Part shown: one piece after another, positions 1 through 64,000 of the stretch | How positions within the stretch are numbered: position 1 is the stretch's first letter | How the letters are laid out: each line of letters starts with the position of its first letter | Assembly: GCA_965247235.1 (NCBI GenBank) | Contig: OZ252004.1 | Span: 4,132,883 to 4,196,882 of the forward strand | Direction: 5' to 3' | Length of the DNA: 64,000 nt | Origin: Pyrinomonadaceae bacterium | Lineage (GTDB): Bacteria > Acidobacteriota > Blastocatellia > Pyrinomonadales > Pyrinomonadaceae | The notes under the pieces: generated by a model | The model's database searches: none | Told to the model about the DNA's origin: nothing | Seen by the model: the letters and a program-made list of their open reading frames with translations, nothing else | Translations under genes and position numbers: made by a program

Positions 1-1
1 C

Positions 2-820
2 GAAGAGATTACGAATGCTATCAAACTGGCGAACGAATATAATCTGAATCCGAAAAATAAAGATAAATTCGACGTGCTGATCGTCGGGCGCGGCGGCGGT
101 TCATCCGAAGATTTGTGGGCGTTTAATGAGGAAAGAGTGGCGCGGGCGATTCGCTGTTCGCTGATTCCGGTGATTTCCGCCGTCGGTCACGAGATTGATT
201 ATACGATTGCCGATTTTGTCTCGGACAGACGTGCGCCGACACCTTCCGCCGCCGCCGAAATCGTCGCCGAATCGGAAGATCAGATCGAGGCTTTTGTGCG
301 TCAGCGGACGCAGGATTTGTTTCAGTTGATGGAATATAAAATCTTGCAGTCGCGGTCGCATTTGCAGGAACTCGCGCTCGCGCCGGTGTTCGTCGAATTT
401 CCGCGCAAAATTACCGATTGGCGTTATGAAGTCGCTGATTTTCAGTCGCAAATCAGCGAAGTCTTTGCCGATAAATTGAAAGTTTCGGGCAAACGGCTCG
501 ATAAAATTCTCGCGCGTCTCTCGCCTTTGAAGCTGGCGGCGAAAGTTGCGGACAATCAAAAACGGCTCGCACTACTTGAACAGCGGACGATTTCGGCGGT
601 CAAAAAAAGAATTGACGACAAGGACGAAAACTTAAAAATCGAAATGGCATCGCTCGACGCGCTTTCTCCGCTGTCCGTGCTGAAACGCGGTTACGCAATT
701 GCCGAAAATGAACGCGGCGAGATTTTGCGCGACGCTCAAAAAGTAAAGATCGGCGACCGCGTGAAAATTCGGCTGGCAAAAGGTAAAATTGAAACACAGG
801 TTTTGGAAAGCGAAAATTGA
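2..820 (+). CDS. xseA: Exodeoxyribonuclease VII large subunit, C-terminal part (gene begins upstream of the window)
   Basis: Open frame from nt 2 with no stop. Conserved XseA C-terminal motifs ([53 protein letters not shown]). xseB lies 1 kb downstream. Confidence 0.85.
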
Positions 821-885
821 TTGACACGAAGAATTAGATTTTCAATTTTCAGATGTGCGCTTTAATTTTAGTTGGATATTTATAG

Positions 886-1665
886 ATGTCGAAATTTACA
901 GTCAATCTCGAAGACGAACCGAAAATAGCAGCGAAATCCGCCCCGAAAGTGAACGCTCCGGCGTTCGGCGATTACCAGCAGCCGAAAAAGAAAAGCGGCT
1001 GTCTGAAATACGCCGGAATTTTCGCCGGAATTTTGGCGGTTGCTGCCGTGATCGGCGCAATCGGCGGTTATTTTTACTGGCAGAGTTTGAAAAAAACGCC
1101 GCAGTATTCGCTCGCTTTGCTGGTTGATGCGGCGCGGAAAGACGATCAAAAAACGATTGATTCGCTGGTTGATACCGACGCGGTAGTGGACGATTTTATG
1201 CCGCAGATTACCGATAAAGCCGTCGAGCTTTACGGTAAAGGTTTGCCGCCGCAGGCTTTGTCGAAAATCGCGCAGATTGCCGCGCCGGTTTTGCCCGCCG
1301 TCAAGGAACGCGCCCGCGCCGAACTGCCGAACCTGATTCGTGATAAAACCGACAAGTTGGCGAATGTCCCGTTTGCCGCCATCGTGATCGGCGCAGACCG
1401 TTATCTGGACATCAAGCAGGAAGGCGAAACGGCGACGATTAAGAGCAAAATTCCCGATCAGCAGTTTGAATTAAAAATGAAGCGCAACGGCAATGTCTGG
1501 CAGTTAATCGGCGCAAAAGACGACAAACTGGCGACCAAAATCGCCCAAAAAATCGGACAGGAAATCATCGCCGCCGCGACCAACAAAGGCAGCGGCACAG
1601 GCGACACGTTCGGAGTAAAAAACTTACAGGATTTATTGAAAAAAGCCAACGATCTGTTGAAGTGA
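886..1665 (+). CDS. Hypothetical membrane-anchored protein (one N-proximal TM helix, Lys/Ala-rich)
   Basis: 259-aa ORF with TM segment GIFAGILAVAAVIGAIGGYFYW. No recognisable catalytic motif. Confidence 0.55.
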   Translation: MSKFTVNLEDEPKIAAKSAPKVNAPAFGDYQQPKKKSGCLKYAGIFAGILAVAAVIGAIGGYFYWQSLKKTPQYSLALLVDAARKDDQKTIDSLVDTDAVVDDFMPQITDKAVELYGKGLPPQALSKIAQIAAPVLPAVKERARAELPNLIRDKTDKLANVPFAAIVIGADRYLDIKQEGETATIKSKIPDQQFELKMKRNGNVWQLIGAKDDKLATKIAQKIGQEIIAAATNKGSGTGDTFGVKNLQDLLKKANDLLK

Positions 1666-1824
1666 GTTTACAGGAAGTTTGCAGGAAGTTTGCAGGAAGT
1701 TGCAGGAAATAAAGAATTATTTTTTTTGATTTTTGATTTATATTAAGCTGAAATAATTAACATCTTTAAATTCTTAATACTATCTGCAACTTCCTGCAAC
1801 TTCCCGTAAACTTCCTGTAAACTC
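1666..1824. repeat. Large inverted repeat (about 40-bp arms of GTTTACAGGAAGTTTGCAGG-type units, 75-nt AT-rich loop) between the hypothetical gene and xseB
   Basis: Left arm 1666-1708 gtttacaggaagtttgcaggaagtttgcaggaagttgcagg. Right arm 1784-1824 ctgcaacttcctgcaacttcccgtaaacttcctgtaaac is its near-perfect reverse complement. Confidence 0.7.
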
Positions 1825-1833
1825 TAAAAACCT

Positions 1834-2133
1834 ATGAAGCAAACATTTGAATCATCACTCGGCGATTTGGAGAAAATCGTTCGCAAATTGGAAGACGGCG
1901 AGATGTCTCTGGAAGAAAGTTTGAAGTTGTTTGAAGACGGCGTAAAACTTTCGCGTGAATGTCAGGAAAGGCTCAATCAAGCTGAACGGCGGATCGAAGT
2001 TTTGCTCAAAGACGCGGACGGTAATCCGACACTGCACGCACTTGCGCCGGAAGATTTGCGCGAAGAACGTCAGCCGAAAATAAAAAAACGAATCGTTTTC
2101 GATGATGACGATGCGGATGAATCGGTTTTTTAA
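1834..2133 (+). CDS. xseB: Exodeoxyribonuclease VII small subunit
   Basis: Typical XseB N-terminus ([44 protein letters not shown]). Acidic C-terminal extension. Confidence 0.85.
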
Positions 2134-2318
2134 AAGTCCAGAGTCCCGCGTTTACGCGGCAACCGCCGGCGAAACGCGGCGAAAAAGCCGCATGAAGGCG
2201 CGACTCTGAACTTCTTGAATTTTGTTTAATTAATTGCCTAAAAAACATTCACGAATTTGATTGGTTTGACTATAATTTTCAATATAGTTTTGAATTACGA
2301 ACAAAGGGGAATTAAATA

Positions 2319-3368
2319 ATGAACAGACGGAAATTTATCGGCGGCAGTGTGGCTGCCGCCGGAATTTTGAAATTTGCATCAAACGCATCAGGTGCGGAAA
2401 CGGACGAAAAGATAATGGCTAAAAATCAGGAGACAATACTCGAAGGTGAAATGATTTACCGGACACTCGGCGCGACCGGCGAAAAGGTTTCGGCAATCGG
2501 AATGGGCGGTTTTCATTTGAGCAAGCCGCCGACCGACGAAGCCGCCGTTAAACTGGTTCGCACGGCGATTGATCGCGGCATCACGTTTATGGATAATTGT
2601 TGGGATTACGCCGACGGCTTGAGCGAGATTCGCGCCGGTAAAGCCTTGAAAGACGGTTATCGCAACAAAGTTTTTCAGATGTCGAAAATTGACGGGCGCG
2701 ATAAAAAAACGGCGGCGAAACAGATTGACGAATCGCTCGCGCGGCTGCAAACCGACCGCATTGACCTGATGCAGTTTCACGAGATCATTCGTTTTGAAGA
2801 CCCTGACAAGATATTTGCCGAAGGCGGCGCGATGGAAGCGATGCTCGAAGCCAAAAAAGCCGGGAAAATCCGCTATATCGGTTTCACGGGACATAAAAAT
2901 CCGGCGATTCATCTGCAAATGCTCGAAGTAGCGGCGGCGCACGACATCAAATTTGACGCGGTGCAGTTGCCGCTCAACGTAATGGACGCGCATTTTCGTT
3001 CGTTTGAAAAACAGGTTCTGCCGCAACTCGTCGAAGGCAAAATCGGCGTTCTCGGGATGAAGTCTTTGGGCGATCCGTTTATTCTCGACAGCAAAACGGT
3101 GACGGCGGAAGAATGTTTGAATTATACGCTCAGTCTGCCGACTTCGGTGGTTATCACCGGCATTGATAAACCCGAAATTCTCGAACAGGCGTTTAAAGTA
3201 GCGAAAAATTTCAAGCCTTTAACCAAAACCGAAATGAACGCGATGCTGGCAAAAACCAAAGAAGCGGCGATGACCGGGAAATACGAAAAATTCAAAACCG
3301 ATTCGCATTTCGACGGCACGGCGAAAAATCCGCTCTGGCTTGGAACGGCGATGAAAGAACAGAATTGA
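2319..3368 (+). CDS. Aldo/keto reductase, Tat-exported
   Basis: Twin-arginine signal (MNRRKFIGGSVAAAGIL...SGAE). AKR motifs (DNCWDYADGLSE, DLMQFHEI, IRYIGFTGH). 349 aa. Confidence 0.8.
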   Translation: MNRRKFIGGSVAAAGILKFASNASGAETDEKIMAKNQETILEGEMIYRTLGATGEKVSAIGMGGFHLSKPPTDEAAVKLVRTAIDRGITFMDNCWDYADGLSEIRAGKALKDGYRNKVFQMSKIDGRDKKTAAKQIDESLARLQTDRIDLMQFHEIIRFEDPDKIFAEGGAMEAMLEAKKAGKIRYIGFTGHKNPAIHLQMLEVAAAHDIKFDAVQLPLNVMDAHFRSFEKQVLPQLVEGKIGVLGMKSLGDPFILDSKTVTAEECLNYTLSLPTSVVITGIDKPEILEQAFKVAKNFKPLTKTEMNAMLAKTKEAAMTGKYEKFKTDSHFDGTAKNPLWLGTAMKEQN

Positions 3369-3472
3369 TGAGGGATGAAGGATGAAGGATGAGGGATGAA
3401 TGGGAAAATTTAAGATTTAAGATTTAAGATTTAAGACTTCTGTCTTTCATTCATCCCTCATCCTTCATCCCT
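3369..3472. repeat. Palindromic element, family A (GGGATGAAG arms) with a 4x TTTAAGAT loop
   Basis: Arm tgatgagggatgaaggatgaaggatgagggatgaatg is matched by cattcatccctcatccttcatccc. Related copies at 33113-33202, 33860-33946, 34395-34503 and 38225-38464. Confidence 0.75.
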
Positions 3473-3869
3473 TACTCTCCGCCGGTTCCTGGAAACTCGC
3501 TTTAGCTGACGGAACGCCGCCGGTCATTTGGAGAGCGACGATGATGCGGCGGGCTTCGTCGCGGAAAGAGGGAAGTTTGCGACCGAAAAAGAGCGAGCCG
3601 ACGATACAGACCGCGCCGCCGAACGTCGTCAGCAAAAACACCGGCATCTGTCCGGCAAAACCGATCAAACCGAGCAGCGAGACATTGCCTGTAATGCTGT
3701 AAACCAGCCAACTCTGCGCGACCGACTGCATCCACGTTCCGATCAGCGAAATAAATTGTCCCGAAAAAAATAATTGAAAATTGCGATGTTTGAGAGCGCG
3801 AAATGTCGAAGGAATTCTCGATTCGCCGCCGTTTATTTTAGTCTCGTCTGCTGCCGTTTCACCTTTCAT
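3465..3869 (-). pseudogene. MFS transporter 5' fragment (first ~3 TM helices only), truncated where palindromic element A begins
   Basis: 134-aa ORF with MFS N-terminal signature (RNFQLFFSGQFISLIGTWMQSVAQSWLVY). Full MFS proteins are about 400 aa. The last 3 codons and the stop lie inside the palindrome arm. Confidence 0.55.
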
Positions 3870-4080
3870 AAATCCCTTTTTGGTAAAAATATAAATATAC
3901 CAAAATCTTTCAAGTCAAGTCGGAACCGTCTGCGGCAGCGGATGGTTTAACTGTGCATTTAGAAAGTCTGCCCTCATTTCAGATACAATCTTTAATTGCC
4001 GAAAAATGCTTTGACAGACAAAAAAAATGCTTCCGAAATTTTATCGAAAGCATTAACGATTTTTTCCTTTTTCTTGCTTT

Positions 4081-4137
4081 GCAACTTTGCGCCTTTGCGG
4101 GAAAAACTCAATTATTTCCTGCAAAGCCGCAAAGTTA
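4081..4137. repeat. Hairpin of dispersed repeat family D (TTTGCGCCTTTGCGGGAAA), terminator-like, immediately 3' of the BI-1 gene
   Basis: caactttgcgcctttgcggga ... tcctgcaaagccgcaaagtt inverted repeat. The same 17-mer core recurs at 36838-36870, 38300-38375 and about 58790. Confidence 0.55.
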
Positions 4138-4159
4138 AACTGAAAGATTTACAGAGCAA

Positions 4160-4870
4160 TTATCTTCTCGAACTGAAAATCTGCAAAATATACCAGAACA
4201 GCAAAGCGACGCTTGAGAACAACGAGAGCGAAGCGGCGACGTGCTGATTCGGGCTGTACTTGTGCAGGACATTCGATGTTTGATACAAAATCGAACCGCC
4301 TGCGAACGCGACCATCAGAAACGCGAAAATGTTGCCGATACTGAATCCGAAAATCAGGTTGACCGCGATAAAGCCGAGCGCAACAAAACCGGCGATAGAT
4401 AAAATCGGTCCGAGAAACGAAAAATCTTTGCGCGTTAAAAAGACAACCGCCGTGATGCCCAGAAATAAACCGAGCGTGACGATGCCGGCTTTCACAATCA
4501 CGTCGCTGCCCGAATAATGGCTGACGATAAAGAGCAAAGGCACGAAAATAATCGCTTCGGCGACGGTGTAAAGTCCGAGACCGAGATACTGCATTCCTTT
4601 GGATGTCGGCGAATTTGCCCAATTATTGGCGACCGTCGAAACGCCCATAAAGACCGCCAAAACGATAAACCAACTCACTCTGCCGCCCAGAAAAACAGTC
4701 TGCGCGATCATTCCGCCGATGCCCGACATCATCAGCAAAGCTTCGATCAATGCGAACGCCGCGAGCGCACCTGCCAGATGAACGTATGTTTTGCGGATAA
4801 ACGACGCGCGTTCTTCCGGCAGCGCGTCCGCCGCTGAATAATTTCCGTATGATTCTGAATATGTGTTCAT
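4160..4870 (-). CDS. Bax inhibitor-1/YccA family membrane protein
   Basis: Seven predicted TM helices. N-terminal MNTYSESYGNYSAAD..FIRKTYVHLAGAL is typical of the BI-1/YccA family. GGAGG sits 8 nt upstream of the ATG at 4870. The longer ORF-track start is unlikely. Confidence 0.75.
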   Translation of the reverse strand: MNTYSESYGNYSAADALPEERASFIRKTYVHLAGALAAFALIEALLMMSGIGGMIAQTVFLGGRVSWFIVLAVFMGVSTVANNWANSPTSKGMQYLGLGLYTVAEAIIFVPLLFIVSHYSGSDVIVKAGIVTLGLFLGITAVVFLTRKDFSFLGPILSIAGFVALGFIAVNLIFGFSIGNIFAFLMVAFAGGSILYQTSNVLHKYSPNQHVAASLSLFSSVALLFWYILQIFSSRR

Positions 4871-5007
4871 TTTTCCTCCTGAAAAATAACTGTTGATTGG
4901 ATGCAAAAAAGTTTGAAATCTCTGTCTGATATGATAGCACGAACGGCGGTTTGCCAATCGAAAAATATCGCTTGTCAATTTCCGCCGGAACGTCTATTTT
5001 ATCAATT

Positions 5008-5706
5008 ATGAAAAACATTTTATCCCTGATCGCGCTGCTCGTTTTACTTTCCGGCAACTCTTTCGCACAGAAAAATTTTCTGCTCAAAGATGCTTCAAAA
5101 ACCTACGATGTGAAAATCGTCATCGCCAAATGCGACGGCGACACCTGCGAAGGTAAATCAACCGTCAGCTTTATCAAAAAGGGCGAAACGGCGGCTTTTC
5201 AAACCGTTCAAATGCCGAATATGTATCTCGAACTCGGCGAAAATAAAAAACCGACCGCCAATCTCGTCGAACTTTACGGCGACAACAACAGCGGCGTAAT
5301 TTTTGACGATTTCAATTTTGACGGCGTTGACGACGTAGCTCTGAGAAACGGCAACGACGGTTCATACGGCGGACCTTCGTATGACGTTTATTTAGCGGTC
5401 GTGCCGTCGCGCAAATTCGTCAAGAACGCCGAATTAAGTGCGCTTGCCAATCAATCGCTCGGACTTTTCAGCGTGGACAAAAAAGCCGAACTGCTCGAAA
5501 CATTCGGCAAAGACGGCTGCTGTTACCACGAAACGACACGCTATCGGGTTATTAATAATCGCCCGAAGAAAGTTTACGTTTTCATCGAAGACGCGCAGGG
5601 CGGCGACGGTTCAAAAGTCGTTTTGACGAGAAAAACGCTCGTCAAAGGCAAATGGGTAACGAAAACCGAAACTAAGCTGACGAAAGATTATTACAAAGAT
5701 AATTAA
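5008..5706 (+). CDS. Secreted hypothetical protein (Sec signal peptide)
   Basis: Signal peptide MKNILSLIALLVLLSGNSFAQ. 232-aa mature protein with CDGDTCEG and DGCCYHE cysteine pairs. Confidence 0.55.
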   Translation: MKNILSLIALLVLLSGNSFAQKNFLLKDASKTYDVKIVIAKCDGDTCEGKSTVSFIKKGETAAFQTVQMPNMYLELGENKKPTANLVELYGDNNSGVIFDDFNFDGVDDVALRNGNDGSYGGPSYDVYLAVVPSRKFVKNAELSALANQSLGLFSVDKKAELLETFGKDGCCYHETTRYRVINNRPKKVYVFIEDAQGGDGSKVVLTRKTLVKGKWVTKTETKLTKDYYKDN

Positions 5707-5730
5707 GGGTGAATTCACTATTTAAAAGGC

Positions 5731-5874
5731 AGAAGCCCGCGCGTGAGCAAGGGCGGATAGAATCGCAGAATCTACGCCCAAACAAGATTTGAGTTTATAT
5801 GAGAAATTTCACCTGCAAAATCCGGTTGTAGAAACTGCAATTTTATCCGCCGCTTGCTCAAGCGCGGGCTTCTG
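5731..5874. repeat. Inverted repeat element, family E (about 28-bp GC-rich arms, 85-nt spacer)
   Basis: agaagcccgcgcgtgagcaagggcggata is matched by tatccgccgcttgctcaagcgcgggcttct. Confidence 0.6.
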
Positions 5875-5902
5875 AATTCAACCGACCATAAATTTAAAGC
5901 AG

Positions 5903-5937
5903 AAAAAAGGCGATTTGCTCAGAATCGCCTTTTTTTA
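5903..5937. terminator. Rho-independent terminator (bidirectional hairpin plus T-run)
   Basis: aaaaaaggcgatttgctcagaatcgccttttttt. Confidence 0.7.
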
Positions 5938-6234
5938 GATTTTTAACGGTTGCTTTGTTAAATAGACCAGCCGAAGATATTGTTGATAACGATTAAAGCA
6001 TTATTGCTTTTTTAACACCGCCATACTTTTAGTAATCAACGCCGAACTACCAACTGCAACAAACTATTTTTACCTTTCCGAATTTTTCCCGGCTCGCCGT
6101 TTTCCGACTCACCGGCTTAAACAATCCGGCGGCGTTTCGATTGAACTTTCTGTCATATCTATCACCTCCTAACTATTAAGATACGCCGAAAAAAAAGATT
6201 GTCAATCTTTTTTATTCAAAGAATTTCAGAAAAT

Positions 6235-6264
6235 AAAAAACGCCTGCAATGAGGCGTTTTTTAC
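6235..6264. terminator. Rho-independent terminator 3' of the ABM gene. A second hairpin (aagattgtcaatctt plus T-run) lies at 6191-6218
   Basis: aaaaaacgcctgcaatgaggcgtttttt. Confidence 0.65.
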
Positions 6265-6284
6265 TAATTAATATCTATCGAAAT

Positions 6285-6578
6285 TTATTTAACTGCCAGC
6301 AATTCCACCTTTTCAATCTTCGGGTCTTCCGCTAAAAGTTCATCTTTTTTCGCCATCAGTGCAGCGGCGATTTTGCCGTTGAGATGCGCGTCGCGTCCTT
6401 CTTCGCCTTCAAACGTATCGAAAATGCCGAACGTCGAATCGTCGAATTTGAGCGCATACCAACTGACCGTTAATTCTTCTTCCTGCGCCAAACCGAGACC
6501 GCCGTTTAAAAATTCTTCAAGCGCGGATTCCTGTCCGGCTTTCGCCTTTAATTTTGCAAATAATGCTTTTTTGACCAT
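6285..6578 (-). CDS. Antibiotic-biosynthesis-monooxygenase (ABM) domain protein
   Basis: 97 aa. The ABM-like ferredoxin-fold pattern (VSWYALKFDDSTFGIFDTFEGEEGRDAHL) is assigned from memory. Confidence 0.6.
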   Translation of the reverse strand: MVKKALFAKLKAKAGQESALEEFLNGGLGLAQEEELTVSWYALKFDDSTFGIFDTFEGEEGRDAHLNGKIAAALMAKKDELLAEDPKIEKVELLAVK

Positions 6579-6703
6579 TTTATTTCTCCTTTATTTGTGT
6601 GTTTTTTAGTATCGAAGATTTAGTTCGCCAACCTCGTCTTTTCAGATTCGATTCTGAGAATCCGACTAAATCTTAAACAATAAATCTCAAATCTCAAATC
6701 CTC

Positions 6704-7204
6704 TCATTTCCTAATCACGCGAATCACTTCGCCGGGTGCGCTTTCGTTGCCTTTTGAATCAACGGCGCGAACATAATAGAAATAGATTTCGCCCGACTGC
6801 ACACCTTCGTCTTTATATTCGGTCGTCGGAATCGGCTTGTCATTGCGCCGTTCCCATTGATCGAGCGGGACGTTTTGGTCAGCCGAACGATACATATTAT
6901 AACCGGCAAAATCGGCGAGCGGATTTTGTTCGTAGGTGTTTCCGGCGTGATCGGTAAACGAACTTTTCGGTGTCACCGGCGCACTTTCAACGCCGTTTGC
7001 ATCAACCTGCGTCAATTTATAAAAATATCGCTGCCCGATTTCCGCCATCGGATCGCTGAAATTTCCTTCGGCAATCGGCGCGTCCGTCAGTCGTTCCCAA
7101 AACATAAACGGCAGATTTTCATTAACCGAACGATAAACGTGAAAGCCGGCATAATTTTTGCCGCCGGACGAGAGTTTTTTCTTCAATTTGTATTTCTTTT
7201 TCAT
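6704..7204 (-). CDS. Hypothetical protein with two tandem about 70-aa beta-rich repeats (FN3-like)
   Basis: Internal duplication: Y(H/N)(V/M)YRS..N(L/V)P...WER...YFY(K/Y)(L/V)..VD.(N/K)G.ESAP. No signal peptide. Lys-rich N-terminus. Confidence 0.45.
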   Translation of the reverse strand: MKKKYKLKKKLSSGGKNYAGFHVYRSVNENLPFMFWERLTDAPIAEGNFSDPMAEIGQRYFYKLTQVDANGVESAPVTPKSSFTDHAGNTYEQNPLADFAGYNMYRSADQNVPLDQWERRNDKPIPTTEYKDEGVQSGEIYFYYVRAVDSKGNESAPGEVIRVIRK

Positions 7205-7224
7205 AACAAACCCATTTTATTAAA

Positions 7225-7258
7225 TAAAAAAGGCGACTCAAAATTGAATCGCCTTTCA
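7225..7258. terminator. Hairpin terminator between two minus-strand genes
   Basis: aaaaaaggcgactcaaaattgaatcgcctttcag. Confidence 0.55.
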
Positions 7259-7279
7259 GTTAAACAAAATCCTTTTAAT

Positions 7280-7636
7280 TTAAGGATTTTTGGGCTTTTT
7301 CGTCGGTCGCTTGCGTTCGGATTTGCGTTTGCCGCCCGCCATTTCGTATTCGTCGCTGTCTTTGCCGTATTTTGCGCCGACTGCCAGTAAAAAACGCTCG
7401 TTCAAATCGCGCAGTTCCTTTTCCGTTACCTCGAAGCTGTTGGCTTTTTGGTCAACTTGCGAAAGCAGCGTGTTATGTTCTTCCAAAATCTTATAAGCCT
7501 CGTCAATTTTCGCCTCGAACAAGGCGACGGATGAACCGTTTCCCAAATCGAGTTTGCTGTCTATTGATTTAATGCCCGCTAATCGTTCGGCTGCGTCAAC
7601 CATACTTTTAGTCGGTGATTTTTTTGTTCTTGCCAT
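7280..7636 (-). CDS. Hypothetical protein with basic N- and C-terminal tails
   Basis: 118-aa ORF preceded by an iteron-like repeat array. No recognisable domain. Confidence 0.45.
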   Translation of the reverse strand: MARTKKSPTKSMVDAAERLAGIKSIDSKLDLGNGSSVALFEAKIDEAYKILEEHNTLLSQVDQKANSFEVTEKELRDLNERFLLAVGAKYGKDSDEYEMAGGKRKSERKRPTKKPKNP

Positions 7637-7735
7637 TGAATTTTGCTCCTTAAATGCAATCCGTTCTGACCGCCGTTTTCGATTGAAGGCAAACGAAAAC
7701 GGGTTAAAAGACGTTGTTTTTAGATTAAACTAACA

Positions 7736-7935
7736 GTCAATTCGATATTGTGTAAAACATATCGAATAACGTCAAGGCTGAATTCGATTCAGTAGTCATT
7801 AAATTCGATTGACAGAAGACGTTATTCGATTCTATTAACTCTAAATTCGATTGACTCCTCTGTCAATCGAATTTAATGATGATCTTATTCGATTGATAGT
7901 CCACCAAATCGAATATGATGATGACCGAATCAATC
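7736..7935. promoter_or_regulatory. Array of about 10 ATTCGAT(TGA) motifs, direct and inverted, spaced about 20-23 bp, including a perfect palindrome aaattcgattgac..gtcaatcgaattt
   Basis: The motif occurs at about 7741, 7762, 7784, 7803, 7825, 7846, 7865, 7887, 7907 and 7925. It lies upstream of the 7280..7636 gene and 3' of the R-M gene. Confidence 0.5.
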
Positions 7936-8052
7936 TTCGTTATCATTAAATCAACCACAGCATAAAGTAAATCGTTCACAATTACAACAAAAATCTTTTC
8001 ACCGATAAACAGACAACCCGACGCGCATCATTTTCGAGCCAACATCAATCAT

Positions 8053-11000
8053 CTAACAAACGCCGATCACATCAATTTCGTTCATTAATCTGTCGGTTTC
8101 GGTCAAAGCGACGATGATTTTCTGATAATGAAAAATGTCGTCGAAACTGAGCGGTCTTTCCTTTCGGTCTTTCAGCCATTTTTGCGCGGGCTGATAACCG
8201 CCGATGAAAAAGTTCCACGCGATTTCAGGAACGCCTTCAAAATACTGCGTGTCGTTAATCCAAACTTTTCCTTTTAACTCCCCTCCTTCAAAAGGAGGGG
8301 CAAGGGGTGGTTGTAACTCAAATCTTATTTTCCCGACAACACTATCGCCGTCAACCGGATACTGCGTGATATAGCGTTCGACCGCCGGACTTTCGAGCAG
8401 ATGAACGCGGCGCAGTTCGCCGCCTAATTCGACTAACTGCCAAAACGCCGCCGCATCTTTCGGGTAAGGAACGCGAGGGAAATCTATCTTCAAAAATTCC
8501 TTATACTTCTCACGATAAGCGGGCGAATGCAAGACGGCGTAGATGTAATCGAGAACATCAATCGGCGCGAATGTTTCTGAACCACCCCCAACCCCTCCTT
8601 CAAAAGGAGGGGAGTTTGAGACTTCTAGCTCCCCTCCTTCAAAAGGAGGGGTTAGGGGTGGTTTCTTATTCCAGCCAAAGTTACTTTTGATAACACCGAG
8701 CATCCATTCCAATTCTTCAAACACCAACTTATTTTCAAAACGCAAAACTTTGATTCCGTAATGTTCTAAAAACAATTTACGTTCATAATCATATTCCCGT
8801 GCGGCATCATTAAAATGAACTTCGCCGTCTAACTCAATCGCCAGTCTTTCTGATGGACAATAAAAATCGAGAATATAATTGCCGACACTGTGTTGCCGTC
8901 TAAACTTTCTGCCTTCAAAGTTTTTGTTCTGCACGATTTTCCAAAAACTCGCTTCGGCAGGCGTTAAATTATTTCTCAAATTTTTCCTGAATGTTTTCAG
9001 ATATGGCAGGTTATTAATTTTATCAATCGTGCGTGTGCCTGACGAATCGAAACCACCCCGCGCTTCGCGCACCCCTCCTTTGGAAGGAGGGGAGTTTTGA
9101 TTTAAAAACTCATCTTCTGTTTTTAGAGGAGACCTTTGCTCCAAAAACTCCCCTCCTGTTTCAGGAGGGGTGGCGCGAAGCGACGGGGTGGTTTCCTTCT
9201 CATTAGTAAATGTTAATTGCAGTCTATCGGCGATTTGCTTGACGATTTCCAAATCAAGATTCGGCGTTCGTATGGAAGAATTAGACGCGAACATCTCTGT
9301 TTGTTTATTTTCTGTCGGATAAAGATAAAGCGGAAAAATATTTGCGTTATCCAAAGTGGAAGAAATGCACTTATCAATCAGATTTTCAACGATAAAAGGA
9401 GATATAAACTTATCACTTCGTGATCGTCGAACTAATGATATTGCGAGATTTGGCTTTATCATATTTTGCATAAATTGACTTCTTGCACGAGCCAACAGAT
9501 TTTCGTCATATACAATCAAACGATTATCAAAAGGACGATAGGATATATTTTGAATCAAACTATAATTCAAGTTTTGTGAGAATTCATCTTTAGAGAATGC
9601 AACATAATCGTTGTCATCTCCCGAAGTAATACCCATATTGTTGACTGATAGAAGTTCGCTTACAAAAAAACCTTTTTCGTAATTTTGCTTTTGACTGAAA
9701 TCTTGTTTCACAAAGTAATAATTCGGCGCAACATTCGGCAATTCTTCATAAAGAATCGTTGCAATAGAGTTTTCGATTAAGAAATTATATTTCGCTTCAC
9801 GCTTGCCATATAAATCGTAATGAAAAACTTTACCTAGTTCATTCACTTTCTTTTTGCCTGTCTTAATGAACAGATTGATTGAAACGCCCTGCATAATGTC
9901 GAAAACATTGACATCAGCCGAACCGTCGGGCGCAACTTCCTTCTTTTTACTATTGCCGTGTAAATCAATCGTATAAATTTTGTCGTAGGTTTTCAGCAGA
10001 TTCCAGCGCATTCCGCGAAAGGTCGGATTATCGAGAAATCCGTGCGGATTGATAAAAGCCAGAATGCCTTCGCCGTTGCGTTCGATGAAATGCTGACCGT
10101 AACGCAGAAACTTTACATAATCGTCGTTAATCCATTTCGGATTGCGTTCTTTCAAGTTCTCTTTGCCGCCGGGTTCTTTCTTATAATCTTCCATCAAATC
10201 CATAATCCATTTGCCTTTGTTCGCGCTTTCACCCGAATAAGGCGGATTGCCGATGACGCACATCACGGGCGTATCGCGTTTGATGTGATTGGCTTCGTTG
10301 GCTTCGTCACTCAGCCACGTCGTCCATAAAGTTCCGGTGTCGGGATGATGTTCTTCGAGGCTGTTGGTCAGATAGATTTGAAGCCTTTTACCACCCCGTC
10401 CTTCGGACACCCCTCCTAAAACAGGAGGGGAGTTTAAAACTTCCGGCTCCCCTCCTTTTGAAGGAGGGGTTAGGGGTGGTCTGAAACCCGTTTCGCTTAA
10501 CAGCAAATCGAGTTTCAGATGCGCCATTGCGTAACTCGCCATCAGCAATTCAAAACCATTGAGACGCGGAATCAAATGATTCTCGACGTAATTGCTCCAA
10601 ATGCCTTGCTGACCGGCAAACTTCGCGTGAATCTGTTTGACGACTTCGGCAAGAAATGTTCCCGTGCCGGTCGCCGGATCGAGAATCTGAACGCGGTGAA
10701 CTTCCTTTTCATATTCCTTGACACCTTCGGCGAAGCGTTTGTCTTTGCTCTGCGTTTTTAACTTGATCGTCGTCTTGGAAGTGTCCGCTAAACCCTGCGG
10801 CAAGTTAAACTCCGTCTTCAAAATGTCGTCAACGGCGCGAACGATAAAATTAACGACGGGTTCGGGCGTATACCAAACACCCCGCGACTTGCGAAGTTTC
10901 GGATCGTATTCGCTCAGGAAAGTTTCGTAGAAATGAATCATCGGATCGCGGGTCTGCGTCGCTTTGCCGAAGTTCTTTAACAGCGCGTCAACGTCCGTCG

Positions 11001-11841
11001 CCCGAAAAATGTCGGCTAACGAATCAACAATCCATTTAATCCGGTCGTCAATCTCCGGTCCGGCGATGTAGCCGAACAGTTTCCGAAGAAACGGATTCGA
11101 TTTCGGAATCAATTCGGCGGCTTCCTGTCGCGTGAATGTGTCCAGACTCTTATCGTGCAGACGCGCCGCAAACATCCCGTAAGCAATCGTCTGCGCGTAA
11201 ACGTCGGCGAACTCCTTTGCTGTAATGTCGTGAATCAAAATCGTTTTGAACGCTTCCATCTGCGCCTTGAGCGTGCTGTTCTCGTCGTTGTCTTCGTCGC
11301 TCATCAAAGACTTTTCAATCACATCGGAAAGTATCCGCGCCTTGCCCGCCATCATTTCCGCGAGTTTCTTACTGCTCGTAATCGTCTGACCGACCCGCGA
11401 AACGAAATCCTTTATCAAGTTGGTAAAAGCAGGGAAGTTGGCGGACAGCGCGACGATGTTGCCGCCGCTGATTTCGCCGATTGCTACGGAAGTCTTAAAT
11501 TGACCGTCGATATAAAGACGAAAGTCGAGATAATCGGTAAAGATAAGATTGTTCAGCGAAGATTTGTAACGGTCGAATTGTTCCTTGTTGCCCGTCTTCT
11601 TCGCGCCGTCCAAATCCTTATCGCCGATGTCTTTCGCTTCGATAAATCCGATTGGAACATCGGCTTTCGTTAATACATAATCCGGCGCACCGCACTTAAT
11701 TCGCTTCGGCTCATTCGTCGCCGCAATGTCCGGCACAAGGCTCTCGATAAGCTGTTTCAAATCGCCTCGATAGGTATGTTCGGTCGCAATCCCGCGTTTA
11801 TATTCACGGGCAATATTGTGTAGGTATTGTTCGATGGTCAT
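8053..11841 (-). CDS. Type IIG (MmeI-like) restriction-modification enzyme: N-terminal PD-ExK nuclease, gamma-class N6-adenine methyltransferase, C-terminal TRD. It carries in-frame palindromic insertions and an embedded DUF559 domain
   Basis: PD..EAK motif (APDYVLTKADVPIGFIEAKD). Motif I ILDPATGTGTFLAE and motif IV VIGNPPYSG. One uninterrupted 1262-aa ORF. Confidence 0.75.
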   Translation of the reverse strand: MTIEQYLHNIAREYKRGIATEHTYRGDLKQLIESLVPDIAATNEPKRIKCGAPDYVLTKADVPIGFIEAKDIGDKDLDGAKKTGNKEQFDRYKSSLNNLIFTDYLDFRLYIDGQFKTSVAIGEISGGNIVALSANFPAFTNLIKDFVSRVGQTITSSKKLAEMMAGKARILSDVIEKSLMSDEDNDENSTLKAQMEAFKTILIHDITAKEFADVYAQTIAYGMFAARLHDKSLDTFTRQEAAELIPKSNPFLRKLFGYIAGPEIDDRIKWIVDSLADIFRATDVDALLKNFGKATQTRDPMIHFYETFLSEYDPKLRKSRGVWYTPEPVVNFIVRAVDDILKTEFNLPQGLADTSKTTIKLKTQSKDKRFAEGVKEYEKEVHRVQILDPATGTGTFLAEVVKQIHAKFAGQQGIWSNYVENHLIPRLNGFELLMASYAMAHLKLDLLLSETGFRPPLTPPSKGGEPEVLNSPPVLGGVSEGRGGKRLQIYLTNSLEEHHPDTGTLWTTWLSDEANEANHIKRDTPVMCVIGNPPYSGESANKGKWIMDLMEDYKKEPGGKENLKERNPKWINDDYVKFLRYGQHFIERNGEGILAFINPHGFLDNPTFRGMRWNLLKTYDKIYTIDLHGNSKKKEVAPDGSADVNVFDIMQGVSINLFIKTGKKKVNELGKVFHYDLYGKREAKYNFLIENSIATILYEELPNVAPNYYFVKQDFSQKQNYEKGFFVSELLSVNNMGITSGDDNDYVAFSKDEFSQNLNYSLIQNISYRPFDNRLIVYDENLLARARSQFMQNMIKPNLAISLVRRSRSDKFISPFIVENLIDKCISSTLDNANIFPLYLYPTENKQTEMFASNSSIRTPNLDLEIVKQIADRLQLTFTNEKETTPSLRATPPETGGEFLEQRSPLKTEDEFLNQNSPPSKGGVREARGGFDSSGTRTIDKINNLPYLKTFRKNLRNNLTPAEASFWKIVQNKNFEGRKFRRQHSVGNYILDFYCPSERLAIELDGEVHFNDAAREYDYERKLFLEHYGIKVLRFENKLVFEELEWMLGVIKSNFGWNKKPPLTPPFEGGELEVSNSPPFEGGVGGGSETFAPIDVLDYIYAVLHSPAYREKYKEFLKIDFPRVPYPKDAAAFWQLVELGGELRRVHLLESPAVERYITQYPVDGDSVVGKIRFELQPPLAPPFEGGELKGKVWINDTQYFEGVPEIAWNFFIGGYQPAQKWLKDRKERPLSFDDIFHYQKIIVALTETDRLMNEIDVIGVC
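8278..8313. mobile_element. Partial hairpin-repeat insertion (family B: CCCCTCC-loop-GGAGGGG plus GGGGTGGT) inside the R-M CDS
   Basis: ctcccctccttcaaaaggaggggcaaggggtggtt, translated in frame as part of ..PPFEGGE... Confidence 0.6.
8581..8664. mobile_element. Family B double-hairpin element (ACCACCCC..2x[CCCCTCC-7nt-GGAGGGG]..GGGGTGGT) inside the R-M CDS, 3' flank of the DUF559 segment
   Basis: accacccccaacccctccttcaaaaggaggggagtttgagacttctagctcccctccttcaaaaggaggggttaggggtggt. Confidence 0.7.
8665..9051 (-). other. DUF559 (Vsr-like endonuclease fold) domain embedded in the R-M ORF, bounded on both sides by family B elements
   Basis: LTPAEASFWKIVQNKNFEGRKFRRQHSVGNYILDFYCPSERLAIELDGEVHFNDAAREYDYERKLFLEHYGIKVLRFENKLV matches the standalone DUF559 family consensus. 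Confidence 0.65.
9052..9194. mobile_element. Family B double-hairpin element with enlarged spacer inside the R-M CDS, 5' flank of the DUF559 segment
   Basis: accaccccgcgcttcgcgcacccctcctttggaaggagggg...ctcccctcctgtttcaggaggggtggcgcgaagcgacggggtggt. Confidence 0.7.
10389..10480. mobile_element. Family B double-hairpin element inside the R-M CDS, within the methyltransferase region
   Basis: accaccccgtccttcggacacccctcctaaaacaggaggggagtttaaaacttccggctcccctccttttgaaggaggggttaggggtggt. It encodes ..PPLTPPSKGGEPEVLNSPPVLGGVSEGRGG... Confidence 0.7.
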
Positions 11842-11881
11842 AAGTTATAAAAGGATTAGTGACTGGTGTTTATTATAAAAC

Positions 11882-11907
11882 AAAAGGCGCAATAAATACG
11901 CCTTTCG
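11882..11907 (-). terminator. Rho-independent terminator of pckG
   Basis: Minus strand reads ggcgtatttattgcgcc followed by ttttgtttt. Confidence 0.6.
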
Positions 11908-11933
11908 TCCGATTAATAAGTTGACTGTCACTG

Positions 11934-13850
11934 CTAACTGTTCGGAACGGCGCGAACCGCTTCGAGGTTTTTTGTTTTCTCGAAGGTTTTGTCCGCCGGT
12001 GAAGGCTGCGTCGCGCTTTTTTGGTTGGAACGCCAGAGATTCGACAAAAGAAGTTCGCGGATGAACGTCATTTCTTTCGGCAGACGGTCGTAGAGTTTGA
12101 AGAAAAGTTCGTCGTGCGACGCGATTTCTTTGATCCATAAATCGCGGTTGATGCTCATCACGTTTTCAAAATCCTGTTCACTGAAATTTTCCATTCCGCG
12201 CCAGTCCATATCCGAGTAACGCGGCATCCAGCCGAGCGGCATTTCGACACCTTTCGACCTTCCGCGAGCGCGTTCGACGATCCATTTCAAAACGCGCATA
12301 TTTTCGCCGAAACCGTTCCAGAGAAACTTGCCGTCTTCGTCTTTGCGAAACCAATTGACCGAGAAAATGCGCGGCGGTTCGGGAATTTGGCGACCGAAGT
12401 TGAGCCAATGCCCGAAATAATCGCCCATATGATAGCCGGCAAACGGCAGCATCGCAAACGGATCGCGGCGGACTTCGCCGATGTTGCCGAACGCGGCGGC
12501 GGTCATTTCCGAACCCATCGTCGCCGCCATATAAACGCCGAACGCCCAATTAAATGACTGCATAATCAGTGGCACGACCGAATTTCGTCGTCCGCCGAAG
12601 ATGAACGCTGAAACGGGAACGCCTTTCGGATCGTCGAATCTATCGTCAATGACGGGACACTGAATCGAAGGCGCGGTAAATCTCGAATTCGGGTGCGCGG
12701 CTTTGACGGACGATTCAGGTGTCCAATCGTTGCCCTGCCAGTCAATCGCGTGCGCGGGCGCGTCGCCGTCCATTCCTTCCCACCAGACATCATTATCATC
12801 AGTCAGCGCGACATTGGTGAAAATCGTGTTTTCCTTGATCGTTTCCATCGCGTTCGGATTCGTTTTGTAATTGGTTCCGGGCGCAACGCCGAAAAATCCG
12901 GCTTCGGGGTTGATCGCGTGAAGCCGACCGTTTTCGTCGGGTTTAATCCAAGCGATGTCGTCGCCGACGGTGGTTACTTTCCAGCCTTCATCCTGAAACG
13001 CCTGCGGCGGAATCAGCATCGCAAAATTCGTCTTGCCGCACGCCGAAGGAAACGCCGCGCAAACGTAATCTTTTTCACCGTCGGGCGATTCGACTCCGAC
13101 GATCAACATATGTTCGGCAAGCCAGCCTTGTTCACGTCCCAAAGTCGAAGCGATTCTGAGCGCGAGACATTTTTTGCCCAAAAGCGCGTTGCCGCCGTAA
13201 CCCGAACCGTAACTCCAGATTAGACGTTCTTCGGGAAAATGCACGATATATTTATCTTTCGGATCGGGCGAACACGCCCACGCGACATCTTTTTGACCTT
13301 CCGCCAGCGGCATTCCGACCGAATGCAGACAATGCACGAATTCGCCATTTCCTAATGCTTCCAGAGCCTGCGTTCCCATTCGCGTCATCAATTTCATATT
13401 AACGACAACATACGGCGAATCGCTCAACTGCACACCGAACTGCGAAATCGGCGAGCCAATCGGACCCATACAAAACGGGATCACATACATCGTCCGCCCG
13501 TTCATACAACCGTCAAATTTCGGTGTCAGCGTCTCCTTCATCTCACGCGGAGCCATCCAATTATTCGTCGGTCCGGAATCGCCTTTCGCCAGACTGCAAA
13601 TATATGTGCGGTCTTCGACCCGCGCCACGTCAGACGGATGCGAACGCGCCAGAAACGAATTCGGACGCTTTTCGGGGTCGAGCCGAATAAATGTTCCCGC
13701 CGTCACCATTTCTTCACACAAACGGTCATATTCACTCTGCGAACCGTCGCACCAGACGACATTTTTCGGCTTGCAAAGCTCGACCATTCGCGTCACCCAG
13801 CGAATCAATTCCTTGTTAATAACATTTGCCGGAATATTTAAATTTTCCAT
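11934..13850 (-). CDS. pckG: Phosphoenolpyruvate carboxykinase (GTP)
   Basis: 638 aa. Kinase-1a motif FPSACGKTN. Overall GTP-PEPCK architecture. Confidence 0.93.
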
Positions 13851-14084
13851 AATATTCTCTACTAAATAATTTGTATAATAATCGCTTTTTATTTTCTGCT
13901 TTGAGTGTCAAATAAAAAAATCCGCAACTAAATAAAATATTTTGAAAGCAGACGTTCTTAGCTCGCTGACTCAAGATAAACTTATCTTATCATAGTATAA
14001 TAATTTCAATGAAACGCTGCTGAAAATAAATTTTATATGGCGGTAACTGTAAAAAAAAACACACGGGTTAGTAATTTTTAATGG

Positions 14085-14113
14085 ATTGACAATTCAAAAG
14101 TCGGCGGGTAATC
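14085..14113 (+). promoter_or_regulatory. Candidate sigma70 promoter (TTGACA-17-TAATCT) for the AraC-like gene
   Basis: ttgaca at 14085-14090 and taatct at 14108-14113 with 17-nt spacing, in an AT-rich divergent intergenic region. Confidence 0.35.
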
Positions 14114-14165
14114 TGGATCCTGAATTCAATCAATTTCAAATAATTTTAAACGAGGCTTTCCCACA

Positions 14166-14558
14166 ATGAGCGTTAAAATTACACACCTCAAGACCCGTAT
14201 TCTCTCCGATCTGCAAAAAAATTGGACACTCGACGAACTTGCAAAAAGCGCAAATATTGCCAAATCACAACTAACAAAAATATTTCAAACCGAACTCGGA
14301 ATCTCTCCGGTTCAATACGTCCGAAACGTGCGGCTCGAAAAATCCTGCGAATTAATTAAAACAACCCTTTTGCGTATTAAAGAAATAATGTTCGCCGTCG
14401 GTATTCACGACCAAAGCCATTTCGTCCGCGACTTCAAAAAGAAATATGGATTTACTCCAACCGAATATCGTGAACGATTTTACGATAAACCGGGAAATGA
14501 AAAATTGCTCGCCAATAAACCGGAAAATCCGCTAACAAATGAGCATTTTCGCCAATAA
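14166..14558 (+). CDS. AraC-family HTH-only transcriptional regulator (130 aa)
   Basis: AraC-type double HTH (LDELAKSANIAKSQLTKIFQTELGISPVQYVRNVRLEKSCELIK...VGIHDQSHFVRDFKKKYGFTPTEYR). Confidence 0.75.
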   Translation: MSVKITHLKTRILSDLQKNWTLDELAKSANIAKSQLTKIFQTELGISPVQYVRNVRLEKSCELIKTTLLRIKEIMFAVGIHDQSHFVRDFKKKYGFTPTEYRERFYDKPGNEKLLANKPENPLTNEHFRQ

Positions 14559-14640
14559 AAAAGTCTTGATTAGATTGGAATTAAAGCAGATAATTAAATC
14601 CTCAAAACTTTGCACGTTAAAATTTCAGGAGGACAAATGA

Positions 14641-14904
14641 ATGATAAAAAACAAATTATTTTTGTTTAAGTGGACATCTCTAGCATTAGGGATGGCGGGT
14701 GTTCTTTTTAGTATTTTTCTAATAATGCCTTCTTCAGTTGAAGCCGCATTTGGAGGAACCGGCGCAACCTGCTCCGACGGAAGTACAATTTCTTGTTATG
14801 GAGTAAGCTGTTCTACTACTACAACAAGTTGTAGCTGTTCAGACGGTCACGGTCACACGACCAGTCAACAAAGATGTCCAAAAGTAAGACCATTAACAGA
14901 CTAA
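14641..14904 (+). CDS. Small secreted six-Cys peptide, paralog 1
   Basis: Sec signal peptide (cleavage about VEA/AF). Mature about 53 aa with framework C-x7-C-x4-C-x6-C-x-C-x12-C. AGGAGG 9 nt upstream of the ATG. Confidence 0.65.
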   Translation: MIKNKLFLFKWTSLALGMAGVLFSIFLIMPSSVEAAFGGTGATCSDGSTISCYGVSCSTTTTSCSCSDGHGHTTSQQRCPKVRPLTD

Positions 14905-14919
14905 TTAAGGAGCAATAAA

Positions 14920-15171
14920 ATGAAAGAGAAAATGTTAAAATTTATGAAGTTAGGACTTTTAACTTCGGCTGTAATGTGTGTTTTGTTCAGTATTGCGATT
15001 ATTGTCAAAGCATCCGATGCGCCAAGCTCGTGGGCGCAGTGTGGTGCAGATTCATACGTTGACTGTTCCGGCGGATCTCGTTGTGTTTCTACTGATAATG
15101 TCGGATGTCGGTGCTACAACAGTGCAGGCAGAATTGTCAGTCGCCATTCTTGTGCATATGCGTCGCAGTAA
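14920..15171 (+). CDS. Small secreted six-Cys peptide, paralog 2
   Basis: Signal peptide (KA/SD). Mature about 52 aa with the same Cys framework C-x7-C-x5-C-x7-C-x-C-x12-C. AAGGAG RBS. Confidence 0.65.
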   Translation: MKEKMLKFMKLGLLTSAVMCVLFSIAIIVKASDAPSSWAQCGADSYVDCSGGSRCVSTDNVGCRCYNSAGRIVSRHSCAYASQ

Positions 15172-15176
15172 AATCA

Positions 15177-15219
15177 AAAGTGCTTCGGATTAGGAAAATC
15201 CTAATCCGAAGCACTTTTA
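15177..15219 (+). terminator. Perfect 19-bp-stem hairpin after the peptide gene pair
   Basis: aaaagtgcttcggattagg aaaat cctaatccgaagcactttt. Confidence 0.55.
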
Positions 15220-15228
15220 ATAAAAATT

Positions 15229-16854
15229 ATGAAATACGTTTTAGCAATAGCTCTGGTTGGTTTGGGATGTCTGTGTAATATCTCTGCACAGAAAATTCCA
15301 AAAAAAAACACGTCTGATATTCAACAGACGATCATAAAAAAACAGCTTGCAGTAGATGATCTAGACTCAGAAGCCAAAAATGTTCCGTTTGCAGCAGTCA
15401 GAATTTTTGTGAGAAATCAGATCGCGGCAAAACTTTGGATCAACGGTAAAGACGAAACCGGACGGGCTGAAGATTTGGCGGTTAAGGCTTTTGAGGAAAC
15501 TTACGACAAAAAAAGTGAAATTCCTGAAATATATCTTTCGATGCTGAGGTCTGATATTCTCGGACTTTTGGAAACAAATGCTCCGGCGGCGGCAAAGCAA
15601 TTAAGCGAAAAATATAATATTGGAATTGACGAAAGTCTGGATACAGCCTATTCCTTGTTGGACAAAAAAGGCGGAGAGAAAATTGTTTCTGAAAAACTGA
15701 GAAATTCGATAACCGCCAAAAATGAATTGACCTCGACGGAATCCGATTTGATCAACGAATTGGCAGCGCGGAAATCGCCCGAATTGCCAATAGTCTTGTC
15801 CGAATTATCGAGTTTGCAGGAATCGGGGAAAAGTGATTTTTCCGCTGAATCGCTGTTTTCAATCGTAGATGTCTTTAGAAATAAGCAGATACAAAACGAT
15901 TTGAGATTAAGGTTCTACCGAATAATTCTCAAAAAAGCCGGGGAAACTTCAAATTTGGAAGAAAACGATCTGGATTCGATTTATAACCTGTTGTATGCAA
16001 TTGTTGGTGATATATCTAAAAATGCGCCGAATTTATTGCCCCAAACTATGGCGTTGGCGGCAAGTCTCAAAAGTCGTATTACAGATTCTAAAAATGATGA
16101 GATTGAGACTTTCGATAAAATAGAAAAAAGCGAAGACCGCTTAAGTGCGCTGATTTCCGAAGCAGAAGAAACTGAAAATAAATCGAAAAAATCAAGGTTT
16201 TACGCAGAGGCTTCTCAGCTCGCACTTAAACAGCGAAAATTTAAACTGGCGGTTGATTTATTGGAAAAATCACAGGCTGATATTAACTTCGAGGAAGAAA
16301 AAAATATTCCGTCGCTCAGATGGCACGATCAGTTTTTGAGCGATGTTTCGGCGCGTTCTCTACAAGCGAACGATACGGATGCGAGTAAATACGCGCATGA
16401 CAAAATAATTGATAAACTGACTCGCGCCGATGTTTTGAGGAAAACCGCACTCTATTATTTCGGGAAGCAAAATCCGGTTCCGGCGATTGATGCACTTGAA
16501 GAATCTTATAAAATCACGAACACGACAGACAATAATATGCTCAAAATCAGGATGTTGCTGCGGCTCATTCCGACATTTCAGCAGATAAACAAGACAGAAC
16601 TGCCTGACATAACTGAAAAAACTGCAAAAGCAATTAATTCATTACCAACTTTGGACATTGACGATAAACCGGAAACCGAAAATTACAAAAAATATGTCGG
16701 CTCGATTATGGCAATTGATGTCAATCTATTATCAACAATGAGTTATTTGGTTAAAGAAAATAAGAGCGAAGCCGTCAATTTAGCGGACAGAATCAATCGC
16801 CGGGAAGTGAAAATTGTTGCTGATTTTACAGTCCTGACAAATTTAGAGAAATAA
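15229..16854 (+). CDS. Secreted hypothetical protein, 541 aa, low GC, Lys/Glu/Asp-rich
   Basis: Signal peptide MKYVLAIALVGLGCLCNISAQ. No recognisable domain. Confidence 0.55.
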   Translation: MKYVLAIALVGLGCLCNISAQKIPKKNTSDIQQTIIKKQLAVDDLDSEAKNVPFAAVRIFVRNQIAAKLWINGKDETGRAEDLAVKAFEETYDKKSEIPEIYLSMLRSDILGLLETNAPAAAKQLSEKYNIGIDESLDTAYSLLDKKGGEKIVSEKLRNSITAKNELTSTESDLINELAARKSPELPIVLSELSSLQESGKSDFSAESLFSIVDVFRNKQIQNDLRLRFYRIILKKAGETSNLEENDLDSIYNLLYAIVGDISKNAPNLLPQTMALAASLKSRITDSKNDEIETFDKIEKSEDRLSALISEAEETENKSKKSRFYAEASQLALKQRKFKLAVDLLEKSQADINFEEEKNIPSLRWHDQFLSDVSARSLQANDTDASKYAHDKIIDKLTRADVLRKTALYYFGKQNPVPAIDALEESYKITNTTDNNMLKIRMLLRLIPTFQQINKTELPDITEKTAKAINSLPTLDIDDKPETENYKKYVGSIMAIDVNLLSTMSYLVKENKSEAVNLADRINRREVKIVADFTVLTNLEK

Positions 16855-16858
16855 AACT

Positions 16859-17437
16859 ATGCTCAAGAATTTAAAGTTGATTTCGATAATTAGCTGGATA
16901 ACGGTTATTGGTTTAATCGTTTGCAATATCCTATTAATTAAACAAAATCTACAATTGCGCGAGACCGTTGAAAAACAGGAAAGTGAAAAAAGAGTTAACG
17001 TCGGAGCAGAGTTTAGTGAATTTAAAGCGGTTGACAACAATAATAATCCGGTAAGTTTGGTTTCCGGCAAACCGTCTAAAAAGATAATCTTTTTTTCAAG
17101 CACAAGCTGCCCGTTCTGCAAAAAGCAAAACCCGTATTGGACGCAACTTGCCAGTCAAGTTAAATCAGGACAATATGAGATTTTCGCATTGTTCAATGAC
17201 AGGGAAGAACATCCGAAAGTTGAGGAATACCTGAAAACCTATGGTTTTGCAGACATTAATATTTCCGTAAAACCTTTATATTCAAATGGCGAAATTCTGC
17301 AAAAATACAGACTGAACGGCACTCCGGCTACCTTGATAATTAACGAAAACGGAATTGTCGAAAAAGCGTGGTCGGGACTTTGGGACAAAACAACGATTTC
17401 AGAGGTAGAAAATTATTTTCACATTACTGTCAACTAA
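16859..17437 (+). CDS. Membrane-anchored thioredoxin-fold thiol:disulfide oxidoreductase (TlpA/ResA-like)
   Basis: N-terminal TM helix. CPFC active site in FFSSTSCPFCKKQNPYW. Starts 4 nt after the upstream gene. Confidence 0.7.
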   Translation: MLKNLKLISIISWITVIGLIVCNILLIKQNLQLRETVEKQESEKRVNVGAEFSEFKAVDNNNNPVSLVSGKPSKKIIFFSSTSCPFCKKQNPYWTQLASQVKSGQYEIFALFNDREEHPKVEEYLKTYGFADINISVKPLYSNGEILQKYRLNGTPATLIINENGIVEKAWSGLWDKTTISEVENYFHITVN

Positions 17438-17467
17438 AAGATTTTTGCTCTGTTTTGTTTAGTAGTG

Positions 17468-17762
17468 TGAAAAATGACCGCAAACAAAATAATCGCGCCG
17501 CCGACAATTGCCCACAAACCCGGACGTTCGCCTAAAAACAGGAAAACCCAGACGGGATTGAGCAGCGGTTAGATGAAGCCGATGACGCTTGCGTCCAGCG
17601 ACCGAACGCCGCCCGCGATTCCGTAGGTGAAAAGAACGTAAGCGATGCCGATTTGGAAAACTCCGAGAAATAAAACCGCGAGTAGATCGTTGGTCGTCGG
17701 TTGCGGCGGATTTTGCCACAGAAACGGCAGCATCAGCAAAACGAGGAAAAGATGAAAAATAT
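17468..17762 (-). pseudogene. Remnant of an EamA/DMT-family transporter (C-terminal about 95 aa only) with an in-frame nonsense codon
   Basis: Minus-strand translation ..LGVFQIGIAYVLFTYGIAGGVRSLDASVIGFI*PLLNPVWVFLFLGERPGLWAIVGGAIILFAV. The stop sits where EamA proteins conserve Glu (GAA to TAA), and the 5' part of the gene is absent. Confidence 0.55.
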
Positions 17763-18561
17763 ATTTTACATTTTAATGTCATTGATTTTTATTTGCGAAC
17801 TAGCACATTTTAGTTCTGCTCAATCTAAAGATGAGAATTTTTCACGGATGAATTTTTCCATTAAAACGCCAAAAAATGCTTTTCTTATGTCGGAGCCTTT
17901 TTCGGTGATTTCAAAAATAGAAAACTATACAGGTGTTGCTGCCAAACGTCCCGTTTACTGCAATTTCAGCGCAGGAAAGATTCATTTTTTCGCTGAAAAT
18001 ACTGATAAAAAGGTATTTGAAATAACTCGAAGCAAAGGTTATTCAGGATTAAGTGACGGAAATAAAGAAGCAAGACCACTTTTATCAGGTTCTTACATTG
18101 AAACAAATCAGATTATCGAGAATTTTCTGGAAAATTCTTTTTTTACTGCCGGAGAATATCGAGTATGGGCTGAATTAGAAGATGCCGACTACAGCAATCC
18201 TAAACCAAGTAGAGTAATTTCAAATTCCGTTATGATTTTTGTGTCAGAACCAAAAGAAATAAATTACGAAGCATACCTGAAGTATAAGGAATTAATTGAC
18301 CTTGAAAGCAATCTTGGTAAAGGGCTTCTTGATTCTTATTGTAAAATGATGCAGGAATTAGTGGACAAATATGGCGATACTCCGTATGCCGGTCACATCG
18401 CAGATAACCTTGCAAAGTATTATATTGCAATTGGGGAATACGAAAAGGCGAGAAATGCTTATTCAAAAATAAAATCGGACTACCTTTTTAAAGACGTAGT
18501 TGATAAAAGAATTATAGATGTTGAGAAACAACTCGTAAAAGTTTCTGAAACTCCAAAGTAA
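17752..18561 (+). CDS. Secreted hypothetical protein, low GC, C-terminal TPR-like helices
   Basis: Signal peptide MKNIFYILMSLIFICELAHFSSAQ. Confidence 0.5.
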   Translation: MKNIFYILMSLIFICELAHFSSAQSKDENFSRMNFSIKTPKNAFLMSEPFSVISKIENYTGVAAKRPVYCNFSAGKIHFFAENTDKKVFEITRSKGYSGLSDGNKEARPLLSGSYIETNQIIENFLENSFFTAGEYRVWAELEDADYSNPKPSRVISNSVMIFVSEPKEINYEAYLKYKELIDLESNLGKGLLDSYCKMMQELVDKYGDTPYAGHIADNLAKYYIAIGEYEKARNAYSKIKSDYLFKDVVDKRIIDVEKQLVKVSETPK

Positions 18562-18676
18562 AACTCAACGCACATATAGAAACTTCAAAATAACCGCTAA
18601 AAGAGTACTAAAATCTAACAGTAGATTGTCGAAATATGTTACCTGATACTAAAATTCGTGAGCAGAATAGGTAAAT

Positions 18677-18712
18677 TAAAAAAGCCCTGCAATTGATTGC
18701 AGGGCTTTTTTT
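18677..18712. terminator. Bidirectional rho-independent terminator
   Basis: aaaaaagccctgcaattgattgcagggcttttttt. Confidence 0.7.
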
Positions 18713-18728
18713 GACTATCAAAATCCGG

Positions 18729-20774
18729 TTAGGCTTTAAGACCCGAATCTTTCTTTTCGCGTTTGATGCCGCCGATCTGGACGAGATTGTCGCCCTTGAT
18801 CTGGTTTTTCTCTAAAACCATCTGGTTGTAGAGTTTTTTCATCATCTGCATTTCTTCGGCGGCGGTTTTCGGTCCCTCCATTTCGGGTTTGTTCGGACGC
18901 GAAAGGTCAACTTGATTCAAGTTGAGATTGTGCGTCGCATCGCCGAGTGTAACTTCTTTGCCGCGAGCGAAAACTTCGTGGCGACCGTGTTCTTTATACC
19001 ACTGTGCAACCGTCGCGTTCTGGTGCATATGTTCGATGATATTTCTCCAGCCGATTCCCGTATTGTATGCACAAAAAGAAATTTCGCCTTCCTGTGTGCC
19101 GTAGGGAATGATGCACATTTCGGTGCGGCGGAAATCATAGTTGAACAAATCCTGAAACCACATTCCCGCGATAAACAGGAAGTTCCAAGGGTCTTGACGA
19201 CGTTTTTCGATGTCTTCAGCCGTGCGCGTCCCGTCAACTTTGCCGTAATCTTTGCCAGAAAGTCCGAATGATTTATCAAACTTCTTCAAGATTCCGCCGA
19301 GCGTCAAACTCGTCGGTGCGCCATACGGATTATAGTTTTTCAAGAGAGCCAAGCCCATCATTATATTTGAAAACCACTTGCCGCGATTGGTGTCGGTGAT
19401 GTGTTTCATATCCGTGACCAACCCCTGAATGTTGAGAAATTGCGGCACGGGAGCCATTTCTTTGGTTTCTTTGTTGACCATCACGGCAGTTCCGACACCG
19501 CAATTCGGGTGACAGCCGCAGGAAACTTGTCCCCAATCGGCGTTTTCGCCGTGAACCACGTCCGCGAAATCGGCAAACGCGCCCATCAATGAAAGCGGAA
19601 ACCAATCGCGCGTCGGTTCGGTGATGCCGACCTGTTTCTGCACGTCCTGCGCGAGATGCGAAAGCGTATAACGCTGCTGCAATCTGCGCTGTTCGGTGAT
19701 ATGTTCGTCGCGCCCGGTGAAACTCACGGGTTGGAAGGCGATGAATGAAATTTTCTTCGGATTTTCGAGCGCGAAACGAATAATCGTGCCGACCTGATCG
19801 TTATTAACGCCGTTGACGAGCGTCGTCACCAGGATAATATCAACGCCGGCTTCGTGCAGATTGTTGATCGCTCTTAATTTAACGTCGAACAAATTGCCGA
19901 TCTGTCTGTGCGAGTTCGCGTCGTTGCCGATTCCGTCAAACTGTAAATAAACGAAACGCAAACCTGCTTCGGCGGCTTCGCGGCAAAATTCTTTTGATTT
20001 AGCAAATTCGATTCCGTTAGTCGCCGCCTGCACCGAGTTGTAACCGACTTTACGCGCATAACGAACTGCGTCTAAAAAGTAAGGTGAAAGCGTCGGTTCG
20101 CCGCCCGAATACTGAACGGACATCTGACGGCGCGGTTTGATCTGAATCGCGTTGTCGAGAATTTCCGAAACGTCTTCCATCGAAAGTTCGTGAACGAATC
20201 CGACTTGGTTCGCGTCCATAAAACACGGGTCGCACATCATATTGCAGCGGTTGGTTAAATCAACCGTCAAGACCGCGCCGCGTCCGTATTTAATGGAAGA
20301 AGTCCCGTGATTGTGCAGCTTTTCGTCGTTGTGCGAATCCATATCGCGTCCCGGAAAAAGGTCTTCGATGTGTTTGAGAAACTTGGAATCAATCGCCATC
20401 AAATCTTCAAAATGTCCGTGATCGGGACAATCTTTAATCATCCAGATTTGACCGTCGCGTTCGATGATCTGCGCTTTGATTTCGCCGACTTTTTCGTTAA
20501 TCAAGGTCGCAACCTCGCGTTTGCCGCTTAAAATATCTTCACGCGCTTCGATCACGCAGTTCGGGCAAAGGCTGTCGGTCATACGCGGAAAACCGAGCGT
20601 CGGCTTGGATTTTTCCCACGATTTCAAAATCGGTTTATCAGCCCATTTCGGGGTAAATGACGGGGACGGTTTGTATTGATTGACCGAACGAATCGCATTA
20701 AATGCGCCTTTGGCGGCAACGGTCAATCCTTTTTCTACATATCTAATGGGTCTCATAAAATTAGTTTTCTCCAA
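18729..20774 (-). CDS. Large radical SAM enzyme (681 aa) with N-terminal zinc-ribbon/rubredoxin-like Cys cluster and C-terminal auxiliary Cys cluster. Possibly a tetraether-lipid-synthase (Tes)-like protein
   Basis: CxxxCxxC motif (CNMMCDPC). N-terminal CPNC...CPDH. C-terminal CGCHPNC. The Tes assignment is inference. Confidence 0.6.
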   Translation of the reverse strand: MEKTNFMRPIRYVEKGLTVAAKGAFNAIRSVNQYKPSPSFTPKWADKPILKSWEKSKPTLGFPRMTDSLCPNCVIEAREDILSGKREVATLINEKVGEIKAQIIERDGQIWMIKDCPDHGHFEDLMAIDSKFLKHIEDLFPGRDMDSHNDEKLHNHGTSSIKYGRGAVLTVDLTNRCNMMCDPCFMDANQVGFVHELSMEDVSEILDNAIQIKPRRQMSVQYSGGEPTLSPYFLDAVRYARKVGYNSVQAATNGIEFAKSKEFCREAAEAGLRFVYLQFDGIGNDANSHRQIGNLFDVKLRAINNLHEAGVDIILVTTLVNGVNNDQVGTIIRFALENPKKISFIAFQPVSFTGRDEHITEQRRLQQRYTLSHLAQDVQKQVGITEPTRDWFPLSLMGAFADFADVVHGENADWGQVSCGCHPNCGVGTAVMVNKETKEMAPVPQFLNIQGLVTDMKHITDTNRGKWFSNIMMGLALLKNYNPYGAPTSLTLGGILKKFDKSFGLSGKDYGKVDGTRTAEDIEKRRQDPWNFLFIAGMWFQDLFNYDFRRTEMCIIPYGTQEGEISFCAYNTGIGWRNIIEHMHQNATVAQWYKEHGRHEVFARGKEVTLGDATHNLNLNQVDLSRPNKPEMEGPKTAAEEMQMMKKLYNQMVLEKNQIKGDNLVQIGGIKREKKDSGLKA

Positions 20775-21481
20775 CTGAAAGTTCAGTTTGCTTTAGTTAT
20801 TGGCTGTAAATTTTTATTATTGCGCGTGTTTTATGTCGGCAGCGAAATATTACTTAAATAAATATAAAGCAATATCTATGCCTTTCGGTTTTACAGATAA
20901 GTTAAATATAAGTTAAAGATTCTGCTGTGTTTGCAGGGAACAGTCAAAAATATTATTTATTAGCTGCGAGTTGTAAAATGACACACTTAAATCGAATTGA
21001 TTATATGTGGGTAAAAAAGCTACACATTTTTTTAATTCTCAGGGTGTTGCTGTTTGCTGAAATTAAAAAATCTTAATCACTATTTAAACGATGGCTTAAA
21101 AATATCCACAGGTGTGGAAATGGCAAGTGGAAATTTTAAGAGAAAAATGTTCTAATTTTTGCAGTCGCATTTGTTTTACTGATTAATAAAGCTATTGTGA
21201 TTTGGTGAATAAAAAGTTCACCATCCGTTCACTTTTAAGCACTATACTTAACCTTTACTTGAAGCCGAAACGTCAAACTGTTGTGAATAGAAGGCTTATT
21301 GGTAAGTAAAAAGGTCTTTACAATGAAAAAATGTTGTGTTAAATTTTCTCTACTTTAAGAAAGGGTTGAAAATAGTCCAATAAATAATTACCTGCTTTAT
21401 TTCTCAGGATATATTTTAATCTTTCGCCCCAGACAAAGACAATTTTTGATTTTAGTTTTTTGTTCTACATTATTTTGAACT

Positions 21482-22870
21482 ATGCCAATACGCTTTGGAA
21501 CTTCAGGTTGGAGAGCAATCATTGCCGAGGAGTTTACCTACGAAAAAGTTCGTCTGGTAATCACGGCAGTTATCGGTTATTTGAAAGAAAATTCGGCAGA
21601 AAACAGGACGATTATCGTCGGACACGATTCGCGCTTTATGGGGGAAAATTTTGCTCGTGTTGCGGCGGAAATGTTTGAGAAGAAAGGTTTTCGCGTTTTG
21701 CTCTGCAACCACCCAACACCGACACCGACGATCTCATTTGCAATTCGTGATGAAAAAGCGGCGGGCGGCATAAATTTCACGGCATCGCATAATCCGCCGG
21801 AATATCAGGGAATTAAATTCTCGACGGCTGACGGCGCACCGGCTTTGCCGGAGATTACGAAACAGATCGAGCATTTGATTGAAAATCCGCCGACGATTGA
21901 AGATGCCGACGGCGGTTCGATTGAGCAGTATGATGCGAGCGCGGCTTATCTGGCAGATTTGAAAACAAAAATTCGCTTTGACGTGATCGCCGCCGCGAAA
22001 GGGAAATACGCTTACGATCCGTTATGGGGAACGGGACGCGGATATTTGAATAAAGCCTTGAAAGACAGCGGTTTGCAAGTCGAAACGATTCACGACTGGC
22101 GCGACGTAACTTTCGGCGGACAAGCACCCGAACCCGGCGCGGAACATCTCGACGAACTCCGAAAAGCCGTGACGGAAAAAGGTTTGACATTAGGCTTGGC
22201 AACCGACGGCGACGGCGACCGGTTCGGTGTGATTGACAGCAACGGCGAATTTATCGAACCGAACCAATTGATTGCGGTTTTGGCAGATTATTTGGCTGAA
22301 TCACGCGGCTGGACGGAAGGACTCGCCCGCAGCGTCGCTACTTCGCACCTGATTGACAGGGTTGCCGAAAGTCGCGGGTTGAAATTATACGAAACGCCGG
22401 TCGGTTTTAAGTATATCGGCGAATTGATAAATAAAGACGAGATTATTTTGGGCGGTGAAGAATCCGCCGGTCTCTCGATTAAAGGACATTTTCCCGAAAA
22501 AGACGGAATTCTTGCCTGTTTGCTTGCTGCCGAAGCGGTCGCGGCACGCGGAAAAAGTCTGACCGAACAGTTAAATGAAATTTACGAGCGCGTCGGCAAA
22601 CTCGAATCAGGACGCATCGGCGTTAAATTAACCGATGAAGTCGCCGGAAAATTAAAGGAAAAACTCGCGCAGCAACCGACCGAAATCGGCGGGAAAAAGA
22701 TTGAAAAGATTGATCGAACGGACGGCGTGAAATTTATATTTGCCGATCAAAGCTGGATGCTTTTGCGTCCTTCGGGAACCGAACCGATGGTCAGAATCTA
22801 CGCCGAGAGCGAAAATAAAGAAGATTTGGAGGTGCTGCTTGAACAAGGTCGCCACTACTTACTGGGATAA
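21482..22870 (+). CDS. Phosphoglucomutase/phosphomannomutase family protein
   Basis: Active-site TASHNPPEY, metal loop DGDGDR, sugar-binding GGEESAG. 462 aa. Confidence 0.85.
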   Translation: MPIRFGTSGWRAIIAEEFTYEKVRLVITAVIGYLKENSAENRTIIVGHDSRFMGENFARVAAEMFEKKGFRVLLCNHPTPTPTISFAIRDEKAAGGINFTASHNPPEYQGIKFSTADGAPALPEITKQIEHLIENPPTIEDADGGSIEQYDASAAYLADLKTKIRFDVIAAAKGKYAYDPLWGTGRGYLNKALKDSGLQVETIHDWRDVTFGGQAPEPGAEHLDELRKAVTEKGLTLGLATDGDGDRFGVIDSNGEFIEPNQLIAVLADYLAESRGWTEGLARSVATSHLIDRVAESRGLKLYETPVGFKYIGELINKDEIILGGEESAGLSIKGHFPEKDGILACLLAAEAVAARGKSLTEQLNEIYERVGKLESGRIGVKLTDEVAGKLKEKLAQQPTEIGGKKIEKIDRTDGVKFIFADQSWMLLRPSGTEPMVRIYAESENKEDLEVLLEQGRHYLLG

Positions 22871-22934
22871 TTCACAAACATTCTGGAAAAAATCACCGGC
22901 ACGGTCGGTGACTGAAACCAACCGACGAAATGCG

Positions 22935-23201
22935 ATGAAAAATAAAACTAAAACTGCGACACCGCAATGGTTTATTTTCGCGGTCATCGCCTCGATAACA
23001 TTTATGCTTTGCCTGACAATTAACTTCCGCGCATTTACCGAAGTTAATCAGGAAATGAGTCAAAACGCTACATTAATGACTCAGGTTGACAATTTATCGG
23101 CTGGAAATCTTTCTTTACAGGAAGAATTACACAGCCTCAAGAACGATTCCGGCGCAATCAAGCGCGAAGCCCGAAAAATCGGCGTGATGTCGTTCAAATA
23201 A
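22935..23201 (+). CDS. Septum formation initiator (FtsB/DivIC-like)
   Basis: Single TM plus coiled coil ending ..IKREARKIGVM. The longer ORF-track start is unlikely. Confidence 0.55.
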   Translation: MKNKTKTATPQWFIFAVIASITFMLCLTINFRAFTEVNQEMSQNATLMTQVDNLSAGNLSLQEELHSLKNDSGAIKREARKIGVMSFK

Positions 23202-23505
23202 AAAGTTCTCGTGTCGGCGAACCGAACAAAAGCGGACAGTTTGTCCGTCGGCACAGATTAGCCTGCCAATACAAAAACCGCCTTTTGCCTATCCGATCCG
23301 CATTGCCTACAGTTGAGCCTTCCGCCAAAATTCGCGGCTGACTTTTCCCGAAAGTCAGCCGCACTTCCTTTTTTAAATCGTGAGTGTTTTTGAATGGTGG
23401 ATTCAGAATTCAAGATTCAAGATTCATAAATCTAAAATTTTTATCTTTCATTTACCACTCACTCAAAGAAGACATTTACCGTTAAAACCATTTACAATTA
23501 AATTA

Positions 23506-24411
23506 ATGAACGATTACCGGCTTTATTATTCGCCGTATTACTATGCGGAAATCGGTGAAAATCATATTTTTCCGATTCGGAAATTTGAATTGGTGCGCGA
23601 TAAACTGTTGGCGGAAGGAACTATACGCGCTGACGAAATCATCGAACCGCAATATGCGGAGGTGGCAGATTTGCTGCTCGTGCATACCGTAGATTACATC
23701 ACGCGGCTGCGAAACGGGACTTTGACGGCGAAGGAAATCCGCCGGCTCGGTCTGCCTTGGTCGGAGAGTTTGGTGCGGCGTTCGTTTCTGGCAATTTCGG
23801 GAACGATCAAAGCCGCGCGAAGTGCGCTCAACACCGGAACTTCGTCAAACTTAGCGGGCGGCACACATCATTCGTTTCCTGATCGCGGCGAAGGTTTCTG
23901 CGTCTTAAATGATGTCGCGGTGGCGATTAGAGTTTTGCAACGTGAGAAACTCGCCGAAAGATTTTTGATCGTTGACTGCGACGTGCATCAGGGCAACGGC
24001 ACGGCGTTTATATTTCAGGACGATGCGAGTGTCTTTACTTTTTCGATGCACGGCGCGAAAAATTATCCGCTTTTTAAGGAAAATTCGACGCTCGATCTCG
24101 AACTCGCCGATCAAACCGGCGATGCCGAATATCTCGAAACGCTCGAACAGGCTCTGCCGCGCGTTTTCTTTCATCAACCGGACATCGTTTTTTATCTCGG
24201 CGGCGCAGACCCGTTTGAAAAAGACAAACTCGGACGGCTCGCGCTGACGATTGAAGGTTTGCGAAAGCGCGACGAGATGGTTTTAAATTATGCCAAATCG
24301 CAAAATGTGCCGATTGTGACGACGATGAGCGGCGGTTACGGCGCGGACATCAACGATACGGTCGAAATTCACGCGAACACGATTCGTTCCGTCAAAAAAG
24401 TTTTCGGTTAA
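23506..24411 (+). CDS. Histone deacetylase-family (AcuC/HDAC-like) amidohydrolase
   Basis: HDAC-fold motifs (GGTHHSFPDRGEGFCVLNDVAVA, DCDVHQGNGT, YLGGADPFEKD). Confidence 0.8.
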   Translation: MNDYRLYYSPYYYAEIGENHIFPIRKFELVRDKLLAEGTIRADEIIEPQYAEVADLLLVHTVDYITRLRNGTLTAKEIRRLGLPWSESLVRRSFLAISGTIKAARSALNTGTSSNLAGGTHHSFPDRGEGFCVLNDVAVAIRVLQREKLAERFLIVDCDVHQGNGTAFIFQDDASVFTFSMHGAKNYPLFKENSTLDLELADQTGDAEYLETLEQALPRVFFHQPDIVFYLGGADPFEKDKLGRLALTIEGLRKRDEMVLNYAKSQNVPIVTTMSGGYGADINDTVEIHANTIRSVKKVFG

Positions 24412-24557
24412 AATAAATGACAGGAAACGATTGCCGCAAAAAGGCGCAGAAGACGCAAAAAAAGATGGAAAAATCAATTCGTTTTAGTGTATTGATAAAA
24501 TTTTGCAGTAAAAATTTAATCTTTTCAGCACATTTGAAGTTCAATTAAAATAAAAAA

Positions 24558-26168
24558 ATGTCCGCCAACGCCGATGCGCTTGATGCGCCAAAGACAATTA
24601 AATCATCTCGTCGGATTAATCCGATCTTGGTGATCGTAATTCTGACGATTGCGACGTTTATGGAAGTGCTGGACACTTCGATTGCGAACGTCGCGTTGTC
24701 GCATATCGCCGGAAATTTGTCAGCCGGACAGGACGAAGCGTCTTGGGTTTTGACTTCGTATCTGGTAGCGAACGCGATCATTTTGCCGATTTCCGGCTGG
24801 CTGGCGACGTTTTTCGGGCGCAAGCGTTTTTATATGGCGTGCGTCGCTTTGTTCGTCGTCAGTTCGTTTTTGTGCGGCGCGGCGACAAATCTGGGAATGC
24901 TGATTTTCTTTCGCATTTTGCAGGGTTTGGGCGGCGGCGGACTCGCGCCTTCGGAACAGTCAATTATCGCCGACACCGTGCCGCCGGAAAAACGCGGCAT
25001 TGCCTTTGCAATCTATGGTTTGGGCGTAGTTTTCGCGCCCGCCATCGGTCCGACGGTCGGCGGCTGGATTACGGATAATTATTCGTGGCACTGGATATTT
25101 TTTATCAACGTGCCGGTCGGCATTCTCTCGCTTTTTCTGACTTGGTATTACGTTCACGAACCGAAAAGCACGGCGATTGAACAGGCGCGAATGAAAAAAG
25201 AAGGTTTCAAAGTTGATTGGATCGGCATCGCGCTGATCGCGGTCGGCATCGGTGCGCTCGAACTCGTGCTGGACGAAGGCAACCGCGAAGATTGGTTTCA
25301 ATCGGCGTTTATCATCAAGGCGGCAATCGTCGGTTCGGTTGCGCTGATTGTCGGCGTGACGTGGGAATTTTACCAGAAAGACCCGGCGGTTGATGTGCGA
25401 ATGTTATTGAATCGCAATTTTGCGAGTTCGTTTATATTACTGTTTGCCGTCGGTTTTATTTTGTTCGGTTCGACATTTCTGCTGCCGCTGATGACGCAGA
25501 GTTTGCTCGGTTATACGGCGGTTGACGCGGGACTCGTGATTTCTCCCGGCGGATTTGTCGTGATGCTGATGATGCCGCTGGTCGGCGGCGTTTTGATCTC
25601 TCGTGTGCAGGTGCGCTGGCTGATTTTGTTCGGTTTGATCGTTTCCGCATCCGCGCTTTTTTACCTGACGACCTTTAATTTACAGGTTGATTATTATCAT
25701 CTCGCGCTCGCACGATGTTTTCAGGCGTTCGGTCTGGCGTTTCTGTTCGTGCCGATCAACACGGCTTCATACACGGGCGTTCCGGCGGGAAAAACCAACA
25801 ATGTTTCCGCATTGATGAATCTTTCGCGCAACTTGGGCGGCAGTTTCGGAATTGCGATTCTAACGACTCTGCTCGCGCGTCGTTCGCAGTTTCACATCAA
25901 TTCGCTCGGCTATTATACCAACGATTATAACCCGAATTTCGTCCAATGGATGAACCGCGCAACTCAAACTTTGCAGCAAAACGGCGCGACTGCGATTGAT
26001 GCGGCACAGCAGGCAAGAGGTATAATATGGGGACAGGTTTTGCGTCAGTCGGCGATGCTTTCGTTTATTGATGCGTTTTATTTTCTAATGATACTCGTCA
26101 TCTGCGCGATGCCGCTCGTTTTTCTGCTCAAGAAAAACAATCCCGGCGGAAGTCCGGGCGGACACTAA
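24558..26168 (+). CDS. MFS drug:H+ antiporter, DHA2 (EmrB/QacA) family, 14 TM
   Basis: 536 aa. DHA2 signature near TM1 (LDTSIANVALSHIAG), motif GFVVMLMMPLVGG. Confidence 0.85.
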   Translation: MSANADALDAPKTIKSSRRINPILVIVILTIATFMEVLDTSIANVALSHIAGNLSAGQDEASWVLTSYLVANAIILPISGWLATFFGRKRFYMACVALFVVSSFLCGAATNLGMLIFFRILQGLGGGGLAPSEQSIIADTVPPEKRGIAFAIYGLGVVFAPAIGPTVGGWITDNYSWHWIFFINVPVGILSLFLTWYYVHEPKSTAIEQARMKKEGFKVDWIGIALIAVGIGALELVLDEGNREDWFQSAFIIKAAIVGSVALIVGVTWEFYQKDPAVDVRMLLNRNFASSFILLFAVGFILFGSTFLLPLMTQSLLGYTAVDAGLVISPGGFVVMLMMPLVGGVLISRVQVRWLILFGLIVSASALFYLTTFNLQVDYYHLALARCFQAFGLAFLFVPINTASYTGVPAGKTNNVSALMNLSRNLGGSFGIAILTTLLARRSQFHINSLGYYTNDYNPNFVQWMNRATQTLQQNGATAIDAAQQARGIIWGQVLRQSAMLSFIDAFYFLMILVICAMPLVFLLKKNNPGGSPGGH

Positions 26169-26172
26169 GATT

Positions 26173-26310
26173 AGTGGTGAGCGGTGAGTGGTGAGTGGAA
26201 GATTAAATTTGTGGTGAATGGTAAATATCAAACGATGAATGAAATCTGAAATCTGAAATCTGGAATGAGAAATTTTCCACTCACCACTCACCACTCACCG
26301 CTCACCACTA
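26173..26310. repeat. Palindromic element, family F (GTGAGTGGTGAG arms) with 3x AAATCTG in the loop. Its right arm encodes the last residues of the DUF1795 gene
   Basis: agtggtgagcggtgagtggtgagtgga is matched by tccactcaccactcaccactcaccgctcaccact. Confidence 0.7.
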
Positions 26311-26726
26311 ACAAAGAAGTTTTCGACGACTTTGCGGAATGCCTGAATGTGTTTGTTAAAATCTTCGACGGTTGCCGTGCCGGTGATGGCGTAGATGTTT
26401 TGGTTGGAGAGGACGAAGGTTTGAACCTGCTGTAAAAATCCGGCTTCGGTTTGAAAACGGTGAAGCTGCCGGCTCGACGGATAACCGTTGAGCGTGTCAT
26501 TGGCGCGGTCGAGCAGTTCAAAATTCGGCAGGGATTCACGCAGCATTTCGAGTTGTTCGCCGACAAAATCTTCGAGACTTTCGTTAGGTTTAACCGGATG
26601 CCGCGTGATGACAATATTAGCGGCAAAATGAATAGCCTCGTCAAATGGCGCAATTAAAGTCAGCATCGTGCGGTCTTCCCAACTTGCGGGAATTACGGTG
26701 GAAATTTCATTATGTTGCAGTTTCAT
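26295..26726 (-). CDS. DUF1795 (EagR/DcrB-like) family protein
   Basis: 143 aa. Pattern IPASWEDRTML.LIAP...NIVITRHPV..NESLEDFVGEQLEML...LPNFELL is consistent with the DUF1795 fold family, assigned from memory. Confidence 0.5.
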   Translation of the reverse strand: MKLQHNEISTVIPASWEDRTMLTLIAPFDEAIHFAANIVITRHPVKPNESLEDFVGEQLEMLRESLPNFELLDRANDTLNGYPSSRQLHRFQTEAGFLQQVQTFVLSNQNIYAITGTATVEDFNKHIQAFRKVVENFFVSGER

Positions 26727-26874
26727 CGTTTGATAATATTTGTTTTGAATTAGCCGAAATAATCGCTGAATAGCTACACAAAAGGCGCGAAAGGCACAAA
26801 AATTATTTACATCGTGAATCTTTTTTGTGTCTTCCGCGCCTTTTAATAAGTTGAAAATCTCATTCGACCGTCAA

Positions 26875-28905
26875 TCAGCCGAAGATCGAAGACAGACTGT
26901 GAACTGCGCCGCCCAACATATTTTTTGCGCCGTCGGCAAGCGTATCGGCGGCGGCGGAAACCGTATTGGAAACATCGCCCGCAAAGTTTGAAACTGCATC
27001 AATTGATTTTGTGACCGCACCGGCGACTACTTTGTCCACGCCGCCCTGACGCATCACCCAATCGGCTGCCATTCCGACTCCGAACCCGACGACCGCGCCG
27101 ACCAATGTTCCTGCGCCGGGAATAATGCTGCCGATTGCCGCGCCTGCCGCCGCGCCCGCCATTCCTGCTCCGACACCGACGACGGCTTCGCCCGTGATCG
27201 TGCCGATTGCCTGTGAACCTGACACCTCTCCGCGATTGTAAGCACCGATTTGATCGTAGGCGGAAAATCCGGCGTTGACGACTCCGCCGATCACTCCTGC
27301 GCCGCCGATTCTGCCGACTGCCGTTCGCGCGACCGAATTAAAAGTCTGCGAAGTAATATTTGACGATTCCGTGCCGGCTAAACGACTGACGAAATTTCGC
27401 GCCGCGCCGTTGGTTGAAAGTCTTTCCAGACCGTTTTCAACTAAACTCGAACGTCCTAAAGTATTCGCAATTTGATTGCCGACGATCTGCTCGCCCGCCG
27501 CGCTGAACGCGCCGACACCGGTTCCGAGAGCCGTTCCCTTGCCGATATTTATTGCCGCGCCGGAATAATCGCCCTGTTTGATCTGGTCGTAAGCCTGAAA
27601 CGTCGAAACCGCCGCCGAAAACGCGCCGCCCATCAACGCGCCGCTGCGGGTTTCGGAAATGAATTGCTGCCTTCCGCTCGTCACCGGAAGTCTCGTCGGC
27701 TGTTCGGCGATTGTCACGGGTGCGCCGGTCGTATGCAAATCCTGCATATCGAAAAACGCCACTTGTCCGCGTTTCGACATTTCCAGAATCGTCGCCGAAC
27801 TGACCGTGTTATCGGTAATAAATTCGCGTGTGCCGACTCTGCCATTGACATTATCCGGGCGCATCGTCGTCCCGTCGCCGGTAAACAGCGGATTAACGCC
27901 CATCGAACGATCCATTTGAGAACGCGCCCGCATTACGTCCTGTTCAGCCGCTGGAAGCGTATCAACAAACCTCTCCGAATTGCTCCACATATCAATTCCC
28001 AAACTTTTAGCTTCATTTAATCTGGCTTCATAATTATAATTCGTGACATCACGCCAGAATGATTCGGGCTTGGTTTGAAATCGTTCAAAGTTATTTTTAT
28101 CTGTTCTTGCCAGATTTGTAATGTTTTTCTCGGTCGGCTGCTGCAATCTGTTTGCCGCCTCTTCGGTGTAAACGATGATTTTGAAGTCTTTCGGGTTGGC
28201 AGAGGCAATATCATCCGCCGTCCAACCAATACGGCTCATCACTTCACGGTAGTCTAGCCGCGAACCCGCCAAATCTTCGACCGGCAGTGACCACGCAATC
28301 GTTTTGCCTTCTCCTTTCGCTGCGTCGTAATAGGCAAGCCGTTGATTCACATCGCTCATCGGTCCGTCGCCGGTTTTAATCATTCGCGCCAGATACTGCG
28401 GTGTTTCGCCGCTTTGCGCCAGATTTCGCACCGCGTTTTGGTCGAGCGTGAATAATCCGCCGTTTCGGGTTGATTCCGAGCGAAGAAAATTATCAGCGTT
28501 TGCAATACTGAAACTCGGTGATTCGCTCGGCTTAACTCCGTATCTGCCGAGAACATTGCGGTATTCGGTCATTGCCTGCTCTGTCAGACGAATAGTGTCA
28601 CCGCCGGCTGCAAAATTTTTGATGCCTTCGTTGATGACGCGGTGATAGGCGATTGAGGCTTCGCGGAATGCCTGTCCGCGAAAAGCAAAATTAGCGTTGG
28701 ACGCGCCCGCCGTCATCGCCGGAAGTAATCTTTCCAGACGGTCGCGCTGCTGATTTCCATAAGTTTGCAGATCGTTACGTCTGCCGATTGGAGAAAAACG
28801 GTCGAGCGGCAACTGTTTCGGTAAAGGCTTAGGTGGCGGCTTCGGCAGTTCAAAAGGTTTGATCCTAAATATATCTTCGTTTCCAATCTTTCTTGGAGGC
28901 GGCAT
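26875..28905 (-). CDS. Large protein (676 aa), Pro-rich N-terminus, no recognisable domain, C-terminal about 230-aa glycine-zipper region (GxxxG/AxxxG runs)
   Basis: ATG at 28905 with AAGGAG 9 nt upstream (the ORF track uses a TTG 18 nt further). Starts 14 nt after the stop of paralog 3. C-terminus GGAGVIGGVVNAGFSAY...GVGAGMAGAAAGAAIGSIIPGAGTLVGAVVGFGVGMAA with an internal AYDQI repeat. Confidence 0.55.
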   Translation of the reverse strand: MPPPRKIGNEDIFRIKPFELPKPPPKPLPKQLPLDRFSPIGRRNDLQTYGNQQRDRLERLLPAMTAGASNANFAFRGQAFREASIAYHRVINEGIKNFAAGGDTIRLTEQAMTEYRNVLGRYGVKPSESPSFSIANADNFLRSESTRNGGLFTLDQNAVRNLAQSGETPQYLARMIKTGDGPMSDVNQRLAYYDAAKGEGKTIAWSLPVEDLAGSRLDYREVMSRIGWTADDIASANPKDFKIIVYTEEAANRLQQPTEKNITNLARTDKNNFERFQTKPESFWRDVTNYNYEARLNEAKSLGIDMWSNSERFVDTLPAAEQDVMRARSQMDRSMGVNPLFTGDGTTMRPDNVNGRVGTREFITDNTVSSATILEMSKRGQVAFFDMQDLHTTGAPVTIAEQPTRLPVTSGRQQFISETRSGALMGGAFSAAVSTFQAYDQIKQGDYSGAAINIGKGTALGTGVGAFSAAGEQIVGNQIANTLGRSSLVENGLERLSTNGAARNFVSRLAGTESSNITSQTFNSVARTAVGRIGGAGVIGGVVNAGFSAYDQIGAYNRGEVSGSQAIGTITGEAVVGVGAGMAGAAAGAAIGSIIPGAGTLVGAVVGFGVGMAADWVMRQGGVDKVVAGAVTKSIDAVSNFAGDVSNTVSAAADTLADGAKNMLGGAVHSLSSIFG

Positions 28906-28919
28906 AATCTTTTTCTCCT

Positions 28920-29501
28920 TCAATTTATAAAATTAGCAAGTTTTTGCTGAATAACGGGACGAATACGGTGCATCTCGTCCATTAATTTAAGTCCTGTTTC
29001 GGGTGTCAAATATAAATCCCAACCGTTTTTCCGAACATCGTCCATCTCCAGAAAACGGGTGTTTGAAATTTGCGTGGTGACAATCGGCTGTCCGACATTG
29101 TTCGGCATCACCGAGTTTTTTCTCACACCTAACTGATCTTTGCCATTAACTATGTCATATTCGTTGAGATCAATCTTTCTCGCCGGTCGTTCGCCGTAAA
29201 TTTCTTCAAGTCTTTGCAATACGCCGTCGAAGTTTCCTAACTCAAACAAAACAGTGCCGCCCCACCAATTGCGGGCGATGTCCCGTTGATAAAGTCTGCG
29301 AACCCGTTCGTCAACTCCTTGAGGAATAATTTTGCCCTGCGGTTTATGAGCAATCGTGCTTTGCACCGAGACGATGAAATCATTGTTCAAAACGCCGAGC
29401 CGATACGAAGTCTGAAATTCTTCACCCTTTTCGATTTCGCTTTGAAACTCGCTCAAAACTTCCATCTGCATTGAATCTATGACTTCGACATTTTCGCTCA
29501 T
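28920..29501 (-). CDS. Hypothetical cytoplasmic protein, tandem paralog 3 of 3 (193 aa)
   Basis: Close paralog of the two upstream genes. Confidence 0.55.
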   Translation of the reverse strand: MSENVEVIDSMQMEVLSEFQSEIEKGEEFQTSYRLGVLNNDFIVSVQSTIAHKPQGKIIPQGVDERVRRLYQRDIARNWWGGTVLFELGNFDGVLQRLEEIYGERPARKIDLNEYDIVNGKDQLGVRKNSVMPNNVGQPIVTTQISNTRFLEMDDVRKNGWDLYLTPETGLKLMDEMHRIRPVIQQKLANFIN

Positions 29502-29554
29502 CTGTTTACATTATCGGCGATTTACGCAAAAAGTTTCCTGATTTTACGATAATT

Positions 29555-30127
29555 TCAAGAAGTTAGCTTTTGTTGAATAACGGGACGAATGCGCTTCATC
29601 TCATCCATCAGTTTCAATCCCGTTTCCGGTGACAGATATAAGTCCCATCCGTTACGTCGGCTGATGTCCATTTCAATTAAACGTGTATTGGATATTTGCG
29701 TCGTCACAATCGGCGCACCGACATTATTCGGCATCACCGAATTTTTCCTTACACCGATTTTATCTTTGCCGTTAATGATGTCGAAATTGTTCAAATCAAT
29801 TTCACGCGCCGGTCGTTCGCCATACATTTCTTCGAGTCTCTGCAATACGCCGTCGAAGTTTTTTAACTCGAACAAAACATCTCCGCCCCACCAATCGCGC
29901 TCGATTAATTTTCTGAAATTTACTTTTCGTTCCTCTTCGTAATTCTCCGGCACAATCTTTCCCTGCGGCTTGAAGGCAATCGTGCTTTGCGAAGTAACAA
30001 TTAAATCGCTGTTTAGAACGCCAAGACGATAGTGTGTCGCAAACCCTTCGTCATCAGTCGTGTCACTTTCAAACTCGCTTAAGATTTCCATTTCTCTGGA
30101 GTCTATCTTTTCAACTTCTTCGTTCAT
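29555..30127 (-). CDS. Hypothetical cytoplasmic protein, tandem paralog 2 of 3 (190 aa)
   Basis: The 53-nt intergenic spacers plus gene 5' ends are near-identical between copies (tttacattatcggcgatttacgcaaaaagtttcctgattttacgataatttcaagaagttagcttttgttgaataacgggacgaatgcgcttcatctc). Confidence 0.55.
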   Translation of the reverse strand: MNEEVEKIDSREMEILSEFESDTTDDEGFATHYRLGVLNSDLIVTSQSTIAFKPQGKIVPENYEEERKVNFRKLIERDWWGGDVLFELKNFDGVLQRLEEMYGERPAREIDLNNFDIINGKDKIGVRKNSVMPNNVGAPIVTTQISNTRLIEMDISRRNGWDLYLSPETGLKLMDEMKRIRPVIQQKLTS

Positions 30128-30180
30128 CTGTTTACATTATCGGCGATTTACGCAAAAAGTTTCCTGATTTTACGATAATT

Positions 30181-30756
30181 TCAAGAAGTTAGCTTTTGTT
30201 GAATAACGGGACGAATGCGCTTCATCTCGTCCATTAGTTTTAATCCGGTTTCCGGCGAAGCGTAAAACCTCCAGCCTCCGTTTTGACTATCATCCAGCTC
30301 AACCAAACGGAAATTGTTAATTTGTGTGGTAACAATCGGTGTGCCAACATTATTGGGCATTACCGAATTCTTGCTGATGGCAATCTGATCTTTGCCGTTG
30401 ACTATATCCAGTTCATTCATATTAATTTCACGCGCCGGTCGTTCGCCATACATTTCTTCTAATCTTTGCAATACGCCGTCGTAATTTTTCAGTTCGAACA
30501 AAACTACGCCACTCCACCAATCGCGCTCGATTATTTTTCTGAATTTTTCTTTTTGTTCCTCTTCAATGTCTGCCGGCACAATTTTCCCCTGCGGCTTAAA
30601 GGCAATCGTAGCCTGCGAAGTAATTATTAAGTCACCATTTAACACGCCAAGACGGTAATGAGTCGCAAATTCCTCTCCCTTTTCAATCTCGCTCTCAAAT
30701 TCGCTCAGGATTTCCATTTCTCTGGAATCTATCTTTTCAACATCTTCATTCATCAC
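30181..30756 (-). CDS. Hypothetical cytoplasmic protein, tandem paralog 1 of 3 (191 aa)
   Basis: Acidic N-terminus. Conserved core shared by all three paralogs (WWGG.VLFELKN(F/Y)DGVLQRLEEMYGERPAREI..N..DI(I/V)NGKD.I..(R/S)KNSVMPNNVG.PIVTTQI). No TM or signal peptide. Confidence 0.55.
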   Translation of the reverse strand: MMNEDVEKIDSREMEILSEFESEIEKGEEFATHYRLGVLNGDLIITSQATIAFKPQGKIVPADIEEEQKEKFRKIIERDWWSGVVLFELKNYDGVLQRLEEMYGERPAREINMNELDIVNGKDQIAISKNSVMPNNVGTPIVTTQINNFRLVELDDSQNGGWRFYASPETGLKLMDEMKRIRPVIQQKLTS

Positions 30757-30902
30757 TTTATATTATCGGCAGATCGTCAAAAAAGTTTCCTGCTTTTTTT
30801 GTTTTCGAGCCGAAAATGATTTTTCGACGGCGGTAAAAATTTTAGCAAAGAAAAAGGCAAACCAATTGCGATTCGCCTTTTTGTCAACTTGCGAGGTAAA
30901 AG

Positions 30903-33098
30903 TTATTTGCCGTCGCCGTTCTTGCTGCCGTTGCCGTCGCCGTTTTTGTTCATTTGGTCGCGGAACAAATTCAGTAAAAGCAAACTTCCGATGCCGCCGC
31001 CGCCTTCGCCGCTGCCGCCGCCCGAAGCCATAATGTCGGGCGTGATGCGAACGCCTTTTTCGCCGATAACTTTGAGCGTTTCGACGAGCGCGACACCGTT
31101 TGCGCCGAGTGCGGCGACTTGTTCCTTGTAGGCGACACCTTGCGCTTCGCCCATCAAGCGGACTTTTTCGGCTTCGGATTTGCCGGTTTCCGAGATGTAA
31201 TAGGCTTCGCCGTCGGCTTCGCGTTTGCGCTGTTCCGAGCGTTTCGCGGAGATTTCGACACCGACCGTCGCTTCCATCAAACTTCGCTGATTGTCGGCTT
31301 GCGAACTGGTTTTTTCGAGTTCGATACGCTTGATTTCGGCTTCTCTTTGCGCGTTGAACATTCCCTGTTTCTGCTCGGCGAGAATTTTTTCGGTCTGCGT
31401 TTTCATCAATTCTTCGGGCAGTTTGATGTGACAAATCAAAACATTGACGACATCAACGTGATATTTCAAAAGGTGCATTCTGACTCTCGCTTCGGCGCGT
31501 TCCTGTTCTTCGTGACGATTTTGCAGATAAGCCATCGCCGAACTTTCCGATGCCTGATTTCTGAAAATCGAATCAATCAGCGGGTGCATCACATTCTGCA
31601 CGAGTTTCTCGGTGCTGCCGATTTTCGCCACCATAAACGGCGCGTCTTCGGGTTTGATGCGAAAAACGACGCGCACTTCGAGCTGCATCGTAAAACCGTC
31701 TTTGGAAATGACCGAAAACGGGTCAAACGAATTTGAAGTGTTTTCCGCCGTCCATTCGACCGTCATATTCGTCGTCGGGATAATAAACGGCGTGGTCGCC
31801 AAAGTGTTGACATAATAACGTCCGGGACCGACGACGGTTTCCTGTATGCCGCGAAAACCTTCCGGCACGACGTAGGCTTCGTGCGCTCCGCTGTCCAATC
31901 TTTTGTCCGCCGGATCGCTTTTGAGTTCGGCTTTGATCTGTTCAATCGTCATATCGTCGCCGTCAACTTTATCCAATTTTTCCGCCGCGATATTGACCTG
32001 TTGTTCTTCTTCGCGCTCGACGCGCTCGCGGATTTTCGCCGCCATCGCTCTGCGGATTTCTTCGCCGGGGTCTTTGCCGACGTTGGAAACAATCACCGCG
32101 ACCTCGCCGGGTTTAACTTCTTTCGCCGAATCGGGAATCACTTTGAACAGCAGCGGATTGATGTAATAGGTTCCGGGCAGCAGAATATCTTTCTGCGGTC
32201 CGCGCTGTCCGCCGTTCGAGATAAAAACATTACTGTCCTGAAAATTGTCGTGTCCCGAAATTTGCGTCGCCACATAATCGCGCGGATCGAGCGGCGCACC
32301 GTCTAATGCTTCAACTAATCCGACCGAATTTTCGCTGATGACGGTTGCGTCAAACAGGCGTATGTTAAAAAGTCCGGGTTTGACTTCGCCGGCATCTTCG
32401 AGCGCGACCGAATTGGTGTGAATACGGTAAGTTCCGGGCGATAAAATCTCGACCTGTGCGCCTTTCTGACCGCCGTTGTAAATAAAACTTTCCGCGTCCT
32501 GAAAATTTTTGTGACCCTGAACGGCTTGCCCGAACAGTCGTCCCTGCGCCAATTGCGAGCCGTCGGCAGATGTCACCACGCCGAGTTTTCCGGTCGGAAT
32601 CGTCGCGGCTTTGGCAATCGAAACTCTGAATAAATACGGGTGAATCGCCCATTTTCCCGGCGGCAGAGTTCGCAGTTGAATGCCCTTCACGCCGCCCTGT
32701 TTGATAAAAGCAATCGGGTCTTGAAAATTATTATGCGCGTTCTGAGCGCGGTCGGGCGCGAAAATCGAGCCGGTCTGCATCGGTTCGCCGTCAATCGCGT
32801 CAATCACGCCGAGTTCGTCCGCGCCGATTTCGACGAGCGGCACTTTTTGAATGACGCGCTCAATCGGATAAAGCACGAAATGCAAGCCGGGTTTTAGCAC
32901 GTCCGCCTGAATCCCGATCTCGCCGTCGGTTGCCACGACGCGCCCCTGAGCCATTTTTTTGCCCGCGTAACGACGCTCTTTAATGCCGACCTCGGTTGCC
33001 CCGACATTAACCAGAAAGCGCGTCACGACATACCAGACGATGCCCAAGCCGACTAAGGCTAAAACGCCTAAAACGATTAAACTTGTTGTGTTATCCAT
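30903..33098 (-). CDS. Flotillin-like SPFH/Band-7 protein (YqiK-like) with three tandem about 95-aa N-proximal repeats
   Basis: N-terminal TM (LIVLGVLALVGLGIVWYVV). Triple repeat (H.NFQD..FI..GG..G.Q...L.PG.Y.I.P.LF). Charged EA-rich coiled-coil C-terminus. Start taken at MDNTT (33098), since the upstream in-frame stretch overlaps a palindromic element. Confidence 0.65.
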   Translation of the reverse strand: MDNTTSLIVLGVLALVGLGIVWYVVTRFLVNVGATEVGIKERRYAGKKMAQGRVVATDGEIGIQADVLKPGLHFVLYPIERVIQKVPLVEIGADELGVIDAIDGEPMQTGSIFAPDRAQNAHNNFQDPIAFIKQGGVKGIQLRTLPPGKWAIHPYLFRVSIAKAATIPTGKLGVVTSADGSQLAQGRLFGQAVQGHKNFQDAESFIYNGGQKGAQVEILSPGTYRIHTNSVALEDAGEVKPGLFNIRLFDATVISENSVGLVEALDGAPLDPRDYVATQISGHDNFQDSNVFISNGGQRGPQKDILLPGTYYINPLLFKVIPDSAKEVKPGEVAVIVSNVGKDPGEEIRRAMAAKIRERVEREEEQQVNIAAEKLDKVDGDDMTIEQIKAELKSDPADKRLDSGAHEAYVVPEGFRGIQETVVGPGRYYVNTLATTPFIIPTTNMTVEWTAENTSNSFDPFSVISKDGFTMQLEVRVVFRIKPEDAPFMVAKIGSTEKLVQNVMHPLIDSIFRNQASESSAMAYLQNRHEEQERAEARVRMHLLKYHVDVVNVLICHIKLPEELMKTQTEKILAEQKQGMFNAQREAEIKRIELEKTSSQADNQRSLMEATVGVEISAKRSEQRKREADGEAYYISETGKSEAEKVRLMGEAQGVAYKEQVAALGANGVALVETLKVIGEKGVRITPDIMASGGGSGEGGGGIGSLLLLNLFRDQMNKNGDGNGSKNGDGK

Positions 33099-33112
33099 TT
33101 TAATTTTTCGGA

Positions 33113-33202
33113 AATTGACAGGGATTAATTGGATAAACGGGATAAAAAATAATACGAATTGATTTAAAAATCCCTTCAAATCTTCTTCATCCCTGTCAAT
33201 TA
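33113..33202. repeat. Family A-related small palindrome between the 181-aa gene and the flotillin gene
   Basis: aattgacagggat...atccctgtcaatt. Confidence 0.5.
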
Positions 33203-33207
33203 TTCGT

Positions 33208-33753
33208 TCACTCTGACTCACGGCGCAGGCGTTTGATTTCCTCTTTTAACCAAAAAGCCGCGCCCGAAGTTCTTTCCTGTTGGGGGAGAATTCGGAGATG
33301 GCTGTCCAACAAATCAGCCAAATCTTTCGCCGTTAAAATTCCCGTCTGTTCGTGCAGGCAAACTTGTATCACACTTTTCGCCGTTTGCGAAAATATTACC
33401 GCCGATTCGCTGTCTGCCGCCAATCTTAACAGTTCGACGGTATTTTGCCGGTTGGTTTGCGCCGCCCAAATTTTTTCGTGATCGCCGACGGCATTGATTC
33501 GTGACGTTTTTTCGGCTTGCTCGGCGGCGATTCGATTTTGAAGTTCGGCTTGTCTGTTTTGAATTTCCGTTTCACGCAATTCTTCGTCCGTCGGTTCAAA
33601 CAGCGAACGATACGGCGGCGGCGCGTCAAATTGGGTTTGTTGATCAACGCCGAGCCTTTTTTGTCGGCGTTTGAGAATCACGGAAAAAGCGAAAACTGCC
33701 GCAGAGCCGACGACGATTATCATTGAGAAGAAAAATATAATAAAGAAAAGCAT
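33208..33753 (-). CDS. Membrane protein with N-terminal TM and coiled-coil, first gene of the flotillin locus
   Basis: 181 aa. N-terminal TM helix MLFFIIFFFSMIIVVGSAAVFAFSVIL. Confidence 0.5.
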   Translation of the reverse strand: MLFFIIFFFSMIIVVGSAAVFAFSVILKRRQKRLGVDQQTQFDAPPPYRSLFEPTDEELRETEIQNRQAELQNRIAAEQAEKTSRINAVGDHEKIWAAQTNRQNTVELLRLAADSESAVIFSQTAKSVIQVCLHEQTGILTAKDLADLLDSHLRILPQQERTSGAAFWLKEEIKRLRRESE

Positions 33754-33859
33754 TTGCCAAAAGCCAACGCGAAACTTCTGAAAAGTTTCAAAAAATACTT
33801 TTAGAGCGTTGCCCTCACAAAATAGATTACGAACAATTTTATAAAAAGTTTTAGGAGAA

Positions 33860-33946
33860 TTATCAGGGATGAAGGGGATGAACAGGGATTTTTAAAACGG
33901 GTGATTTTGGCTTTTTATCGTCTTCAACCTCTTCATCCCTGATAAC
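33860..33946. repeat. Family A palindromic element, left flank of the GxxExxY gene
   Basis: ttatcagggatgaaggggatgaacagggat ... cttcaacctcttcatccctgataa. Confidence 0.65.
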
Positions 33947-33965
33947 TTCTTCTTTATTACTCGTA

Positions 33966-34376
33966 TTACTCGCCAAAAATTTCTTTAATGTTTATTTTCT
34001 CCGTTTCCAAAAAGCGGTTGTTAAAGCGGCGATATTCGAGTTTCGGATTGCCGAAATTGACGAGCAAACCGACTTCGATTTCCGTCGCCTTCAAATAATT
34101 GATTGTTTGAGCATAGTGATCGCCGGTCAGATTACCGACGGTTTTCAGTTCGATTAAAACGCGGTTTTCGACTAAAATATCAACGAAAAATTCTCCGACC
34201 GTCGCGCCGCGAAATTTTACTTTTAACGGAACTTGATTTTCCGCCCGCAAGCCTTTTTGCCGCAGAGCAATCAGCAACGCTTTCTCATAAACCGATTCCA
34301 GAAATCCCGCGCCGAGTTCTTTGCTGACTTCAAAACAAGCCTGCAAAATCTTTCCCGTCAAATCCTCGTGTAACAT
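33966..34376 (-). CDS. GxxExxY-family protein (PD-(D/E)xK nuclease-like fold)
   Basis: MLHEDLTGKILQACFEVSKELGAGFLESVYEKALLIALRQKGLRAENQVPLKVKFRG..VGEFFVDILVENRVLIELK matches the GxxExxY family. Start at 34376. Confidence 0.75.
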   Translation of the reverse strand: MLHEDLTGKILQACFEVSKELGAGFLESVYEKALLIALRQKGLRAENQVPLKVKFRGATVGEFFVDILVENRVLIELKTVGNLTGDHYAQTINYLKATEIEVGLLVNFGNPKLEYRRFNNRFLETEKINIKEIFGE

Positions 34377-34394
34377 AGTTTTTCTCCAAAGAGA

Positions 34395-34503
34395 ATTATC
34401 AGGAATGAAGAGGATAAAGAGGATGAAAACAAAAACATTCATTCTTAAATATTTGATTCCTGCCTTTAAAAATCCCTGTCCATCCTCTTCATCCCTGATA
34501 ATT
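34395..34503. repeat. Family A palindromic element, right flank of the GxxExxY gene
   Basis: attatcaggaatgaagaggataaagaggatgaaaac ... ccatcctcttcatccctgataat. Confidence 0.65.
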
Positions 34504-34511
34504 TTCTTTTC

Positions 34512-36884
34512 TTAATTCCCGATTGAGTTGAATAACAGCGGAAAAGTCGCCAGCGACTGCCCTCGATATTGCGGGCGAAAGCCGAATAAAATTATTTTGC
34601 CTTTGCCGTAATTGACGGAAACGAGCGCGGCTTTGCCGGCGATTTTTTCCGCGCCGAGTGCGTAGCCGGAAAGTAAAACGTCTTTCGCGTCGGTCGGATA
34701 TTTGGCGATGATTTTGACGTTTGTGTTATCGGTGATTTCAAACGCGGGCGAATCTTCAAACCACGCGATTGACTGCTGCGGCATTCCTTTGGCAATCGGG
34801 TTCGCGGTGTCTAATTCGGTTCGCAGAATCGAGCCGGGAATGTAAAAGTCTTTTCTGTTCAAGCCTTTCGTCACATCTTTGACCGGCAGATTAAACTGTT
34901 CGATGGCGAAATCCGAAGCGCGGTTTAAGAAAACGAGTGTGCCGCCCGCTTCGACAAATTTCTTCAAATTCGCCACGCCGTCCGCGCCGATTCCGCCCGT
35001 GTATTCGTCGGGCATCGCGCCTTTCGCGTAGCCGTTCAAGATTTGGTTCGGCGATTGGTCGGGGAAGATGATTGTTTTGAATGAGACTTGATAAAAAGGA
35101 GATTCTTTCGATGGCGGCGGTGGTGGCGGCGCATTTTTATCGTAAATTTTTTCAGTTAGATTATTCTGTAAAATCTTTTCATTATTTACTGAAATCACCT
35201 GATATTTATTACAATCATATCTGCGCCAAGTGGTTTTATTATTGTTATAAAAAACAAATCGTGTCCAACCTTCGTCAATTGAAGGAACGTATGAACGATA
35301 AATTGGAACAGGAAATATTTTTTCTCGACAATCTCCATGATCGCTTGGACCACTAAGACCATCTTTTGCAACTTGCGGCATTTTGTAAATCGGCTCAACA
35401 TCCCAATTATACAACAATGAAATATTGTGTGCCGTTACGTCATATGGCGGAATTGGATTATTTTTTTCATCCCTCAAATCTGGATATGTTTGGCGTTCAA
35501 AAATCGCTTTTGCAAAACCCGCGTATGGTTGCTGCATTCTAACTAACAGAATCCAATCTAAATCATCCTTTTTTCGTTCTATAAGTTCTTCCGTTTCAAC
35601 GCCTGCCCTTTCCAGTAAAGATTCTATGTCTTCGCTGTAAGACATTTTATAAGCAAAAACTTCGCTTTTCTTTCGCGGTCTGCCAGCCTCTTTCCCAACC
35701 GCATAAAATCTCGAAAGCCAGCGTTCGCGGTAATCGGAAGCGTGTTTGAGCAAACTGAACGCGGCGGTCGTCATATAATTCGTGATGTCGCGCAGATGCC
35801 ATTCGCCGCCTTTCCAGACGGGCGAAAAGTTGGGCGTTTCCTTTTTCGCGTCGTAGCCTAAGCCGGTTCGCAAATCATCGAATTTCACCGTGATCGGCGT
35901 GGCGAGTTTGCACGAAGCGGTTTCCGATAAAATCCGCACGCCGCCGTGATAATGCGAATATGCCCGCGCCGGTGTCCAAGCGTCGTAGGTCGAATCGGTC
36001 GTGATGCCTTGAAAACCTTGGTCGCGCATCGTTTTCGCCATATAATTTCCGAGTTCCGTGTAACCTTCGACTAACTGCTTCGGCACGTTCGGCTCGACGG
36101 GTTGGAGATACGGCGGCAAGAAGAGACGTGCGCCGTTCGTGCCCTGCTGATGAATGTCGTTGACGATTTGCGGATGCCATTCGTTGTGGATTTTATCAAC
36201 CGTCAACTGCGTTTCAACCTGCGTAAACGCATACCAATCGCGGTTGTCGTCGTGTCCTGTATATTTGTTGTAAAGTTCCGGCGGATCAGTGCCTTCATAC
36301 GGCGTTCCCAAAGTTTTGTCATACCAATTTTTAATAATATCCACGCCGTCCGGGTTGAGCGCAGGCACGAGCAAAATAATCGTCTCGTCTAAAATCTTCA
36401 ATGTTTCCGCGTCCGTCGCGTTCGCCAATTTATCGGCGATAAGCATCGAGGACAGATAACTGCCGACTTCGTTCGAGTGAACGCCGCAGGTTATCAGCAC
36501 AATCGTTTTGCCTTGTTTGATTAAAGATTGCGCCGCTTTATCGTTCGATTTTATCAATCGCGGATCGGCGAGTTTAGCGTTGATCTGCTTATATTTTTCA
36601 AGATTTTTCAAATTCGCCGCGCTCGAAATCGTCGCGTAAACAAACGGACTGCCGTTGGTTGATTTGCCGATTTCCTCAAATTTCACGCGGTCGGAGGCGA
36701 CATCGAGCTTTTGAAAATACTCGTTGACCTGCGCCCAACTCGCCAACTTGCGGTCATCGCCCGGAGTAAAACCGAGAACGTCTTTCGGTGAAGGGATTTT
36801 TGTTTGCGCGGTGATTGATAGGGCAAGCAGGAAAATTATCCCGCAAAGGCGCAAAGACGCGAAGTAAGAGAAATTTTTTGGCAT
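34512..36884 (-). CDS. Secreted M14-family zinc carboxypeptidase domain protein (790 aa). Its 5' end and signal peptide overlap a copy of dispersed repeat D/C
   Basis: Signal peptide. GVHSNE (HxxE Zn-ligand) M14 motif. Poly-Pro low-complexity insert. N-terminal codons ..SYFASLRLCG are encoded by cttacttcgcgtctttgcgcctttgcggg. Confidence 0.65.
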   Translation of the reverse strand: MPKNFSYFASLRLCGIIFLLALSITAQTKIPSPKDVLGFTPGDDRKLASWAQVNEYFQKLDVASDRVKFEEIGKSTNGSPFVYATISSAANLKNLEKYKQINAKLADPRLIKSNDKAAQSLIKQGKTIVLITCGVHSNEVGSYLSSMLIADKLANATDAETLKILDETIILLVPALNPDGVDIIKNWYDKTLGTPYEGTDPPELYNKYTGHDDNRDWYAFTQVETQLTVDKIHNEWHPQIVNDIHQQGTNGARLFLPPYLQPVEPNVPKQLVEGYTELGNYMAKTMRDQGFQGITTDSTYDAWTPARAYSHYHGGVRILSETASCKLATPITVKFDDLRTGLGYDAKKETPNFSPVWKGGEWHLRDITNYMTTAAFSLLKHASDYRERWLSRFYAVGKEAGRPRKKSEVFAYKMSYSEDIESLLERAGVETEELIERKKDDLDWILLVRMQQPYAGFAKAIFERQTYPDLRDEKNNPIPPYDVTAHNISLLYNWDVEPIYKMPQVAKDGLSGPSDHGDCREKIFPVPIYRSYVPSIDEGWTRFVFYNNNKTTWRRYDCNKYQVISVNNEKILQNNLTEKIYDKNAPPPPPPSKESPFYQVSFKTIIFPDQSPNQILNGYAKGAMPDEYTGGIGADGVANLKKFVEAGGTLVFLNRASDFAIEQFNLPVKDVTKGLNRKDFYIPGSILRTELDTANPIAKGMPQQSIAWFEDSPAFEITDNTNVKIIAKYPTDAKDVLLSGYALGAEKIAGKAALVSVNYGKGKIILFGFRPQYRGQSLATFPLLFNSIGN

Positions 36885-37212
36885 TGATTGAAAACCTCGA
36901 AGAAAAATTTAGTGTAAGTGTAAAGCAAAACGGAGTAAGAGAAAAGATTAAAGAAAATAGGACGCGGACAAACGCGGATTAAGCGGATTTTCGCGGATTG
37001 ATGATGAATTATTTATTGAAATTGCGATAACAAATTGTTTGTCAATCCTGAAAATCAATCGTTTAATTGGGGCTTTTAACTGTCTGCACAAAATTCACGA
37101 AAATCATTTCTTTAATTTGACCGATTAAATATTTTTTCTCAATAAGTTTTTGAAGTCCGCGAAAATCCGCTCAATCCGCGTTCGTCCGCGTCCCATTTCT
37201 TACTTTCCCGAC
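36838..37212. mobile_element. MITE-like element, copy 1 (about 40-bp terminal inverted repeats AATAGGACGCGGACAAACGCGGATTAAGCGGATTTTCGCGG, AT-rich interior)
   Basis: The right end ccgcgaaaatccgctcaatccgcgttcgtccgcgtcccatttcttac is the reverse complement of the left end. A second shorter copy lies at 58786-58960. Confidence 0.65.
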
Positions 37213-37235
37213 TTCTAAGTTAAAATAGATTCTTT

Positions 37236-38216
37236 ATGAACAATCAAACGATCAGCGAATTTATCAAACATAATTTTCGTCATTTCAACGCGGCGGCGTT
37301 GGTGGACGCGGCGGAAGGCTACAAAAAACATCTCGAAACGGGCGGCAAAATGATGATTACGCTTGCCGGCGCGATGTCCACGGCGGAACTCGGTTTGAGT
37401 CTGGCGGAAATGATCCGGCAGGACAAAGTGCAGATTATCACCTGCACGGGCGCGAATCTCGAAGAAGATTTATTTAATCTCGTCGCCCACGATTTTTACG
37501 AACGTGTGCCGCATTACCGCGATCTCACGCCGCAGGACGAACAGGAGTTGCTGTCACGGCATATGAACCGCGTAACCGACACCTGCATTCCCGAAATGGA
37601 AGCGATGCGGCGGTTAGAGAAGGCGATGGTTGATGTTTGGACGAAAGCCGACGCGAATAATGAGCGATATTTTCCGCACGAATTTATGTATCAAATCTTG
37701 AAATCGGGCGTGTTGGAAGAGTTTTATCAGATTGATTTGAAAAATTCGTGGATGTTTGCGGCGATGGAGAAAAATCTGCCGATCATCGTTCCCGGCTGGG
37801 AAGATTCGACGATGGGCAATATGTTCGCCGGACACGTCATCACCGAAGACATCAAAAACGTCCACACCGTCCGCACGGGCATCGAATATATGATGATGCT
37901 CGCCGATTGGTATACGAAAAATGCGACTGACGATTCGACCATCGGATTTTTCCAAATCGGCGGCGGCATCGCGGGCGATTTCCCGATCTGCGTCGTGCCG
38001 ATGCTCCATCAGGATTTGCAACGTGAAAACATTCCCGTCTGGGGTTATTTCTGCCAGATTTCCGATTCGACGACGAGCTACGGCAGCTATTCCGGCGCAG
38101 TTCCGAACGAAAAAATAACTTGGGGCAAATTGGCGGTTGACACGCCGAAATTCATCGTCGAATCCGACGCATCAATCGTCGCGCCGCTGATGTTCGCGTA
38201 TATTTTAGGCTGGTAA
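37236..38216 (+). CDS. Deoxyhypusine synthase family protein
   Basis: 326 aa. Motif ITCTGANLEEDLFNL resembles the DHS (V/I)TTAGG.EED(L/I) region. Confidence 0.65.
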   Translation: MNNQTISEFIKHNFRHFNAAALVDAAEGYKKHLETGGKMMITLAGAMSTAELGLSLAEMIRQDKVQIITCTGANLEEDLFNLVAHDFYERVPHYRDLTPQDEQELLSRHMNRVTDTCIPEMEAMRRLEKAMVDVWTKADANNERYFPHEFMYQILKSGVLEEFYQIDLKNSWMFAAMEKNLPIIVPGWEDSTMGNMFAGHVITEDIKNVHTVRTGIEYMMMLADWYTKNATDDSTIGFFQIGGGIAGDFPICVVPMLHQDLQRENIPVWGYFCQISDSTTSYGSYSGAVPNEKITWGKLAVDTPKFIVESDASIVAPLMFAYILGW

Positions 38217-38224
38217 GAGAAGAG

Positions 38225-38464
38225 AATTGACAGGGATGAAGAGGATAAACAGCGATTTAGGGCAAATGAGGTGTTTTTTTAGTTGATTTGCCAACAACCT
38301 TTTGTTTTACTTTGCGCCTTTGCGGGAAACATTCTTTCAAATAAAAAGAAATTTCCCGCAAAGGCGCAAAGTAAGACATAAGTAAAGATAAAATTTATGA
38401 AGCGGTGATTTACAAAATCATTTTTCGATTTTTCATCCCTGCTTATCCTCTTCATCCCTGTTAA
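38225..38464. repeat. Nested palindromes: outer family A arms enclosing an inner perfect family D inverted repeat
   Basis: Outer arms attgacagggatgaagaggataaacag ... catccctgcttatcctcttcatccctgttaat. Inner tactttgcgcctttgcgggaaa ... tttcccgcaaaggcgcaaagta. Confidence 0.7.
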
Positions 38465-38479
38465 TTCGTCCTGATATTT

Positions 38480-39448
38480 ATGAGTAAATACATCGTGACC
38501 GGCGGCGCGGGATTTATCGGCAGTGCGCTTTGTTGGAGATTAAATGAGCTTGGCGAAACGGATATTTTAATCGTTGACCGGCTTGATTCAACCGACAAAT
38601 GGAAGAATCTCGCGCCGCTCGAATTCGCCGATTATATTGATGCCGATGATTTTATCGGAAGTCTGAAAAAGTTTGACGGTGCAAAGGTTTTACTGCATCT
38701 CGGCGCGTGTTCGGCGACGACCGAGCGCGATGCTGATTTTATGATGCGGAACAACTACGAGTTTACGAAAACGCTCGCGCATTGGTCGGTCGAAAATAAC
38801 ATTCGCTTCATCTACGCATCGAGCGCGGCAACTTACGGCGACGGCGCAAACGGGATGAACGACGGTGCGGACGAACTAGAAAATCTGCGCCCGCTCAATG
38901 TTTACGGGTATTCCAAACATTTATTCGATAAATACGCGCACCGCAACGGATTATTTGAAAGCATCGTCGGACTGAAATATTTCAATGTCTTCGGACCAAA
39001 CGAAAATCATAAAGGCGAGATGCGTTCGCTGGTCAACAAAGCGTTCACGCAGATTCGGGAAACCGGCGCATTGCAGCTTTTTAAAAGCGCGAATCCAGAT
39101 TACAAAGACGGCGAATTCGGACGCGATTTCGTTTACGTTAAAGATGTCGTCGAGATGACGCTGCATTTTCTCGAAAATCCGGCAAGCGGTTTATTCAACA
39201 TCGGTTCAGGCGAAACGCACACCTGGAACGAACTGGCAAAAGCGATTTTCGCCGCGCTCGAACTCGAACCGAACATCGAATACGTCGAGATGCCTGAACA
39301 CCTGCGCGACCGCTACCAATATCATACGCAAGCCGACATTTCGCGGATTCGCCAAACAGATTATGATAAAAAAATGACGAATCTGCCCGAAGCCGTCGCC
39401 GACTATGTGAGAAATTATTTGATTCCCGGTAAATTTTTGGGTGATTAG
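38480..39448 (+). CDS. hldD: ADP-L-glycero-D-manno-heptose-6-epimerase
   Basis: KYIVTGGAGFIGS...DILIVDRL Rossmann N-terminus, YGYSK catalytic motif, HldD-like C-terminus (YQYHTQADISRIR). Confidence 0.85.
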   Translation: MSKYIVTGGAGFIGSALCWRLNELGETDILIVDRLDSTDKWKNLAPLEFADYIDADDFIGSLKKFDGAKVLLHLGACSATTERDADFMMRNNYEFTKTLAHWSVENNIRFIYASSAATYGDGANGMNDGADELENLRPLNVYGYSKHLFDKYAHRNGLFESIVGLKYFNVFGPNENHKGEMRSLVNKAFTQIRETGALQLFKSANPDYKDGEFGRDFVYVKDVVEMTLHFLENPASGLFNIGSGETHTWNELAKAIFAALELEPNIEYVEMPEHLRDRYQYHTQADISRIRQTDYDKKMTNLPEAVADYVRNYLIPGKFLGD

Positions 39449-39552
39449 CCATCGGAGCGCGAACATTCCTGTTCGCCGCTCAATCGCCTATAATCAAGTT
39501 TATAATTTGTGTCTTTGCTCATTTAGAATACGGTTTTATTAAAATTGAAAAT

Positions 39553-40035
39553 ATGAAGGGAAAATACAAAAAGATTGGTCTTACAGCAATTGCTTTATGT
39601 AGTCTGGCGATGATTATAGTTTGGAATTTAACATATACAATAGCCTCAGACGAAAAAAGTGATAATTTCTATTCTTATGGATATAAAATCGAAAAATATT
39701 ATTTTTGGAGAAGCACAAGAATAACATTTTGGAGTAAATACGGTTTATTTACGGGAATGAATGCAACTTACGATTTATCCAAATTGAATGTTAATAAAAT
39801 CATTGAACAGCGTTGGATCAAAAACGATCAGGCAATTTTCCTGAATTTGGAAATTGAATACTATGATTCTATAAGTTCACTTGCCCCTGCAAAAATTATT
39901 TACGATTTCCATCAAGGAGAAATCCATGCGTCTTCCCCCTTTGCACTCTGGAGATTATCGAACAAAGAAAATAAGACTAAAAGTTGGACGACTGAATCGG
40001 AATTTGATGAGATATTTAATAAGTTGAATCAATAA
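39553..40035 (+). CDS. Hypothetical membrane-anchored protein in a low-GC islet
   Basis: 160 aa. N-terminal TM. AT-rich codon usage unlike the neighbouring genes. Confidence 0.4.
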   Translation: MKGKYKKIGLTAIALCSLAMIIVWNLTYTIASDEKSDNFYSYGYKIEKYYFWRSTRITFWSKYGLFTGMNATYDLSKLNVNKIIEQRWIKNDQAIFLNLEIEYYDSISSLAPAKIIYDFHQGEIHASSPFALWRLSNKENKTKSWTTESEFDEIFNKLNQ

Positions 40036-40101
40036 GTTCAATTATTGGTATTTATATTTTTCTTTACTTTTTGTTATTTGGCAGACATCTTGACTATATA
40101 A

Positions 40102-40362
40102 TTGGGAAAACTTCATTTCGAGCGAAAAAATGATTTTATGGATATTTGTAGTTTTTTAAAAGATGAGATGCGTTCCGAATATGACTTGTCGAAATTAAAG
40201 GGCAAAGTGCGCGGCAAATATGTCGAGCGTTATAATTCGGGAACAAATTTAATTCGTCTCGAATCCGACGTGCAAAGTGCGTTTCCCGATGCGGAATCAG
40301 TTAACGAAGCATTGAGAATGTTAATAAAAGTGGCTGATCGGCAAACACAAAAACAGTTTTAA
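40102..40362 (+). CDS. BrnA-like (CopG/RHH-type) type II antitoxin, apparently orphan
   Basis: EYDLSKLKGKVRGKY...NLIRLESDVQSAFPDAESVNEALRMLIK resembles the BrnA family (EYDFSKakrG...itiRLd.Dv.e.F....gYQT.iN..LRe). Confidence 0.4.
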   Translation: MGKLHFERKNDFMDICSFLKDEMRSEYDLSKLKGKVRGKYVERYNSGTNLIRLESDVQSAFPDAESVNEALRMLIKVADRQTQKQF

Positions 40363-40374
40363 GTTTTATCAATT

Positions 40375-41187
40375 TTGAATTTTATATTTCCAAAAACCGG
40401 AGATCATCAAGACCCGAACTGGCGCGGGAAGGTTTTTCTGTGGCAGGAACAGGCGTTGTTTCTCGGTGCGGCGGCGCAGACGAGTCTGCACGCTTCACCG
40501 GCGATTAAGATTTGCATCGGTTTGGACGGCGAATTCGGTTTGCGGACGGCGGCGGACGGCGAATGGCAAAATTACAAGTCGGCGATTATCGCGCCCGGAC
40601 AAAATCACGCGATTGACGGGCGGCAGAAACGGCTTGCGCTGATCGTTCTCGTGCCGGAAGCCCGCGCCGCGCAGCCTTTGATTCCGATTTTGGCGCGGAA
40701 AGGCGTGTCGAGAATTCCGGTTGCGGTCGTGCAGAATTTTCTGCCGATTTTCGAGCGTTTTGAAGAAGCGAGCCGCGTCACCGTTGAGAGCGAAAAAATC
40801 TGCCGACGAATGCTCAAAAGCATCAAAAACGGCGACGAACTGTTGAGCGCGGCGATTGATTCGCGTGTTTCCCAAAGCATCGAATGGCTTCGCGCCGAAC
40901 CGGAAAATCACGTTTCCGTCGGTGAAATCGCCGCCAGCGTGCAGCTTTCCGAAAGCCGTTTTTCACACCTTTTCACCGCCGAAGTCGGCGTTTCCGTGAG
41001 CCGTTATCTGCTCTGGCTACGCCTGCGGAACGCCATTCATCTGCTCGCCAAAGGCAGTTCATTAACCGACACAGCCTACGAAGCCGGTTTCGCCGATTCC
41101 GCTCATCTCACCCGAACCTTCCGCCAATGTTTAGGCATCGCGCCGTCGTCGCTGATTAAACACAGTTCGCTCATTTCGTTTAATTAG
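40375..41187 (+). CDS. AraC-family transcriptional regulator (cupin-like N-domain plus AraC HTH)
   Basis: C-terminal AraC HTH (VGEIAASVQLSESRFSHLFTAEVGVSVSRYLLWLRLRNAIHLL...AGFADSAHLTRTFRQCLGIAPSS). Confidence 0.75.
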   Translation: MNFIFPKTGDHQDPNWRGKVFLWQEQALFLGAAAQTSLHASPAIKICIGLDGEFGLRTAADGEWQNYKSAIIAPGQNHAIDGRQKRLALIVLVPEARAAQPLIPILARKGVSRIPVAVVQNFLPIFERFEEASRVTVESEKICRRMLKSIKNGDELLSAAIDSRVSQSIEWLRAEPENHVSVGEIAASVQLSESRFSHLFTAEVGVSVSRYLLWLRLRNAIHLLAKGSSLTDTAYEAGFADSAHLTRTFRQCLGIAPSSLIKHSSLISFN

Positions 41188-41281
41188 CCGGAACGCAGGC
41201 TGTTTGGTAGCAGAATCGTTCAAGCATTCCGTTTTGGAGATGTGCATAATCAACATAGAAATCCATCCCGAAGTATCAAAA

Positions 41282-43054
41282 ATGACAGATAAACGAAATT
41301 TAATTTATCCCGAACCGCTGAAAATTACGGCGGACGAAACGGAAAGTTTTCAGAATTGGGGCTTTGCCGATACGCAGTTTGCGATTAAAAAAAACGGCAA
41401 CGTGACGATTCTCGGTGACAGGTATGAACTGAGCGGACAGGAATTGCCGCGACTGCTGCCGTGGATTCGGGAAACGCTCGGCATTGCGCTCGATCCGCAG
41501 GACATTCATCGGAATTCGTATCCGACGCAGATTCCCGAACCGCTTGCCGCGCCCGAATTTACGGCGGAAATCGTTAAATTTCTCGCCGCAAATCAGCTCG
41601 ACACCGGCGGCGAAAACCGTCTGCGGCACGGACACGGACACACGCAGGAAGAAATGTTTGCGATCAAACATTTTCAAATCAAGCGCATTCCCGATCTGAT
41701 CGTCTATCCTGACAACGAAATGCAGGTTGCCGAACTGATTAAAGCCGCGAAACGTCACAACGTCGCGCTGATCCCGTTCGGCGGCGGCACGAACGTAACC
41801 GACGCGCTGCGCTGTGCGGAGAACGAAACGCGCCTGATCGTCTCGGTTGATATGCGGCGGATGAACCGCGTTCTGTGGATTGATAAAGAAAATATGATGG
41901 CTTGCATCGAAGCGGGCGCGGTCGGTCGGCACATTATGACGCAGCTTGAAAAATACGGCGTGATGATGGGACACGAACCCGACAGCGTAGAATTTTCGAC
42001 GCTCGGCGGTTGGATTGCGACCAACGCGAGCGGGATGAAAAAGAACAAATACGGCAACATCGAAGACATCGTAATTGATGTCAGCGTGGCGACGGCTGAC
42101 GGTAAACTCGAACGCAAATCAGCCGCGCCGCGCGAATCGGTCGGCTCGGATTTGCGCCGTCTGATTTTCGGTTCGGAAGGCTCGCTCGGCATTATTACGT
42201 CGGCAATCGTCAAACTTTTCCCGCTGCCCGAAGCGCAGATTTACGGCTCGGTTTTGTTCCCGTCGTTTGAAGACGGTTACGAATTTATGAAGGAGTTGAC
42301 CTTGACCGCCGCGCCGCCCGCGTCCGTTCGTCTGATTGATAATATGCAGTTTCAGTTCGGTCTGGCGTTAAAACCCGCGTCGCAGGGATTCAAGGTTTTA
42401 AAGAGCAATATCGAAAAGTTTTTCGTCACCAAAATTAAAGGTTTCAAACCCGAAGAAATGGTCGCCTGCACCTTGGTTTTTGAAGGCACGCGCATTGAAA
42501 CCGACGCGCATCAAAAGGAAATTTACCGTATCGCCGAAAAACACAAAGGAATGAAAGCAGGCGGCGAAAACGGTCGGCGCGGTTATCAATTGACCTACAG
42601 CATCGCCTATATCCGCGATTTTTTGATGAATCATTACATCATCGCCGAATCGTTTGAAACGTCGTGCGCGTGGTCTGACGCGCTGAAAATCTGCGAAAAC
42701 GTCAAGGCGCGTTTGAACGAAGAATTCAAAAAACGCGGCTTGCCCGGAAAGCCTTTTATCACATCGAGAATCACGCAGGTTTACCGCACGGGCGTGGCGA
42801 TTTATTTTTATTTCGGTTTTTATTACAAAGGCATTCCGAATCCGTCGAAACTCTACGTCGAACTCGAAAACATCGCCCGCGCAGAGATTTTAAATTGCGG
42901 CGGTTCGCTTTCGCATCATCACGGCATCGGCAAAATTCGTCAGGCGTTTCTGCCCGAAATTATGTCGGAAACCGCGATCAAGTGGAAACAGGAAATCAAA
43001 CACGGTCTCGACCCCGAAAATATTTTCGGCGCGGCAAATCAGGGTTTGAAATGA
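41282..43054 (+). CDS. FAD-linked oxidase, alkyl-dihydroxyacetonephosphate synthase (AGPS)-like
   Basis: FAD-binding PCMH domain (ALIPFGGGTNVTDAL..RLIVSVDMRRMNRVLWIDKENMMACIEAGAVG). C-terminal ..LSHHHGIGK... Start at MTDKR (41282). Confidence 0.7.
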   Translation: MTDKRNLIYPEPLKITADETESFQNWGFADTQFAIKKNGNVTILGDRYELSGQELPRLLPWIRETLGIALDPQDIHRNSYPTQIPEPLAAPEFTAEIVKFLAANQLDTGGENRLRHGHGHTQEEMFAIKHFQIKRIPDLIVYPDNEMQVAELIKAAKRHNVALIPFGGGTNVTDALRCAENETRLIVSVDMRRMNRVLWIDKENMMACIEAGAVGRHIMTQLEKYGVMMGHEPDSVEFSTLGGWIATNASGMKKNKYGNIEDIVIDVSVATADGKLERKSAAPRESVGSDLRRLIFGSEGSLGIITSAIVKLFPLPEAQIYGSVLFPSFEDGYEFMKELTLTAAPPASVRLIDNMQFQFGLALKPASQGFKVLKSNIEKFFVTKIKGFKPEEMVACTLVFEGTRIETDAHQKEIYRIAEKHKGMKAGGENGRRGYQLTYSIAYIRDFLMNHYIIAESFETSCAWSDALKICENVKARLNEEFKKRGLPGKPFITSRITQVYRTGVAIYFYFGFYYKGIPNPSKLYVELENIARAEILNCGGSLSHHHGIGKIRQAFLPEIMSETAIKWKQEIKHGLDPENIFGAANQGLK

Positions 43055-43950
43055 TAAATATCAACAAAACACTGCGTTTCGGCAGACGTAAACTGCACGG
43101 AAATATTCGCCGCGCCGAAAAATTGATTCGCGTCATTCAAGGTTCGAGTGTCAAAAGAGGTGTGCAGGAACCACCGATCTGGCAGATTGAAAAAACGCGG
43201 TTTCAGGCGAATGTCTGCCGCATTTTGCTGATGCCGTTCGGCGGGCTTTTAATTTTGATGATGAAGTATGTTCGCGGCTACCGCCTCGAAAATATGCGCG
43301 AAATCCGCGAACAATTCCAAAAAATCTGGCAGGAAAAACAACGCACGAACACGCCGCTCGTGATCTGCGCCAATCATCTGACGTTTATTGATTCGGCTCT
43401 GATGATCTGGGCGTTGGCATCGAATTTTTGGTATCTGTTTAATTACAAAGCATTTATGTGGAATCTGCCCGCCGGAGATTTTTTCAAGAAAAAACTGCAT
43501 TATCACCTGACGCTCTACCTGACGAAGTGTATTTTTCTCGACCGCAAAGGAACGCCCGCGCACAAAAACGCAATTTTGAATATGTGCCGTTATCTGCTCG
43601 AAAAAGGCAATATCGTTTTAATTTTCCCCGAAGGTCAGCGCAGCCGCACGGGAATTTTTGACAACGAACGTCTGCATTTCGGAGTCGGCAAAATCATCAC
43701 TTCGCTCGAAAACGCGCAGGTTTTGTGCGTTTATCTGCGCGGCGACAAGCAGGAAGGCTTTTCCAATTATCCGCCGAAAAATTCGTCTTTTAACGTCAAA
43801 ATGAAAGTTATCAAACCGGACGCGGGCGAACTTTCCAAAAAACGCGCGAGCATCGAAGTCGTCAAACAAATCGGCGCGGCGATTAAAAATTTGGAAAACG
43901 AATATTTCGCGGAAAGCACGACTGGAGCGCAATCGGCTCGCTTGCAATAA
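43051..43950 (+). CDS. PlsC-family acyltransferase (GPAT/DHAPAT-like), translationally coupled to the AGPS-like gene
   Basis: HxxxxD motif (CANHLTFIDSALM) and FPEGQRS motif. The ATG overlaps the upstream TGA (ATGA). Confidence 0.65.
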   Translation: MININKTLRFGRRKLHGNIRRAEKLIRVIQGSSVKRGVQEPPIWQIEKTRFQANVCRILLMPFGGLLILMMKYVRGYRLENMREIREQFQKIWQEKQRTNTPLVICANHLTFIDSALMIWALASNFWYLFNYKAFMWNLPAGDFFKKKLHYHLTLYLTKCIFLDRKGTPAHKNAILNMCRYLLEKGNIVLIFPEGQRSRTGIFDNERLHFGVGKIITSLENAQVLCVYLRGDKQEGFSNYPPKNSSFNVKMKVIKPDAGELSKKRASIEVVKQIGAAIKNLENEYFAESTTGAQSARLQ

Positions 43951-44065
43951 GCGCGAAAGCGCGAGAACGAAGCACAGTTTATGCAAAGTTGAGTTAATTT
44001 AACGCTTCGTTTGCCTTTTGCAAAGGCATTGCAAGCGAGCCGCTTGCGCTCCAGTCGGATAATAA

Positions 44066-44842
44066 ATGAACAAAAAGGTCATTATCACAGGCGCGTCTTC
44101 GGGAATCGGCAAAGCATTGGCGTTTGAATTTGCGCGAAACGGTTTCGACCTTTATTTAACGGCGCGAAATGAAACCGCACTGCGCGAAATCGCTCAGGAA
44201 TGCGAACGAAAATTCAACATAAAAACCGAAATTTTTACTGCCGATTTATCCGACTTAACGACGATTGATGAATTAGTCAAACAGTTAGAAAATCGAAATT
44301 TCGATGTGCTGGTCAACAACGCGGGCTTTGCCGTCAAAGGCGATTTCGCCGAAACGGACATTGACGACGAACTGAAAATGCTCAATGTCCAACTTGCCGC
44401 GATGCTCAAATTAACGAAAGCCGTTTTGCCGAAAATGATCGCCGCCAAAAGCGGTAAAATCTTAAATGTCGCGTCGGTTTATTCGTTTGCGCCAGTCCCG
44501 AAACAGGCGGTTTACAGCGCGTCGAAAGCCTTTATCGCCAATTTTTCTTCCGCTCTGCAAGCCGAAGTCGCAGCTTCGGGAATTACCGTGACGCTGCTCT
44601 GTCCCGGCATTACCCAAACCGAATTTCGCACCCGCGCGGGCATTGCCGATAAAAAAAACGCCGGAATGACCGCCGCAAAAGTCGCCGAAATCGGTTTCCG
44701 CGAAACGATGCGCGGCACACATCTGGTCGTGCCGGGAACTCAAAACAAAATTTTTACTGCCGCCGCCAAACACATTCCGGCACAGATTTTTACATCGTTC
44801 GTCAGGTTTATCAATAATCGTCGCGGTGTTAACGGGAAATAA
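44066..44842 (+). CDS. Short-chain dehydrogenase/reductase (SDR), candidate acyl/alkyl-DHAP reductase
   Basis: TGASSGIGKALA cofactor motif, NNAG, YSASKAF catalytic Tyr-Lys. Confidence 0.8.
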   Translation: MNKKVIITGASSGIGKALAFEFARNGFDLYLTARNETALREIAQECERKFNIKTEIFTADLSDLTTIDELVKQLENRNFDVLVNNAGFAVKGDFAETDIDDELKMLNVQLAAMLKLTKAVLPKMIAAKSGKILNVASVYSFAPVPKQAVYSASKAFIANFSSALQAEVAASGITVTLLCPGITQTEFRTRAGIADKKNAGMTAAKVAEIGFRETMRGTHLVVPGTQNKIFTAAAKHIPAQIFTSFVRFINNRRGVNGK

Positions 44843-44853
44843 TTATTCACTTT

Positions 44854-45432
44854 ATGCACACCTTGGCTTTATTTTTTCTGCTTTTTTGTTCGCCGTCGGC
44901 TTTGATGGATTTTGCACTGCCGCAATGGGCGCAGGACGCAAATTTTCAGATTGAAGACGCTTATAAATGGATTTTTCAGGCGACGCGCGGCGGCGAACAC
45001 GCCGCGCCGAGCCGCGAAATGGCGCGTGAATATTTAAATGAAGAATGGCAAACGCTCGCCAAACCGTCGGCGGGCGAAGCGTTATGGCAGCCGCTCTGCG
45101 CTGACGGCGAAATCGGCAGGCTGAATCTCCGCCCGTTTCGCGCTCGCGGCGGAAACGCTGAAAAAGCGGCGGACGCATTCGTCAAAAGCAGTCTGGATTT
45201 TCAAGGCACGGAAAAAGATTTTCTCGCCGCGTGGCGCGAACTCGGCAAACGTCTGCGAAAAAAACGGCAGGGAAATCTCAGTTATAAAACCTGGCGACAT
45301 CTCGATTCGACAATGCGAAAACAAAAATATCCGGCGATTCATCACAGCAAAATCTACGAAGATTCCGAACATCCGGCGTATCGAATTCTCACCAAAGCGG
45401 AATTTGAAAAACTCTCCGCCGCGCTCAAATAA
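44854..45432 (+). CDS. Hypothetical secreted protein
   Basis: 192 aa. N-terminal hydrophobic signal-like segment MHTLALFFLLFCSPSALM. Confidence 0.4.
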   Translation: MHTLALFFLLFCSPSALMDFALPQWAQDANFQIEDAYKWIFQATRGGEHAAPSREMAREYLNEEWQTLAKPSAGEALWQPLCADGEIGRLNLRPFRARGGNAEKAADAFVKSSLDFQGTEKDFLAAWRELGKRLRKKRQGNLSYKTWRHLDSTMRKQKYPAIHHSKIYEDSEHPAYRILTKAEFEKLSAALK

Positions 45433-45572
45433 TCATTGCCGGTAAAATAAATAATTCCGGCGAAAGACTTGCTAAATATTCACGGTCAAGCTAAATTAAC
45501 GCAAGACTTTCAGACAATAAAACTCTTCCTTTGGCAGCACATTAAAAATTTTGGAGGCTTTGGTTTTCCGTT

Positions 45573-47924
45573 ATGGCTTTGAATCCATTTTTAGAGAAAT
45601 TTCGCCCGTATATTCCCGACGCAGTGACGAATATGCGCGAGTTGAGCGTTTTTCCGTTGATTGTCGGCACATTGCTCGGCATCGTTTTCGGCGCGTCGTC
45701 GCTGTATCTCGTGTTGAAAACCGGCTTGACCGTTTCGGCTTCGATTCCGGTCGCCGTGATTTCGATTACGCTCTTTCGACTGCTTTCAAAATTCGGTGCA
45801 AAGGACGCGACGATTCTGGAAAATAACATCGTCCAAACTGCCGGAAGCGCAGGCGAATCAATCGCGTTCGGGGTCGGCGTGACGATGCCCGCGATTATGA
45901 TTTTGGGATTCGATCTCGAATTCTGGCGCGTGATGCTCGTCGCGGTTTTGGGCGGACTTTTGGGGATTTTGATGATGATTCCGCTGCGCCGCGCCTTGAT
46001 TAAAGACCAGCACGGGATTTTGAAATACCCGGAAGGCACAGCCTGCGCTGAAGTTTTGAAGGCGGGCGCGTCGTCTGAATCTCGCGCCGTTGCCAACGAA
46101 TACGCCGACGTTAAAGTTTCCGAAACCGACGATTCGGCGTTGCAGGGCGGCAAAATTATCTCCATCGGCTTTCTCATCGGATTCGTTTACAACTCGCTGA
46201 TGCAGGTTTTTTCGTTTTGGAAGGACACGCCGGAAAAAGAATTTTCCGATTCGACGCTCAAAGGCGGTTCGATTTCGCTCGAAAACAATCCGGCTTTGCT
46301 CGGTGTCGGCTACATTATCGGTCCGTATATCGCCGGAATTATGATGGCTGGCGGCGTGCTGTCGTATATGGTTTTGATTCCGCTGATTAAATATTTCGGC
46401 GCGGGGTTAGCCGTGCCGCTTGCGCCGGAACTGGCGCGGACGATTGATTCGATGTCGCCCGGGCAGATTCGCGGCGCGTATATTTTGTATATCGGCGCGG
46501 GCGCGGTGGCGATGGGCGGAATGATTTCGCTCGCCAAATCGCTGCCGACGATCTGGCACGGTTTGAAGGGCGGAATTGCGGACTTACGCGGCGGCGGTGC
46601 GGAAGCCGACGGTTCGCATCTGCCGCGCACCGATCAGGATATTTCGATGAAATGGGTGGTCGTCGGCGTGTTGGGATTGATCGCCGCGATTATGCTTTTC
46701 CCGCAATTGGGTTTGAGCGTTTTTGCCAATCCGGTCGTCTCGTTTTTAGGCGCGATTCTGATTATCATTCTCGGCTTTTTGTTCGTCACCGTTTCGTCGC
46801 GTCTGACAGGCGAAGTCGGTTCGTCGTCGAATCCGATTTCGGGAATGACGGTTGCTACTTTGTTGATTACCTGTCTGGTTTTCTGGCTCTTGGGCTGGAC
46901 GAAACCCGATCCTTATTTCGTCACCGCGCTGAGTATCGGCGGCATCGTCTGTATCGCCGCATCAAACGGCGGCACGACTTCGCAGGATTTGAAAACGGGA
47001 TTTCTCGTCGGTTCGACTCCGCGCCGCCAGCAAATCGCCATTCTCGTCGGCGCACTCGGTTCGGCACTCGTTTTAGGTCCGCTGCTGATCTTTTTGAACA
47101 GTTCGCAGACGTATTATCAGAAGGTTGACCCGACTTCGCCGCTTGCCACTTATCAAGTCAGCGAACAGCAGCTTTTTCGCCAAAACGGACAGTTGCAGGC
47201 TGAACAGGTCGGCGGCAAATTCAAAACCGAAGACACCGCAACCTATCGCGTCTGGCAGAATACCGATCCGAAAGAAGGACAAATCGGCAAATATCTCGTC
47301 AATAATCAGGGGCAAGTCGTTTATTTCGTTGATCCGGGCATCAACGGCGTGATTAAAAAAGACGAAAACGGCAACGATCTGACGCGCTACGATGCGCCGA
47401 AAGCGACCTTGATGAGCTACATTATCAAAGGCGTTTTGGGGCAGAATCTGCCGTGGGGATTAGTCTTGATCGGCGCGATGATCGCCGTCGTGCTGGAACT
47501 TTCCGGTGCGCCCGCGCTCGCGTTTGCGGTCGGTTTGTATCTGCCGATTTCCACGTCCGCGCCGATTTTCGTCGGCGGTCTGGTGCGTTATTTCGTGGAT
47601 ATTTATCTTAAACGCAAACTCGCCAAACGCAATCTGACCGAAGACGAAGTGATCGCCGAAACGGATAAATCGAACGGCGTTCTGCTCGCCTCAGGCTACA
47701 TTGCAGGCGGCGCGATTGCGGGAATTTTGGTGGCGGTTTTCGCCGTCATTCCCGCGCTTGCCAATTTGCAGGATAGTTTCAAGAAATGGGCTGACACCGG
47801 CAATCCGTTTTTCAAAGGCGATTATTCCGACGTTCTCGGCACGATTCCGTTTATGATTCTGGCGTTGATTCTTTACTACGTCGGACGCGAATTGCTGCTC
47901 GCGGGTAAAAATAAAGTTGGGTGA
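45573..47924 (+). CDS. OPT-family oligopeptide transporter
   Basis: 783 aa polytopic protein. OPT signature (NIVQTAGSAGESIAFGVGVTMPAIMILGF). Confidence 0.8.
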   Translation: MALNPFLEKFRPYIPDAVTNMRELSVFPLIVGTLLGIVFGASSLYLVLKTGLTVSASIPVAVISITLFRLLSKFGAKDATILENNIVQTAGSAGESIAFGVGVTMPAIMILGFDLEFWRVMLVAVLGGLLGILMMIPLRRALIKDQHGILKYPEGTACAEVLKAGASSESRAVANEYADVKVSETDDSALQGGKIISIGFLIGFVYNSLMQVFSFWKDTPEKEFSDSTLKGGSISLENNPALLGVGYIIGPYIAGIMMAGGVLSYMVLIPLIKYFGAGLAVPLAPELARTIDSMSPGQIRGAYILYIGAGAVAMGGMISLAKSLPTIWHGLKGGIADLRGGGAEADGSHLPRTDQDISMKWVVVGVLGLIAAIMLFPQLGLSVFANPVVSFLGAILIIILGFLFVTVSSRLTGEVGSSSNPISGMTVATLLITCLVFWLLGWTKPDPYFVTALSIGGIVCIAASNGGTTSQDLKTGFLVGSTPRRQQIAILVGALGSALVLGPLLIFLNSSQTYYQKVDPTSPLATYQVSEQQLFRQNGQLQAEQVGGKFKTEDTATYRVWQNTDPKEGQIGKYLVNNQGQVVYFVDPGINGVIKKDENGNDLTRYDAPKATLMSYIIKGVLGQNLPWGLVLIGAMIAVVLELSGAPALAFAVGLYLPISTSAPIFVGGLVRYFVDIYLKRKLAKRNLTEDEVIAETDKSNGVLLASGYIAGGAIAGILVAVFAVIPALANLQDSFKKWADTGNPFFKGDYSDVLGTIPFMILALILYYVGRELLLAGKNKVG

Positions 47925-48121
47925 TGTCTTTATCGGACAACCGGAAAAGATAAATATTAACCGCAAAAAAACACAAAAGAGCAATTCTTTTTTGCGTCTT
48001 TTTGCGGCAATCATTTCTTAAAAACCCGTCAAAGACGTAAATCCACAAAATGACTGTGAATTGTGTGTGTGCGAACTTTGACGGCTTTCTTTATTTAAAT
48101 TTTAACGGCGGCGAAAATTTT

Positions 48122-49642
48122 ATGACCGAAAATTTTATTTACGATGAACTTCCGTATCCGAGTTACATATTTCCGCAGACGCATCCCGATAATTTGGCGA
48201 CGATTGCGAAAATGCACGGGATGAATCCGGCGAAGATCAACGACTGCCGCGTTTTGGAACTCGGCTGCGGTGACGGAAGTAATTTGAATTCAATCGCTTA
48301 CAGTTTGCCGTCGAGCCGTTTTGTCGGTGTTGATCTGTCGGTCAAACATATTGACGATGCGAACAAAGCGGTCGCAGAAATCGGTCTGCAAAACGTCGAA
48401 TTTTACGCGCAGGATGTTTTGGAGATCAACGCCGCCAATTTCGGCAAGTTCGATTACATCATCGCGCACGGACTTTTTTCGTGGGTGCCTGATTTTGTCC
48501 GCGCGAAAATCCGGCGTATCTACAGCGAAATGCTCGATGAAAACGGTGTCGGCTACATTTCCTACAACGCTTTTCCGGGTTGCCATCTGCGAAATCTGAC
48601 GCGGGAAATGATGCGTTTTCACGTCCGGGAAATCAAAGAACCGCTCGAACAGGTCGAATCGTCGCTGAAATTTCTCGAATTTTTAAGCGAAAATGTCGAA
48701 GATAAAAGTTTTTACGGGGAAATCGTCAGACAGGAATTTTCGAATATCGCCGAACGCAGCCGCGAAAATATTTTTCACGACGATTTGTCGGAAATTAATC
48801 AGCCGTTTTATTTTACCGATTTTATCAGCGAAGCCGAAAAAAACGATTTGCAGTTTCTCTCCGAAGCCGAAGTTTTTTCATCGCAGACTTTTCATTTGCC
48901 GCCGAAAGCGCAGGAATTGCTCGCGGGTTTCGGCGATGACGTGATAAAAATCGAGCAATATCTTGATTTTATCAAAGGTCGCCGTTTCAGGCAGACGCTT
49001 TTGTGTCATCAAAACATCAAAATCCGACGCGAAATGCCGCCTGAAATTATTCGTGAATTTTATCTCTCCTCGGCGGTCAAACCCGTTTTGCCCGAAATAA
49101 ATCTCGAACCGCAAATCGTCGAAACATTTACATCGGCTAAAAATGTTACTTTCCAGATTGACCACTCGCTGACCAAAGCCGCGCTCGATTATTTAGGCGG
49201 AATTTGGACAAACAGCGTAAGTTTTGATGATTTAATGACCGAATCCGTCAGAATCTTGGCGGAAAAACAAATCATTGCAACCGGCGAAGATGTCGAAGCG
49301 GCGGCGGCAATGCTGTTTCGTCTTTACGGTGCAAATTTTGTCAAACTCCGCACTATTGCGCCGCGTTTCACTCCCGACATCAGCGATCATCCGAAAGTCA
49401 GCGATTTTGCCCGCTGGCAGGCGCGGCGCGGGCAAACGGTGACGACCCTGAGCGGATTAAACTTTTCGCTCGAAAATGATTTAATCCGGCAAATGCTCGT
49501 GCTGCTTGACGGCGAAAATTCTCCCGAATCGGTTTTGAATAAATTAAAAATGATGTCCGATCAGGAATCCGCCGCCGATATAGACGAACTTTTCAAAGAA
49601 AATCTTTTACAGATAGCAAAAAGCGGTTTACTGATCGCGTAA
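48122..49642 (+). CDS. Class I SAM-dependent methyltransferase with long C-terminal (methyltransferase-regulatory-type) domain
   Basis: Motif I VLELGCGDGSN, IIAHGLFSWVP. Start at MTENF (48122). Confidence 0.6.
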   Translation: MTENFIYDELPYPSYIFPQTHPDNLATIAKMHGMNPAKINDCRVLELGCGDGSNLNSIAYSLPSSRFVGVDLSVKHIDDANKAVAEIGLQNVEFYAQDVLEINAANFGKFDYIIAHGLFSWVPDFVRAKIRRIYSEMLDENGVGYISYNAFPGCHLRNLTREMMRFHVREIKEPLEQVESSLKFLEFLSENVEDKSFYGEIVRQEFSNIAERSRENIFHDDLSEINQPFYFTDFISEAEKNDLQFLSEAEVFSSQTFHLPPKAQELLAGFGDDVIKIEQYLDFIKGRRFRQTLLCHQNIKIRREMPPEIIREFYLSSAVKPVLPEINLEPQIVETFTSAKNVTFQIDHSLTKAALDYLGGIWTNSVSFDDLMTESVRILAEKQIIATGEDVEAAAAMLFRLYGANFVKLRTIAPRFTPDISDHPKVSDFARWQARRGQTVTTLSGLNFSLENDLIRQMLVLLDGENSPESVLNKLKMMSDQESAADIDELFKENLLQIAKSGLLIA

Positions 49643-50065
49643 TTTTCACTTGCGAAATGATTATACGACTATCCTGAATAACCTCTTTTCTGCGAATCAG
49701 ATATAAAATTTAGCGACACCGCGTCAGCGTGTCGTTAATTTGTTCACATTTTTATCAGCCGATTTGCCGGCGAAAAAATCTACTGTCGTCTGCCAACAGA
49801 CTCTAAATCCTTGTTATCAACGACTACAGGTTTCGCTCTGCTCCGCCTGTAGCTCAAATCCAACGTCCGCAAACGGACTTATTTAGGAAAGATGTCTATT
49901 GAATTTTTTATTTGAAATTGAAGTAAAATATTGTTTTACGTTTTGCCCCGCATAGCGTATAATGAAAATCAACGAGCCGCGAATTCTCCGGCTGCGTCCT
50001 TCCAAAAGTCGTCCGGCTTTTAATCTTTTAACATTACATCCCGATTTTTCAGGCTATTAAAATAA

Positions 50066-50968
50066 ATGCTTCAATTTAAATCATTCGTGTCTGTGCCGTT
50101 TTTTTTACTGTTTATTTCGGCGTTGATTTTGAGCGGCTGCGCGGTCGAAGCCGCCAAACAAAAATCAGCCGAAATAAATGTGCCGGTCGAAAAAAACATT
50201 CTTTCGGATGCCGTTCAAACGAGCGGCAAAACGGCTGAAAATCCGGTTTCAGCCGGAAAAATCGAGATTAAGCCGAATTCGCCGGCGGAAACGGTCAGCG
50301 CATTTTTTGCCCATTTGCGCGAAAAGCGTTTCCGCGAGGCGATACTTTTAACCAATCTGCGTCCGGCGGTCGAAGGTTTGACCGAAGCCGAATTGCAGGA
50401 TTTACAGGTTGATTTCGAATCGCTGGCGCAGGAAGTTTCGCCGCAAATCTCGATTAACGGCGAAGCCGTCTCAGGCGACAAAGCGACGGTGATGGCGAAA
50501 ATTCCCGATGTGCAGACGGGCAAAAACGATATTCAGACATTTAGTTTGCGAAAAAAAGACAATTACTGGACGATTTTAACGGTTGACGAAAAAGCGGAAA
50601 AAGTAATTCAGAAACAGGGCAAAAATTATTTTTTCAATCTGCGGCTCGAAACGCATCAAACCGAAGCGAAAAAAGTGGTCGAAAAAATTTCCCAATCCGA
50701 GATGATATATTCACTGCAAAACGGCGGCGTTTACGCTGATTTGCCGACGCTTTTGTCCAAAGGTCTGATTTCCGAAGATTCCCTGGCGGCGCAAAACGGT
50801 TATAATTTCGCCGTCGCCGTTTCCGATGACGGCAAATCTTACCGCACGGCGGCAATTCCGTCGGAATACGGCAAAACCGGCAAACTTTCCTATTCGTTCG
50901 AGATCGGCGAAAAAATCAAGCCGAAGATGCTTGAAAAAGACAACGGCGGACAAATATTGGTGAATTAA
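50066..50968 (+). CDS. Lipoprotein, hypothetical
   Basis: Signal plus lipobox LILSGC. 300 aa. Confidence 0.55.
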   Translation: MLQFKSFVSVPFFLLFISALILSGCAVEAAKQKSAEINVPVEKNILSDAVQTSGKTAENPVSAGKIEIKPNSPAETVSAFFAHLREKRFREAILLTNLRPAVEGLTEAELQDLQVDFESLAQEVSPQISINGEAVSGDKATVMAKIPDVQTGKNDIQTFSLRKKDNYWTILTVDEKAEKVIQKQGKNYFFNLRLETHQTEAKKVVEKISQSEMIYSLQNGGVYADLPTLLSKGLISEDSLAAQNGYNFAVAVSDDGKSYRTAAIPSEYGKTGKLSYSFEIGEKIKPKMLEKDNGGQILVN

Positions 50969-51071
50969 ACCGTTTCTCAAGAAAAAATGTTGTGCTTTTG
51001 CCGAAAAAGGTTTATAAAATGTTCTTGACCCCTAGAGTTTTACCGGATTTTCAACGATCAATTTATAAAAA

Positions 51072-51536
51072 ATGATACGAAAGCTGATTTCCAAATTAAG
51101 CAGATCGCTGAATGAGCGCGTAGTGTCTCCGCGCAAAGATTTTCATATTCCGATAAAAATCCGGCTCGAACCGGATCGCCATACCGGGAGATTGGAAATG
51201 CCGACCGAGCCTTTGACGATCACCGGCGAAACCAGCGATATGAGCAAAACGGGCATCGGTTTTATCGTTGCGTCAGTTCGCATCAAGGAAAAATATCTGG
51301 TCGGCGAAGGCAATCTGCTCAATGCCGAACTGGATTTGAGCGGCGCAAAGGTGCAGATGCAGATCATCGGGCGGCGGTATATTCAGGTCGGGCAACACGT
51401 TTCGACGGATCGGTTTTTAATCGGCGCACAAATCGTTAAAATGAAAACGGCTGACCGCGAAGTTTACGAAAAATTTCTGATGAATAATCGCAAAAAAATC
51501 AAAGCAAATCTGACGCTCGGAATTGATGAAGGCTGA
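51072..51536 (+). CDS. PilZ-like domain protein (candidate c-di-GMP receptor)
   Basis: DxSxxG motif (SDMSKTGIGF) and upstream R-rich motif (RSLNERVVSPRKD). Confidence 0.45.
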   Translation: MIRKLISKLSRSLNERVVSPRKDFHIPIKIRLEPDRHTGRLEMPTEPLTITGETSDMSKTGIGFIVASVRIKEKYLVGEGNLLNAELDLSGAKVQMQIIGRRYIQVGQHVSTDRFLIGAQIVKMKTADREVYEKFLMNNRKKIKANLTLGIDEG

Positions 51537-51660
51537 TTTAACAGCGAGATATTTAACGGCATTGCAGATCGTCTGAAAAATCATTTAAAATCAAACGGGC
51601 GCGGGGAAATTAAATTTTCCGCGCTTTTTTCTTTTGTGCATTCGTGCTTTAATTTTCGCT

Positions 51661-52743
51661 ATGAAGGAAACAGTCGGAATCGGTTTTATCGGCACGGGTT
51701 TTGCGCGAAAGGTGCAGATTCCGGCGTTTTTGCGGTGTGAAAATGTCGAAATCGCGTCGGTCGCAAGCGGCAGTTTGGCGAATGCGGAAAGCACGGCGCG
51801 GGAATTTAACATTCCGCATTTTACCGACGATTGGCGCGAAACGATTGACAGCGAAAATGTGGATTTGGTCTGCATCACCACGCCGCCAGCACAACATTTC
51901 GAGCAGACTTTGTATGCGATTGAGCGCGGCAAGCATATTTTAGGCGAAAAACCGATGGCGATGAATGCTTCGGAAGCGGAAGAAATGACCGCGAAAGCCG
52001 CCGAAAAAGGCATTCTCGCGCTGATTGACCACGAATTGCGGTTTCAAAACGGCAGACAAAAAGCCTTTCAAATGCTGCGCGATAACGCAATCGGAAAAGT
52101 TCGCCACGCACGTTACACGTTCCGCAATCCGCAGCGCGGCGACGCGAATATCAAATGGAATTGGTGGTCGGACAAAATGCAGGGCGGCGGCGCGTTGGGC
52201 GCAATCGGTTCGCACATTATTGATTCACTTTTGTGGCTGACCGGCGCGGAAATTTCCGAAATTTTCTGCCAACTGCAAACTCACGTCAAACAGCGCAGAG
52301 ACGCAAGCGATGATTTAAAGGAAGTTTCGACCGACGACGAATTTAATTTAATTTTGCGTTTTGCCGACGGCGATTTGACTGAAGATGCGACCGGCAGCGT
52401 CTCGGTTTCGATGGTCGAATACCCCGATTATCAGCATTTTGTCGAATTCAGCGGCACACGCGGCGCGATGCGAATCGGCTACAAAGGTGAACTTTTTATT
52501 AGTGAAGGCGCAAATAATTGGCGCGAAATCGAAACTAAAATCGGCAGCGGCGTGGACGGCGTTTTCGATTCGGGTTTTCCGGGCGGATTTGTCGCCTTTG
52601 CGCCGAAAATCGTCGAAGCGATTCGTCAAGGCGCAGCCGAAATCAAACACGCCGCGACGTTTGCCGACGGCTTAAAAGTTCAAAAAGTAATTGACGCGGC
52701 GCACGAATCCAATGAAAAAGGAATGTTGGTCAAGGTCAAATAA
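51661..52743 (+). CDS. Gfo/Idh/MocA-family NAD(P)-dependent oxidoreductase
   Basis: N-terminal Rossmann GIGFIGTGFARKVQIPAF, EKPMA motif. Confidence 0.8.
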   Translation: MKETVGIGFIGTGFARKVQIPAFLRCENVEIASVASGSLANAESTAREFNIPHFTDDWRETIDSENVDLVCITTPPAQHFEQTLYAIERGKHILGEKPMAMNASEAEEMTAKAAEKGILALIDHELRFQNGRQKAFQMLRDNAIGKVRHARYTFRNPQRGDANIKWNWWSDKMQGGGALGAIGSHIIDSLLWLTGAEISEIFCQLQTHVKQRRDASDDLKEVSTDDEFNLILRFADGDLTEDATGSVSVSMVEYPDYQHFVEFSGTRGAMRIGYKGELFISEGANNWREIETKIGSGVDGVFDSGFPGGFVAFAPKIVEAIRQGAAEIKHAATFADGLKVQKVIDAAHESNEKGMLVKVK

Positions 52744-53052
52744 AACACGGATTTGGCGGATTTGGCGAATTTACCGGAATTGAAAAAAACTGTGAAAATC
52801 TGCTTAACCCGTAAAATCCGTGTTCCGTTTTTATAAGTATGAAAAACTCTTAAAAATCATTCAGCGATTTGAAGTTCGATAAAAACAAACTCACTTTTGT
52901 TGAAAACTGACGAATTAGATAGAATTGGACAAATCTGATGATTTATCTCCCTCAAAAGTTTATTATCGAATTAATCAGACATAATTCGACTAAAATATGA
53001 CTGCAAAAACCGGGATGTTATCAAACTCAACTTCCGAAAATCTGATTTTTTA

Positions 53053-55419
53053 ATGAATATCAAACCAGCCCCCAATACGCTTTTGTCGCATTACCGCATC
53101 GTTTCAAAAATCGGCGCGGGCGGGATGGGCGAGGTCTATCTGGCGGAAGATACGCGGCTGCGGCGGCGGGTTGCGCTCAAGGTTTTATACGAAAAAATCG
53201 CCTCCGATGCCGAGAGATTGATGCGTTTCGAGCGCGAGGCACACGCCGCTTCCGCGCTTAATCATCCGAATATTCTGACGATTTACGAATTCGGCGATCA
53301 GGACGGCACACATTTTCTCGCGTCGGAACTGGTCGAAGGCAAAACTCTGCGCGAACTGATGCGCGAAGGCAGAGTCGAACTGTCGGAAGTTTTAAGAATC
53401 GTTATTCAGATCGCTTCGGCATTAAACGCGGCACACGCCGCCGGAATAGTTCACCGCGACATCAAGCCGGAAAACGTCATGATTCGCCGTGACGGTTACG
53501 TCAAGGTTTTGGATTTCGGGCTGGCAAAACTTTCGGAAACATTTGCGGCGAACCAGTATATGACCGAACCCGAAGATGCGACGCAGCTTCACACGCAGGC
53601 GGGAATGGTGATGGGAACGGCGGCGTATATGTCGCCCGAACAGGCTCGCGGACACGCGGTTGATCACCGCAGCGACATTTTCAGTCTCGGAGTGATTTTG
53701 TATGAAATTCTGACGCGACGGCAGCCGTTCGCCGGCGAAACCGTCAATCACACGATTGTTTCGATTCTCGAAAAAGGACCGCCGCCGTTTTCGGCTTATG
53801 AATTTCCAACGCCGCCCGAACTCGAAAAAATCACGTTTCGGATGCTCTCGAAACGTGCCGACGACCGTTATCAAAACGCCGAAGAATTAATCGTCGAACT
53901 GAAATCTCTGCGGAAACGTCTCGAATTCGAAGCCGAACTGGAACGAACATTTTCGCCCGATGCCATCGCCGGCTATCAGACCGAAATTATCCGAACCAAT
54001 GCGGCGGCATACACCGAACCCGCCAATACGATTGCCGTCTTGCCGTTCGTCAATATGAGCCGCAGCGAAGACGGCGATTATTTTTCCGACGGTTTGGCGG
54101 AAGAACTGCTTAATGTTCTCTCAAAAATTGACGGTTTGCGCGTGGCGGCGCGAACGTCGGCATTTTCATTCAAAGGCAAGGCAACGACCATCGCCGAAAT
54201 CGGCAGAGTGTTAAATGTCGCGTCGGTTTTGGAAGGCAGCATTCGGATGGCGGGAAACCGCGTTCGCATCTCGGTTCAATTAATCAAAGTTGCCGACGGT
54301 TATCATCTCTGGTCGGAAACATACGACCGGACGATGGACGATATTTTCGCCGTGCAGGACGACATCGCGCATTCGGTCGTCGTCGAACTGCGCTCCAGGT
54401 TATTCGGCGAAAGTTTCGACACGGATGCCGGCGGACGCGTGATGTCCGATGTTGCGAGAGCCGTCAAAGGTCGCGCCGCCAACCCCGAAGCGCAGCGTTT
54501 AATGATGCTCGGCAGACATTTTCTCGACCGCACGACGCGCGAAGATACGTCCAAAGCTATCGGTTATTTTCGTCAGGCACTCGAACTGGACGAAGGTTAC
54601 GCGCTCGGCTGGGCGGAACTCGGACGCGCTTTTTCAATCGAAGCCGGCAGAGCCTGGGTTCCGGTCGAAGAAGGTTTCAACCGTTCACGCGAAGCGGCAA
54701 ACCGCGCATTGTCGCTCGAACCGAATCTGGCGGAAGCTCACGCGCAGCTCGGCAGAATCCAGATCGCGCACGATTGGGATTTCCGCGCCGCCGAATCTTC
54801 ATATCAGAAGGCTTTGAATTTCGCGCCGGGAAGTTCTTCGGTGCTGGACGGCGCGGCGGTTTTGGCTTATAAATTGGGAAGATTCGAGGAAGCATTAAGT
54901 CTGAGTCGCCGCGTTTTGGCGCAAGACCCTCTGAGCGGAGCGTTTTGGCATAATTTCGGCTTGACGTGCCACGCGGCGGACAATCTGGCGGAATCAGAAC
55001 AGGCGTTTTTGAGAGCGTTGGAACTCGTTCCGCAAAGATTCGTTTCCCGCGCCTTGCTTGCGCTCGTGCTTTTTGATGACGGACACGCCGCCGACGCGCT
55101 CAAGCAGGCAAAACGCGAACCCGACGAATTTTGGCGGCTCTGGGCGCAGGCGATTCTCTATTTTCAAACCGGGCAAAATGCTGAATCAGACGACGCGTTG
55201 AAAATCTTGATCGGCGAATACACCGGCGGCAATGCTTATCAAATCGCCGAAGTTTACGCGATGCGCGGCGCGGCTGACGAAGCATTTAAATGGCTCGAAC
55301 ACGCTTTCGACGAACACGATTCCGGCATCACTCACGCCAAAGTCAACCCGCGTTTTCGTCCGCTGTATCAGGATTCGCGCTGGGATATTTTAATGGGAAA
55401 AATCGGATTCGACCTTTGA
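53053..55419 (+). CDS. Hanks-type Ser/Thr protein kinase with TolB-N-like middle domain and C-terminal TPR repeats
   Basis: HRDIKPENVMI, DFGLAK, GTAAYMSPEQ. IAVLPFVNMS..DGLAEELLNVLSKIDGLRV module. TPR-like C-terminus. Confidence 0.85.
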   Translation: MNIKPAPNTLLSHYRIVSKIGAGGMGEVYLAEDTRLRRRVALKVLYEKIASDAERLMRFEREAHAASALNHPNILTIYEFGDQDGTHFLASELVEGKTLRELMREGRVELSEVLRIVIQIASALNAAHAAGIVHRDIKPENVMIRRDGYVKVLDFGLAKLSETFAANQYMTEPEDATQLHTQAGMVMGTAAYMSPEQARGHAVDHRSDIFSLGVILYEILTRRQPFAGETVNHTIVSILEKGPPPFSAYEFPTPPELEKITFRMLSKRADDRYQNAEELIVELKSLRKRLEFEAELERTFSPDAIAGYQTEIIRTNAAAYTEPANTIAVLPFVNMSRSEDGDYFSDGLAEELLNVLSKIDGLRVAARTSAFSFKGKATTIAEIGRVLNVASVLEGSIRMAGNRVRISVQLIKVADGYHLWSETYDRTMDDIFAVQDDIAHSVVVELRSRLFGESFDTDAGGRVMSDVARAVKGRAANPEAQRLMMLGRHFLDRTTREDTSKAIGYFRQALELDEGYALGWAELGRAFSIEAGRAWVPVEEGFNRSREAANRALSLEPNLAEAHAQLGRIQIAHDWDFRAAESSYQKALNFAPGSSSVLDGAAVLAYKLGRFEEALSLSRRVLAQDPLSGAFWHNFGLTCHAADNLAESEQAFLRALELVPQRFVSRALLALVLFDDGHAADALKQAKREPDEFWRLWAQAILYFQTGQNAESDDALKILIGEYTGGNAYQIAEVYAMRGAADEAFKWLEHAFDEHDSGITHAKVNPRFRPLYQDSRWDILMGKIGFDL

Positions 55420-55437
55420 GAATTACCTGTTGACAAT

Positions 55438-55468
55438 GAAAACGCCTGCGATCAGCAGGCGTTTTTTG
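55438..55468. terminator. Bidirectional rho-independent terminator
   Basis: aaaacgcctgcgatcagcaggcgttttttg. Confidence 0.7.
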
Positions 55469-55476
55469 ATTAAAAG

Positions 55477-55650
55477 TTATTTGGTGTTCGGCTCTTGAAA
55501 TTCATCGTCCGAAGGGTCTTGTTTGGTGTTCGGTTCCTGCATATTTTTGGTATTCGGTTCCTGCATATTTTTGGTATTCGGTTCCTGCATATTTTTGGTA
55601 TTCGGTTCCTGATCGTCCAGGGTGTTGGGTTCTTGGTCGGGTAGCATCAT
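55477..55650 (-). CDS. Small acidic repeat protein (57 aa, four tandem QEPNTKNM octapeptides)
   Basis: Strong RBS aaaaaaaaggagaaaaaca before ATGATG. 24-nt DNA repeat ggaaccgaataccaaaaatatgca x3-4. The overlapping ORF-track call 55502..55717 is a different frame with no RBS. Confidence 0.5.
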   Translation of the reverse strand: MMLPDQEPNTLDDQEPNTKNMQEPNTKNMQEPNTKNMQEPNTKQDPSDDEFQEPNTK

Positions 55651-55815
55651 TGTTTTTCTCCTTTTTTTTAATGTTAAGTGTTAGTTTATCGAAATAAAAT
55701 TTAACATCGGGAAACATCGGATTTCGTTTCGATAAAGTCTTTTAGACCTCATATCTTAATCCGCAAATTCCGGCTTGTCAATGAAATTTTAAGGTATCGG
55801 CTGATCGGATAATAT

Positions 55816-56943
55816 TCATTCTTTATTATCACTGCCGAAAACGATCAGTTGGCGCGAAGCCTGCACGTCAATATCGGGGCGTTTGGAAGAAACTTCGATC
55901 TGACGGATTTCGCTGTGCAGAATATCTTTGAGCGGACGTTTCGGTGAATAGGTAACGACATATTGCGAGTTGATGCCGTGAGCAATTAAAGTTGATTTTT
56001 CGATTATTTCTTTAATCGAATCGGGCAGAACGAATTCGCCGCCGGTCAAGTCCGACAGCAGCGACAACTGATTCTGCGCGGCGGCGAGTGATTTTAAGTG
56101 CGCGTTTTTTTCTTTCAAATACGGGTAATCAACCATCACCGAAATCAGTCGCGGCGAAAAAGCCTTCAATCGGGCGGCTTCGGGCGGCAATCCCGGAAAC
56201 ATCGCGCCGGAGATGAGCAGTTCGACATCTTCGGGCAGACGCTTCGGGTGATATTCGCCTTTGCGCCAAATTCGGGCTTGCGGTTTGACGGCGGCAAATT
56301 CGATTTGCGAATAGCTGACGACGTGAACGACGATGCCGCTCGTCAAAAGTTTTTTGACCGCCGCGCTTCGCGCCTCTTTCCCGTCAACGCCGTCGAGTCC
56401 GTCGGTAATCAAAATCAGGTGACGATTGCGCGTCGGCGATTTTTGCAGAAAGCCGTCTGCCGCCTCGAGCGCGGCGGTGAACGAATTTCTCCTGCCGAAA
56501 TTGGTCTTGTTTTCGAGCGTTTTGAGCAGTTCGGTTTTATCGGTCTGCCAATCCGAAATAATCTCCACCTGATCGTGAAACTGCATCAGCGCGATATTGC
56601 TGCCGGTTTGCAGCGAATTGACCAGATTTTCGGCAACCCGGCGCGTCGTCGTGATATTTTTAACCTGTCTGGTCGCGCCGCCCGTGTCCATCGCAATTAA
56701 AACGCTCGGCGCGATCAGCCGCACACTATTCGCCTGATGCAGCCGCCCGTCCTCGACGATTACCAAATCTTCCTTCTGTAAATCAGTCGCAAAATTGCCG
56801 TCGCGGTCAAAAGCCGCCACATTTAATTGAATCTCTTCGGTCAAAACCTTTTCCGCGTCCTCTGTTTTCAACGGTGTCTGCGCGAAACAAACGATTAAAT
56901 TTAACGAGAAAACAAAGATTAGTGAGAGAAATATTTTTGTCAT
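55816..56943 (-). CDS. Secreted VWA-domain protein (Acidobacteria-type VWFA-related)
   Basis: Signal peptide. VIAMDTGGATRQ..LILITDGLDGVDG VWA-like segment. Confidence 0.55.
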   Translation of the reverse strand: MTKIFLSLIFVFSLNLIVCFAQTPLKTEDAEKVLTEEIQLNVAAFDRDGNFATDLQKEDLVIVEDGRLHQANSVRLIAPSVLIAMDTGGATRQVKNITTTRRVAENLVNSLQTGSNIALMQFHDQVEIISDWQTDKTELLKTLENKTNFGRRNSFTAALEAADGFLQKSPTRNRHLILITDGLDGVDGKEARSAAVKKLLTSGIVVHVVSYSQIEFAAVKPQARIWRKGEYHPKRLPEDVELLISGAMFPGLPPEAARLKAFSPRLISVMVDYPYLKEKNAHLKSLAAAQNQLSLLSDLTGGEFVLPDSIKEIIEKSTLIAHGINSQYVVTYSPKRPLKDILHSEIRQIEVSSKRPDIDVQASRQLIVFGSDNKE

Positions 56944-57173
56944 AATAATTTTTTGAGAGCCGTCGTTTTATCCTATGACACACGAACCCGCCGAAAAGAT
57001 GCTTTGTCGTCTAAAATCTAATGAAAAACGCAAACAGCTTTGACTAATTTATGCAGAGCAAAAACTTCTATGTTGAGTATAAATTCAGGTTCAGACTATA
57101 AAGTCTGTTCTCGCGCTGCTCATACGGACTTAAAGCAAACAAGATTTTTGCGCTCCGGTCGGGTTCATTTGAA

Positions 57174-58727
57174 TTATTGCGCTTCTTTGCCGTCGGGATA
57201 AATAAATGTGTGAAAACAGGCGTTGTCGCTGCCTTCGCGGAGGGAATCGAGTTTGTGGTCGCGTTCCCAGGTCGAGAGCAGAATCATCATAAAATTCTGC
57301 TCTTCGGCGGAAAGATTTTTGCGCGACATATCGAAGGCGCAGCCGGACGTATGCGGCGGCAGCGAGCCTTTGCCGCTGACTTTGAATGAATTGGCGTTGG
57401 TTTTGTTGAGGGAAATTTGATAATCCATCGAGCGCGTGAGGCTCGTCACCCGCAGCGGAACGTGAAATTTTTGATAATAAGCGTTGCACAGTTCTTCAAA
57501 AACCTTGCGCGAATTGGCGTTATACATTCGCAGCAGGCGCATCCGCATTTGTTTGCGGTCTTTCGGATTATTCAAATCATATTTCTGCCCGTCAAAATCA
57601 TTTGCCAGACGCTGCAAAGTTTTATATTTGTCCGAACCCGTTGCAATCGGCTGAACGCCCGCGTCCCAATCGAACGAAGTAAATTCGCCTTCGCCCGCGC
57701 TGCCGCCGACATCGAGAACAAAACTGTTGGTCGCCATCGGCATCTCGACCAGAATATGATCGAGCCGCAACTGCGCGAGATCGGCGAAATCCATCGGCTG
57801 TTTATATTTGCCTTCGCGGATTAATTCGGCGAGCTTGGCTTTTTGTTTCGGCACGCCGCCGCCGAAAAGTTCCTGCGGCAAGGTAATCAAACCGGCACGT
57901 TCCGCGCCCGCCGCGCCCGCGTGGTTGAGCGCGAGGTCACGCTGTTTCTGCCAGAATTCGATGGGAACTTTCAGGTCGGAAGTGCCTTTTTCTTCGGTCG
58001 TTTTAATCTCTTCGATGTCCGAAGCGTTGAGTTCTTTTTCCTCGACTTCCCACGAAGACATCAGATCATCCAGATCGTTCTCATCTTCACCGCCAAGCGG
58101 ATCAATGACGCGCACGGGAATGACCGCCTGCGCCGAAATCTGTTGAATAGGTTTATCACCGGCAATCAAACCGCCGTTGTCGTGCGTTCTGACGACGAAA
58201 AAAACAACCGCGCCGAGAACAATAAACAACAGCGTAAAAGCCGCTGAACCGACGAGCAAAAGTTTATTGGTGCTGAAACTTGAATCTGCCGAATCTGGAT
58301 TTTGGATTTTGGATTTTGGATTTTGGACTTTGCCTGCGCGAATGTCGTAAACACCTGATTCAGTTGTGTTGACTGTTTTGGGCGGAACTTGATAATCGGT
58401 TGTTTCAGTCTTTTGCGCGGTTTGTTTCGCGCCTTCAAATTCGACACGAATGATTGTTTCGCTGCCGATCTTCAAAGAATCACCGTCTTTCAAAACCTGC
58501 GGACGACCGGCGATTTTTGCGCCGTTGAGAAATGTTCCGTTCGTCGAATTTTCGTCAACGACCAAAACATCTTCGCCGTCGCGGAAAAACGTCGTATTTT
58601 TGCGCGAAAGCCCGACATCCTGTAAAACCAGTCCAGACGGCGCAGTCCGCCCGACGGTCATCTCATCTTCGAGCGTAACCGTTCGATTCTCCTGCGAATT
58701 ACTGATTGAAAGCGTAACTTTCTTCAT
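57174..58727 (-). CDS. FHA-domain / TM / C-terminal M15-like (VanY-type) peptidase-domain protein
   Basis: N-terminal FHA (TVGRTA..., ..TNGTFLNGAKI..). TM helix LLLVGSAAFTLLFIVLGAVVFFVV. C-terminal HxxGxAxD (PPHTSGCAFD) and ExxH (WERDH) motifs. Confidence 0.65.
   Translation of the reverse strand: MKKVTLSISNSQENRTVTLEDEMTVGRTAPSGLVLQDVGLSRKNTTFFRDGEDVLVVDENSTNGTFLNGAKIAGRPQVLKDGDSLKIGSETIIRVEFEGAKQTAQKTETTDYQVPPKTVNTTESGVYDIRAGKVQNPKSKIQNPDSADSSFSTNKLLLVGSAAFTLLFIVLGAVVFFVVRTHDNGGLIAGDKPIQQISAQAVIPVRVIDPLGGEDENDLDDLMSSWEVEEKELNASDIEEIKTTEEKGTSDLKVPIEFWQKQRDLALNHAGAAGAERAGLITLPQELFGGGVPKQKAKLAELIREGKYKQPMDFADLAQLRLDHILVEMPMATNSFVLDVGGSAGEGEFTSFDWDAGVQPIATGSDKYKTLQRLANDFDGQKYDLNNPKDRKQMRMRLLRMYNANSRKVFEELCNAYYQKFHVPLRVTSLTRSMDYQISLNKTNANSFKVSGKGSLPPHTSGCAFDMSRKNLSAEEQNFMMILLSTWERDHKLDSLREGSDNACFHTFIYPDGKEAQ
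58297..58331. repeat. Heptanucleotide tandem repeat (GGATTTT)x4 plus 1 imperfect unit inside the FHA-peptidase CDS
   Basis: ggattttggattttggattttggattttggacttt, encoding KIQNPKSKIQNP on the minus strand. Confidence 0.7.
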
Positions 58728-58785
58728 TAAAATTTGTCAGAACCGCCTGCGTCAGCGGGCGGATAAAACTCTAGTGACACAAAAT

Positions 58786-58960
58786 AATTTCCCGCCAAGG
58801 CGCAAAGCCGCAAAATAAAGCAAACGGCGCAGGGAACAAAGAAATAGGACGCGAATGAACACGGATTAGGCTGATTTTCGCCGATTTTTAAAGAATTATA
58901 ACAGCGGCAATCCGCTCGATCCGCGTTCGTCCGCGTCCCATTTCTTACTTCTCACTAAAG
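58786..58960. mobile_element. MITE-like element copy 2 (shorter, more diverged TIRs)
   Basis: cccgccaaggcgcaaag...aaataggacgcgaatgaacacggattaggctgattttcgccgatt ... aatccgctcgatccgcgttcgtccgcgtcccatttcttac. Confidence 0.6.
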
Positions 58961-58996
58961 AAATCTTCCCACTCACCGTTTACCGTTCACCACTAA

Positions 58997-59224
58997 TCAA
59001 TGGTGATGATCGCCTTCGGAAACTTCGCGCAATTTGGAAATGTCCAAAATCTTTGAAAAATCGTCGAAATGAAACATCGAATCGTCTTTGCAGTGATCGC
59101 AAAAAAACGTCACGTCTTCGCCGAGATACATATCCTTCAAATAATACGAGATAAAACAGCCGTAACAGCGTTGGACGCGCCTGCCGAATTCTTTGATAAC
59201 TTCTTCCGATTGAATATTTTCCAT
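58997..59224 (-). CDS. Small zinc-ribbon-like protein (two CxxC pairs)
   Basis: CYGCF...CDHCK. 75-79 aa depending on start. Confidence 0.4.
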   Translation of the reverse strand: MENIQSEEVIKEFGRRVQRCYGCFISYYLKDMYLGEDVTFFCDHCKDDSMFHFDDFSKILDISKLREVSEGDHHH

Positions 59225-59417
59225 TGTTCCGGTCAATCACGGGCGCGTTGATCGGCAATGTGATTTCCGATTATTTTAACCGACTTCGGGTTGCCGTGAA
59301 ACCTGAAATTTGAATTTCAAATAAAACTTTTCAAAAAATTCCGTTTCGTGAAAAAATAACGCTTGCGTCTGACGCTGCGTGATAGTTTAAATTAGATTTC
59401 GAGTGAGGAAATAGCTG

Positions 59418-60173
59418 ATGTTTTCGACTGAAAAATTATGGCAGACGAAAGAATTTGCCGAACTTTCAAAAGTGACCGTGCGGACGCTGCATTATTACGA
59501 CCGTTTCGGTCTGCTCAAACCGCACGCGCTCGACCGCCACGGTTTTCGGCTTTACGGCGAAAGGGAATTCGCGCGTTTGCAGCAAATTTCAACCTTAAAA
59601 TTCATCGGTTTTTCGCTCGCTCAAATTAAGGAAATCTTAGGCGGACGCGAATTCGATTTAGCCGAAACTTTGCAGCTTCAGCGAAGAATCATCGAAGCTC
59701 AAAGAATCAAATTAAATCTCGCGCTCGAAGCGATTTCCCGCGCCGAAAAACAGTTTGAAACCGGCGGCGCGACCGATTGGGAATCTTTTACAAAAATAAT
59801 CGAGGTGATAAATATGGAACAAAATACGGAATGGACAAAAAAATATTATTCGGAAGAAGCGCAGGCGAAAGTCGAAGACCGCAAAAATCTGTGGTCGCCC
59901 GAATTGCAGGAAAAAGTCACAAAAGACTGGAGCGAACTCGTCGCCGACATCGAAGCGGCAATCGCCGACGGCACAAAACCTTCGGACACACGGGCGCAAA
60001 GTCTCGCTAATCGCTGGCGCGGATTGCTCAACCAATTCACCGGCGGCGACAACCAAATTCAGGAAGGCTTAAACAAAATGTATTCTGACGAAAAAAATTG
60101 GCAGACCGATTGGAAAAAACCTTTCAGCGACGAGGTTCAAAACTTTATTTTTGAAGCGGTGAGCAAGAAATAA
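59418..60173 (+). CDS. MerR-family regulator with TipAS-like C-terminal domain
   Basis: N-terminal MerR HTH (ELSKVTVRTLHYYDRFGLLKP), then long coiled-coil/TipAS-like region. Confidence 0.75.
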   Translation: MFSTEKLWQTKEFAELSKVTVRTLHYYDRFGLLKPHALDRHGFRLYGEREFARLQQISTLKFIGFSLAQIKEILGGREFDLAETLQLQRRIIEAQRIKLNLALEAISRAEKQFETGGATDWESFTKIIEVINMEQNTEWTKKYYSEEAQAKVEDRKNLWSPELQEKVTKDWSELVADIEAAIADGTKPSDTRAQSLANRWRGLLNQFTGGDNQIQEGLNKMYSDEKNWQTDWKKPFSDEVQNFIFEAVSKK

Positions 60174-60253
60174 TTTAACCGCATAGGGACATAGAAATCA
60201 TATATTTTGATTGTTCAATTCTATGTTTTCTATGTCTCTATGTGGTTAAAAGA

Positions 60254-62599
60254 TTAATATTTCATCAATTCTGCCGCCGCTTTTTCGACATCTTCGATTT
60301 GCGGGAGGATGAAATCTTCGACCTGCGGCGCGTAGGCGACGAAGGTGTCGGTTGCGCCGACTCGTTTGACAGGCGCGTCGAGATATTCAAAAAGTTCGTC
60401 GGAAATGCGGGCGGCGAGTTCCGCGCCGTAGCCGTAGGAAATCGGGTCTTCGTGCGCGACGATGACGCGGTTGGTCTTTTTGACAGATTCGGCGACGCGC
60501 TCCCAATCGTAAGGGACGAGCGTTCGTAGATCAATTAATTCGACGGAAATGCCTTGTTTTTCGAGGCGTTTCGCGGCTTCAAAACTTCTTTGAACCAATG
60601 CGCCATAAGTGACGATTGTTACGTCCGTGCCTTCACGGACGACTTTCGCTTTGCCGAACGGGATTAAAAATTCGCTCGACGGATATTGTGATTTGTTGTA
60701 GACCTGACGATAAAGATGTTTGTGTTCGAGGAACAAAACCGGATCGTCGCAGCGAATCGCGGTTCTAAGAAGTCCGTTCGCATCGAGCGCGTTAGACGGA
60801 TAAACGATCATCAATCCGGGCGTGTGCGCGAACAAAGTCGTGCCGCTTTGCGAGTGATAAACCGCGCCGCCTTTCAAATAGCCGCCGACCGGAACGCGAA
60901 TGACCATCGGGCATTTCGTGTCGCCGTCACTCCTCCAACGAGTAACCGCGACTTCGTTTCTGATTTGGTGAAACGCTGGGAAAATATAATCAAAAAACTG
61001 AATTTCGACGACGGGTTTGATGCCGCGCAAAGACAAACCGACGGCGCGACCGACGATATTTGCTTCCGCCAAAGGCGAATTAAAAACACGCGCCGAACCG
61101 AATTTGCGCTGCAAATTCGCCGTCACTTTGAACACGCCGCCTTTGCCTTTGACGGTTTCGAGATATTCTTCGCGCGAGACATCGGCGACATCTTCGCCAA
61201 AGACGACGATGCGTTCATCACGCTCCATTTCTTCGTGCATACAGCGGTTGATGAGGTCAACCATCGTTCCCGCGTTGCCGGAAAGTTCCGCGCCATCTTC
61301 GGTGTCAAAATCTTTCGATGTCGGGTCAACGTCGGGCGAAAAGACGTTTCTGAACGCGCTTTCCGGCGGCGGTTGCGGCGTTACAATCGCAATATCAGCC
61401 GCTTCCGTAACTTCTTTATCAACTTCCTTTCGCAAAATCTCCAAATCTTCCGACGAAATAATTCCCTCGGTCATTATGAATTCGGCGAAGGTTTTAATCG
61501 GATCAATCGCCGCGTCTTTTTCTAATTCTTCGGTTGGACGATACAGCTTTTCGTCGTCCGAAAGCGAGTGCGAATACGGGCGCGTAACTTTCGCGTGAAC
61601 GAACGCCGCGCCTTTGCGCTGACGGCAAAATGCGACGGCGCGAACGAATGTTTCGTAACTTTCAACCGGATTCGTCCCGTCGCATTTTTGAATCAAAAGA
61701 TTCGGAAATCCTGCGACCAATTTTGAAATATCGCCGCCCGCCGTGCCGACTTCGACCGGCGTGGAAATCGCGTAGCCGTTATCTTCGACGACGAAAATCA
61801 CCGGCAATTTCATATTGCAAGCCGAATTCAAGGCTTCCCACCATTCGCCTTCGCTCGTCGTGCCGTCGCCGACCGACATATAAACGACTTCATCGCCTTT
61901 GAATCCGCTAATTTTGTCCTGCAAACCTTTCACCAAAGACGCGCGATAACCGGCTTCCGCCGCGCCGACCGCGTGCAGAGCCTGCGAACCCGTACAGCTC
62001 GACTGCGACGGAACATTTAAATCCTTATGTCCCCAATGCGAAGGCATCTGCCGCCCGTGCGAGTTCGGATCAATTTCCGCGCCGACCGACGAATACAACA
62101 TTTCCTGCGCCGTCATCCCAAGCCCGAGCATCAGCGCACGATCCCGATAATACGGAAAAAACCAATCATACGCGGGCTTCATCGCCTGCGCTGCCGCGAC
62201 CAAAACCGCTTCGTGTCCCGCGCCCGAAATCTGGAAAAATATCTTATTCTGACCTTTAAGCTGAATTTCCTTATCGTCAACGCGCCGCGACATATACATC
62301 GTGCGATACATTTTCACGAGCGTTTCCGCACTCAAACCGCCGTAATTTTTCGCCGAACTGTTGCCGTTCGCGCCCGCAGTTTTTTTCGCTTTAACCGATT
62401 TTTCAGGCTTCACCGATTTCGCCGTTTCAATCACGGTTTCAGTTTCATTAAAGCCGTCGCCGACCATCCGATTCGCCGGTTCGACAATTTCTTTGGCGTT
62501 ATTCTTCGCCGCGCTTTTAACGGTTTCCGCTTTCTTTGCCGGTGCTTTTTTAGCGTTTGCTTTCGCCGCATTTCCGGCTTTTTTGGTTGCTGTTGCCAC
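60254..62599 (-). CDS. 2-oxoacid dehydrogenase E1 component, fused alpha+beta subunits, with Lys/Ala-rich histone-H1-like N-terminal tail
   Basis: TPP motif ([15 protein letters not shown]) in the alpha part. Beta part ([23 protein letters not shown], transketolase-like C-terminus). 781 aa, with the first about 100 aa as AKK/KKA repeats. Confidence 0.8.
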
Positions 62600-62626
62600 T
62601 TTTAAAAATCTCCTGATAAATGCTTC

Positions 62627-62869
62627 TTATAAATTAATTTTTGATAAAAGTTCCTGACGACTAATTTTAAAATGTTCGGCGATGTCGTCTAAAATCGCGG
62701 CAAAAGTGCCGATTTTCAGAGGATTATGATTTGGAATCGTGACGTGATGCGTTCCGTTTTCAGCCGTAGTCAGGCGAATATGGCTTCCCGTTTGCCGTGA
62801 GATTTCATCACCGGGAACGCGCAAAGCCTTGACTAAATCCGCGCCCGAAACATTTCTCTGCAATCTCAT
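62627..62869 (-). CDS. hicA: HicA-like toxin (mRNA interferase) with C-terminal extension
   Basis: ..RQTGSHIRLT....THHVTIPNHNPLKIGTFAAILDDI.. matches the HicA GSH...TVP.H..L..GT...IL pattern. 4-nt overlap with the upstream hicB-like gene. Confidence 0.55.
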   Translation of the reverse strand: MRLQRNVSGADLVKALRVPGDEISRQTGSHIRLTTAENGTHHVTIPNHNPLKIGTFAAILDDIAEHFKISRQELLSKINL

Positions 62870-63075
62870 ACGGCGAAAACTTCTTCCCTGACAAAATGAA
62901 GCCTGATGACTTTCGGTTTCTCGTCCGTTTCAAAATGACAATTCACCGCATCGCGGATATTGGCGCGTAAATCTTCCAAATCGTCGCCTTCCGTAAAAAT
63001 TGATTCGCCCAAAGCACGAGCCGTAAAGCCACCCTCGACTTCGTTTTCCACTAAAAAAATAATCTCGTTCATCAT
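62866..63075 (-). CDS. hicB: HicB-like antitoxin (UPF0150 N-domain only)
   Basis: IIFLVENEVEGGFTARALGESIFTEGDDLEDLRANIRDAV matches the HicB N-domain pattern. Confidence 0.5.
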   Translation of the reverse strand: MMNEIIFLVENEVEGGFTARALGESIFTEGDDLEDLRANIRDAVNCHFETDEKPKVIRLHFVREEVFAV

Positions 63076-63114
63076 AGAAATTTCCGACTCCGGGCAAACA
63101 AACATTTTAATATG

Positions 63115-63432
63115 TTAATCGGCATAATCCAAATCGAGCGTCATTCGATAATCGTTCGCCATCGTCGGATGTCCGTGCGCCATTGAAACTTCGATACCTT
63201 TTTTGTAAATTTCAATCGCTTTTTCGCGCATTCCGGTTTGCTCGTAAGCCTTTGCCAGCATTCCGTAAGCGTTGCCTTCGTCGTCGGCTTTTGCCAGATA
63301 ATCTTCGAGCGTCGCAATCGTGTTTTGCCAGTCACCGATCTTCTGATATTCGTTCGCCAAACCGAACAAAACCGTCGTGTTCGACGAATCAGATTCGATC
63401 ATTTGTTTGAAAATTTCGATTCTATTTTGCAT
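63115..63432 (-). CDS. Small TPR-repeat protein
   Basis: TPR-like helices (LANEYQKIGDWQNTIATLEDYL, AYGMLAKAYEQTGMREKAIEIYKKGI). Start at 63432. Confidence 0.55.
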   Translation of the reverse strand: MQNRIEIFKQMIESDSSNTTVLFGLANEYQKIGDWQNTIATLEDYLAKADDEGNAYGMLAKAYEQTGMREKAIEIYKKGIEVSMAHGHPTMANDYRMTLDLDYAD

Positions 63433-63594
63433 AAGTTTTAAGATACAAAACTTTGCGGGAAAACAAAACATTGGCGGCGAAATGAGATTTCCAATGGTAT
63501 AATTTTGAATGTGTTGAAAAGGTTTTTATTCTTGAAAGACGAACTTTTCACAAATTGCCTATTATTTTCAAGAAATGTTTTTTTGGAGTAAATT

Positions 63595-64000
63595 ATGAAC
63601 AAAATTAAACTTTTATTACTCACTTGCACATTGATTCTTATTAGCGGAAGCCCGATTTTTTCTCAACAGACAAACGACGCAAATAAAAAATCCTTAATTG
63701 CTGACTTTAGAAAATTGACGGGCGCGGACAGAGTTAATTTATCCGTGAATGTTTCAACTGATATAAGCGATGATCTTAATGCGTTGTTGGAGCAGGACAA
63801 AGAGATTACCGAAATCCAAAAACAAGAATTGAAAAAATCTATCGCTGAAGCAAACGGACGTGTTGACAAGACAGCCAAAGATTTTCTGAACGATCAGCAG
63901 ACGATGACGGCTTTGGCAGAAGAAATAATCTATCAATTATATGACAAAACTTTCACGGAAGGTGAGTTGAAAGATTTGATTGCTTTTTATCAAACTCCCG
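63595..64000 (+). CDS. Secreted hypothetical protein, 5' part (runs off the window end)
   Basis: ATG at 63595. Signal peptide MNKIKLLLLTCTLILISGSPIFSQ. Open to the end of the window. Confidence 0.5.
   Translation, partial: MNKIKLLLLTCTLILISGSPIFSQQTNDANKKSLIADFRKLTGADRVNLSVNVSTDISDDLNALLEQDKEITEIQKQELKKSIAEANGRVDKTAKDFLNDQQTMTALAEEIIYQLYDKTFTEGELKDLIAFYQTP

What the first reader, a model, noticed from the sequence alone, without database searches (positions are those of the whole stretch)
18729..20774. 681-aa radical SAM enzyme with N-terminal rubredoxin-like and C-terminal auxiliary Cys clusters, possibly Tes-like
The protein has a canonical CxxxCxxC radical SAM motif (CNMMCDPC) and an N-terminal CPNC..CPDH(GH) metal site. 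It also has C-terminal Cys clusters (CGCHPNC and others) and is far larger than typical radical SAM enzymes. From memory, this layout (rubredoxin-like site, radical SAM core, auxiliary clusters) resembles the archaeal tetraether lipid synthase Tes, whose bacterial homologs are proposed to make membrane-spanning lipids in Acidobacteria. It sits 20 kb from an ether-lipid cassette. I cannot verify the family without a profile search.
Basis: inference. Interest (0 to 1): 0.5.

Follow-up and report, generated by a model that had tools for sequence, protein, structure and literature searches.

The report
Acidobacterial Tes-like lipid-coupling radical SAM enzyme
This gene encodes a bacterial relative of the archaeal enzyme that welds two lipid tails into a membrane-spanning lipid; it lacks one of that enzyme's iron-sulfur clusters and is a strong but unproven candidate for the enzyme that makes iso-diabolic acid, the presumed building block of the brGDGT palaeothermometer lipids, in soil Acidobacteria.

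Summary
It is a homolog of archaeal tetraether synthase Tes/GDGT-MAS: PDB 7tol E 9e-63, AF2 model TM 0.88 to 7tom. It is not an equivalog (NCBIfam Tes model 327 bits, cutoff 450). It keeps the rubredoxin-like site, the radical SAM cluster, the SAM contacts, and the C-terminal 3Cys+Met cluster and Tyr used in Tes catalysis. It lacks all four ligands of the N-terminal [4Fe-4S] cluster, where an invariant His/Asp-rich motif sits instead. This subtype forms a tight clade at 65-94% identity. At least 597 species genomes, mainly Acidobacteriota plus some Gemmatimonadota MAGs, encode a relative; the 78 orthologs extracted from the best 80 keep every ligand. The window comes from a Pyrinomonadaceae bacterium, a family whose type species makes more than 40% iso-diabolic-acid and ether lipids. 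The likeliest role is tail-to-tail coupling of iso-C15 chains. No bacterial Tes homolog has been tested experimentally. Bacterial Tes homologs were already flagged in 2022; the missing cluster is the new detail. The AGPS ether-lipid cassette 20 kb away is real but is not a conserved linkage.

The parts
18729..20774 (-). Tes-like radical SAM gene. The ORF as listed is 681 aa from a TTG; the probable true CDS is 18729..20756 (675 aa from Met7).
20682..20756 (-). N-terminal amphipathic helix, residues 7-31. Absent from MJ0619. It holds the highest hydrophobic moment in the protein (muH 0.63, net +4). Inferred to be an in-plane membrane anchor.
20577..20657 (-). Invariant Lys/Trp-rich motif, residues 40-66 (F40, P42, W44, K47, P48, K51, S52, K55, K57, P58, L60, G61, P63, R64, T66 conserved 78/78). 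Specific to this subtype; function unknown.
20412..20573 (-). Rubredoxin-like (Zn_ribbon_HMPTM) domain with ligands C70, C73, C116 and H119. A ~22-residue helical insertion lies between the two knuckles (CX2C-X42-CX2H versus X20 in MJ0619).
20277..20354 (-). Segment that occupies the place of the Tes N-terminal [4Fe-4S] domain, residues 141-166. All four cluster ligands are absent. Invariant D144, H148, N149, D150, H154, H156, G157 are present instead. Low pLDDT in the model.
19770..20258 (-). Radical SAM core, Pfam 173-335. It contains CX3CX2C (C177/C181/C184 = 20223..20246), the GGE motif at 224-226, and the 5'-dA contacts F185, Q348, S351 and R355, which extend just beyond the Pfam range.
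19020..19622 (-). C-terminal auxiliary-cluster and lipid-pocket domain, residues ~385-585. It contains C419-G-C421-H422-P-N-C425, M538, C554, Y558 and C568. C425, C554, C568 and M538 align with MJ0619 C338, C455, C470 and Met439. Y558 aligns with Tyr459.
18732..19019 (-). C-terminal extension, residues 586-681. Absent from MJ0619. Conserved to about residue 600, then variable and predicted disordered, with one low-confidence helix at 638-656.
20775..21481 (.). AT-rich 707-bp divergent intergenic region shared with the PGM/PMM gene. It contains only weak sigma-70-like matches and no Rfam family. The gene appears monocistronic.

Best explanation
The gene encodes a member of a distinct, mainly acidobacterial subfamily of the Tes/GDGT-MAS radical SAM family, called 'type A' here.

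Shown by sequence and model:
- It has the Tes fold.
- It keeps the rubredoxin-like Fe site, the SAM-cleaving [4Fe-4S] cluster and the C-terminal 3Cys+Met [4Fe-4S] cluster next to the lipid pockets.
- It has no N-terminal [4Fe-4S] cluster.

Inferred mechanism, by analogy with Tes:
- Reductive cleavage of SAM gives a 5'-deoxyadenosyl radical.
- That radical abstracts H from the terminal (omega) methyl carbon of an iso-C15 chain of a glycerolipid held in the hydrophobic tunnel.
- The lipid radical is parked as a C-S adduct on the C-terminal cluster.
- A second SAM generates a radical on the tail of a second lipid, which attacks the adduct.

Further inferences:
- The AGPS pathway encoded 20 kb away (or an elb cluster elsewhere) would supply the ether bond independently.
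- Electrons probably enter through the rubredoxin-like site.
- The N-terminal amphipathic helix and the Lys/Trp-rich motif probably hold the enzyme on the membrane surface.
- The invariant His/Asp motif may bind a mononuclear metal or simply stabilise the remnant domain.
For: Homology and fold:
- 7tol E 8.8e-63.
- NCBIfam Tes is the best hit at 327 bits.
- The AF2 model has pLDDT 82.8 and pTM 0.85.
- Foldseek gives TM 0.88 to 7tom across all domains, against TMq 0.27 or less for any other radical SAM enzyme.

Catalytic apparatus:
- C425, C554, C568 and M538 align with the [Fe4S4]C ligands, and Y558 with Tyr459.
- F185, Q348, S351 and R355 align with the 5'-dA contacts.
- All are 100% conserved in 78 orthologs, while the non-ligand C264 varies.

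Substrate plausibility:
- GDGT-MAS crystallised with bacterial ester phospholipids in its pockets.
- iso-C15 and phytanyl chains have identical termini.

Phenotype:
- The closest homologs are Pyrinomonadaceae.
- The type species of that family has more than 40% iso-diabolic-acid and ether lipids and is an obligate aerobe.
- iso-DA occurs in SD1, 3, 4 and 6, and type A was found in Blastocatellia, Bryobacterales, Vicinamibacterales and Terriglobia MAGs.
- No Mss homolog exists in Acidobacteria, so another coupling enzyme is needed.
- S. usitatus, a proven brGDGT producer, has a 714-aa homolog, Acid_2410, with type-A-like length and identity.
Against: - No bacterial Tes homolog has been tested experimentally.
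- The protein fails the curated Tes equivalog cutoff and lacks [Fe4S4]N. The role of [Fe4S4]N in Tes is unknown, so the effect of losing it cannot be predicted.
- The gene has no conserved lipid-gene neighbour in 80 loci.
- Type A also occurs in MAGs labelled Gemmatimonadota and Eremiobacterota, where iso-DA has not been reported.
- One survey found Tes homologs in only 3 of 14 iso-DA-producing acidobacteria and proposed an alternative pathway. Its cutoffs (E <=1e-50 and >=30% identity) straddle this subtype, which is 29.4-34.2% identical to MJ0619.
- I could not confirm the presence of type A in any lipid-typed isolate genome directly.
Confidence: 0.6

Rival explanations
1. It is a Tes-fold radical SAM enzyme that acts on lipid tails or another hydrophobic substrate with a different outcome. 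Examples are intrachain or interchain cross-linking, cyclisation, or modification of a non-iso-C15 substrate. The real iso-DA synthase of Acidobacteria would then be another, unidentified enzyme.
For: The architecture differs from characterised Tes: no [Fe4S4]N, new invariant motifs and two terminal extensions. It scores below the equivalog cutoff. It occurs in phyla with no reported iso-DA. Tes paralogs can differ in product: MA_1114 gave only trace macrocyclic archaeol. Sahonero-Canavesi et al. proposed an alternative pathway in Acidobacteria.
Against: The whole C-terminal lipid-pocket and cluster apparatus used for tail-to-tail coupling is conserved at 100%. The family's distribution fits the iso-DA-producing subdivisions. 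No other candidate is known, and Mss is absent from Acidobacteria.
Confidence: 0.22
2. It is a true tetraether synthase. It would couple iso-C15 diether lipids into brGTGT/brGDGT, as canonical Tes does with archaeol, rather than making ester- or monoether-bound iso-diabolic acid.
For: It is a Tes homolog. The diether-condensation pathway has been proposed for S. usitatus, which carries a type-A-like gene. An ether-lipid (AGPS) cassette lies in the same window.
Against: brGDGTs were not detected in most SD4 cultures, although iso-DA glycerol ethers are abundant. S. usitatus also has a canonical-length, 40%-identical homolog, Acid_5929, which is the more obvious tetraether synthase. AGPS makes only sn-1 monoethers (established knowledge of the pathway).
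Confidence: 0.1
3. It is what many database entries call it: 7,8-dihydro-6-hydroxymethylpterin dimethyltransferase, a radical SAM methylase of methanopterin biosynthesis. Alternatively it is a SPASM-type cofactor or RiPP maturase.
For: JGI names for many homologs. The Pfam domain name Zn_ribbon_HMPTM. Weak NCBIfam hits to NirJ, MoaA, PqqE and SPASM maturases over the radical SAM core only.
Against: The HMPTM name derives from MJ0619, whose pterin methylase activity could not be reproduced. Its active site is a hydrophobic lipid tunnel, and it is GDGT-MAS. Maturase families score 30-74 bits against cutoffs of 265-650 and cover only residues ~165-380. Fold matches to MoaA, SkfB and SuiB have TMq 0.27 or less. 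There is no precursor peptide or cofactor operon nearby.
Confidence: 0.03

Closest known systems
Tes / GDGT-MAS (M. jannaschii MJ0619, PDB 7TOL/7TOM; M. acetivorans MA_1486; M. aeolicus Maeo_0574)
   Same: Same overall four-region fold (TM 0.88). It shares the rubredoxin-like 3Cys+His site, the radical SAM CX3CX2C cluster and 5'-dA contacts, the C-terminal 3Cys+Met cluster, the conserved Tyr and the lipid-pocket domain.
   Different: About 31% identity. All four [Fe4S4]N ligands are missing and replaced by an invariant His/Asp motif. It has a 22-residue insertion in the rubredoxin domain, a ~65-residue N-terminal extension (amphipathic helix plus K/W motif) and a ~95-residue C-terminal extension. 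It scores 327 bits against the 450 equivalog cutoff. The host is an aerobic bacterium with ester and monoether iso-branched lipids, not an archaeon with phytanyl diethers.
Previously flagged acidobacterial 'Tes homologs' (S. usitatus Acid_2410/Q025C7, 714 aa; E. aggregans homolog; Zeng 2022, Halamka 2022)
   Same: Same phylum. Same low identity to archaeal Tes (30-32%, E ~1e-61) and, for Acid_2410, the same ~700-aa length as the Bryobacterales type-A orthologs. Same hypothesised role in membrane-spanning lipid synthesis.
   Different: I could not obtain those sequences, so subtype identity is inferred from length and scores only. The papers treat all homologs as one group and do not mention the missing N-terminal cluster.
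Canonical-architecture bacterial Tes homologs (for example S. usitatus Acid_5929, 545 aa, 40% to MA_1486; representatives P0158, P0171, P0219 Phycisphaerae)
   Same: Same family, and bacterial.
   Different: They keep the CPxxCGxC-H N-terminal cluster and are 500-550 aa. All but one of those scored pass the NCBIfam Tes cutoff (474-593 bits; P0185 scores 432). They fall in the clade with MJ0619, not with this protein.
Degenerate relatives within the same N-cluster-less clade (T. roseus WP_014786616 'type B'; P0140/P0174 'type C')
   Same: They share the rubredoxin insertion, the loss of [Fe4S4]N and 38-41% identity.
   Different: Type B has also lost the C-terminal cluster ligands and the Tyr, and it sits in a conjugative or integrative element. 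Type C has a different CxxC...C arrangement.
Mss (membrane-spanning lipid synthase of Thermotoga / Thermoanaerobacter)
   Same: A radical SAM enzyme experimentally shown to couple fatty-acid tails into diabolic acids. It is the functional analogue of what is proposed here.
   Different: It is not a close Tes homolog: Tes searches find nothing in Thermotoga. It occurs only in anaerobes, and no Mss homologs were found in Acidobacteria. I did not compare sequences directly.

Membership tests
Tes / GDGT-MAS (NCBIfam NF045702; PDB 7TOL) | Radical SAM CX3CX2C cluster with SAM/5'-dA binding residues | tested here: met
   C177/C181/C184; GGE 224-226; F185, Q348, S351 and R355 align with MJ F106, Q268, S271 and R275. 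All are 78/78 conserved.
Tes / GDGT-MAS (NCBIfam NF045702; PDB 7TOL) | Rubredoxin-like mononuclear Fe site, CX2C...CX2H | tested here: met
   C70, C73, C116 and H119 are invariant. Pfam Zn_ribbon_HMPTM E 3.3e-13. The spacing is X42 instead of X20.
Tes / GDGT-MAS (NCBIfam NF045702; PDB 7TOL) | N-terminal auxiliary [4Fe-4S] cluster (MJ C73, C77, C80 + His) | tested here: not met
   The aligned columns are gap/H/S/K. There is no CX3CX2C upstream of the radical SAM motif in the query or in any of the type-A orthologs checked. Every canonical-clade representative except P0227 has CPxxCGxC-H.
Tes / GDGT-MAS (NCBIfam NF045702; PDB 7TOL) | C-terminal auxiliary [4Fe-4S] cluster (3 Cys + labile Met439), the site of the C-S lipid intermediate | tested here: met
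   C425, C554, C568 and M538 align with MJ C338, C455, C470 and M439, and are 78/78 conserved. This is sequence-level only; cluster binding was not measured.
Tes / GDGT-MAS (NCBIfam NF045702; PDB 7TOL) | Active-site Tyr459, strictly conserved in ~1000 archaeal homologs | tested here: met
   Y558 is 78/78 conserved. Note that Tyr variants of Tes stay active.
Tes / GDGT-MAS (NCBIfam NF045702; PDB 7TOL) | Whole-protein fold including the two-pocket lipid-binding C-terminal domain | tested here: met
   Foldseek 7tom E 7.5e-36, TM 0.88 normalised to the target, 546 aligned columns.
Tes / GDGT-MAS (NCBIfam NF045702; PDB 7TOL) | Score at or above the curated equivalog cutoff (450 bits) | tested here: not met
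   Query 327 bits; other type A 299-311. Canonical representatives score 474-593.
Tes / GDGT-MAS (NCBIfam NF045702; PDB 7TOL) | Catalyses tail-to-tail Csp3-Csp3 coupling of membrane lipid chains | not testable with these tools
   Needs expression or knockout plus lipid analysis. None is published for any bacterial homolog.
Mss (bacterial membrane-spanning lipid synthase) | Sequence homology to T. maritima / T. ethanolicus Mss | not tested
   No Mss sequence or profile was available in the tools. The literature reports no Mss homologs in Acidobacteria and no Tes homologs in Thermotoga.
GrsA/GrsB (GDGT ring synthases, B12-binding radical SAM) | N-terminal cobalamin-binding Rossmann domain | tested here: not met
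   There is no B12-binding Pfam domain; only Radical_SAM, Zn_ribbon_HMPTM and a sub-threshold Fer4_12 hit (16.7 bits, cutoff 22) were found. The N-terminus is a helix plus a zinc ribbon in the model.
SPASM/twitch RiPP and cofactor maturases | SPASM 7-Cys C-terminal domain; family HMM above cutoff | tested here: not met
   No SPASM Pfam hit. NCBIfam maturase models score 29-74 bits against cutoffs of 265-650, over the radical SAM core only. Fold matches have TMq 0.27 or less.
TrsS radical SAM (seleno)protein (NCBIfam NF045646) | Score at or above the curated cutoff (490 bits) | tested here: not met
   212 bits, covering only residues 97-383.

The most novel reading that the evidence does not exclude
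Type A is the long-sought iso-diabolic-acid synthase of aerobic soil Acidobacteria, and so the first committed enzyme towards brGDGT palaeothermometer lipids. On this reading it is an oxygen-adapted derivative of Tes in which the surface-exposed N-terminal [4Fe-4S] cluster has been replaced by an invariant 3-His/2-Asp site and membrane-anchoring extensions have been added. Its near-universal presence in the phylum was under-counted because earlier surveys used identity cutoffs (>=30% to archaeal Tes) that fall right on this subfamily.
Probability: 0.4. Interest if true: 0.7.

Novelty: new variant of a known kind. Interest (0 to 1): 0.47.

Why it matters
brGDGTs are among the most widely used terrestrial palaeotemperature and pH proxies. 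The enzyme that joins two iso-C15 chains in their presumed main producers, aerobic Acidobacteria, is still unidentified. Mss is absent from the phylum, and bacterial Tes homologs remain untested.

This analysis narrows the candidates to one sharply defined, highly conserved subfamily. It has a simple sequence signature: CGCHP[ND]CG, HNDxxLHxHG, and no CPxxCGxC upstream of the radical SAM motif. It separates that subfamily from canonical Tes-like and degenerate paralogs, and it explains why earlier surveys may have missed it.

If confirmed, the subfamily would give a gene marker for iso-DA and brGDGT producers in soil metagenomes. It would also be a natural experiment on which Tes metallocofactors are dispensable for Csp3-Csp3 coupling.

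Tried and rejected
- **Gene neighbourhood.** I called ORFs in 80 related loci plus the window and clustered them. No neighbour is shared beyond lineage-level synteny: PGM/FtsB in the closest Pyrinomonadaceae, SurE/PCMT/DedA in others, a QueG-like gene in Terriglobia. No ether-cassette gene lies within +/-6 kb. Context therefore gives no functional partner.
- **RNA elements.** An Rfam scan of the whole window found nothing. Promoter and terminator scans gave only weak consensus matches.
- **Named, lipid-typed isolates carrying type A.** Two large protein searches returned only MAG proteins in their top 120. The genome scan kept only the best 80 of at least 597 hits, all MAGs. The supplementary table S21 of Sahonero-Canavesi et al. 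is not held. The Zeng et al. supplements contain no matching species names. No paper mentions Acid_2410 or Acid_5929 by locus tag.
- **AFDB fold search.** Intended to recover UniProt-named relatives; the library was unavailable.
- **Ligand geometry.** Model coordinates are not exposed to scripts, so cluster-ligand distances could not be measured.
- **T. roseus as a counter-example.** The T. roseus homolog lacks the C-terminal cluster, in an organism from an iso-DA-producing subdivision. It lies in a conjugative or integrative element and is an accessory paralog, so it neither supports nor refutes the hypothesis.
- **P0136.** Discarded as a frameshifted metagenomic artefact.
Full report
**Observation.** The ORF at 18729..20774 (minus strand, 681 aa) exists. 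In all there are 12 Cys. Pfam finds a Radical_SAM domain (173-335, E 1.9e-19) and the HMPTM/Tes N-terminal zinc ribbon (63-127, E 3.3e-13). Met7 is invariant in alignments of homologs, which are 673-680 aa long, and its ATG is preceded by a GGAG. The real start is therefore probably 20756. The gene is monocistronic. It is convergent with a 286-aa gene of unknown function. It is divergent, across a 707-bp AT-rich spacer, from a phosphoglucomutase-family gene. No Rfam family lies in the window.

**Family.** The best NCBIfam hit is the Tes equivalog model NF045702, at 327 bits (E 1.5e-97) over nearly the full profile. The curated cutoff is 450. The next model, TrsS, scores 212, and cofactor and RiPP maturase models reach at most 74 bits over the radical SAM core only. 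The best solved structure by sequence is GDGT-MAS from M. jannaschii (7tol, E 8.8e-63, residues 98-573). An AlphaFold2 model built on a 31-sequence alignment has mean pLDDT 82.8 and pTM 0.85. It matches 7tom/7tol with E 7.5e-36 and TM 0.88 (target-normalised) over about 546 columns. All other hits (MoaA, SkfB, viperin, HydE, SuiB) cover only the core, with TMq 0.27 or less. The protein is therefore a genuine Tes homolog with the Tes fold.

**Metal sites.** Lloyd et al. 2022 define four metallocofactors in GDGT-MAS:
- a rubredoxin-like Fe bound by C9, C12, C33 and H36;
- [Fe4S4]N bound by C73, C77, C80 and a His;
- the radical SAM cluster;
- [Fe4S4]C bound by three Cys and the labile Met439, which is where the lipid radical is trapped as a C-S adduct.

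Column-by-column mapping gives the following for the window protein:
- It keeps the rubredoxin ligands C70, C73, C116 and H119.
- It keeps the radical SAM cluster C177, C181 and C184.
- It keeps four of the five named 5'-dA contacts: F185, Q348, S351 and R355.
- It keeps C425, C554, C568 and M538, equivalent to MJ0619 C338, C455, C470 and M439.
- It keeps Y558, equivalent to Tyr459.
- All four [Fe4S4]N ligands are gone. 'GCPYDCGLCPNH' aligns with 'EKLHNHGTSSIK'.

The segment that replaces the cluster has a similar length (57 versus 61 residues between the rubredoxin His and the first radical SAM Cys). It has low model confidence. It is nevertheless strongly conserved: D144, H148, N149, D150, H154, H156 and G157 are invariant in 78 orthologs. 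Three further features are absent from MJ0619:
- a confident N-terminal amphipathic helix (7-31; the highest hydrophobic moment in the protein, net +4), with no transmembrane helix anywhere;
- an invariant Lys/Trp-rich motif at 40-66;
- a 22-residue helical insertion between the rubredoxin knuckles, and a C-terminal extension of about 95 residues.

**Subfamily structure.** An exhaustive search of 1.84 billion representatives found 593 proteins with E <=1e-30. All full-length representatives at least 38% identical to the query lack the upstream CPxxCGxC. All but one of those at 37% or less have it; the exception, P0227, comes from Parcubacteria. In a neighbour-joining tree the sequences without the N-terminal cluster form one clade, apart from the canonical clade that holds MJ0619. 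The NCBIfam Tes model separates the groups:

| Group | Bits (cutoff 450) |
|---|---|
| Canonical representatives | 474-593 (one at 432) |
| P0126 | 414 |
| Type A (this protein and orthologs) | 299-327 |
| Terriglobus roseus type | 239 |
| P0140 type | 251 |

Within the clade lacking the N-terminal cluster, only the query's group ('type A') and the deeper-branching P0126 keep the C-terminal cluster and the Tyr. The T. roseus protein (WP_014786616) has lost both. It lies between a TrwC relaxase, a TraG/TrwB coupling protein and two integrases, which marks it as an accessory paralog on a mobile element.

**Distribution.** The closest proteins (87-94% identity) are labelled Pyrinomonadaceae, Blastocatellia or Acidobacteriota. 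The window therefore comes from a Pyrinomonadaceae bacterium (Blastocatellia, subdivision 4). A scan of one genome per GTDB species found at least 597 genomes with a relative. The best 80 (65-91% identity) include Pyrinomonadaceae, other Blastocatellia, Terriglobia (Bryobacterales, Solibacteraceae, 'Acidiferrales'), Vicinamibacterales and groups 2, 5 and 18. They also include about seven Gemmatimonadota MAGs and a few Eremiobacterota MAGs. In the 78 orthologs extracted from these loci, every proposed ligand is 100% conserved: eleven Cys, H119, H422 and M538, along with Y558. The non-ligand C264 varies. Such slow evolution across classes indicates a core function under strong constraint. No neighbouring gene is conserved beyond lineage-level synteny, and no ether-lipid gene lies within +/-6 kb in any locus.

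**Link to lipids (literature).**
- Zeng et al. 2022 reported 456 bacterial Tes homologs, including acidobacterial ones, and proposed a role in brGDGT synthesis. They noted that iso-C15 and phytanyl termini are identical.
- GDGT-MAS crystallised with E. coli ester phospholipids in both pockets.
- iso-Diabolic acid occurs in subdivisions 1, 3, 4 and 6. SD4 cultures have abundant iso-DA glycerol ethers but no detectable brGDGTs.
- Pyrinomonas methylaliphatogenes, the type species of the family, is an obligate aerobe. More than 40% of its membrane lipids are iso-DA and ether lipids.
- Mss, the proven bacterial coupling enzyme, has no homolog in Acidobacteria.
- S. usitatus, a proven brGDGT producer, has two homologs. 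Acid_5929 is 545 aa and 40% identical to MA_1486. Acid_2410 is 714 aa, 30.1% identical, E 4e-62; its length and identity match the Bryobacterales type-A orthologs, which are 694-721 aa.
- One survey found Tes homologs in only 3 of 14 iso-DA-producing acidobacteria. It required E <=1e-50 and at least 30% identity. Type A is 29.4-34.2% identical to MJ0619, with a median of 31.4%. The low count may therefore be a threshold effect; this is my inference.
- No bacterial Tes homolog had been tested experimentally in the literature searchable up to August 2026.

**Mechanism (inferred).** By analogy with Tes, the radical SAM cluster generates 5'-dA radical, which abstracts H from the omega-carbon of an iso-C15 chain. 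The radical is held on a sulfide of the C-terminal cluster. A second SAM turnover on a second lipid completes the C-C bond and yields bound iso-diabolic acid. The AGPS pathway encoded at 40375-45432 could supply the sn-1 ether bonds seen in SD4 iso-DA monoethers. That cassette comprises an AraC regulator, AGPS (E 5e-167 to 4bby), an acyltransferase and an SDR. The two loci are separated by about 15 unrelated genes, however, and the linkage is not conserved. Loss of the surface-exposed [Fe4S4]N, whose role in Tes is unknown, may be an adaptation to aerobic life. The invariant His/Asp motif may bind a mononuclear metal. Both of these points are speculation.

**Verdict.** The gene belongs to a group already flagged in the literature as candidate bacterial membrane-spanning lipid synthases, so it is not a new kind of system. 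What is new here is the delineation of a sharply conserved subfamily that lacks the N-terminal cluster, its signature motifs, and its separation from canonical and degenerate paralogs. I rate it a new variant of a known kind. Interest is moderate, because it makes a long-standing open question, the acidobacterial iso-DA/brGDGT coupling enzyme, directly testable with a defined candidate.

Noticed in passing
window 40375-45432 (+): A complete eukaryote/myxobacterial-type ether-lipid cassette: an AraC regulator, alkyl-DHAP synthase (41204-43054, E 5e-167 to mammalian AGPS 4bby), a PlsC-type acyltransferase (possibly a DHAP acyltransferase), an SDR (possibly an acyl/alkyl-DHAP reductase) and a 192-aa protein with no family. 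The literature attributes SD4 ether lipids to the elb cluster, so an AGPS route in a Pyrinomonadaceae genome deserves a look.
   Followed up: partly
window 28920-30756 (-), with flanks 26875-28923 and 30903-33753: Three tandem paralogous ORFs of about 190 aa, 67-78% identical to one another, with no Pfam family. They sit between a 682-aa unknown protein and a 772-aa SPFH/Band-7 protein followed by a 181-aa unknown. This may be an uncharacterised membrane-associated module.
   Followed up: partly
L082 8001-9875 (Terriglobus roseus DSM 18391 homolog P0132): The T. roseus Tes-like paralog has lost the C-terminal cluster ligands and the Tyr. It lies inside a conjugative or integrative element (TrwC relaxase, TraG/TrwB coupling protein, two integrases), so a degenerate Tes-like gene is travelling on a mobile element.
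   Followed up: partly
window 20277-20354 (-), residues 141-166 of the Tes-like protein: An invariant motif PGRDxxxHNDxxLHxHGSS (D144, H148, D150, H154, H156 conserved 78/78) sits where canonical Tes binds its N-terminal [4Fe-4S] cluster. It may be a replacement mononuclear metal site.
   Followed up: partly
loci L039, L045, L047, L049, L051, L054 (Gemmatimonadota MAGs); L061, L065 (Eremiobacterota MAGs): Type-A orthologs at 68-72% identity occur in MAGs assigned to phyla not known to make iso-diabolic acid. Possible explanations are horizontal transfer, mis-binning, or unrecognised membrane-spanning lipids in those phyla.
   Followed up: no
window 8053-11841 (-): A 1262-aa Type ISP restriction-modification enzyme (N6_Mtase, Eco57I and Type_ISP_C domains) with an embedded DUF559/REase_MTES_1575 endonuclease-like domain.
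   Followed up: no
window 37236-38216 (+): A deoxyhypusine-synthase-family protein (Pfam DS, E 6e-40) in a bacterial genome. Bacterial homologs of this family are usually homospermidine-synthase-like.
   Followed up: no
proteins P0007, P0010 and others: Many database entries for this family still carry the name '7,8-dihydro-6-hydroxymethylpterin dimethyltransferase'. It is inherited from the superseded annotation of MJ0619. One JGI entry (P0347) is already called 'tetraether lipid synthase'.
   Followed up: yes

Follow-up and report, generated by a model that had tools for sequence, protein, structure and literature searches.

A conserved acidobacterial module of small acidic paralogs, a glycine-zipper protein and an Eag-like DUF1795 protein, adjoining a flotillin operon

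Seven adjacent genes on the minus strand of a Pyrinomonadaceae genome (positions 26295-33753 of the window, the 64,000-nucleotide stretch of contig OZ252004.1 that was analyzed) raise the question whether they constitute a single, flotillin-headed system and what their products do. An earlier note on this DNA had favoured such a system. The whole of our analysis was computational. All ORFs were recovered at the coordinates, sizes and strand that had been reported, including the three paralogs. We refer to the small paralog family as PAR and to the ~680-aa protein as BIG. The seven genes form two units, a flotillin operon and an adjoining PAR-BIG-DUF1795 module. The former, consisting of a 181-aa membrane-protein gene and the flotillin gene, is an ordinary SPFH operon that is a neighbour by chance. 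The latter is a module conserved in the Pyrinomonadaceae and consists of PAR1-3, BIG and the DUF1795 gene. From upstream to downstream the features are:

33208-33753, minus strand: 181-aa protein with N-terminal TM segment and coiled coil, first gene of the flotillin operon
30903-33221, minus strand: flotillin/SPFH protein, 772 aa, with triple N-proximal repeat (Band_7, E=8.5e-25)
30181-30753, minus strand: PAR1, 190-aa paralog, matching P0001 (190 aa, 100% identical)
30124-30228, minus strand: junction tract copy A (PAR1 to PAR2), identical to 29498-29602
29555-30127, minus strand: PAR2, 190-aa paralog, sharing 78% identity with PAR1 and 70-71% with PAR3
29498-29602, minus strand: junction tract copy B (PAR2 to PAR3), identical to copy A
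28920-29501, minus strand: PAR3, 193-aa putative acidic cytoplasmic partner adjoining BIG, ortholog of the PARs of locus L002
26875-28905, minus strand: BIG, 676-aa modular protein (leader aa 1-70, centre ~70-400, tail ~401-676)
26780-26845, minus strand: terminator-like hairpin, a 23-bp stem followed by UUUUGUGU, located between the stop codon of BIG and the DUF1795 gene
26295-26726, minus strand: DUF1795 gene, 143 aa, candidate Eag-type chaperone (PF08786, E=3.5e-18)

The genes had been described as tightly spaced, which is correct as to their adjacency but not as to uniform spacing. The gap between flotillin and PAR1 measures 146 nt and contains a stem-loop followed by U's, and the gap between BIG and the DUF1795 gene measures 148 nt and contains the 23-bp-stem hairpin. 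The RNA fold of 26727-26880 reached -43.8 kcal/mol (z = -4.4), and 0/200 shuffles were as good. A strong stem-loop occurs right behind the BIG stop in almost all related loci, be it with different sequences. Both unit borders carry terminator-like structures. Together with the comparison of loci, these structures support the independence of the flotillin operon. Flotillin adjoins the module in only three cases, the window, L002 and L004, which have an M14-peptidase...MFS neighbourhood in common. The side varies (upstream in the window, downstream in L004), and flotillin is missing around the module in all other loci with enough flank. Flotillin is therefore the product of a neighbouring operon and not the head or scaffold that the earlier note had made of it. 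Of the gene order proposed there, the succession of paralogs, large protein and DUF1795 gene is conserved and the flotillin part is not.

The composition of the flotillin operon fits the pattern of SPFH/flotillin two-gene operons, such as yqiJK of E. coli and floT with its upstream membrane-protein gene in Bacillus, in which a gene for a small membrane protein extends over the start of a long Band_7/flotillin gene. The 181-aa ORF, with a TM segment at residues 1-30, and the listed flotillin start overlap by 14 nt, and the flotillin possesses a Band_7 domain at residues 450-634 and a hydrophobic segment at 42-75. It is 94% identical to an ORF at the contig end of L002. Unlike in the known operons, the 181-aa protein lacks a match to NfeD or any other family in Pfam and NCBIfam, and the flotillin carries the unusual triple N-proximal repeat noticed before (~80 aa each, at residues 165, 239 and 326; core H-x-NFQD...GG-x-[KR]G-x-Q...PG-x-[YW]).

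The conserved unit itself comprises a PAR array, the BIG gene and the DUF1795 gene, and was found in about 25 loci, all of Pyrinomonadaceae or other Acidobacteriota. In every informative locus (the window, L001-L006, L009-L015 and L017-L026) PAR lies beside BIG, with a DUF1795 gene flanking the block that the two form. The module is acidobacterial and previously undescribed. In six loci (L001, L003/L016, L005, L011, L014 and L026) it resides among genes for a non-flagellar type III secretion system (T3SS), either between sctU and sctD/sctV or adjoining sctN. These clusters also contain sctS, sctT, sctR, sctQ, sctO, sctL and a needle-like gene, and a second DUF1795 gene together with a gene for a 555-634-aa Gly-zipper protein is always located behind sctV. 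This context in the relatives is a key element that the earlier note had missed. Among the genes called in L001-L006, L016 and L027-L029, T6SS families (VgrG, Hcp and others) were absent and T3SS genes were present instead.

Outside T3SS clusters the module was found in the window, L002, L004, L006, L010 and L013, and two of the genomes with such stand-alone modules encode a T3SS elsewhere (L028 in the L006 assembly and P0126 on the L013 chromosome). T3SS genes were not found in the 64-kb window. Similarly, sctV of the 4,753,259-bp contig of this genome was found neither among the best 120 matches (down to 62% identity) nor among the members of 20 clusters. Because of this missing sctV, the assumption that BIG is exported by a T3SS in this particular organism could be wrong.

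The PAR genes repeat with an exact period of 626 nt, and their two 53-nt spacers, described before as near-identical, are identical at 53/53 positions. An element CAGGAAACTTTTT...GCCGATAAT is present in both spacers and also upstream of PAR1, whose ATG lies at 30753, one codon behind the GTG with which the listed ORF begins (30181-30753/6). The earlier note took these similarities for recent tandem amplification, a reading that does not hold. The three proteins are only 67-78% identical to each other, and with a dS of 1.2-2.2 the paralogs are ancient. The longest identical run in the array is 105 nt and restricted to the junction tract (which runs from the final 48 nt of PAR1 through the stop codon and the 53-nt spacer to the first base of the start codon of PAR2), within genes that are saturated at synonymous sites. 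Such identity points to either local gene conversion or a constrained regulatory element as its probable cause. PAR1-3 are under purifying selection. PAR1 and PAR2 are intact (dN/dS 0.11-0.15; dS of PAR2 1.2-1.6) and have no matching BIG in cis. PAR3 is 84-85% identical to the two PARs of the closest relative, L002, and the corresponding values for PAR1 and PAR2 are 63-69%. Across the loci the copy number, a check suggested in the earlier note, varies from 1 to 8. A PAR-family gene is located directly upstream of BIG in 17 loci and downstream in one, and no PAR-only 'orphan' loci were seen apart from the BIG loci. The proteins are acidic (pI 4.7-5.1; PAR3 5.1), of 22 kDa and devoid of TM segments; the acidic N-terminus is modelled as part of the fold, in a structure model that is poor (pLDDT 50). 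They showed no homology to families of immunity proteins or chaperones. Only 11 relatives of PAR1-3 and 18 of BIG were recovered among 5.8 billion clusters, and 35 representatives among 1.84 billion. Neither family matched Pfam, PDB or PADLOC, in line with what had been noted before, and both are undescribed.

The ATG of BIG lies 14 nt past the PAR3 stop, as reported earlier, and is preceded by an AAGGAG Shine-Dalgarno sequence; an alternative TTG start at 28923 would yield 682 aa. The Pro-rich N-terminus and the absence of a recognisable Pfam or NCBIfam domain were likewise confirmed, as was the Gly-zipper C-terminal region. The leader carries a YGNQQRDRLERL motif. The centre is confidently folded as a large globular alpha/beta domain, which varies between strains and has no match among solved (PDB) structures, nor with a known toxin or enzyme. 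The helical tail (residues 401-676) consists for 34% of Gly and Ala, with many small-xxx-small motifs, and includes a hydrophobic hairpin of 45 aa at 574-618 (helix-PGAG-helix, rich in GxxxG/A). Weak Gly-zipper_Omp matches were obtained for 7/18 family members, and BIG is under purifying selection in this genome. The mean identity across loci is 59% for residues 401-676 and 43% for 131-400, and PAR identity follows the BIG centre (Spearman 0.66) and not the tail (0.28). The two units within the L006 genome illustrate this, since identity between them amounts to 27% for the PARs, 29% for the centres and 64% for the tails. In BIG, then, the C-terminal Gly-zipper hairpin is constant and the centre is variable, and PAR co-varies with that centre.

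The same terminal modules also occur around a different core. L002 encodes a 581-aa sibling whose leader motif is BIG-like, whose core is a Peptidase_M91 domain (1.7e-11) and whose tail is 50% identical to that of BIG and has the same HSLSSIFG ending, in other words an NleD-like protease between the N- and C-terminal modules of BIG. A 258-aa partner encoded downstream of it is conserved in L024. The first few residues of a T3SS-cluster protein with an EndoU-like end loosely resemble the BIG leader, a weak similarity. In L006, L013 and L025, N-terminal fragments and truncated copies of BIG are found within PAR arrays upstream of an intact BIG; the window contains extra PAR genes and no BIG fragment.

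The DUF1795 protein matches PF08786 (DcrB/DUF1795) with 66 bits against a cut-off of 27 bits, and the DUF1795 assignment of the earlier note stood up to this profile search. Its best solved relative is EagT6 (6xrf/1tu1; phmmer E=4.4e-7, full length), and there is a weaker match to SciW (0.03); the family profile reaches 5e-9. It has a pI of 5.2 and contains no TM segment, no hydrophobic N-terminal segment and, unlike the lipoprotein DcrB, no signal peptide, as befits a cytoplasmic Eag protein of ~145 aa. The residues of EagT6 that contact transmembrane helices are S37, V39, Q58, L66, L98, Q102 and F104 (PMC7773334), and the aligned residues are N37, V39, Q58, L66, L98, Q102 and F104. N37, Q58, Q102 and F104, which coincide with these contacts, do not vary among 14 family members. 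In 16/16 informative loci the gene adjoins the PAR-BIG block as a flanking gene. The protein is indeed Eag-like, and BIG would make a plausible hydrophobic client for it. The only known role of Eag proteins is that of chaperones for exported effectors (PMC7773334).

Based on the above, the module is best explained by a logic like that of toxin and immunity, and we consider the chances about even that BIG acts as an effector that is exported and inserts into membranes, served by an Eag chaperone and by PAR partners that resemble immunity proteins, and probably linked to a T3SS. BIG would then consist of three parts: a leader of ~65 aa, common to the NleD-like sibling, a variable and independently folded central 'payload', and the C-terminal Gly-zipper hairpin. 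The DUF1795 protein would grip the hairpin in the cytoplasm, which would keep BIG soluble and prevent it, ahead of export, from inserting into the membrane of the producer itself. Export would most likely proceed via the non-flagellar type III secretion system of the lineage, and after delivery the hairpin may insert into the target membrane and carry or anchor the payload. Acidic PAR may bind the central domain of the matching BIG variant and most likely neutralises it like an immunity protein, a role resembling that of a class I chaperone being the second choice. PAR1 and PAR2 could represent retained 'orphan' partners for BIG variants from other strains. Several points argue against this explanation. 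The usual order in toxin systems is toxin then immunity, and the PAR genes are placed upstream of BIG. The classical targets of NleD-family proteases are eukaryotic, and immunity proteins are not required in that setting. Further points are the missing sctV and T3SS genes, the lack of homology and the poor model of PAR, the absence of PAR-only loci and the unmatched central domain. Finally, two Gly-zipper proteins with dedicated chaperones per T3SS cluster would also suit a translocon.

According to the latter reading, BIG and the 555-634-aa Gly-zipper protein would be the two hydrophobic, pore-forming translocators of a Pyrinomonadaceae injectisome, with DUF1795 proteins in place of TPR class II chaperones, PARs as accessory chaperones or tip-like partners, and the window copy as a translocon gene block set apart from its T3SS cluster. 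We consider this unlikely, as BIG matched no T3SS translocator family in Pfam, NCBIfam or PDB sequences and no translocator structure, its large globular centre varies by strain and co-varies with PAR, and the sibling carries an M91 protease on the same leader and tail. Moreover, the truncated BIG copies and PAR arrays resemble displaced cassettes, the acidic PAR N-terminus is modelled within the fold, unlike in a secreted tip protein, and this genome's contig yielded no T3SS.

That same absence, combined with the purifying selection on BIG, would rather suit two readings without secretion. The one put forward in the earlier note is a flotillin-organised, self-contained toxin/immunity or anti-phage system, in which BIG forms pores in the producer's own membrane and is checked by PAR and the DUF1795 protein. 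Glycine zippers occur in pore-forming toxins and the flotillin operon does adjoin the module in three loci. A glycine zipper has been described in a T6SS effector as well (PMC10240207). Nevertheless, this reading is very unlikely considering the inconstant presence and side of flotillin, the terminator-like structures between the units, the lack of a membrane immunity protein, the fact that the Gly-zipper tail is constant and the soluble centre variable, and the strong enrichment of the family in T3SS clusters. The PADLOC models gave no match in the window (the best sub-threshold hit, LeoB, reached 17 bits on the Gly-rich tail of BIG), and the neighbouring genes are housekeeping genes, with one distant Type ISP enzyme and no defence island. 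The toxin/immunity part of the earlier proposal is retained as a logic and its anti-phage defence part found no support. In the other reading BIG is anchored by its tail in the inner membrane of the producer and has a housekeeping or regulatory function, targeted by the DUF1795 protein and regulated by PAR via its cytoplasmic domain, the T3SS link reflecting assembly or regulation of the apparatus instead of secretion. The C-terminal TM hairpin and the N-terminal bulk, if cytoplasmic, agree with a tail-anchored topology, and purifying selection extends to all genes. Even so, we find this hardly probable, since the family is tiny and patchy, unlike a housekeeping gene, copy numbers vary, copies are truncated and variants are swapped, and BIG has its leader motif and tail in common with an effector-type protease. 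The resemblance to the protein with the EndoU-like end weakly points the same way, and Eag proteins have been linked to exported effectors only (PMC7773334).

Returning to the exported effector as the preferred reading, the closest parallel is provided by the Eag/prePAAR effector/immunity modules of T6SSs, like EagT6-Tse6-Tsi6 and SciW-Rhs1 (PMC7773334, PMC12881460). Both have a small cytoplasmic DUF1795 protein with conserved residues for contacting transmembrane helices, encoded beside a large protein with GxxxG-rich helices and a small matching partner gene, and by analogy the logic may be the same: hydrophobic helices are shielded until export and then used at the target membrane. The differences are that the TM helices of BIG are C-terminal instead of N-terminal, that a Pro-rich leader takes the place of a prePAAR motif or PAAR domain, that the payload is central and not C-terminal, that the partner genes are upstream in arrays, and that the context in relatives is a T3SS, with no T6SS gene nearby.

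Polymorphic toxin loci with orphan toxin-immunity cassettes, such as CDI and Rhs (Zhang et al. 2012, PMC3482391), likewise combine a constant trafficking part with a variable one that changes in step with a small gene next to it, harbour extra small-gene arrays among truncated toxin fragments (as in L006, L013 and L025) and swap variants between strains. The module is their mirror image, with the constant part at the C-terminus and the orphan units stacked upstream; furthermore, the variable domain of BIG is not a known toxin, PAR is a putative immunity protein, and classical polymorphic toxins do not use a T3SS (PMC3482391). With the hydrophobic translocators and class II chaperones of T3SSs (YopB/YopD-LcrH, IpaB/IpaC-IpgC, EspD/EspB-CesD) BIG shares its size and TM hairpin and, in the six loci with T3SS genes around the module, also the location in a T3SS cluster beside a chaperone gene and the occurrence of two such proteins per cluster. 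It lacks sequence or profile similarity to them, its chaperone is a DUF1795 and not a TPR protein, its globular domain is large and variable, its partner genes are multi-copy, and the copy in the window is not part of a T3SS cluster. Finally, like the class I chaperones of T3SSs, PAR is a small, acidic and presumably cytoplasmic protein encoded beside the putative substrate, as it adjoins BIG in all loci.

All seven minus-strand reading frames that the earlier note had described were recovered in the ORF map:

33208-33753, minus strand: gene of a 181-aa protein (ORF)
30903-33221, minus strand: flotillin/Band_7 protein, 772 aa (Band_7, E=8.5e-25)
30181-30753, minus strand: PAR1, first of three ~190-aa paralogs
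29555-30127, minus strand: PAR2
28920-29501, minus strand: PAR3
26875-28905, minus strand: BIG, 676 aa (ORF)
26295-26726, minus strand: DUF1795 protein, 143 aa (PF08786, DcrB/DUF1795; 66 bits against a cut-off of 27 bits)

The flotillin carries the reported triple repeat, with three units of ~80 aa (core NFQD...GG-x-KG...PG-x-Y), and the three paralogs are indeed related, being 67-78% identical and recurring with an exact period of 626 nt, with two spacers that match at 53 of 53 positions. BIG has an SD-preceded ATG 14 nt past the PAR3 stop and the Gly-rich C-terminus ascribed to it (34% Gly+Ala over the last 276 residues, hydrophobic hairpin at 574-618). The description 'tightly spaced' calls for a qualification at two intervals, the 146-nt flotillin-PAR1 gap, which contains a U-tailed stem-loop, and the 148-nt BIG-DUF1795 gap, which contains a hairpin with a 23-bp stem (z = -4.4). 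For none of the seven proteins did a match above noise emerge from PADLOC, PHROGs or NCBIfam. The sole defence-type gene seen in the window encodes a 1262-aa Type ISP restriction-modification enzyme (8053-11841, minus strand; Type_ISP_C 2.7e-71, N6_Mtase, Eco57I, DUF559), 15 kb from the locus and with housekeeping neighbours (PEPCK, radical SAM, PGM). A GxxExxY / PD-(D/E)XK_3 protein (33966-34442, minus strand, E=2e-39) is encoded between an M14 peptidase gene and the flotillin operon, and no such gene occurs at the corresponding place in related locus L004.

The PAR family has 11 relatives among 5.8 billion clusters, and when 1.84 billion proteins were scanned exhaustively, 35 representatives reached E<1e-3; none of the 30 members scanned for Pfam domains has one. 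For BIG, 18 relatives were obtained. Genome and metagenome scans added loci L007-L026, of which L017-L026 are metagenome contigs; gene order at the loci was mapped using called genes plus our own ORF/BLAST labels. The loci from the genome collection (L007-L015) all belong to Pyrinomonadaceae, Pyrinomonadales or Acidobacteriota. A PAR gene lies immediately upstream of BIG in 17 loci and downstream in one (L017), and all 16 informative loci have a DUF1795 gene flanking the PAR-BIG block. The module of PAR array, BIG and DUF1795 gene is conserved across loci, with a PAR copy number, the count suggested in the earlier note, that ranges from 1 to 8 (eight in L013, at least five in L025, one of them partial where the contig ends, four in L026). 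Conservation of gene order does not extend to the flotillin, which had been placed at the head of the locus: it adjoins the module only in the window, L002 (where a contig-end ORF is 94% identical to the window flotillin) and L004 (where it lies downstream of the DUF1795 gene, not upstream). All three share an M14-peptidase...MFS neighbourhood; in L013 the M14 neighbour is present and the flotillin absent. Given that flotillin adjacency is confined to genomes with this neighbourhood, the flotillin pair is a neighbour inherited with that chromosomal region and no component of the module, which corrects the idea of flotillin as organiser of the locus.

The PARs are acidic (pI 4.7-5.1) 22-kDa proteins without TM segments or signal peptides. 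Their supposed recent amplification is ruled out by pairwise dS values of 1.2-2.2 (dN/dS 0.11-0.15). PAR3, which adjoins BIG, is 84-85% identical to both PARs of L002, inside the 83-94% range of neighbouring genes, and PAR1 and PAR2 are 63-69% identical to them; judged by these identities PAR3 is the orthologue of both. Identical DNA is found as a 105-nt tract per unit junction, which runs from the last 48 nt of one gene through its stop codon and the spacer to base 1 of the start codon that follows; it reflects either gene conversion acting locally or constraint on a regulatory element. Each PAR start codon is preceded, at 3-4 nt, by the end of a shared element, CAGGAAACTTTTT-(9-11 nt)-GCCGATAAT(A/G)TAAA:

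30757-30800: element before PAR1
30128-30180: element before PAR2
29502-29554: element before PAR3

Since PAR1, which has no duplication junction in front of it, is preceded by the element as well, each copy may have its own promoter, and the element may be that promoter, with very short leaders. Counts of sigma-70 promoter and terminator patterns across the region were not above shuffle controls, and the sigma-70 pattern scan did not flag the element.

In L006, L013 and L025 the PAR array contains N-terminal BIG fragments or a truncated BIG gene, in each case upstream of the intact gene. In L013 (3582-12888) eight tandem PARs of two alternating subtypes (45-80% identical) precede one BIG, with an N-terminal BIG fragment at 7945-8745, and the array directly follows an M14 peptidase gene, which also flanks the window locus. 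The possibility that PARs are divergent Eag proteins was rejected (hhalign against the DUF1795 family, probability 0.3%). Intact PARs that lack a matching BIG in cis and are under purifying selection are easier to explain as immunity-like proteins than as chaperones. Against immunity count the position upstream of BIG, the fact that no PAR-only loci were seen, and the lack of a match to known immunity or chaperone families.

The AF2 model of BIG is confident for residues ~70-400 (pLDDT 80-94), which comprise a long helical hairpin followed by an alpha/beta domain; the Pro-rich leader and the Gly-rich tail are poorly modelled. Among 13 loci the tail (401-676) shows the highest conservation (59% mean identity) and the centre (131-400) is the most variable region compared (43% mean, and 26-30% between two types). 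Identity between the PARs next to BIG correlates with that of the centre (Spearman 0.66) rather than that of the tail (0.28). In L006, a single genome with two units, the PARs are 27% identical, the centres 29% and the tails 64%; the long PAR type accompanies one BIG type, the short PAR type the other. BIG has a constant tail and a variable centre, with which PAR co-varies. Similar ends were encountered around a different core:

L002:1565-4217, between the flotillin and PAR genes: M91 sibling of BIG, 581 aa, with leader, Peptidase_M91 core and BIG-like tail, and the 258-aa gene downstream of it

The leader of this sibling is BIG-like (MPPRI..., GNQQKFRL), its core is a Peptidase_M91 of NleD/HopH1-like type (HELSH, 1.7e-11), and its tail is 50% identical to the Gly-zipper tail of BIG, both ending in ...GGAVHSLSSIFG. 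A 258-aa gene follows, and the pair is kept in a metagenome contig (L024:1-1984; 69% and 32% identity); the corresponding place in the window is empty. As the same leader and tail surround either an M91 core or the BIG centre, they behave as carrier modules and the centre as an exchangeable payload. An N-terminal motif, M-x(1-3)-[KR]-[IV]-[DEGT], is shared by BIG, the M91 sibling, an EndoU-like protein and one more cluster protein, with one false match in 139 genes, but it was defined post hoc and deserves little weight. The BIG and PAR profiles gave no match to PDB sequences.

For the DUF1795 protein the best solved relatives are EagT6 (6xrf/1tu1; E=4.4e-7; residues 7-136 versus 8-136) and SciW, and the profile of the family (14 members) reaches 5e-9. 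The EagT6 residues that contact the TM helices of the effector are S37, V39, Q58, L66, L98, Q102 and F104 (Ahmad et al., PMC7773334). They align to N37, V39, Q58, L66, L98, Q102 and F104, and N37, Q58, Q102 and F104 belong to the few columns that do not vary within the family. No signal peptide was found in the protein. The Eag homology and the conserved contact residues identify it as a predicted Eag-type chaperone, so that the 'EagR-like' label was right. A long stem-loop follows the BIG stop in nearly every locus (window 26780-26845 and the BIG-DUF1795 spacers of L002, L004, L006, L010, L012, L013, L020 and L026), with sequences that are unrelated between loci. It is likely a terminator or transcript-stabilising hairpin, in which case the chaperone gene may be transcribed separately. 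Tandem repeats span the DUF1795 gene end and 3' flank (26241-26309), with GGTGAG(C/T) x4 across the stop codon and then CAGATTT x3.

In relatives the module is linked to a non-flagellar T3SS. It lies among sctN, sctU, sctD-like, sctV, sctS, sctT and YscO-like sctO genes in L001, L003/L016, L005, L011, L014 and L026, and further clusters contain sctR, fliO, sctQ (SepQ_C), sctL, TPR proteins and a weak needle-protein match. Close homologues of the SctV are named 'type III secretion system export apparatus subunit SctV [Pyrinomonadaceae bacterium]' by NCBI. In every cluster that reaches far enough, except L029, sctV is directly followed by a second DUF1795 gene and a protein with a Gly-zipper tail, in fixed order:

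L001:16002-20369; L016:10001-14385; L027:4952-9557; L028:7331-11936: sctV, 141-aa DUF1795 gene, 555-634-aa protein with Gly-zipper C-terminus

This is a second chaperone-client pair, without a PAR gene; its client is 26% identical to BIG residues 220-376. Considering that a ~35-kb T3SS cluster amounts to about 1% of these genomes and that about five independent loci of the 12 lie inside one, the module occurs there far beyond chance, though the loci are phylogenetically related. Stand-alone modules with a T3SS elsewhere were found in the L006 assembly (GCA_038200355.1, via L028) and on the L013 chromosome (via protein P0126). In L029 (6429-18012), a Pyrinomonadaceae-type T3SS cluster, a DUF1795 gene lies beside sctN together with a phospholipase-like 308-aa gene, and there is no PAR-BIG block, so the module is not fixed in every T3SS cluster. 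For the window itself, T3SS cluster genes gave no tblastn match in the 64 kb, and no SctV on the 4,753,259-bp contig of its genome appeared among the best 120 matches, the last of which are 62% identical, nor was one present among the members of 20 clusters. For this organism, the T3SS reading has its principal weakness here, as no T3SS was found for the genome.

In L005 (1-19100) the T3SS cluster (sctU 7036-8109, sctN 19263-20573) is interleaved with classical polymorphic-toxin cassettes: RNase_A_bac, two WHH/Colicin-DNase, CdiA_C, EndoU, AHH and Tox-REase-5, with CdiI_2, Imm11 and small genes without assigned family as partners. A Pro-rich pre-toxin linker is common to several cassettes and a 77-aa N-terminus to two long toxins; no known trafficking domain was found. 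Beside the L001 cluster (1644-3904) lies the gene of a 600-aa protein with homologues in L012/L019 and L021. It starts with MTNKIGN..., similar to MPPPRKIGN of BIG, and its C-terminal end is an EndoU-like nuclease that scores 23.7 bits, just below the Pfam cut-off of 25.3. Its gene is followed by a 151-aa gene and adjoined by that of a lipase-like alpha/beta hydrolase (321 aa).

On balance, a chaperoned, exported and membrane-inserting BIG with PAR partners seems to us about as probable as its opposite. In the steps that we infer, which comprise both binding events, the export, the target and the toxicity, BIG would be made in the cytoplasm, where an Eag-type dimer would clamp its helix-PGAG-helix Gly-zipper hairpin and so prevent aggregation and insertion into the membrane of the producer, while a PAR would bind the central domain of the matching BIG variant. 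BIG would then be exported, most likely by the T3SS of the lineage, and its tail would insert into the target membrane to anchor or translocate the payload; PAR1 and PAR2 would guard against BIG variants of neighbouring strains. The presence of two chaperoned Gly-zipper proteins per cluster would also fit a translocon formed by BIG and the second of these, but the variable globular centre, the M91 sibling and the orphan-like arrays do not, making this unlikely. The self-contained toxin or defence system organised by flotillin, as initially proposed, survives mainly because no T3SS was found in the genome of the window; with a flotillin linkage that is not conserved and an empty PADLOC scan we consider it very improbable. 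We would put equally little trust in BIG as a tail-anchored housekeeping protein, which is at odds with its rarity, the copy-number dynamics and the effector-type sibling.

The favoured reading, of an exported BIG with PAR partners, can be extended, tentatively and with more doubt than confidence, to a Pyrinomonadaceae T3SS that serves as an inter-microbial weapon, with polymorphic effectors that are held by Eag chaperones borrowed from the T6SS and have a Gly-zipper tail of their own for membrane translocation, immunity provided by PAR arrays and nuclease cassettes as further cargo. The toxin/immunity cassettes among the sct genes of L005 and the EndoU-like protein beside the L001 cluster lend it some support, yet the extended reading is speculative, including its nuclease cargo (WHH, AHH, EndoU, CdiA-CT and Tox-REase-5 with CdiI_2 and Imm11, among sct genes in L005/L001). 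Classical polymorphic toxins have been stated not to use the T3SS (Zhang et al., PMC3482391). A polymorphic toxin system delivered by a T3SS would be the first of its kind, and its Eag chaperones the first outside the T6SS. Should the reading of the module hold, it would bring the chaperone-TMD principle to a second secretion system, give a testable handle on the role of acidobacterial injectisomes, and define PAR and the central domain of BIG as new protein families, neither with a recognisable relative of solved structure. In full-text searches of one literature library, no paper linked DUF1795/Eag proteins to a T3SS or dealt with T3SS delivery between bacteria. Looser searches for a T3SS in Acidobacteria, Pyrinomonadaceae or Blastocatellia gave no relevant paper among those listed.

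To our knowledge, Eag chaperones have been described solely in the T6SS, where they serve the N-terminal TMDs of PAAR effectors. The module reads as a set of chaperone, effector and partner that belongs to a contact-dependent secretion system and shows the dynamics of polymorphic toxins; in it, two new families are joined to a borrowed T6SS-type chaperone. Its interest lies in the combination of an Eag-type chaperone with C-terminal Gly-zipper helices and a mirror-image polymorphic layout, linked to the T3SS clusters of abundant soil Acidobacteria. Canonical Eag clients possess a prePAAR motif and a PAAR domain, whereas BIG has neither; their TMDs are N-terminal, whereas the hydrophobic helices of BIG are C-terminal; and the linked machinery is a T6SS in the known systems and a T3SS in the relatives of the module. 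The proposed mechanism would parallel both the Eag/TMD logic of T6SS effectors (PMC7773334) and the glycine-zipper-dependent translocation of Tde1 (PMC10240207). The BIG fragments within PAR arrays mirror, in reverse orientation, the arrays of orphan toxin fragments and immunity genes at CDI and Rhs loci (PMC3482391).

Follow-up and report, generated by a model that had tools for sequence, protein, structure and literature searches.

A conserved AGPS, acyltransferase and short-chain dehydrogenase gene cassette of Blastocatellia proposed to function in sn-1 alkyl ether lipid synthesis

Here, we describe a compact gene cassette in a 64,000-nucleotide stretch of DNA from a Pyrinomonadaceae bacterium (hereafter, the window) that is likely to represent the form taken in Blastocatellia (Acidobacteriota subdivision 4) by an aerobic route to sn-1 alkyl ether glycerolipids dependent on alkyl-dihydroxyacetonephosphate synthase (AGPS, EC 2.5.1.26), and that is probably the route by which these aerobic bacteria make abundant sn-1 ether lipids. 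AGPS is a flavoenzyme that trades the acyl group of 1-acyl-dihydroxyacetone phosphate (1-acyl-DHAP) for a fatty alcohol and, through this exchange, forms an ether bond, which is placed at sn-1 only. The unit appears to be organized as an AraC-family regulator, AGPS, an acyltransferase, a short-chain dehydrogenase/reductase (SDR), and a conserved protein of 192 amino acids (aa). Under the proposed mechanism, the membrane-anchored acyltransferase would turn DHAP into 1-acyl-DHAP; AGPS would then replace this acyl group with a fatty alcohol, long-chain and probably iso-branched, that must be provided by a reductase encoded elsewhere, yielding 1-O-alkyl-DHAP; and the SDR, of the NADPH type, would reduce the C2 ketone to give 1-O-alkyl-sn-glycerol-3-phosphate (1-O-alkyl-G3P), which would enter ordinary phospholipid synthesis.

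Ether-bond formation in aerobic Acidobacteria is a standing question, and these bacteria are suspected sources of brGDGTs, the palaeotemperature and pH proxies. To our knowledge, alkyl-DHAP reduction is a step without an assigned bacterial enzyme, and the SDR is a concrete candidate for it. The ester reductase Ger is known only from anaerobes and facultative anaerobes, and the roles of elb and agps in Acidobacteria are considered "not conclusively demonstrated" (PMC11868695, PMC13159169); homologues of agps were already reported in subdivision 4 (bioRxiv 10.64898/2026.06.23.733905; PMC11868695). The compact, conserved and regulated gene set defined here, with its dedicated acyltransferase and dedicated SDR, provides a handle on the AGPS route.

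Organization and conservation of the cassette

Three co-oriented ORFs occupy positions 41282-44842 of the window. The AGPS gene (41282..43054, + strand; 590 aa from an ATG start) shares a 4-nt ATGA stop/start overlap (43051-43054) with the acyltransferase gene (43051..43950, + strand; 299 aa, with a hydrophobic N-terminal helix), and the SDR gene (44066..44842, + strand; 258 aa) follows after a gap that measures 115 nt (43951-44065), not 112 nt as first given. Directly upstream lies a gene for an AraC-family transcriptional regulator (40375..41187, + strand; Pfam HTH_18 2.2e-19, HTH_AraC 8e-14; the TTG start is uncertain), and 11 nt past the SDR gene begins that of the 192-aa protein (44854..45432, + strand), which has a hydrophobic N-terminus. 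Apart from the gap length, the original prediction had the layout of the three genes right, as well as the AraC regulator and the ATGA overlap, and it was also correct in suspecting an acidobacterium as the source, a soil-dwelling member of Blastocatellia. A longer AGPS product from a TTG start at 41204 is possible; relatives of this protein are 587-591 aa long.

The AraC, AGPS and acyltransferase genes occur together in 39/39 Blastocatellia-type loci, and the SDR gene is present in 17 of these 39; about 22 related loci, mostly from one derived clade, have no SDR in the cassette. Conservation of the three-gene order in other bacteria, which had been suggested as a check, was found in the form of AGPS-acyltransferase-SDR in 13 Blastocatellia loci. 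Terriglobia and a Handelsmanbacteria MAG have AGPS-SDR pairs that lack the acyltransferase, the two genes overlapping by 4 nt in some of them, and thus neither partner is obligatorily linked. In most relatives, the AGPS and acyltransferase genes overlap or are separated by <=9 nt, and the majority of loci have an acyltransferase-SDR junction of between -14 and +61 nt. All Blastocatellia-type loci examined have an AraC homologue directly 5' of AGPS, and no such homologue is present in the Terriglobia-type or myxobacterial-type loci of the AGPS-first scan; the AraC protein is likely to be the dedicated regulator of the cassette, which suggests conditional expression.

Family assignment of AGPS

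By family, the product of the first gene is a genuine AGPS, from which the corresponding enzymatic activity is predicted. The protein has the two-domain architecture of AGPS, with FAD_binding_4 (PF01565, 8.3e-37) at residues 137-278 and FAD-oxidase_C (PF02913, 2.2e-36) at residues 315-583, and matches guinea-pig AGPS (4bby) over residues 19-586 (E 4.6e-167, 560 bits), with 44.7% identity across 566 columns, as well as Dictyostelium AGPS (2uuu; E 1.4e-96). Non-AGPS families, such as D-lactate dehydrogenase and glycolate oxidase, reach only ~1e-29, the best of these matches, to D-lactate dehydrogenase (1.2e-29), being confined to the FAD domain, and the scores against GlcD models are far under their cut-offs, so that identity as a D-lactate or glycolate oxidase can be ruled out and the predicted AGPS family membership stands. 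The catalytic residues checked are all kept: H615-H617 (the HHH loop), Y578 and R419 of the guinea-pig enzyme correspond to H545-H547, Y508 and R350 of the window protein, and the residues aligned with T309, R515, S527, R566 and T568 of the guinea-pig enzyme are likewise conserved.

Acyltransferase family and predicted substrate

The second protein is an acyltransferase of the expected HxxxxD/FPEGxRS type: it contains the motifs NHLTFID (residues 108-114) and FPEGQRSR (192-199), along with CIFLDR, on an acyltransferase fold, and matches Pfam Acyltransferase (PF01553) at 1.8e-14. As judged by sequence comparison, it represents a separate and very small family (98 clusters at E<=1e-30 in a search of 1.84 billion representatives) of the same fold, and is neither a canonical PlsC nor a homologue of GNPAT. 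With bacterial PlsC it shares this fold and the HxxxxD and EGxRS catalytic blocks, and public annotations name its relatives "lysophospholipid acyltransferase family protein" or "1-acyl-sn-glycerol-3-phosphate acyltransferase"; assignment as a canonical PlsC (LPA acyltransferase) is backed neither by the curated family threshold nor by similarity to solved PlsC. The best hhalign score was obtained with E. coli PlsC (42.2, probability 78%), followed by E. coli PlsB (41.2, probability 55%). Comparison with the GNPAT-like protein of locus L035, in which a fatty acyl reductase (FAR) is fused to an acyltransferase (FAR-AT), was not significant in BLASTP and gave a score of 30.8 (probability 8%) in hhalign. 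A GNPAT/PlsB-type identity was rejected because of this lack of significant similarity to a GNPAT-type domain and the absence of the GPAT-type block motifs tested (HRSxxD[YF]; AFF/AFYxRR; F[FV]xEGxRSRS); the FAR-AT proteins of L034, L035 and L039 carry HRSY[LM]DF, AFY[LV]RR/AFFIRR and FFIEG[AT]RSRS. Identity as a canonical PlsC, which would have spoken against the parallel with GNPAT drawn for this gene, is not borne out, but BLASTP and hhalign give the protein no specific relation to GNPAT-type domains.

The motifs of the window protein (NHxxxxD, xIFxDR, FPEGxRS) are nearer the AGPAT type and, with no GNPAT-specific similarity, the choice between DHAP and another substrate is left to inference. 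We propose that the protein is a DHAP acyltransferase, the alternative being a 1-alkyl-G3P sn-2 acyltransferase. In the latter case, to which we assign a real but clearly smaller probability, the pathway would be the same, with the acyltransferase acting after the reductase as a dedicated AGPAT-like sn-2 enzyme that converts 1-O-alkyl-G3P to 1-alkyl-2-acyl-G3P, and with acyl-DHAP coming from another enzyme. The AGPAT/PlsC-type motifs and the top hhalign score are consistent with such a role; the acyltransferase-SDR fusions described below would then unite two consecutive steps; and Terriglobia retain AGPS-SDR without this acyltransferase, so that acyl-DHAP is apparently available from elsewhere. 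For the DHAP acyltransferase that we prefer, the translational coupling of the AGPS and acyltransferase genes in the cassette agrees with the finding that GNPAT and AGPS work as a complex (PMC9131029).

The SDR and its link to AGPS

The third gene encodes, as predicted, a classical SDR (adh_short 4.2e-51), with TGASSGIG at residues 8-15, NNAG at 84-87, S136 in NVASV, and Y150 and K154 in YSASK (150-154); the match to PF01370 (2.6e-6) is secondary. An arginine (Arg34) follows strand 2, and the enzyme is probably NADPH-dependent. Its matches in PDB are generic SDRs, and its best curated family match is also generic (mycolate reductase model, 191 bits vs a cut-off of 380). We propose the SDR as a candidate 1-O-alkyl-DHAP (and acyl-DHAP) reductase that would produce 1-O-alkyl-sn-glycerol-3-phosphate, a role suggested by the linkage and fusion of the genes and by the logic of the pathway.

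Homologues of the SDR (51-69% identity) follow AGPS and the acyltransferase in the 13 Blastocatellia loci and come right after AGPS in 5 Terriglobia/Handelsmanbacteria loci. The SDR thus adjoins AGPS in 18 loci of the AGPS-first scan, and it does so in 5/5 look-ups that started from the SDR, which establishes the association, the activity being a separate matter; reverse look-ups of acyltransferase homologues found AGPS adjoining in 2/2 cases. Two lineages encode acyltransferase-SDR fusion proteins (P0361 and P0378) that are independent of each other and align with the SDR over its full length, at 49% and 39% identity. One of the fusions is clustered, in locus L062, with a FAR (PF07993, 3e-60), AGPS, the gene of which is overlapped by the FAR gene by 4 nt, and a desaturase of PF10520 (2e-57), the family to which PEDS1/CarF belong.

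It is improbable that the SDR, and possibly also the 192-aa protein, is a mere neighbour of an AraC-AGPS-acyltransferase unit, with the ketone reduced by an unrelated enzyme. The ~22 loci without a cassette SDR, the generic curated match and the -83 kcal/mol hairpin that precedes the SDR gene, hairpins of this kind being typically located after gene ends in this genome, could be read this way, but AGPS and the SDR are neighbours in three types of cassette and in two or more phyla, their stop and start codons often overlapping, the fusion proteins contain full-length homologous SDR halves, and the hairpin is a lineage-specific insertion because the closest relative (L001) has a junction of just 2 nt. 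Our preferred reading, accordingly, keeps the SDR within the cassette.

Comparison with known ether-lipid systems

The eukaryotic peroxisomal ether-lipid pathway comprises FAR1, GNPAT, AGPS and DHRS7B/PexRAP, with PEDS1 acting later. The cassette resembles this pathway in its clear AGPS homologue with conserved catalytic residues, in having a short-chain dehydrogenase family protein in the reductase slot, and in the order of the chemistry (acylation, alkyl exchange, ketone reduction), and differs from it in lacking a FAR, in an acyltransferase that is not of the GNPAT/PlsB type, in the arrangement of the genes as an operon with a transcriptional regulator, and in the absence of PEDS1 from the window. 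AGPS requires a long-chain fatty alcohol, and no FAR was found in the cassette or among the window ORFs scanned; the cassette is therefore not self-contained, and its description as a "complete" or "minimal self-contained pathway" has to be withdrawn. The broader claim of resemblance survives in part, carried by the true AGPS, the AGPS-linked SDR and the matching order of steps, but weakened by the missing FAR and by an acyltransferase unlike GNPAT. Together, the identity of AGPS, its linkage with the SDR, the acyltransferase-SDR fusions and the FAR/AGPS/desaturase cluster lend good support to an ether-lipid function. The eukaryotic alkyl-DHAP reductases DHRS7B and DHRS7 belong to the short-chain dehydrogenase family (PMC13200781, PMC7517302).

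A three-gene AGPS operon, MXAN_1676-1674, was already described in M. xanthus (PMC9131029). The two systems share three co-oriented genes, with an AGPS homologue first, then an acyltransferase, then a Rossmann-fold NAD(P) protein, and a presumed pathway logic (PMC9131029, PMC13012113). However, the second gene of the M. xanthus operon is a FAR-acyltransferase fusion, whereas the window acyltransferase contains PF01553 only, with no PF07993, and has no significant similarity to the GNPAT-like domain; the third window gene is a classical SDR (PF00106) rather than an extended epimerase-type SDR; and the window cassette adds the AraC regulator and the 192-aa protein, with no FAR nearby. The acyltransferase and the reductase are other members of the same superfamilies in the slots of the myxobacterial operon, not orthologues of its GNPAT-type and epimerase-type proteins. 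The M. xanthus architecture recurs in loci L034, L035 and L039, with AGPS, a FAR-AT protein of ~895 aa and an epimerase-like protein of ~355 aa. In bacteria, AGPS is joined with at least three sets of partners, namely, FAR-GNPAT plus an epimerase, the SDR alone, and the acyltransferase plus SDR, a variety that bears on recent arguments about an origin of the plasmalogen pathway of eukaryotes in bacteria (PMC13012113).

The elbABCDE/ElbD system of myxobacteria likewise has alkyl ether glycerolipids of aerobes as its proposed product and joins reductase and acyltransferase functions (PMC9131029; PMC13159169), and elb clusters are reported in subdivision 4 Acidobacteria too. ElbD differs from the cassette in that its adenylation, ACP, reductase and acyltransferase domains form one large enzyme without an AGPS step, and nothing comparable to it was found in the window; that ElbD might supply the missing fatty alcohol is speculation on our part. 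The AGPS route is a minor contributor to ether lipids in M. xanthus compared with ElbD (PMC9131029) and, given the elb clusters of subdivision 4, the principal origin of the ether lipids may lie outside the cassette. The lipids of subdivision 4 fit an AGPS route with its sn-1-only ether: glycerol monoethers (iso-C15 and iso-C17 MGE, iso-diabolic acid glycerol ether) are abundant in cultures, which contain no brGDGTs (PMC13274423), and these bacteria lack the anaerobic ester reductase Ger (PMC13159169).

A more far-reaching scenario, which we offer tentatively and consider less likely than not, is that the acyltransferase and SDR were independently recruited for the first and third steps as non-orthologous replacements of GNPAT and PexRAP, in the form of a two-gene or fused module; that the SDR is the first identified bacterial alkyl-DHAP reductase; that the cassette, rather than ElbD or Ger, is the main sn-1 ether route (to monoalkyl and iso-diabolic-acid glycerol ethers) in aerobic subdivision 4; and that the tetraether-synthase homologue 20 kb away couples membrane-spanning chains. 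The latter is the radical SAM enzyme at 18.7-20.8 kb, which had been connected with ether or membrane-spanning lipids, and its identity as a tetraether-synthase homologue is in keeping with this. If this scenario is true, the cassette and the tetraether-synthase homologue would together provide, in defined genes, an aerobic route leading towards brGDGT-like lipids.

That the cassette makes no ether lipids, with the AGPS-like flavoenzyme catalysing another reaction and the acyltransferase and SDR serving in other lipid modification, is very unlikely: although bacterial members of this AGPS clade are without biochemical characterization and the function of acidobacterial agps homologues has "not been conclusively demonstrated" (PMC11868695), the protein is 45% identical over its full length to a structurally and mechanistically defined AGPS and retains all catalytic residues tested (among them Arg419, the catalytic Tyr and the HHH loop), the related L062 cluster contains a FAR and a PEDS1-family desaturase, and deletion of the M. 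xanthus homologue lowers ether lipids (PMC9131029, PMC13012113).

The intergenic hairpin and the 192-aa protein

The acyltransferase/SDR junction contains a 139-nt hairpin element (43919..44057, no strand assigned), with 30-nt arms (43919-43948 and 44028-44057) that are 97% complementary and a predicted MFE of -83.4 kcal/mol (z = -10.3); the left arm extends over the final codons of the acyltransferase gene and its stop. An imperfect ~12-bp palindrome without a terminator had been described here; the palindrome is in fact this much longer hairpin, but the absence of a canonical terminator is upheld, given that no U-tract follows the hairpin and a consensus scan of the + strand of the gap returned no terminator-like site. 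The hairpin has no Rfam match, and neither the rest of the window nor loci L001-L058 contain another copy. The only other loci with long acyltransferase-SDR gaps, L020 and L022, each have an unrelated long hairpin there. Comparable hairpins are numerous within the window, and the genome has many such long hairpins after stop codons, this one among them. The element may serve to mark the 3' end of an mRNA, stabilize the transcript or attenuate read-through and, inserted where it is, may partly uncouple transcription of the acyltransferase and SDR genes.

The 192-aa protein is a possible fourth member of the cassette. It has no match in Pfam, NCBIfam or PDB, and its single-sequence structure model, with a pLDDT of 43, is too poor to be of use. 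Its homologues (43-59% identity) are encoded 3' of the cassette in 21/23 loci and just upstream in the other two; in L052 and L053, the gene overlaps the SDR gene by 4 nt. Among the invariant residues of this family are E48-H49, H164 and P174-A-Y-R177.

The AGPS-acyltransferase-SDR cassette

Five ORFs between positions 40375 and 45432 share one orientation: an AraC-type regulator (40375–41187, + strand; Pfam HTH_18), a 590-aa FAD-linked oxidase of the alkyl-DHAP synthase (AGPS) family (41282–43054, +; FAD_binding_4 and FAD-oxidase_C), a 299-aa acyltransferase (43051–43950, +; Acyltransferase), a 258-aa SDR (44066–44842, +; adh_short), and a 192-aa protein without a known domain (44854–45432, +). 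The Pfam assignments of the oxidase, acyltransferase, SDR, and regulator are unambiguous. The original prediction, of a co-oriented AGPS-family oxidase, an HxxxxD/FPEGxRS acyltransferase, and a classical SDR, with an AraC regulator upstream and an ATGA stop/start overlap, was borne out by the ORFs and their domains, by the motifs NHLTFID and FPEGQRSR in the acyltransferase and TGASSGIG and YSASK in the SDR, and by the overlap of the oxidase stop with the acyltransferase start at 43051–43054. The gene arrangement is operon-like. For the 192-aa protein, profile searches against PDB and Pfam produced no match, and a single-sequence structure model reached a pLDDT of 43.

In a search of all PDB sequences, the flavoenzyme matched guinea-pig AGPS over its full length (E = 4.6e-167) and Dictyostelium AGPS (1.4e-96), whereas D-lactate dehydrogenase, glycolate oxidase, and D-2-hydroxyglutarate dehydrogenase were matched through the FAD domain only (1e-29 to 1e-17). 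With E-values about 140 orders of magnitude apart, identification as a D-lactate or glycolate oxidase was rejected, and the family membership originally proposed stands. The flavoenzyme is 44.7% identical to its mammalian counterpart over 566 columns and retains Arg419, the catalytic tyrosine, the HHH loop, and five other active-site residues. Homologues with 73–84% identity, labeled alkyldihydroxyacetonephosphate synthase in JGI, are found in Blastocatellia and Pyrinomonadaceae MAGs, which places the source organism among the subdivision 4 acidobacteria, in line with the original suggestion of an acidobacterium. Family membership and the intact catalytic residues together indicate that the protein is a true AGPS.

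Comparative genomics of AGPS loci

An AGPS-first scan of species-representative genomes yielded 49 loci, among which three cassette types were delineated by mapping of the window proteins, inspection of neighbors, and a neighbor-joining tree without bootstrap. The myxobacterial type, present in Myxococcales, other “Deltaproteobacteria,” and Gemmatimonadaceae, consists of AGPS followed by a ~895-aa fusion of a fatty acyl reductase (FAR) with a GNPAT-like domain and a ~355-aa epimerase-type protein, the published arrangement of M. xanthus MXAN_1676-1675-1674 (PMC9131029). In the Terriglobia type (Terriglobia and one Handelsmanbacteria MAG), the gene right after AGPS encodes an SDR homologous to that of the window (51–58% identity), and the acyltransferase is missing. 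The Blastocatellia type comprises AraC, AGPS, and the acyltransferase, with the SDR next in 17 of 39 loci; some 22 loci of this type, mostly from one derived clade, have no SDR gene and carry the 192-aa protein gene directly next. The AGPS-acyltransferase junction is an overlap or at most 9 nt in most loci, and the acyltransferase-SDR junction spans −14 to +61 nt, likewise in most. In reciprocal look-ups, all five SDR homologues (59–63% identity) and both acyltransferase homologues adjoined AGPS.

The surroundings of the cassette vary. A deoxyhypusine-synthase-like (homospermidine-synthase-like) gene and an ADP-glyceromanno-heptose 6-epimerase gene (37236–39448) are retained just upstream of AraC across Blastocatellia (L052–L054, L059, and L060 among the loci). 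On the 3' side, many relatives carry ribF (FAD synthetase/riboflavin kinase) and a UbiB-type kinase, in place of which the window has an OPT oligopeptide transporter (45573–47924). In two Terriglobia-type loci (L055:10925–12798 and L057:2962–3573), a PlsY gene (PF02660) lies a few kb from AGPS, and in L055 it adjoins a 930-aa AMP-binding/PP-binding/acyltransferase protein that is Aas- or ElbD-like; PlsY and the 930-aa protein are possible alternative suppliers of acyl-DHAP or alcohol.

The linkage of both the acyltransferase and the SDR families to AGPS is conserved, and the two are fused in two lineages. These gene fusions, the strongest of the comparative evidence, were seen in two cluster representatives, P0361 (537 aa) and P0378 (503 aa). 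Their SDR halves match the full length of the window SDR, with 49% and 39% identity, respectively. A metagenome scan with the fusion recovered one contig already known and generic SDRs, and nothing else. P0361 is encoded in L062:1–13614, a Logan SRR13867568 contig (GC 42%), where a FAR gene (PF07993, 3e-60) overlaps by 4 nt a divergent AGPS that shows 34% identity to the window enzyme and likewise to the guinea-pig enzyme. A PF10520 lipid desaturase (2e-57), of the family to which PEDS1/CarF/TMEM189 and plant FAD4 belong, is divergently adjacent, and methyltransferase and histidine kinase genes are also present. With the reductase and all four activities that mark aerobic plasmalogen synthesis, L062 is apparently a complete aerobic ether-lipid or plasmalogen cluster, and its sole acyltransferase slot is filled by the family of the window acyltransferase.

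A small family of AGPS-linked acyltransferases

The acyltransferase scored 36.7 bits against the PlsC-domain model, under the cut-off of 102.95, and matched no PDB sequence at E ≤ 0.1. Profile comparison with hhalign gave scores too similar to tell the candidates apart for E. coli PlsC (42), E. coli PlsB (41), and the myxobacterial FAR-GNPAT-like protein (31), and a Foldseek search against PDB returned a single weak acyltransferase match, GPAT1 (E = 1.9e-3), with noise below it. A profile built from 26 family members and searched against 1.84 billion cluster representatives matched 382 proteins at E ≤ 1e-3, of which 98 reached E ≤ 1e-30. On these results, the acyltransferase belongs to a small, self-contained family that is neither PlsC nor GNPAT, and ordinary PlsC lies beyond the reach of the profile. 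Identification as a canonical PlsC was rejected on the PlsC score, the lack of a PDB match, and the narrow profile, and homology to GNPAT is unsupported in comparison with the myxobacterial-type FAR-acyltransferase proteins and E. coli PlsB. The more distant members P0485, P0488, and P0456 (E about 1e-23 to 1e-31) carry a fused 4'-phosphopantetheinyl transferase (ACPS) domain, a hint that the family at large operates alongside lipid pathways that depend on carrier proteins.

Proposed pathway

Under the proposed scheme, the acyltransferase would produce 1-acyl-DHAP, AGPS would exchange the acyl chain for a fatty alcohol, and the SDR would reduce the resulting 1-O-alkyl-DHAP to 1-O-alkyl-G3P; by SDR cofactor signatures, Arg34 after strand 2 of the SDR presumably reflects NADPH use. 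We lean toward the acyltransferase acting at the first step, DHAP acylation, because no housekeeping DHAP acyltransferase is known in bacteria, the pairing of GNPAT with AGPS provides a precedent, and the gene is coupled to AGPS. The chief alternative, which we regard as possible but less probable, is action at the last step, on the sn-2 position of 1-alkyl-G3P, a role compatible with both the AGPAT-like motifs of the acyltransferase and its fusion to the SDR; the rest of the probability falls to other roles. The cassette had further been predicted to constitute a self-contained pathway, and this part did not hold, because AGPS requires a fatty alcohol and no FAR gene was found among the window ORFs scanned, nor any PEDS1/CarF-like or ElbD-like gene.

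Relation to acidobacterial membrane lipids

Subdivision 4 Acidobacteria cultures are without Ger (PMC13159169), and agps and elb homologues are reported from some subdivision 4 genomes without a demonstrated role (bioRxiv 10.64898/2026.06.23.733905; PMC11868695). The AGPS route, sn-1-specific and oxygen-compatible, fits a lipidome in which monoethers dominate, but it is a minor contributor next to ElbD in M. xanthus (PMC9131029). The large radical SAM enzyme encoded at 18729–20774 (− strand; Radical_SAM and Zn_ribbon_HMPTM), also connected to membrane-spanning lipids in the original prediction, matches PDB 7tol over residues 97–572 (E = 8.8e-63), which identifies it as homologous to GDGT-MAS/Tes, the tetraether synthase of archaea. 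The enzyme may catalyze the tail-to-tail coupling that yields membrane-spanning iso-diabolic acid lipids; Tes homologues have been reported from only 3 of 14 acidobacterial genomes from iso-diabolic-acid producers (PMC13159169).

AGPS is already known from bacteria, a three-gene operon containing it has been described, and agps has been recorded in subdivision 4 Acidobacteria. No description of the AGPS-acyltransferase-SDR cassette was found in the searchable literature, and the neighborhood is possibly covered in Sinninghe Damste et al. 2018. As far as that literature shows, the new elements are the small AGPS-linked acyltransferase family without FAR, a family of classical SDRs encoded after AGPS across Acidobacteriota, the fusions between these two families, and the conservation of the AraC regulator and the 192-aa protein. 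This set of partners is directly testable and of use to those specializing in the ether lipids of bacteria or the sources of brGDGTs.

An intergenic hairpin and other inverted repeats

The gap between the acyltransferase and SDR genes had been described as 112 nt with an imperfect ~12-bp palindrome and no terminator. The last point stands, with no U-tract 3' of the hairpin and no terminator-like site in a + strand consensus scan of the gap, but the gap measures 115 nt and contains the right two-thirds of a 139-nt hairpin with 30-nt, 97% complementary arms (43919–43948 and 44028–44057; −83.4 kcal/mol, z = −10.3). Counts from promoter and terminator consensus scans did not exceed those of shuffled controls. 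The acyltransferase gene takes its final ten codons and its stop from the left arm, and the encoded C-terminus is longer than in relatives. The hairpin matches no Rfam family, and neither the window nor loci L001–L058 contain another copy of it; the same junction is 2 nt in L001, the closest relative, and comparably long gaps occur only in L020 and L022, both with long hairpins unrelated to the window element. We read the hairpin as a REP- or MITE-like element whose insertion is probably lineage-specific and which may terminate, attenuate, or stabilize the transcript.

The window contains many long intergenic inverted repeats (arms of 22–43 nt) directly 3' of stop codons, for example at 1664–1824, 3371–3472, 5730–5874, 26171–26311, 33860–33945, 34388–34509, 36955–37198, 38219–38467, 52744–52824, and 58847–58938, which resemble REP or MITE elements, or terminators without a U-tract. 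Some form sequence families: GGACGCGGACRAACGCGGATT was found four times, with a related hairpin in L022, from another Blastocatellia genome, and GGGATGAAGAGGATAA-like arms occur at 3371, 33860, 34388, and 38224. Three near-palindromic hairpins of the form CCCCTCCTT...AAGGAGGGG (8580–8663, 9070–9172, and 10409–10470) all lie inside the ORF at 8053–11841 (− strand), which encodes a 1261-aa type ISP restriction-modification-like protein with a DUF559 endonuclease-like domain, an unusual location for repeated hairpins given that it is a coding region.
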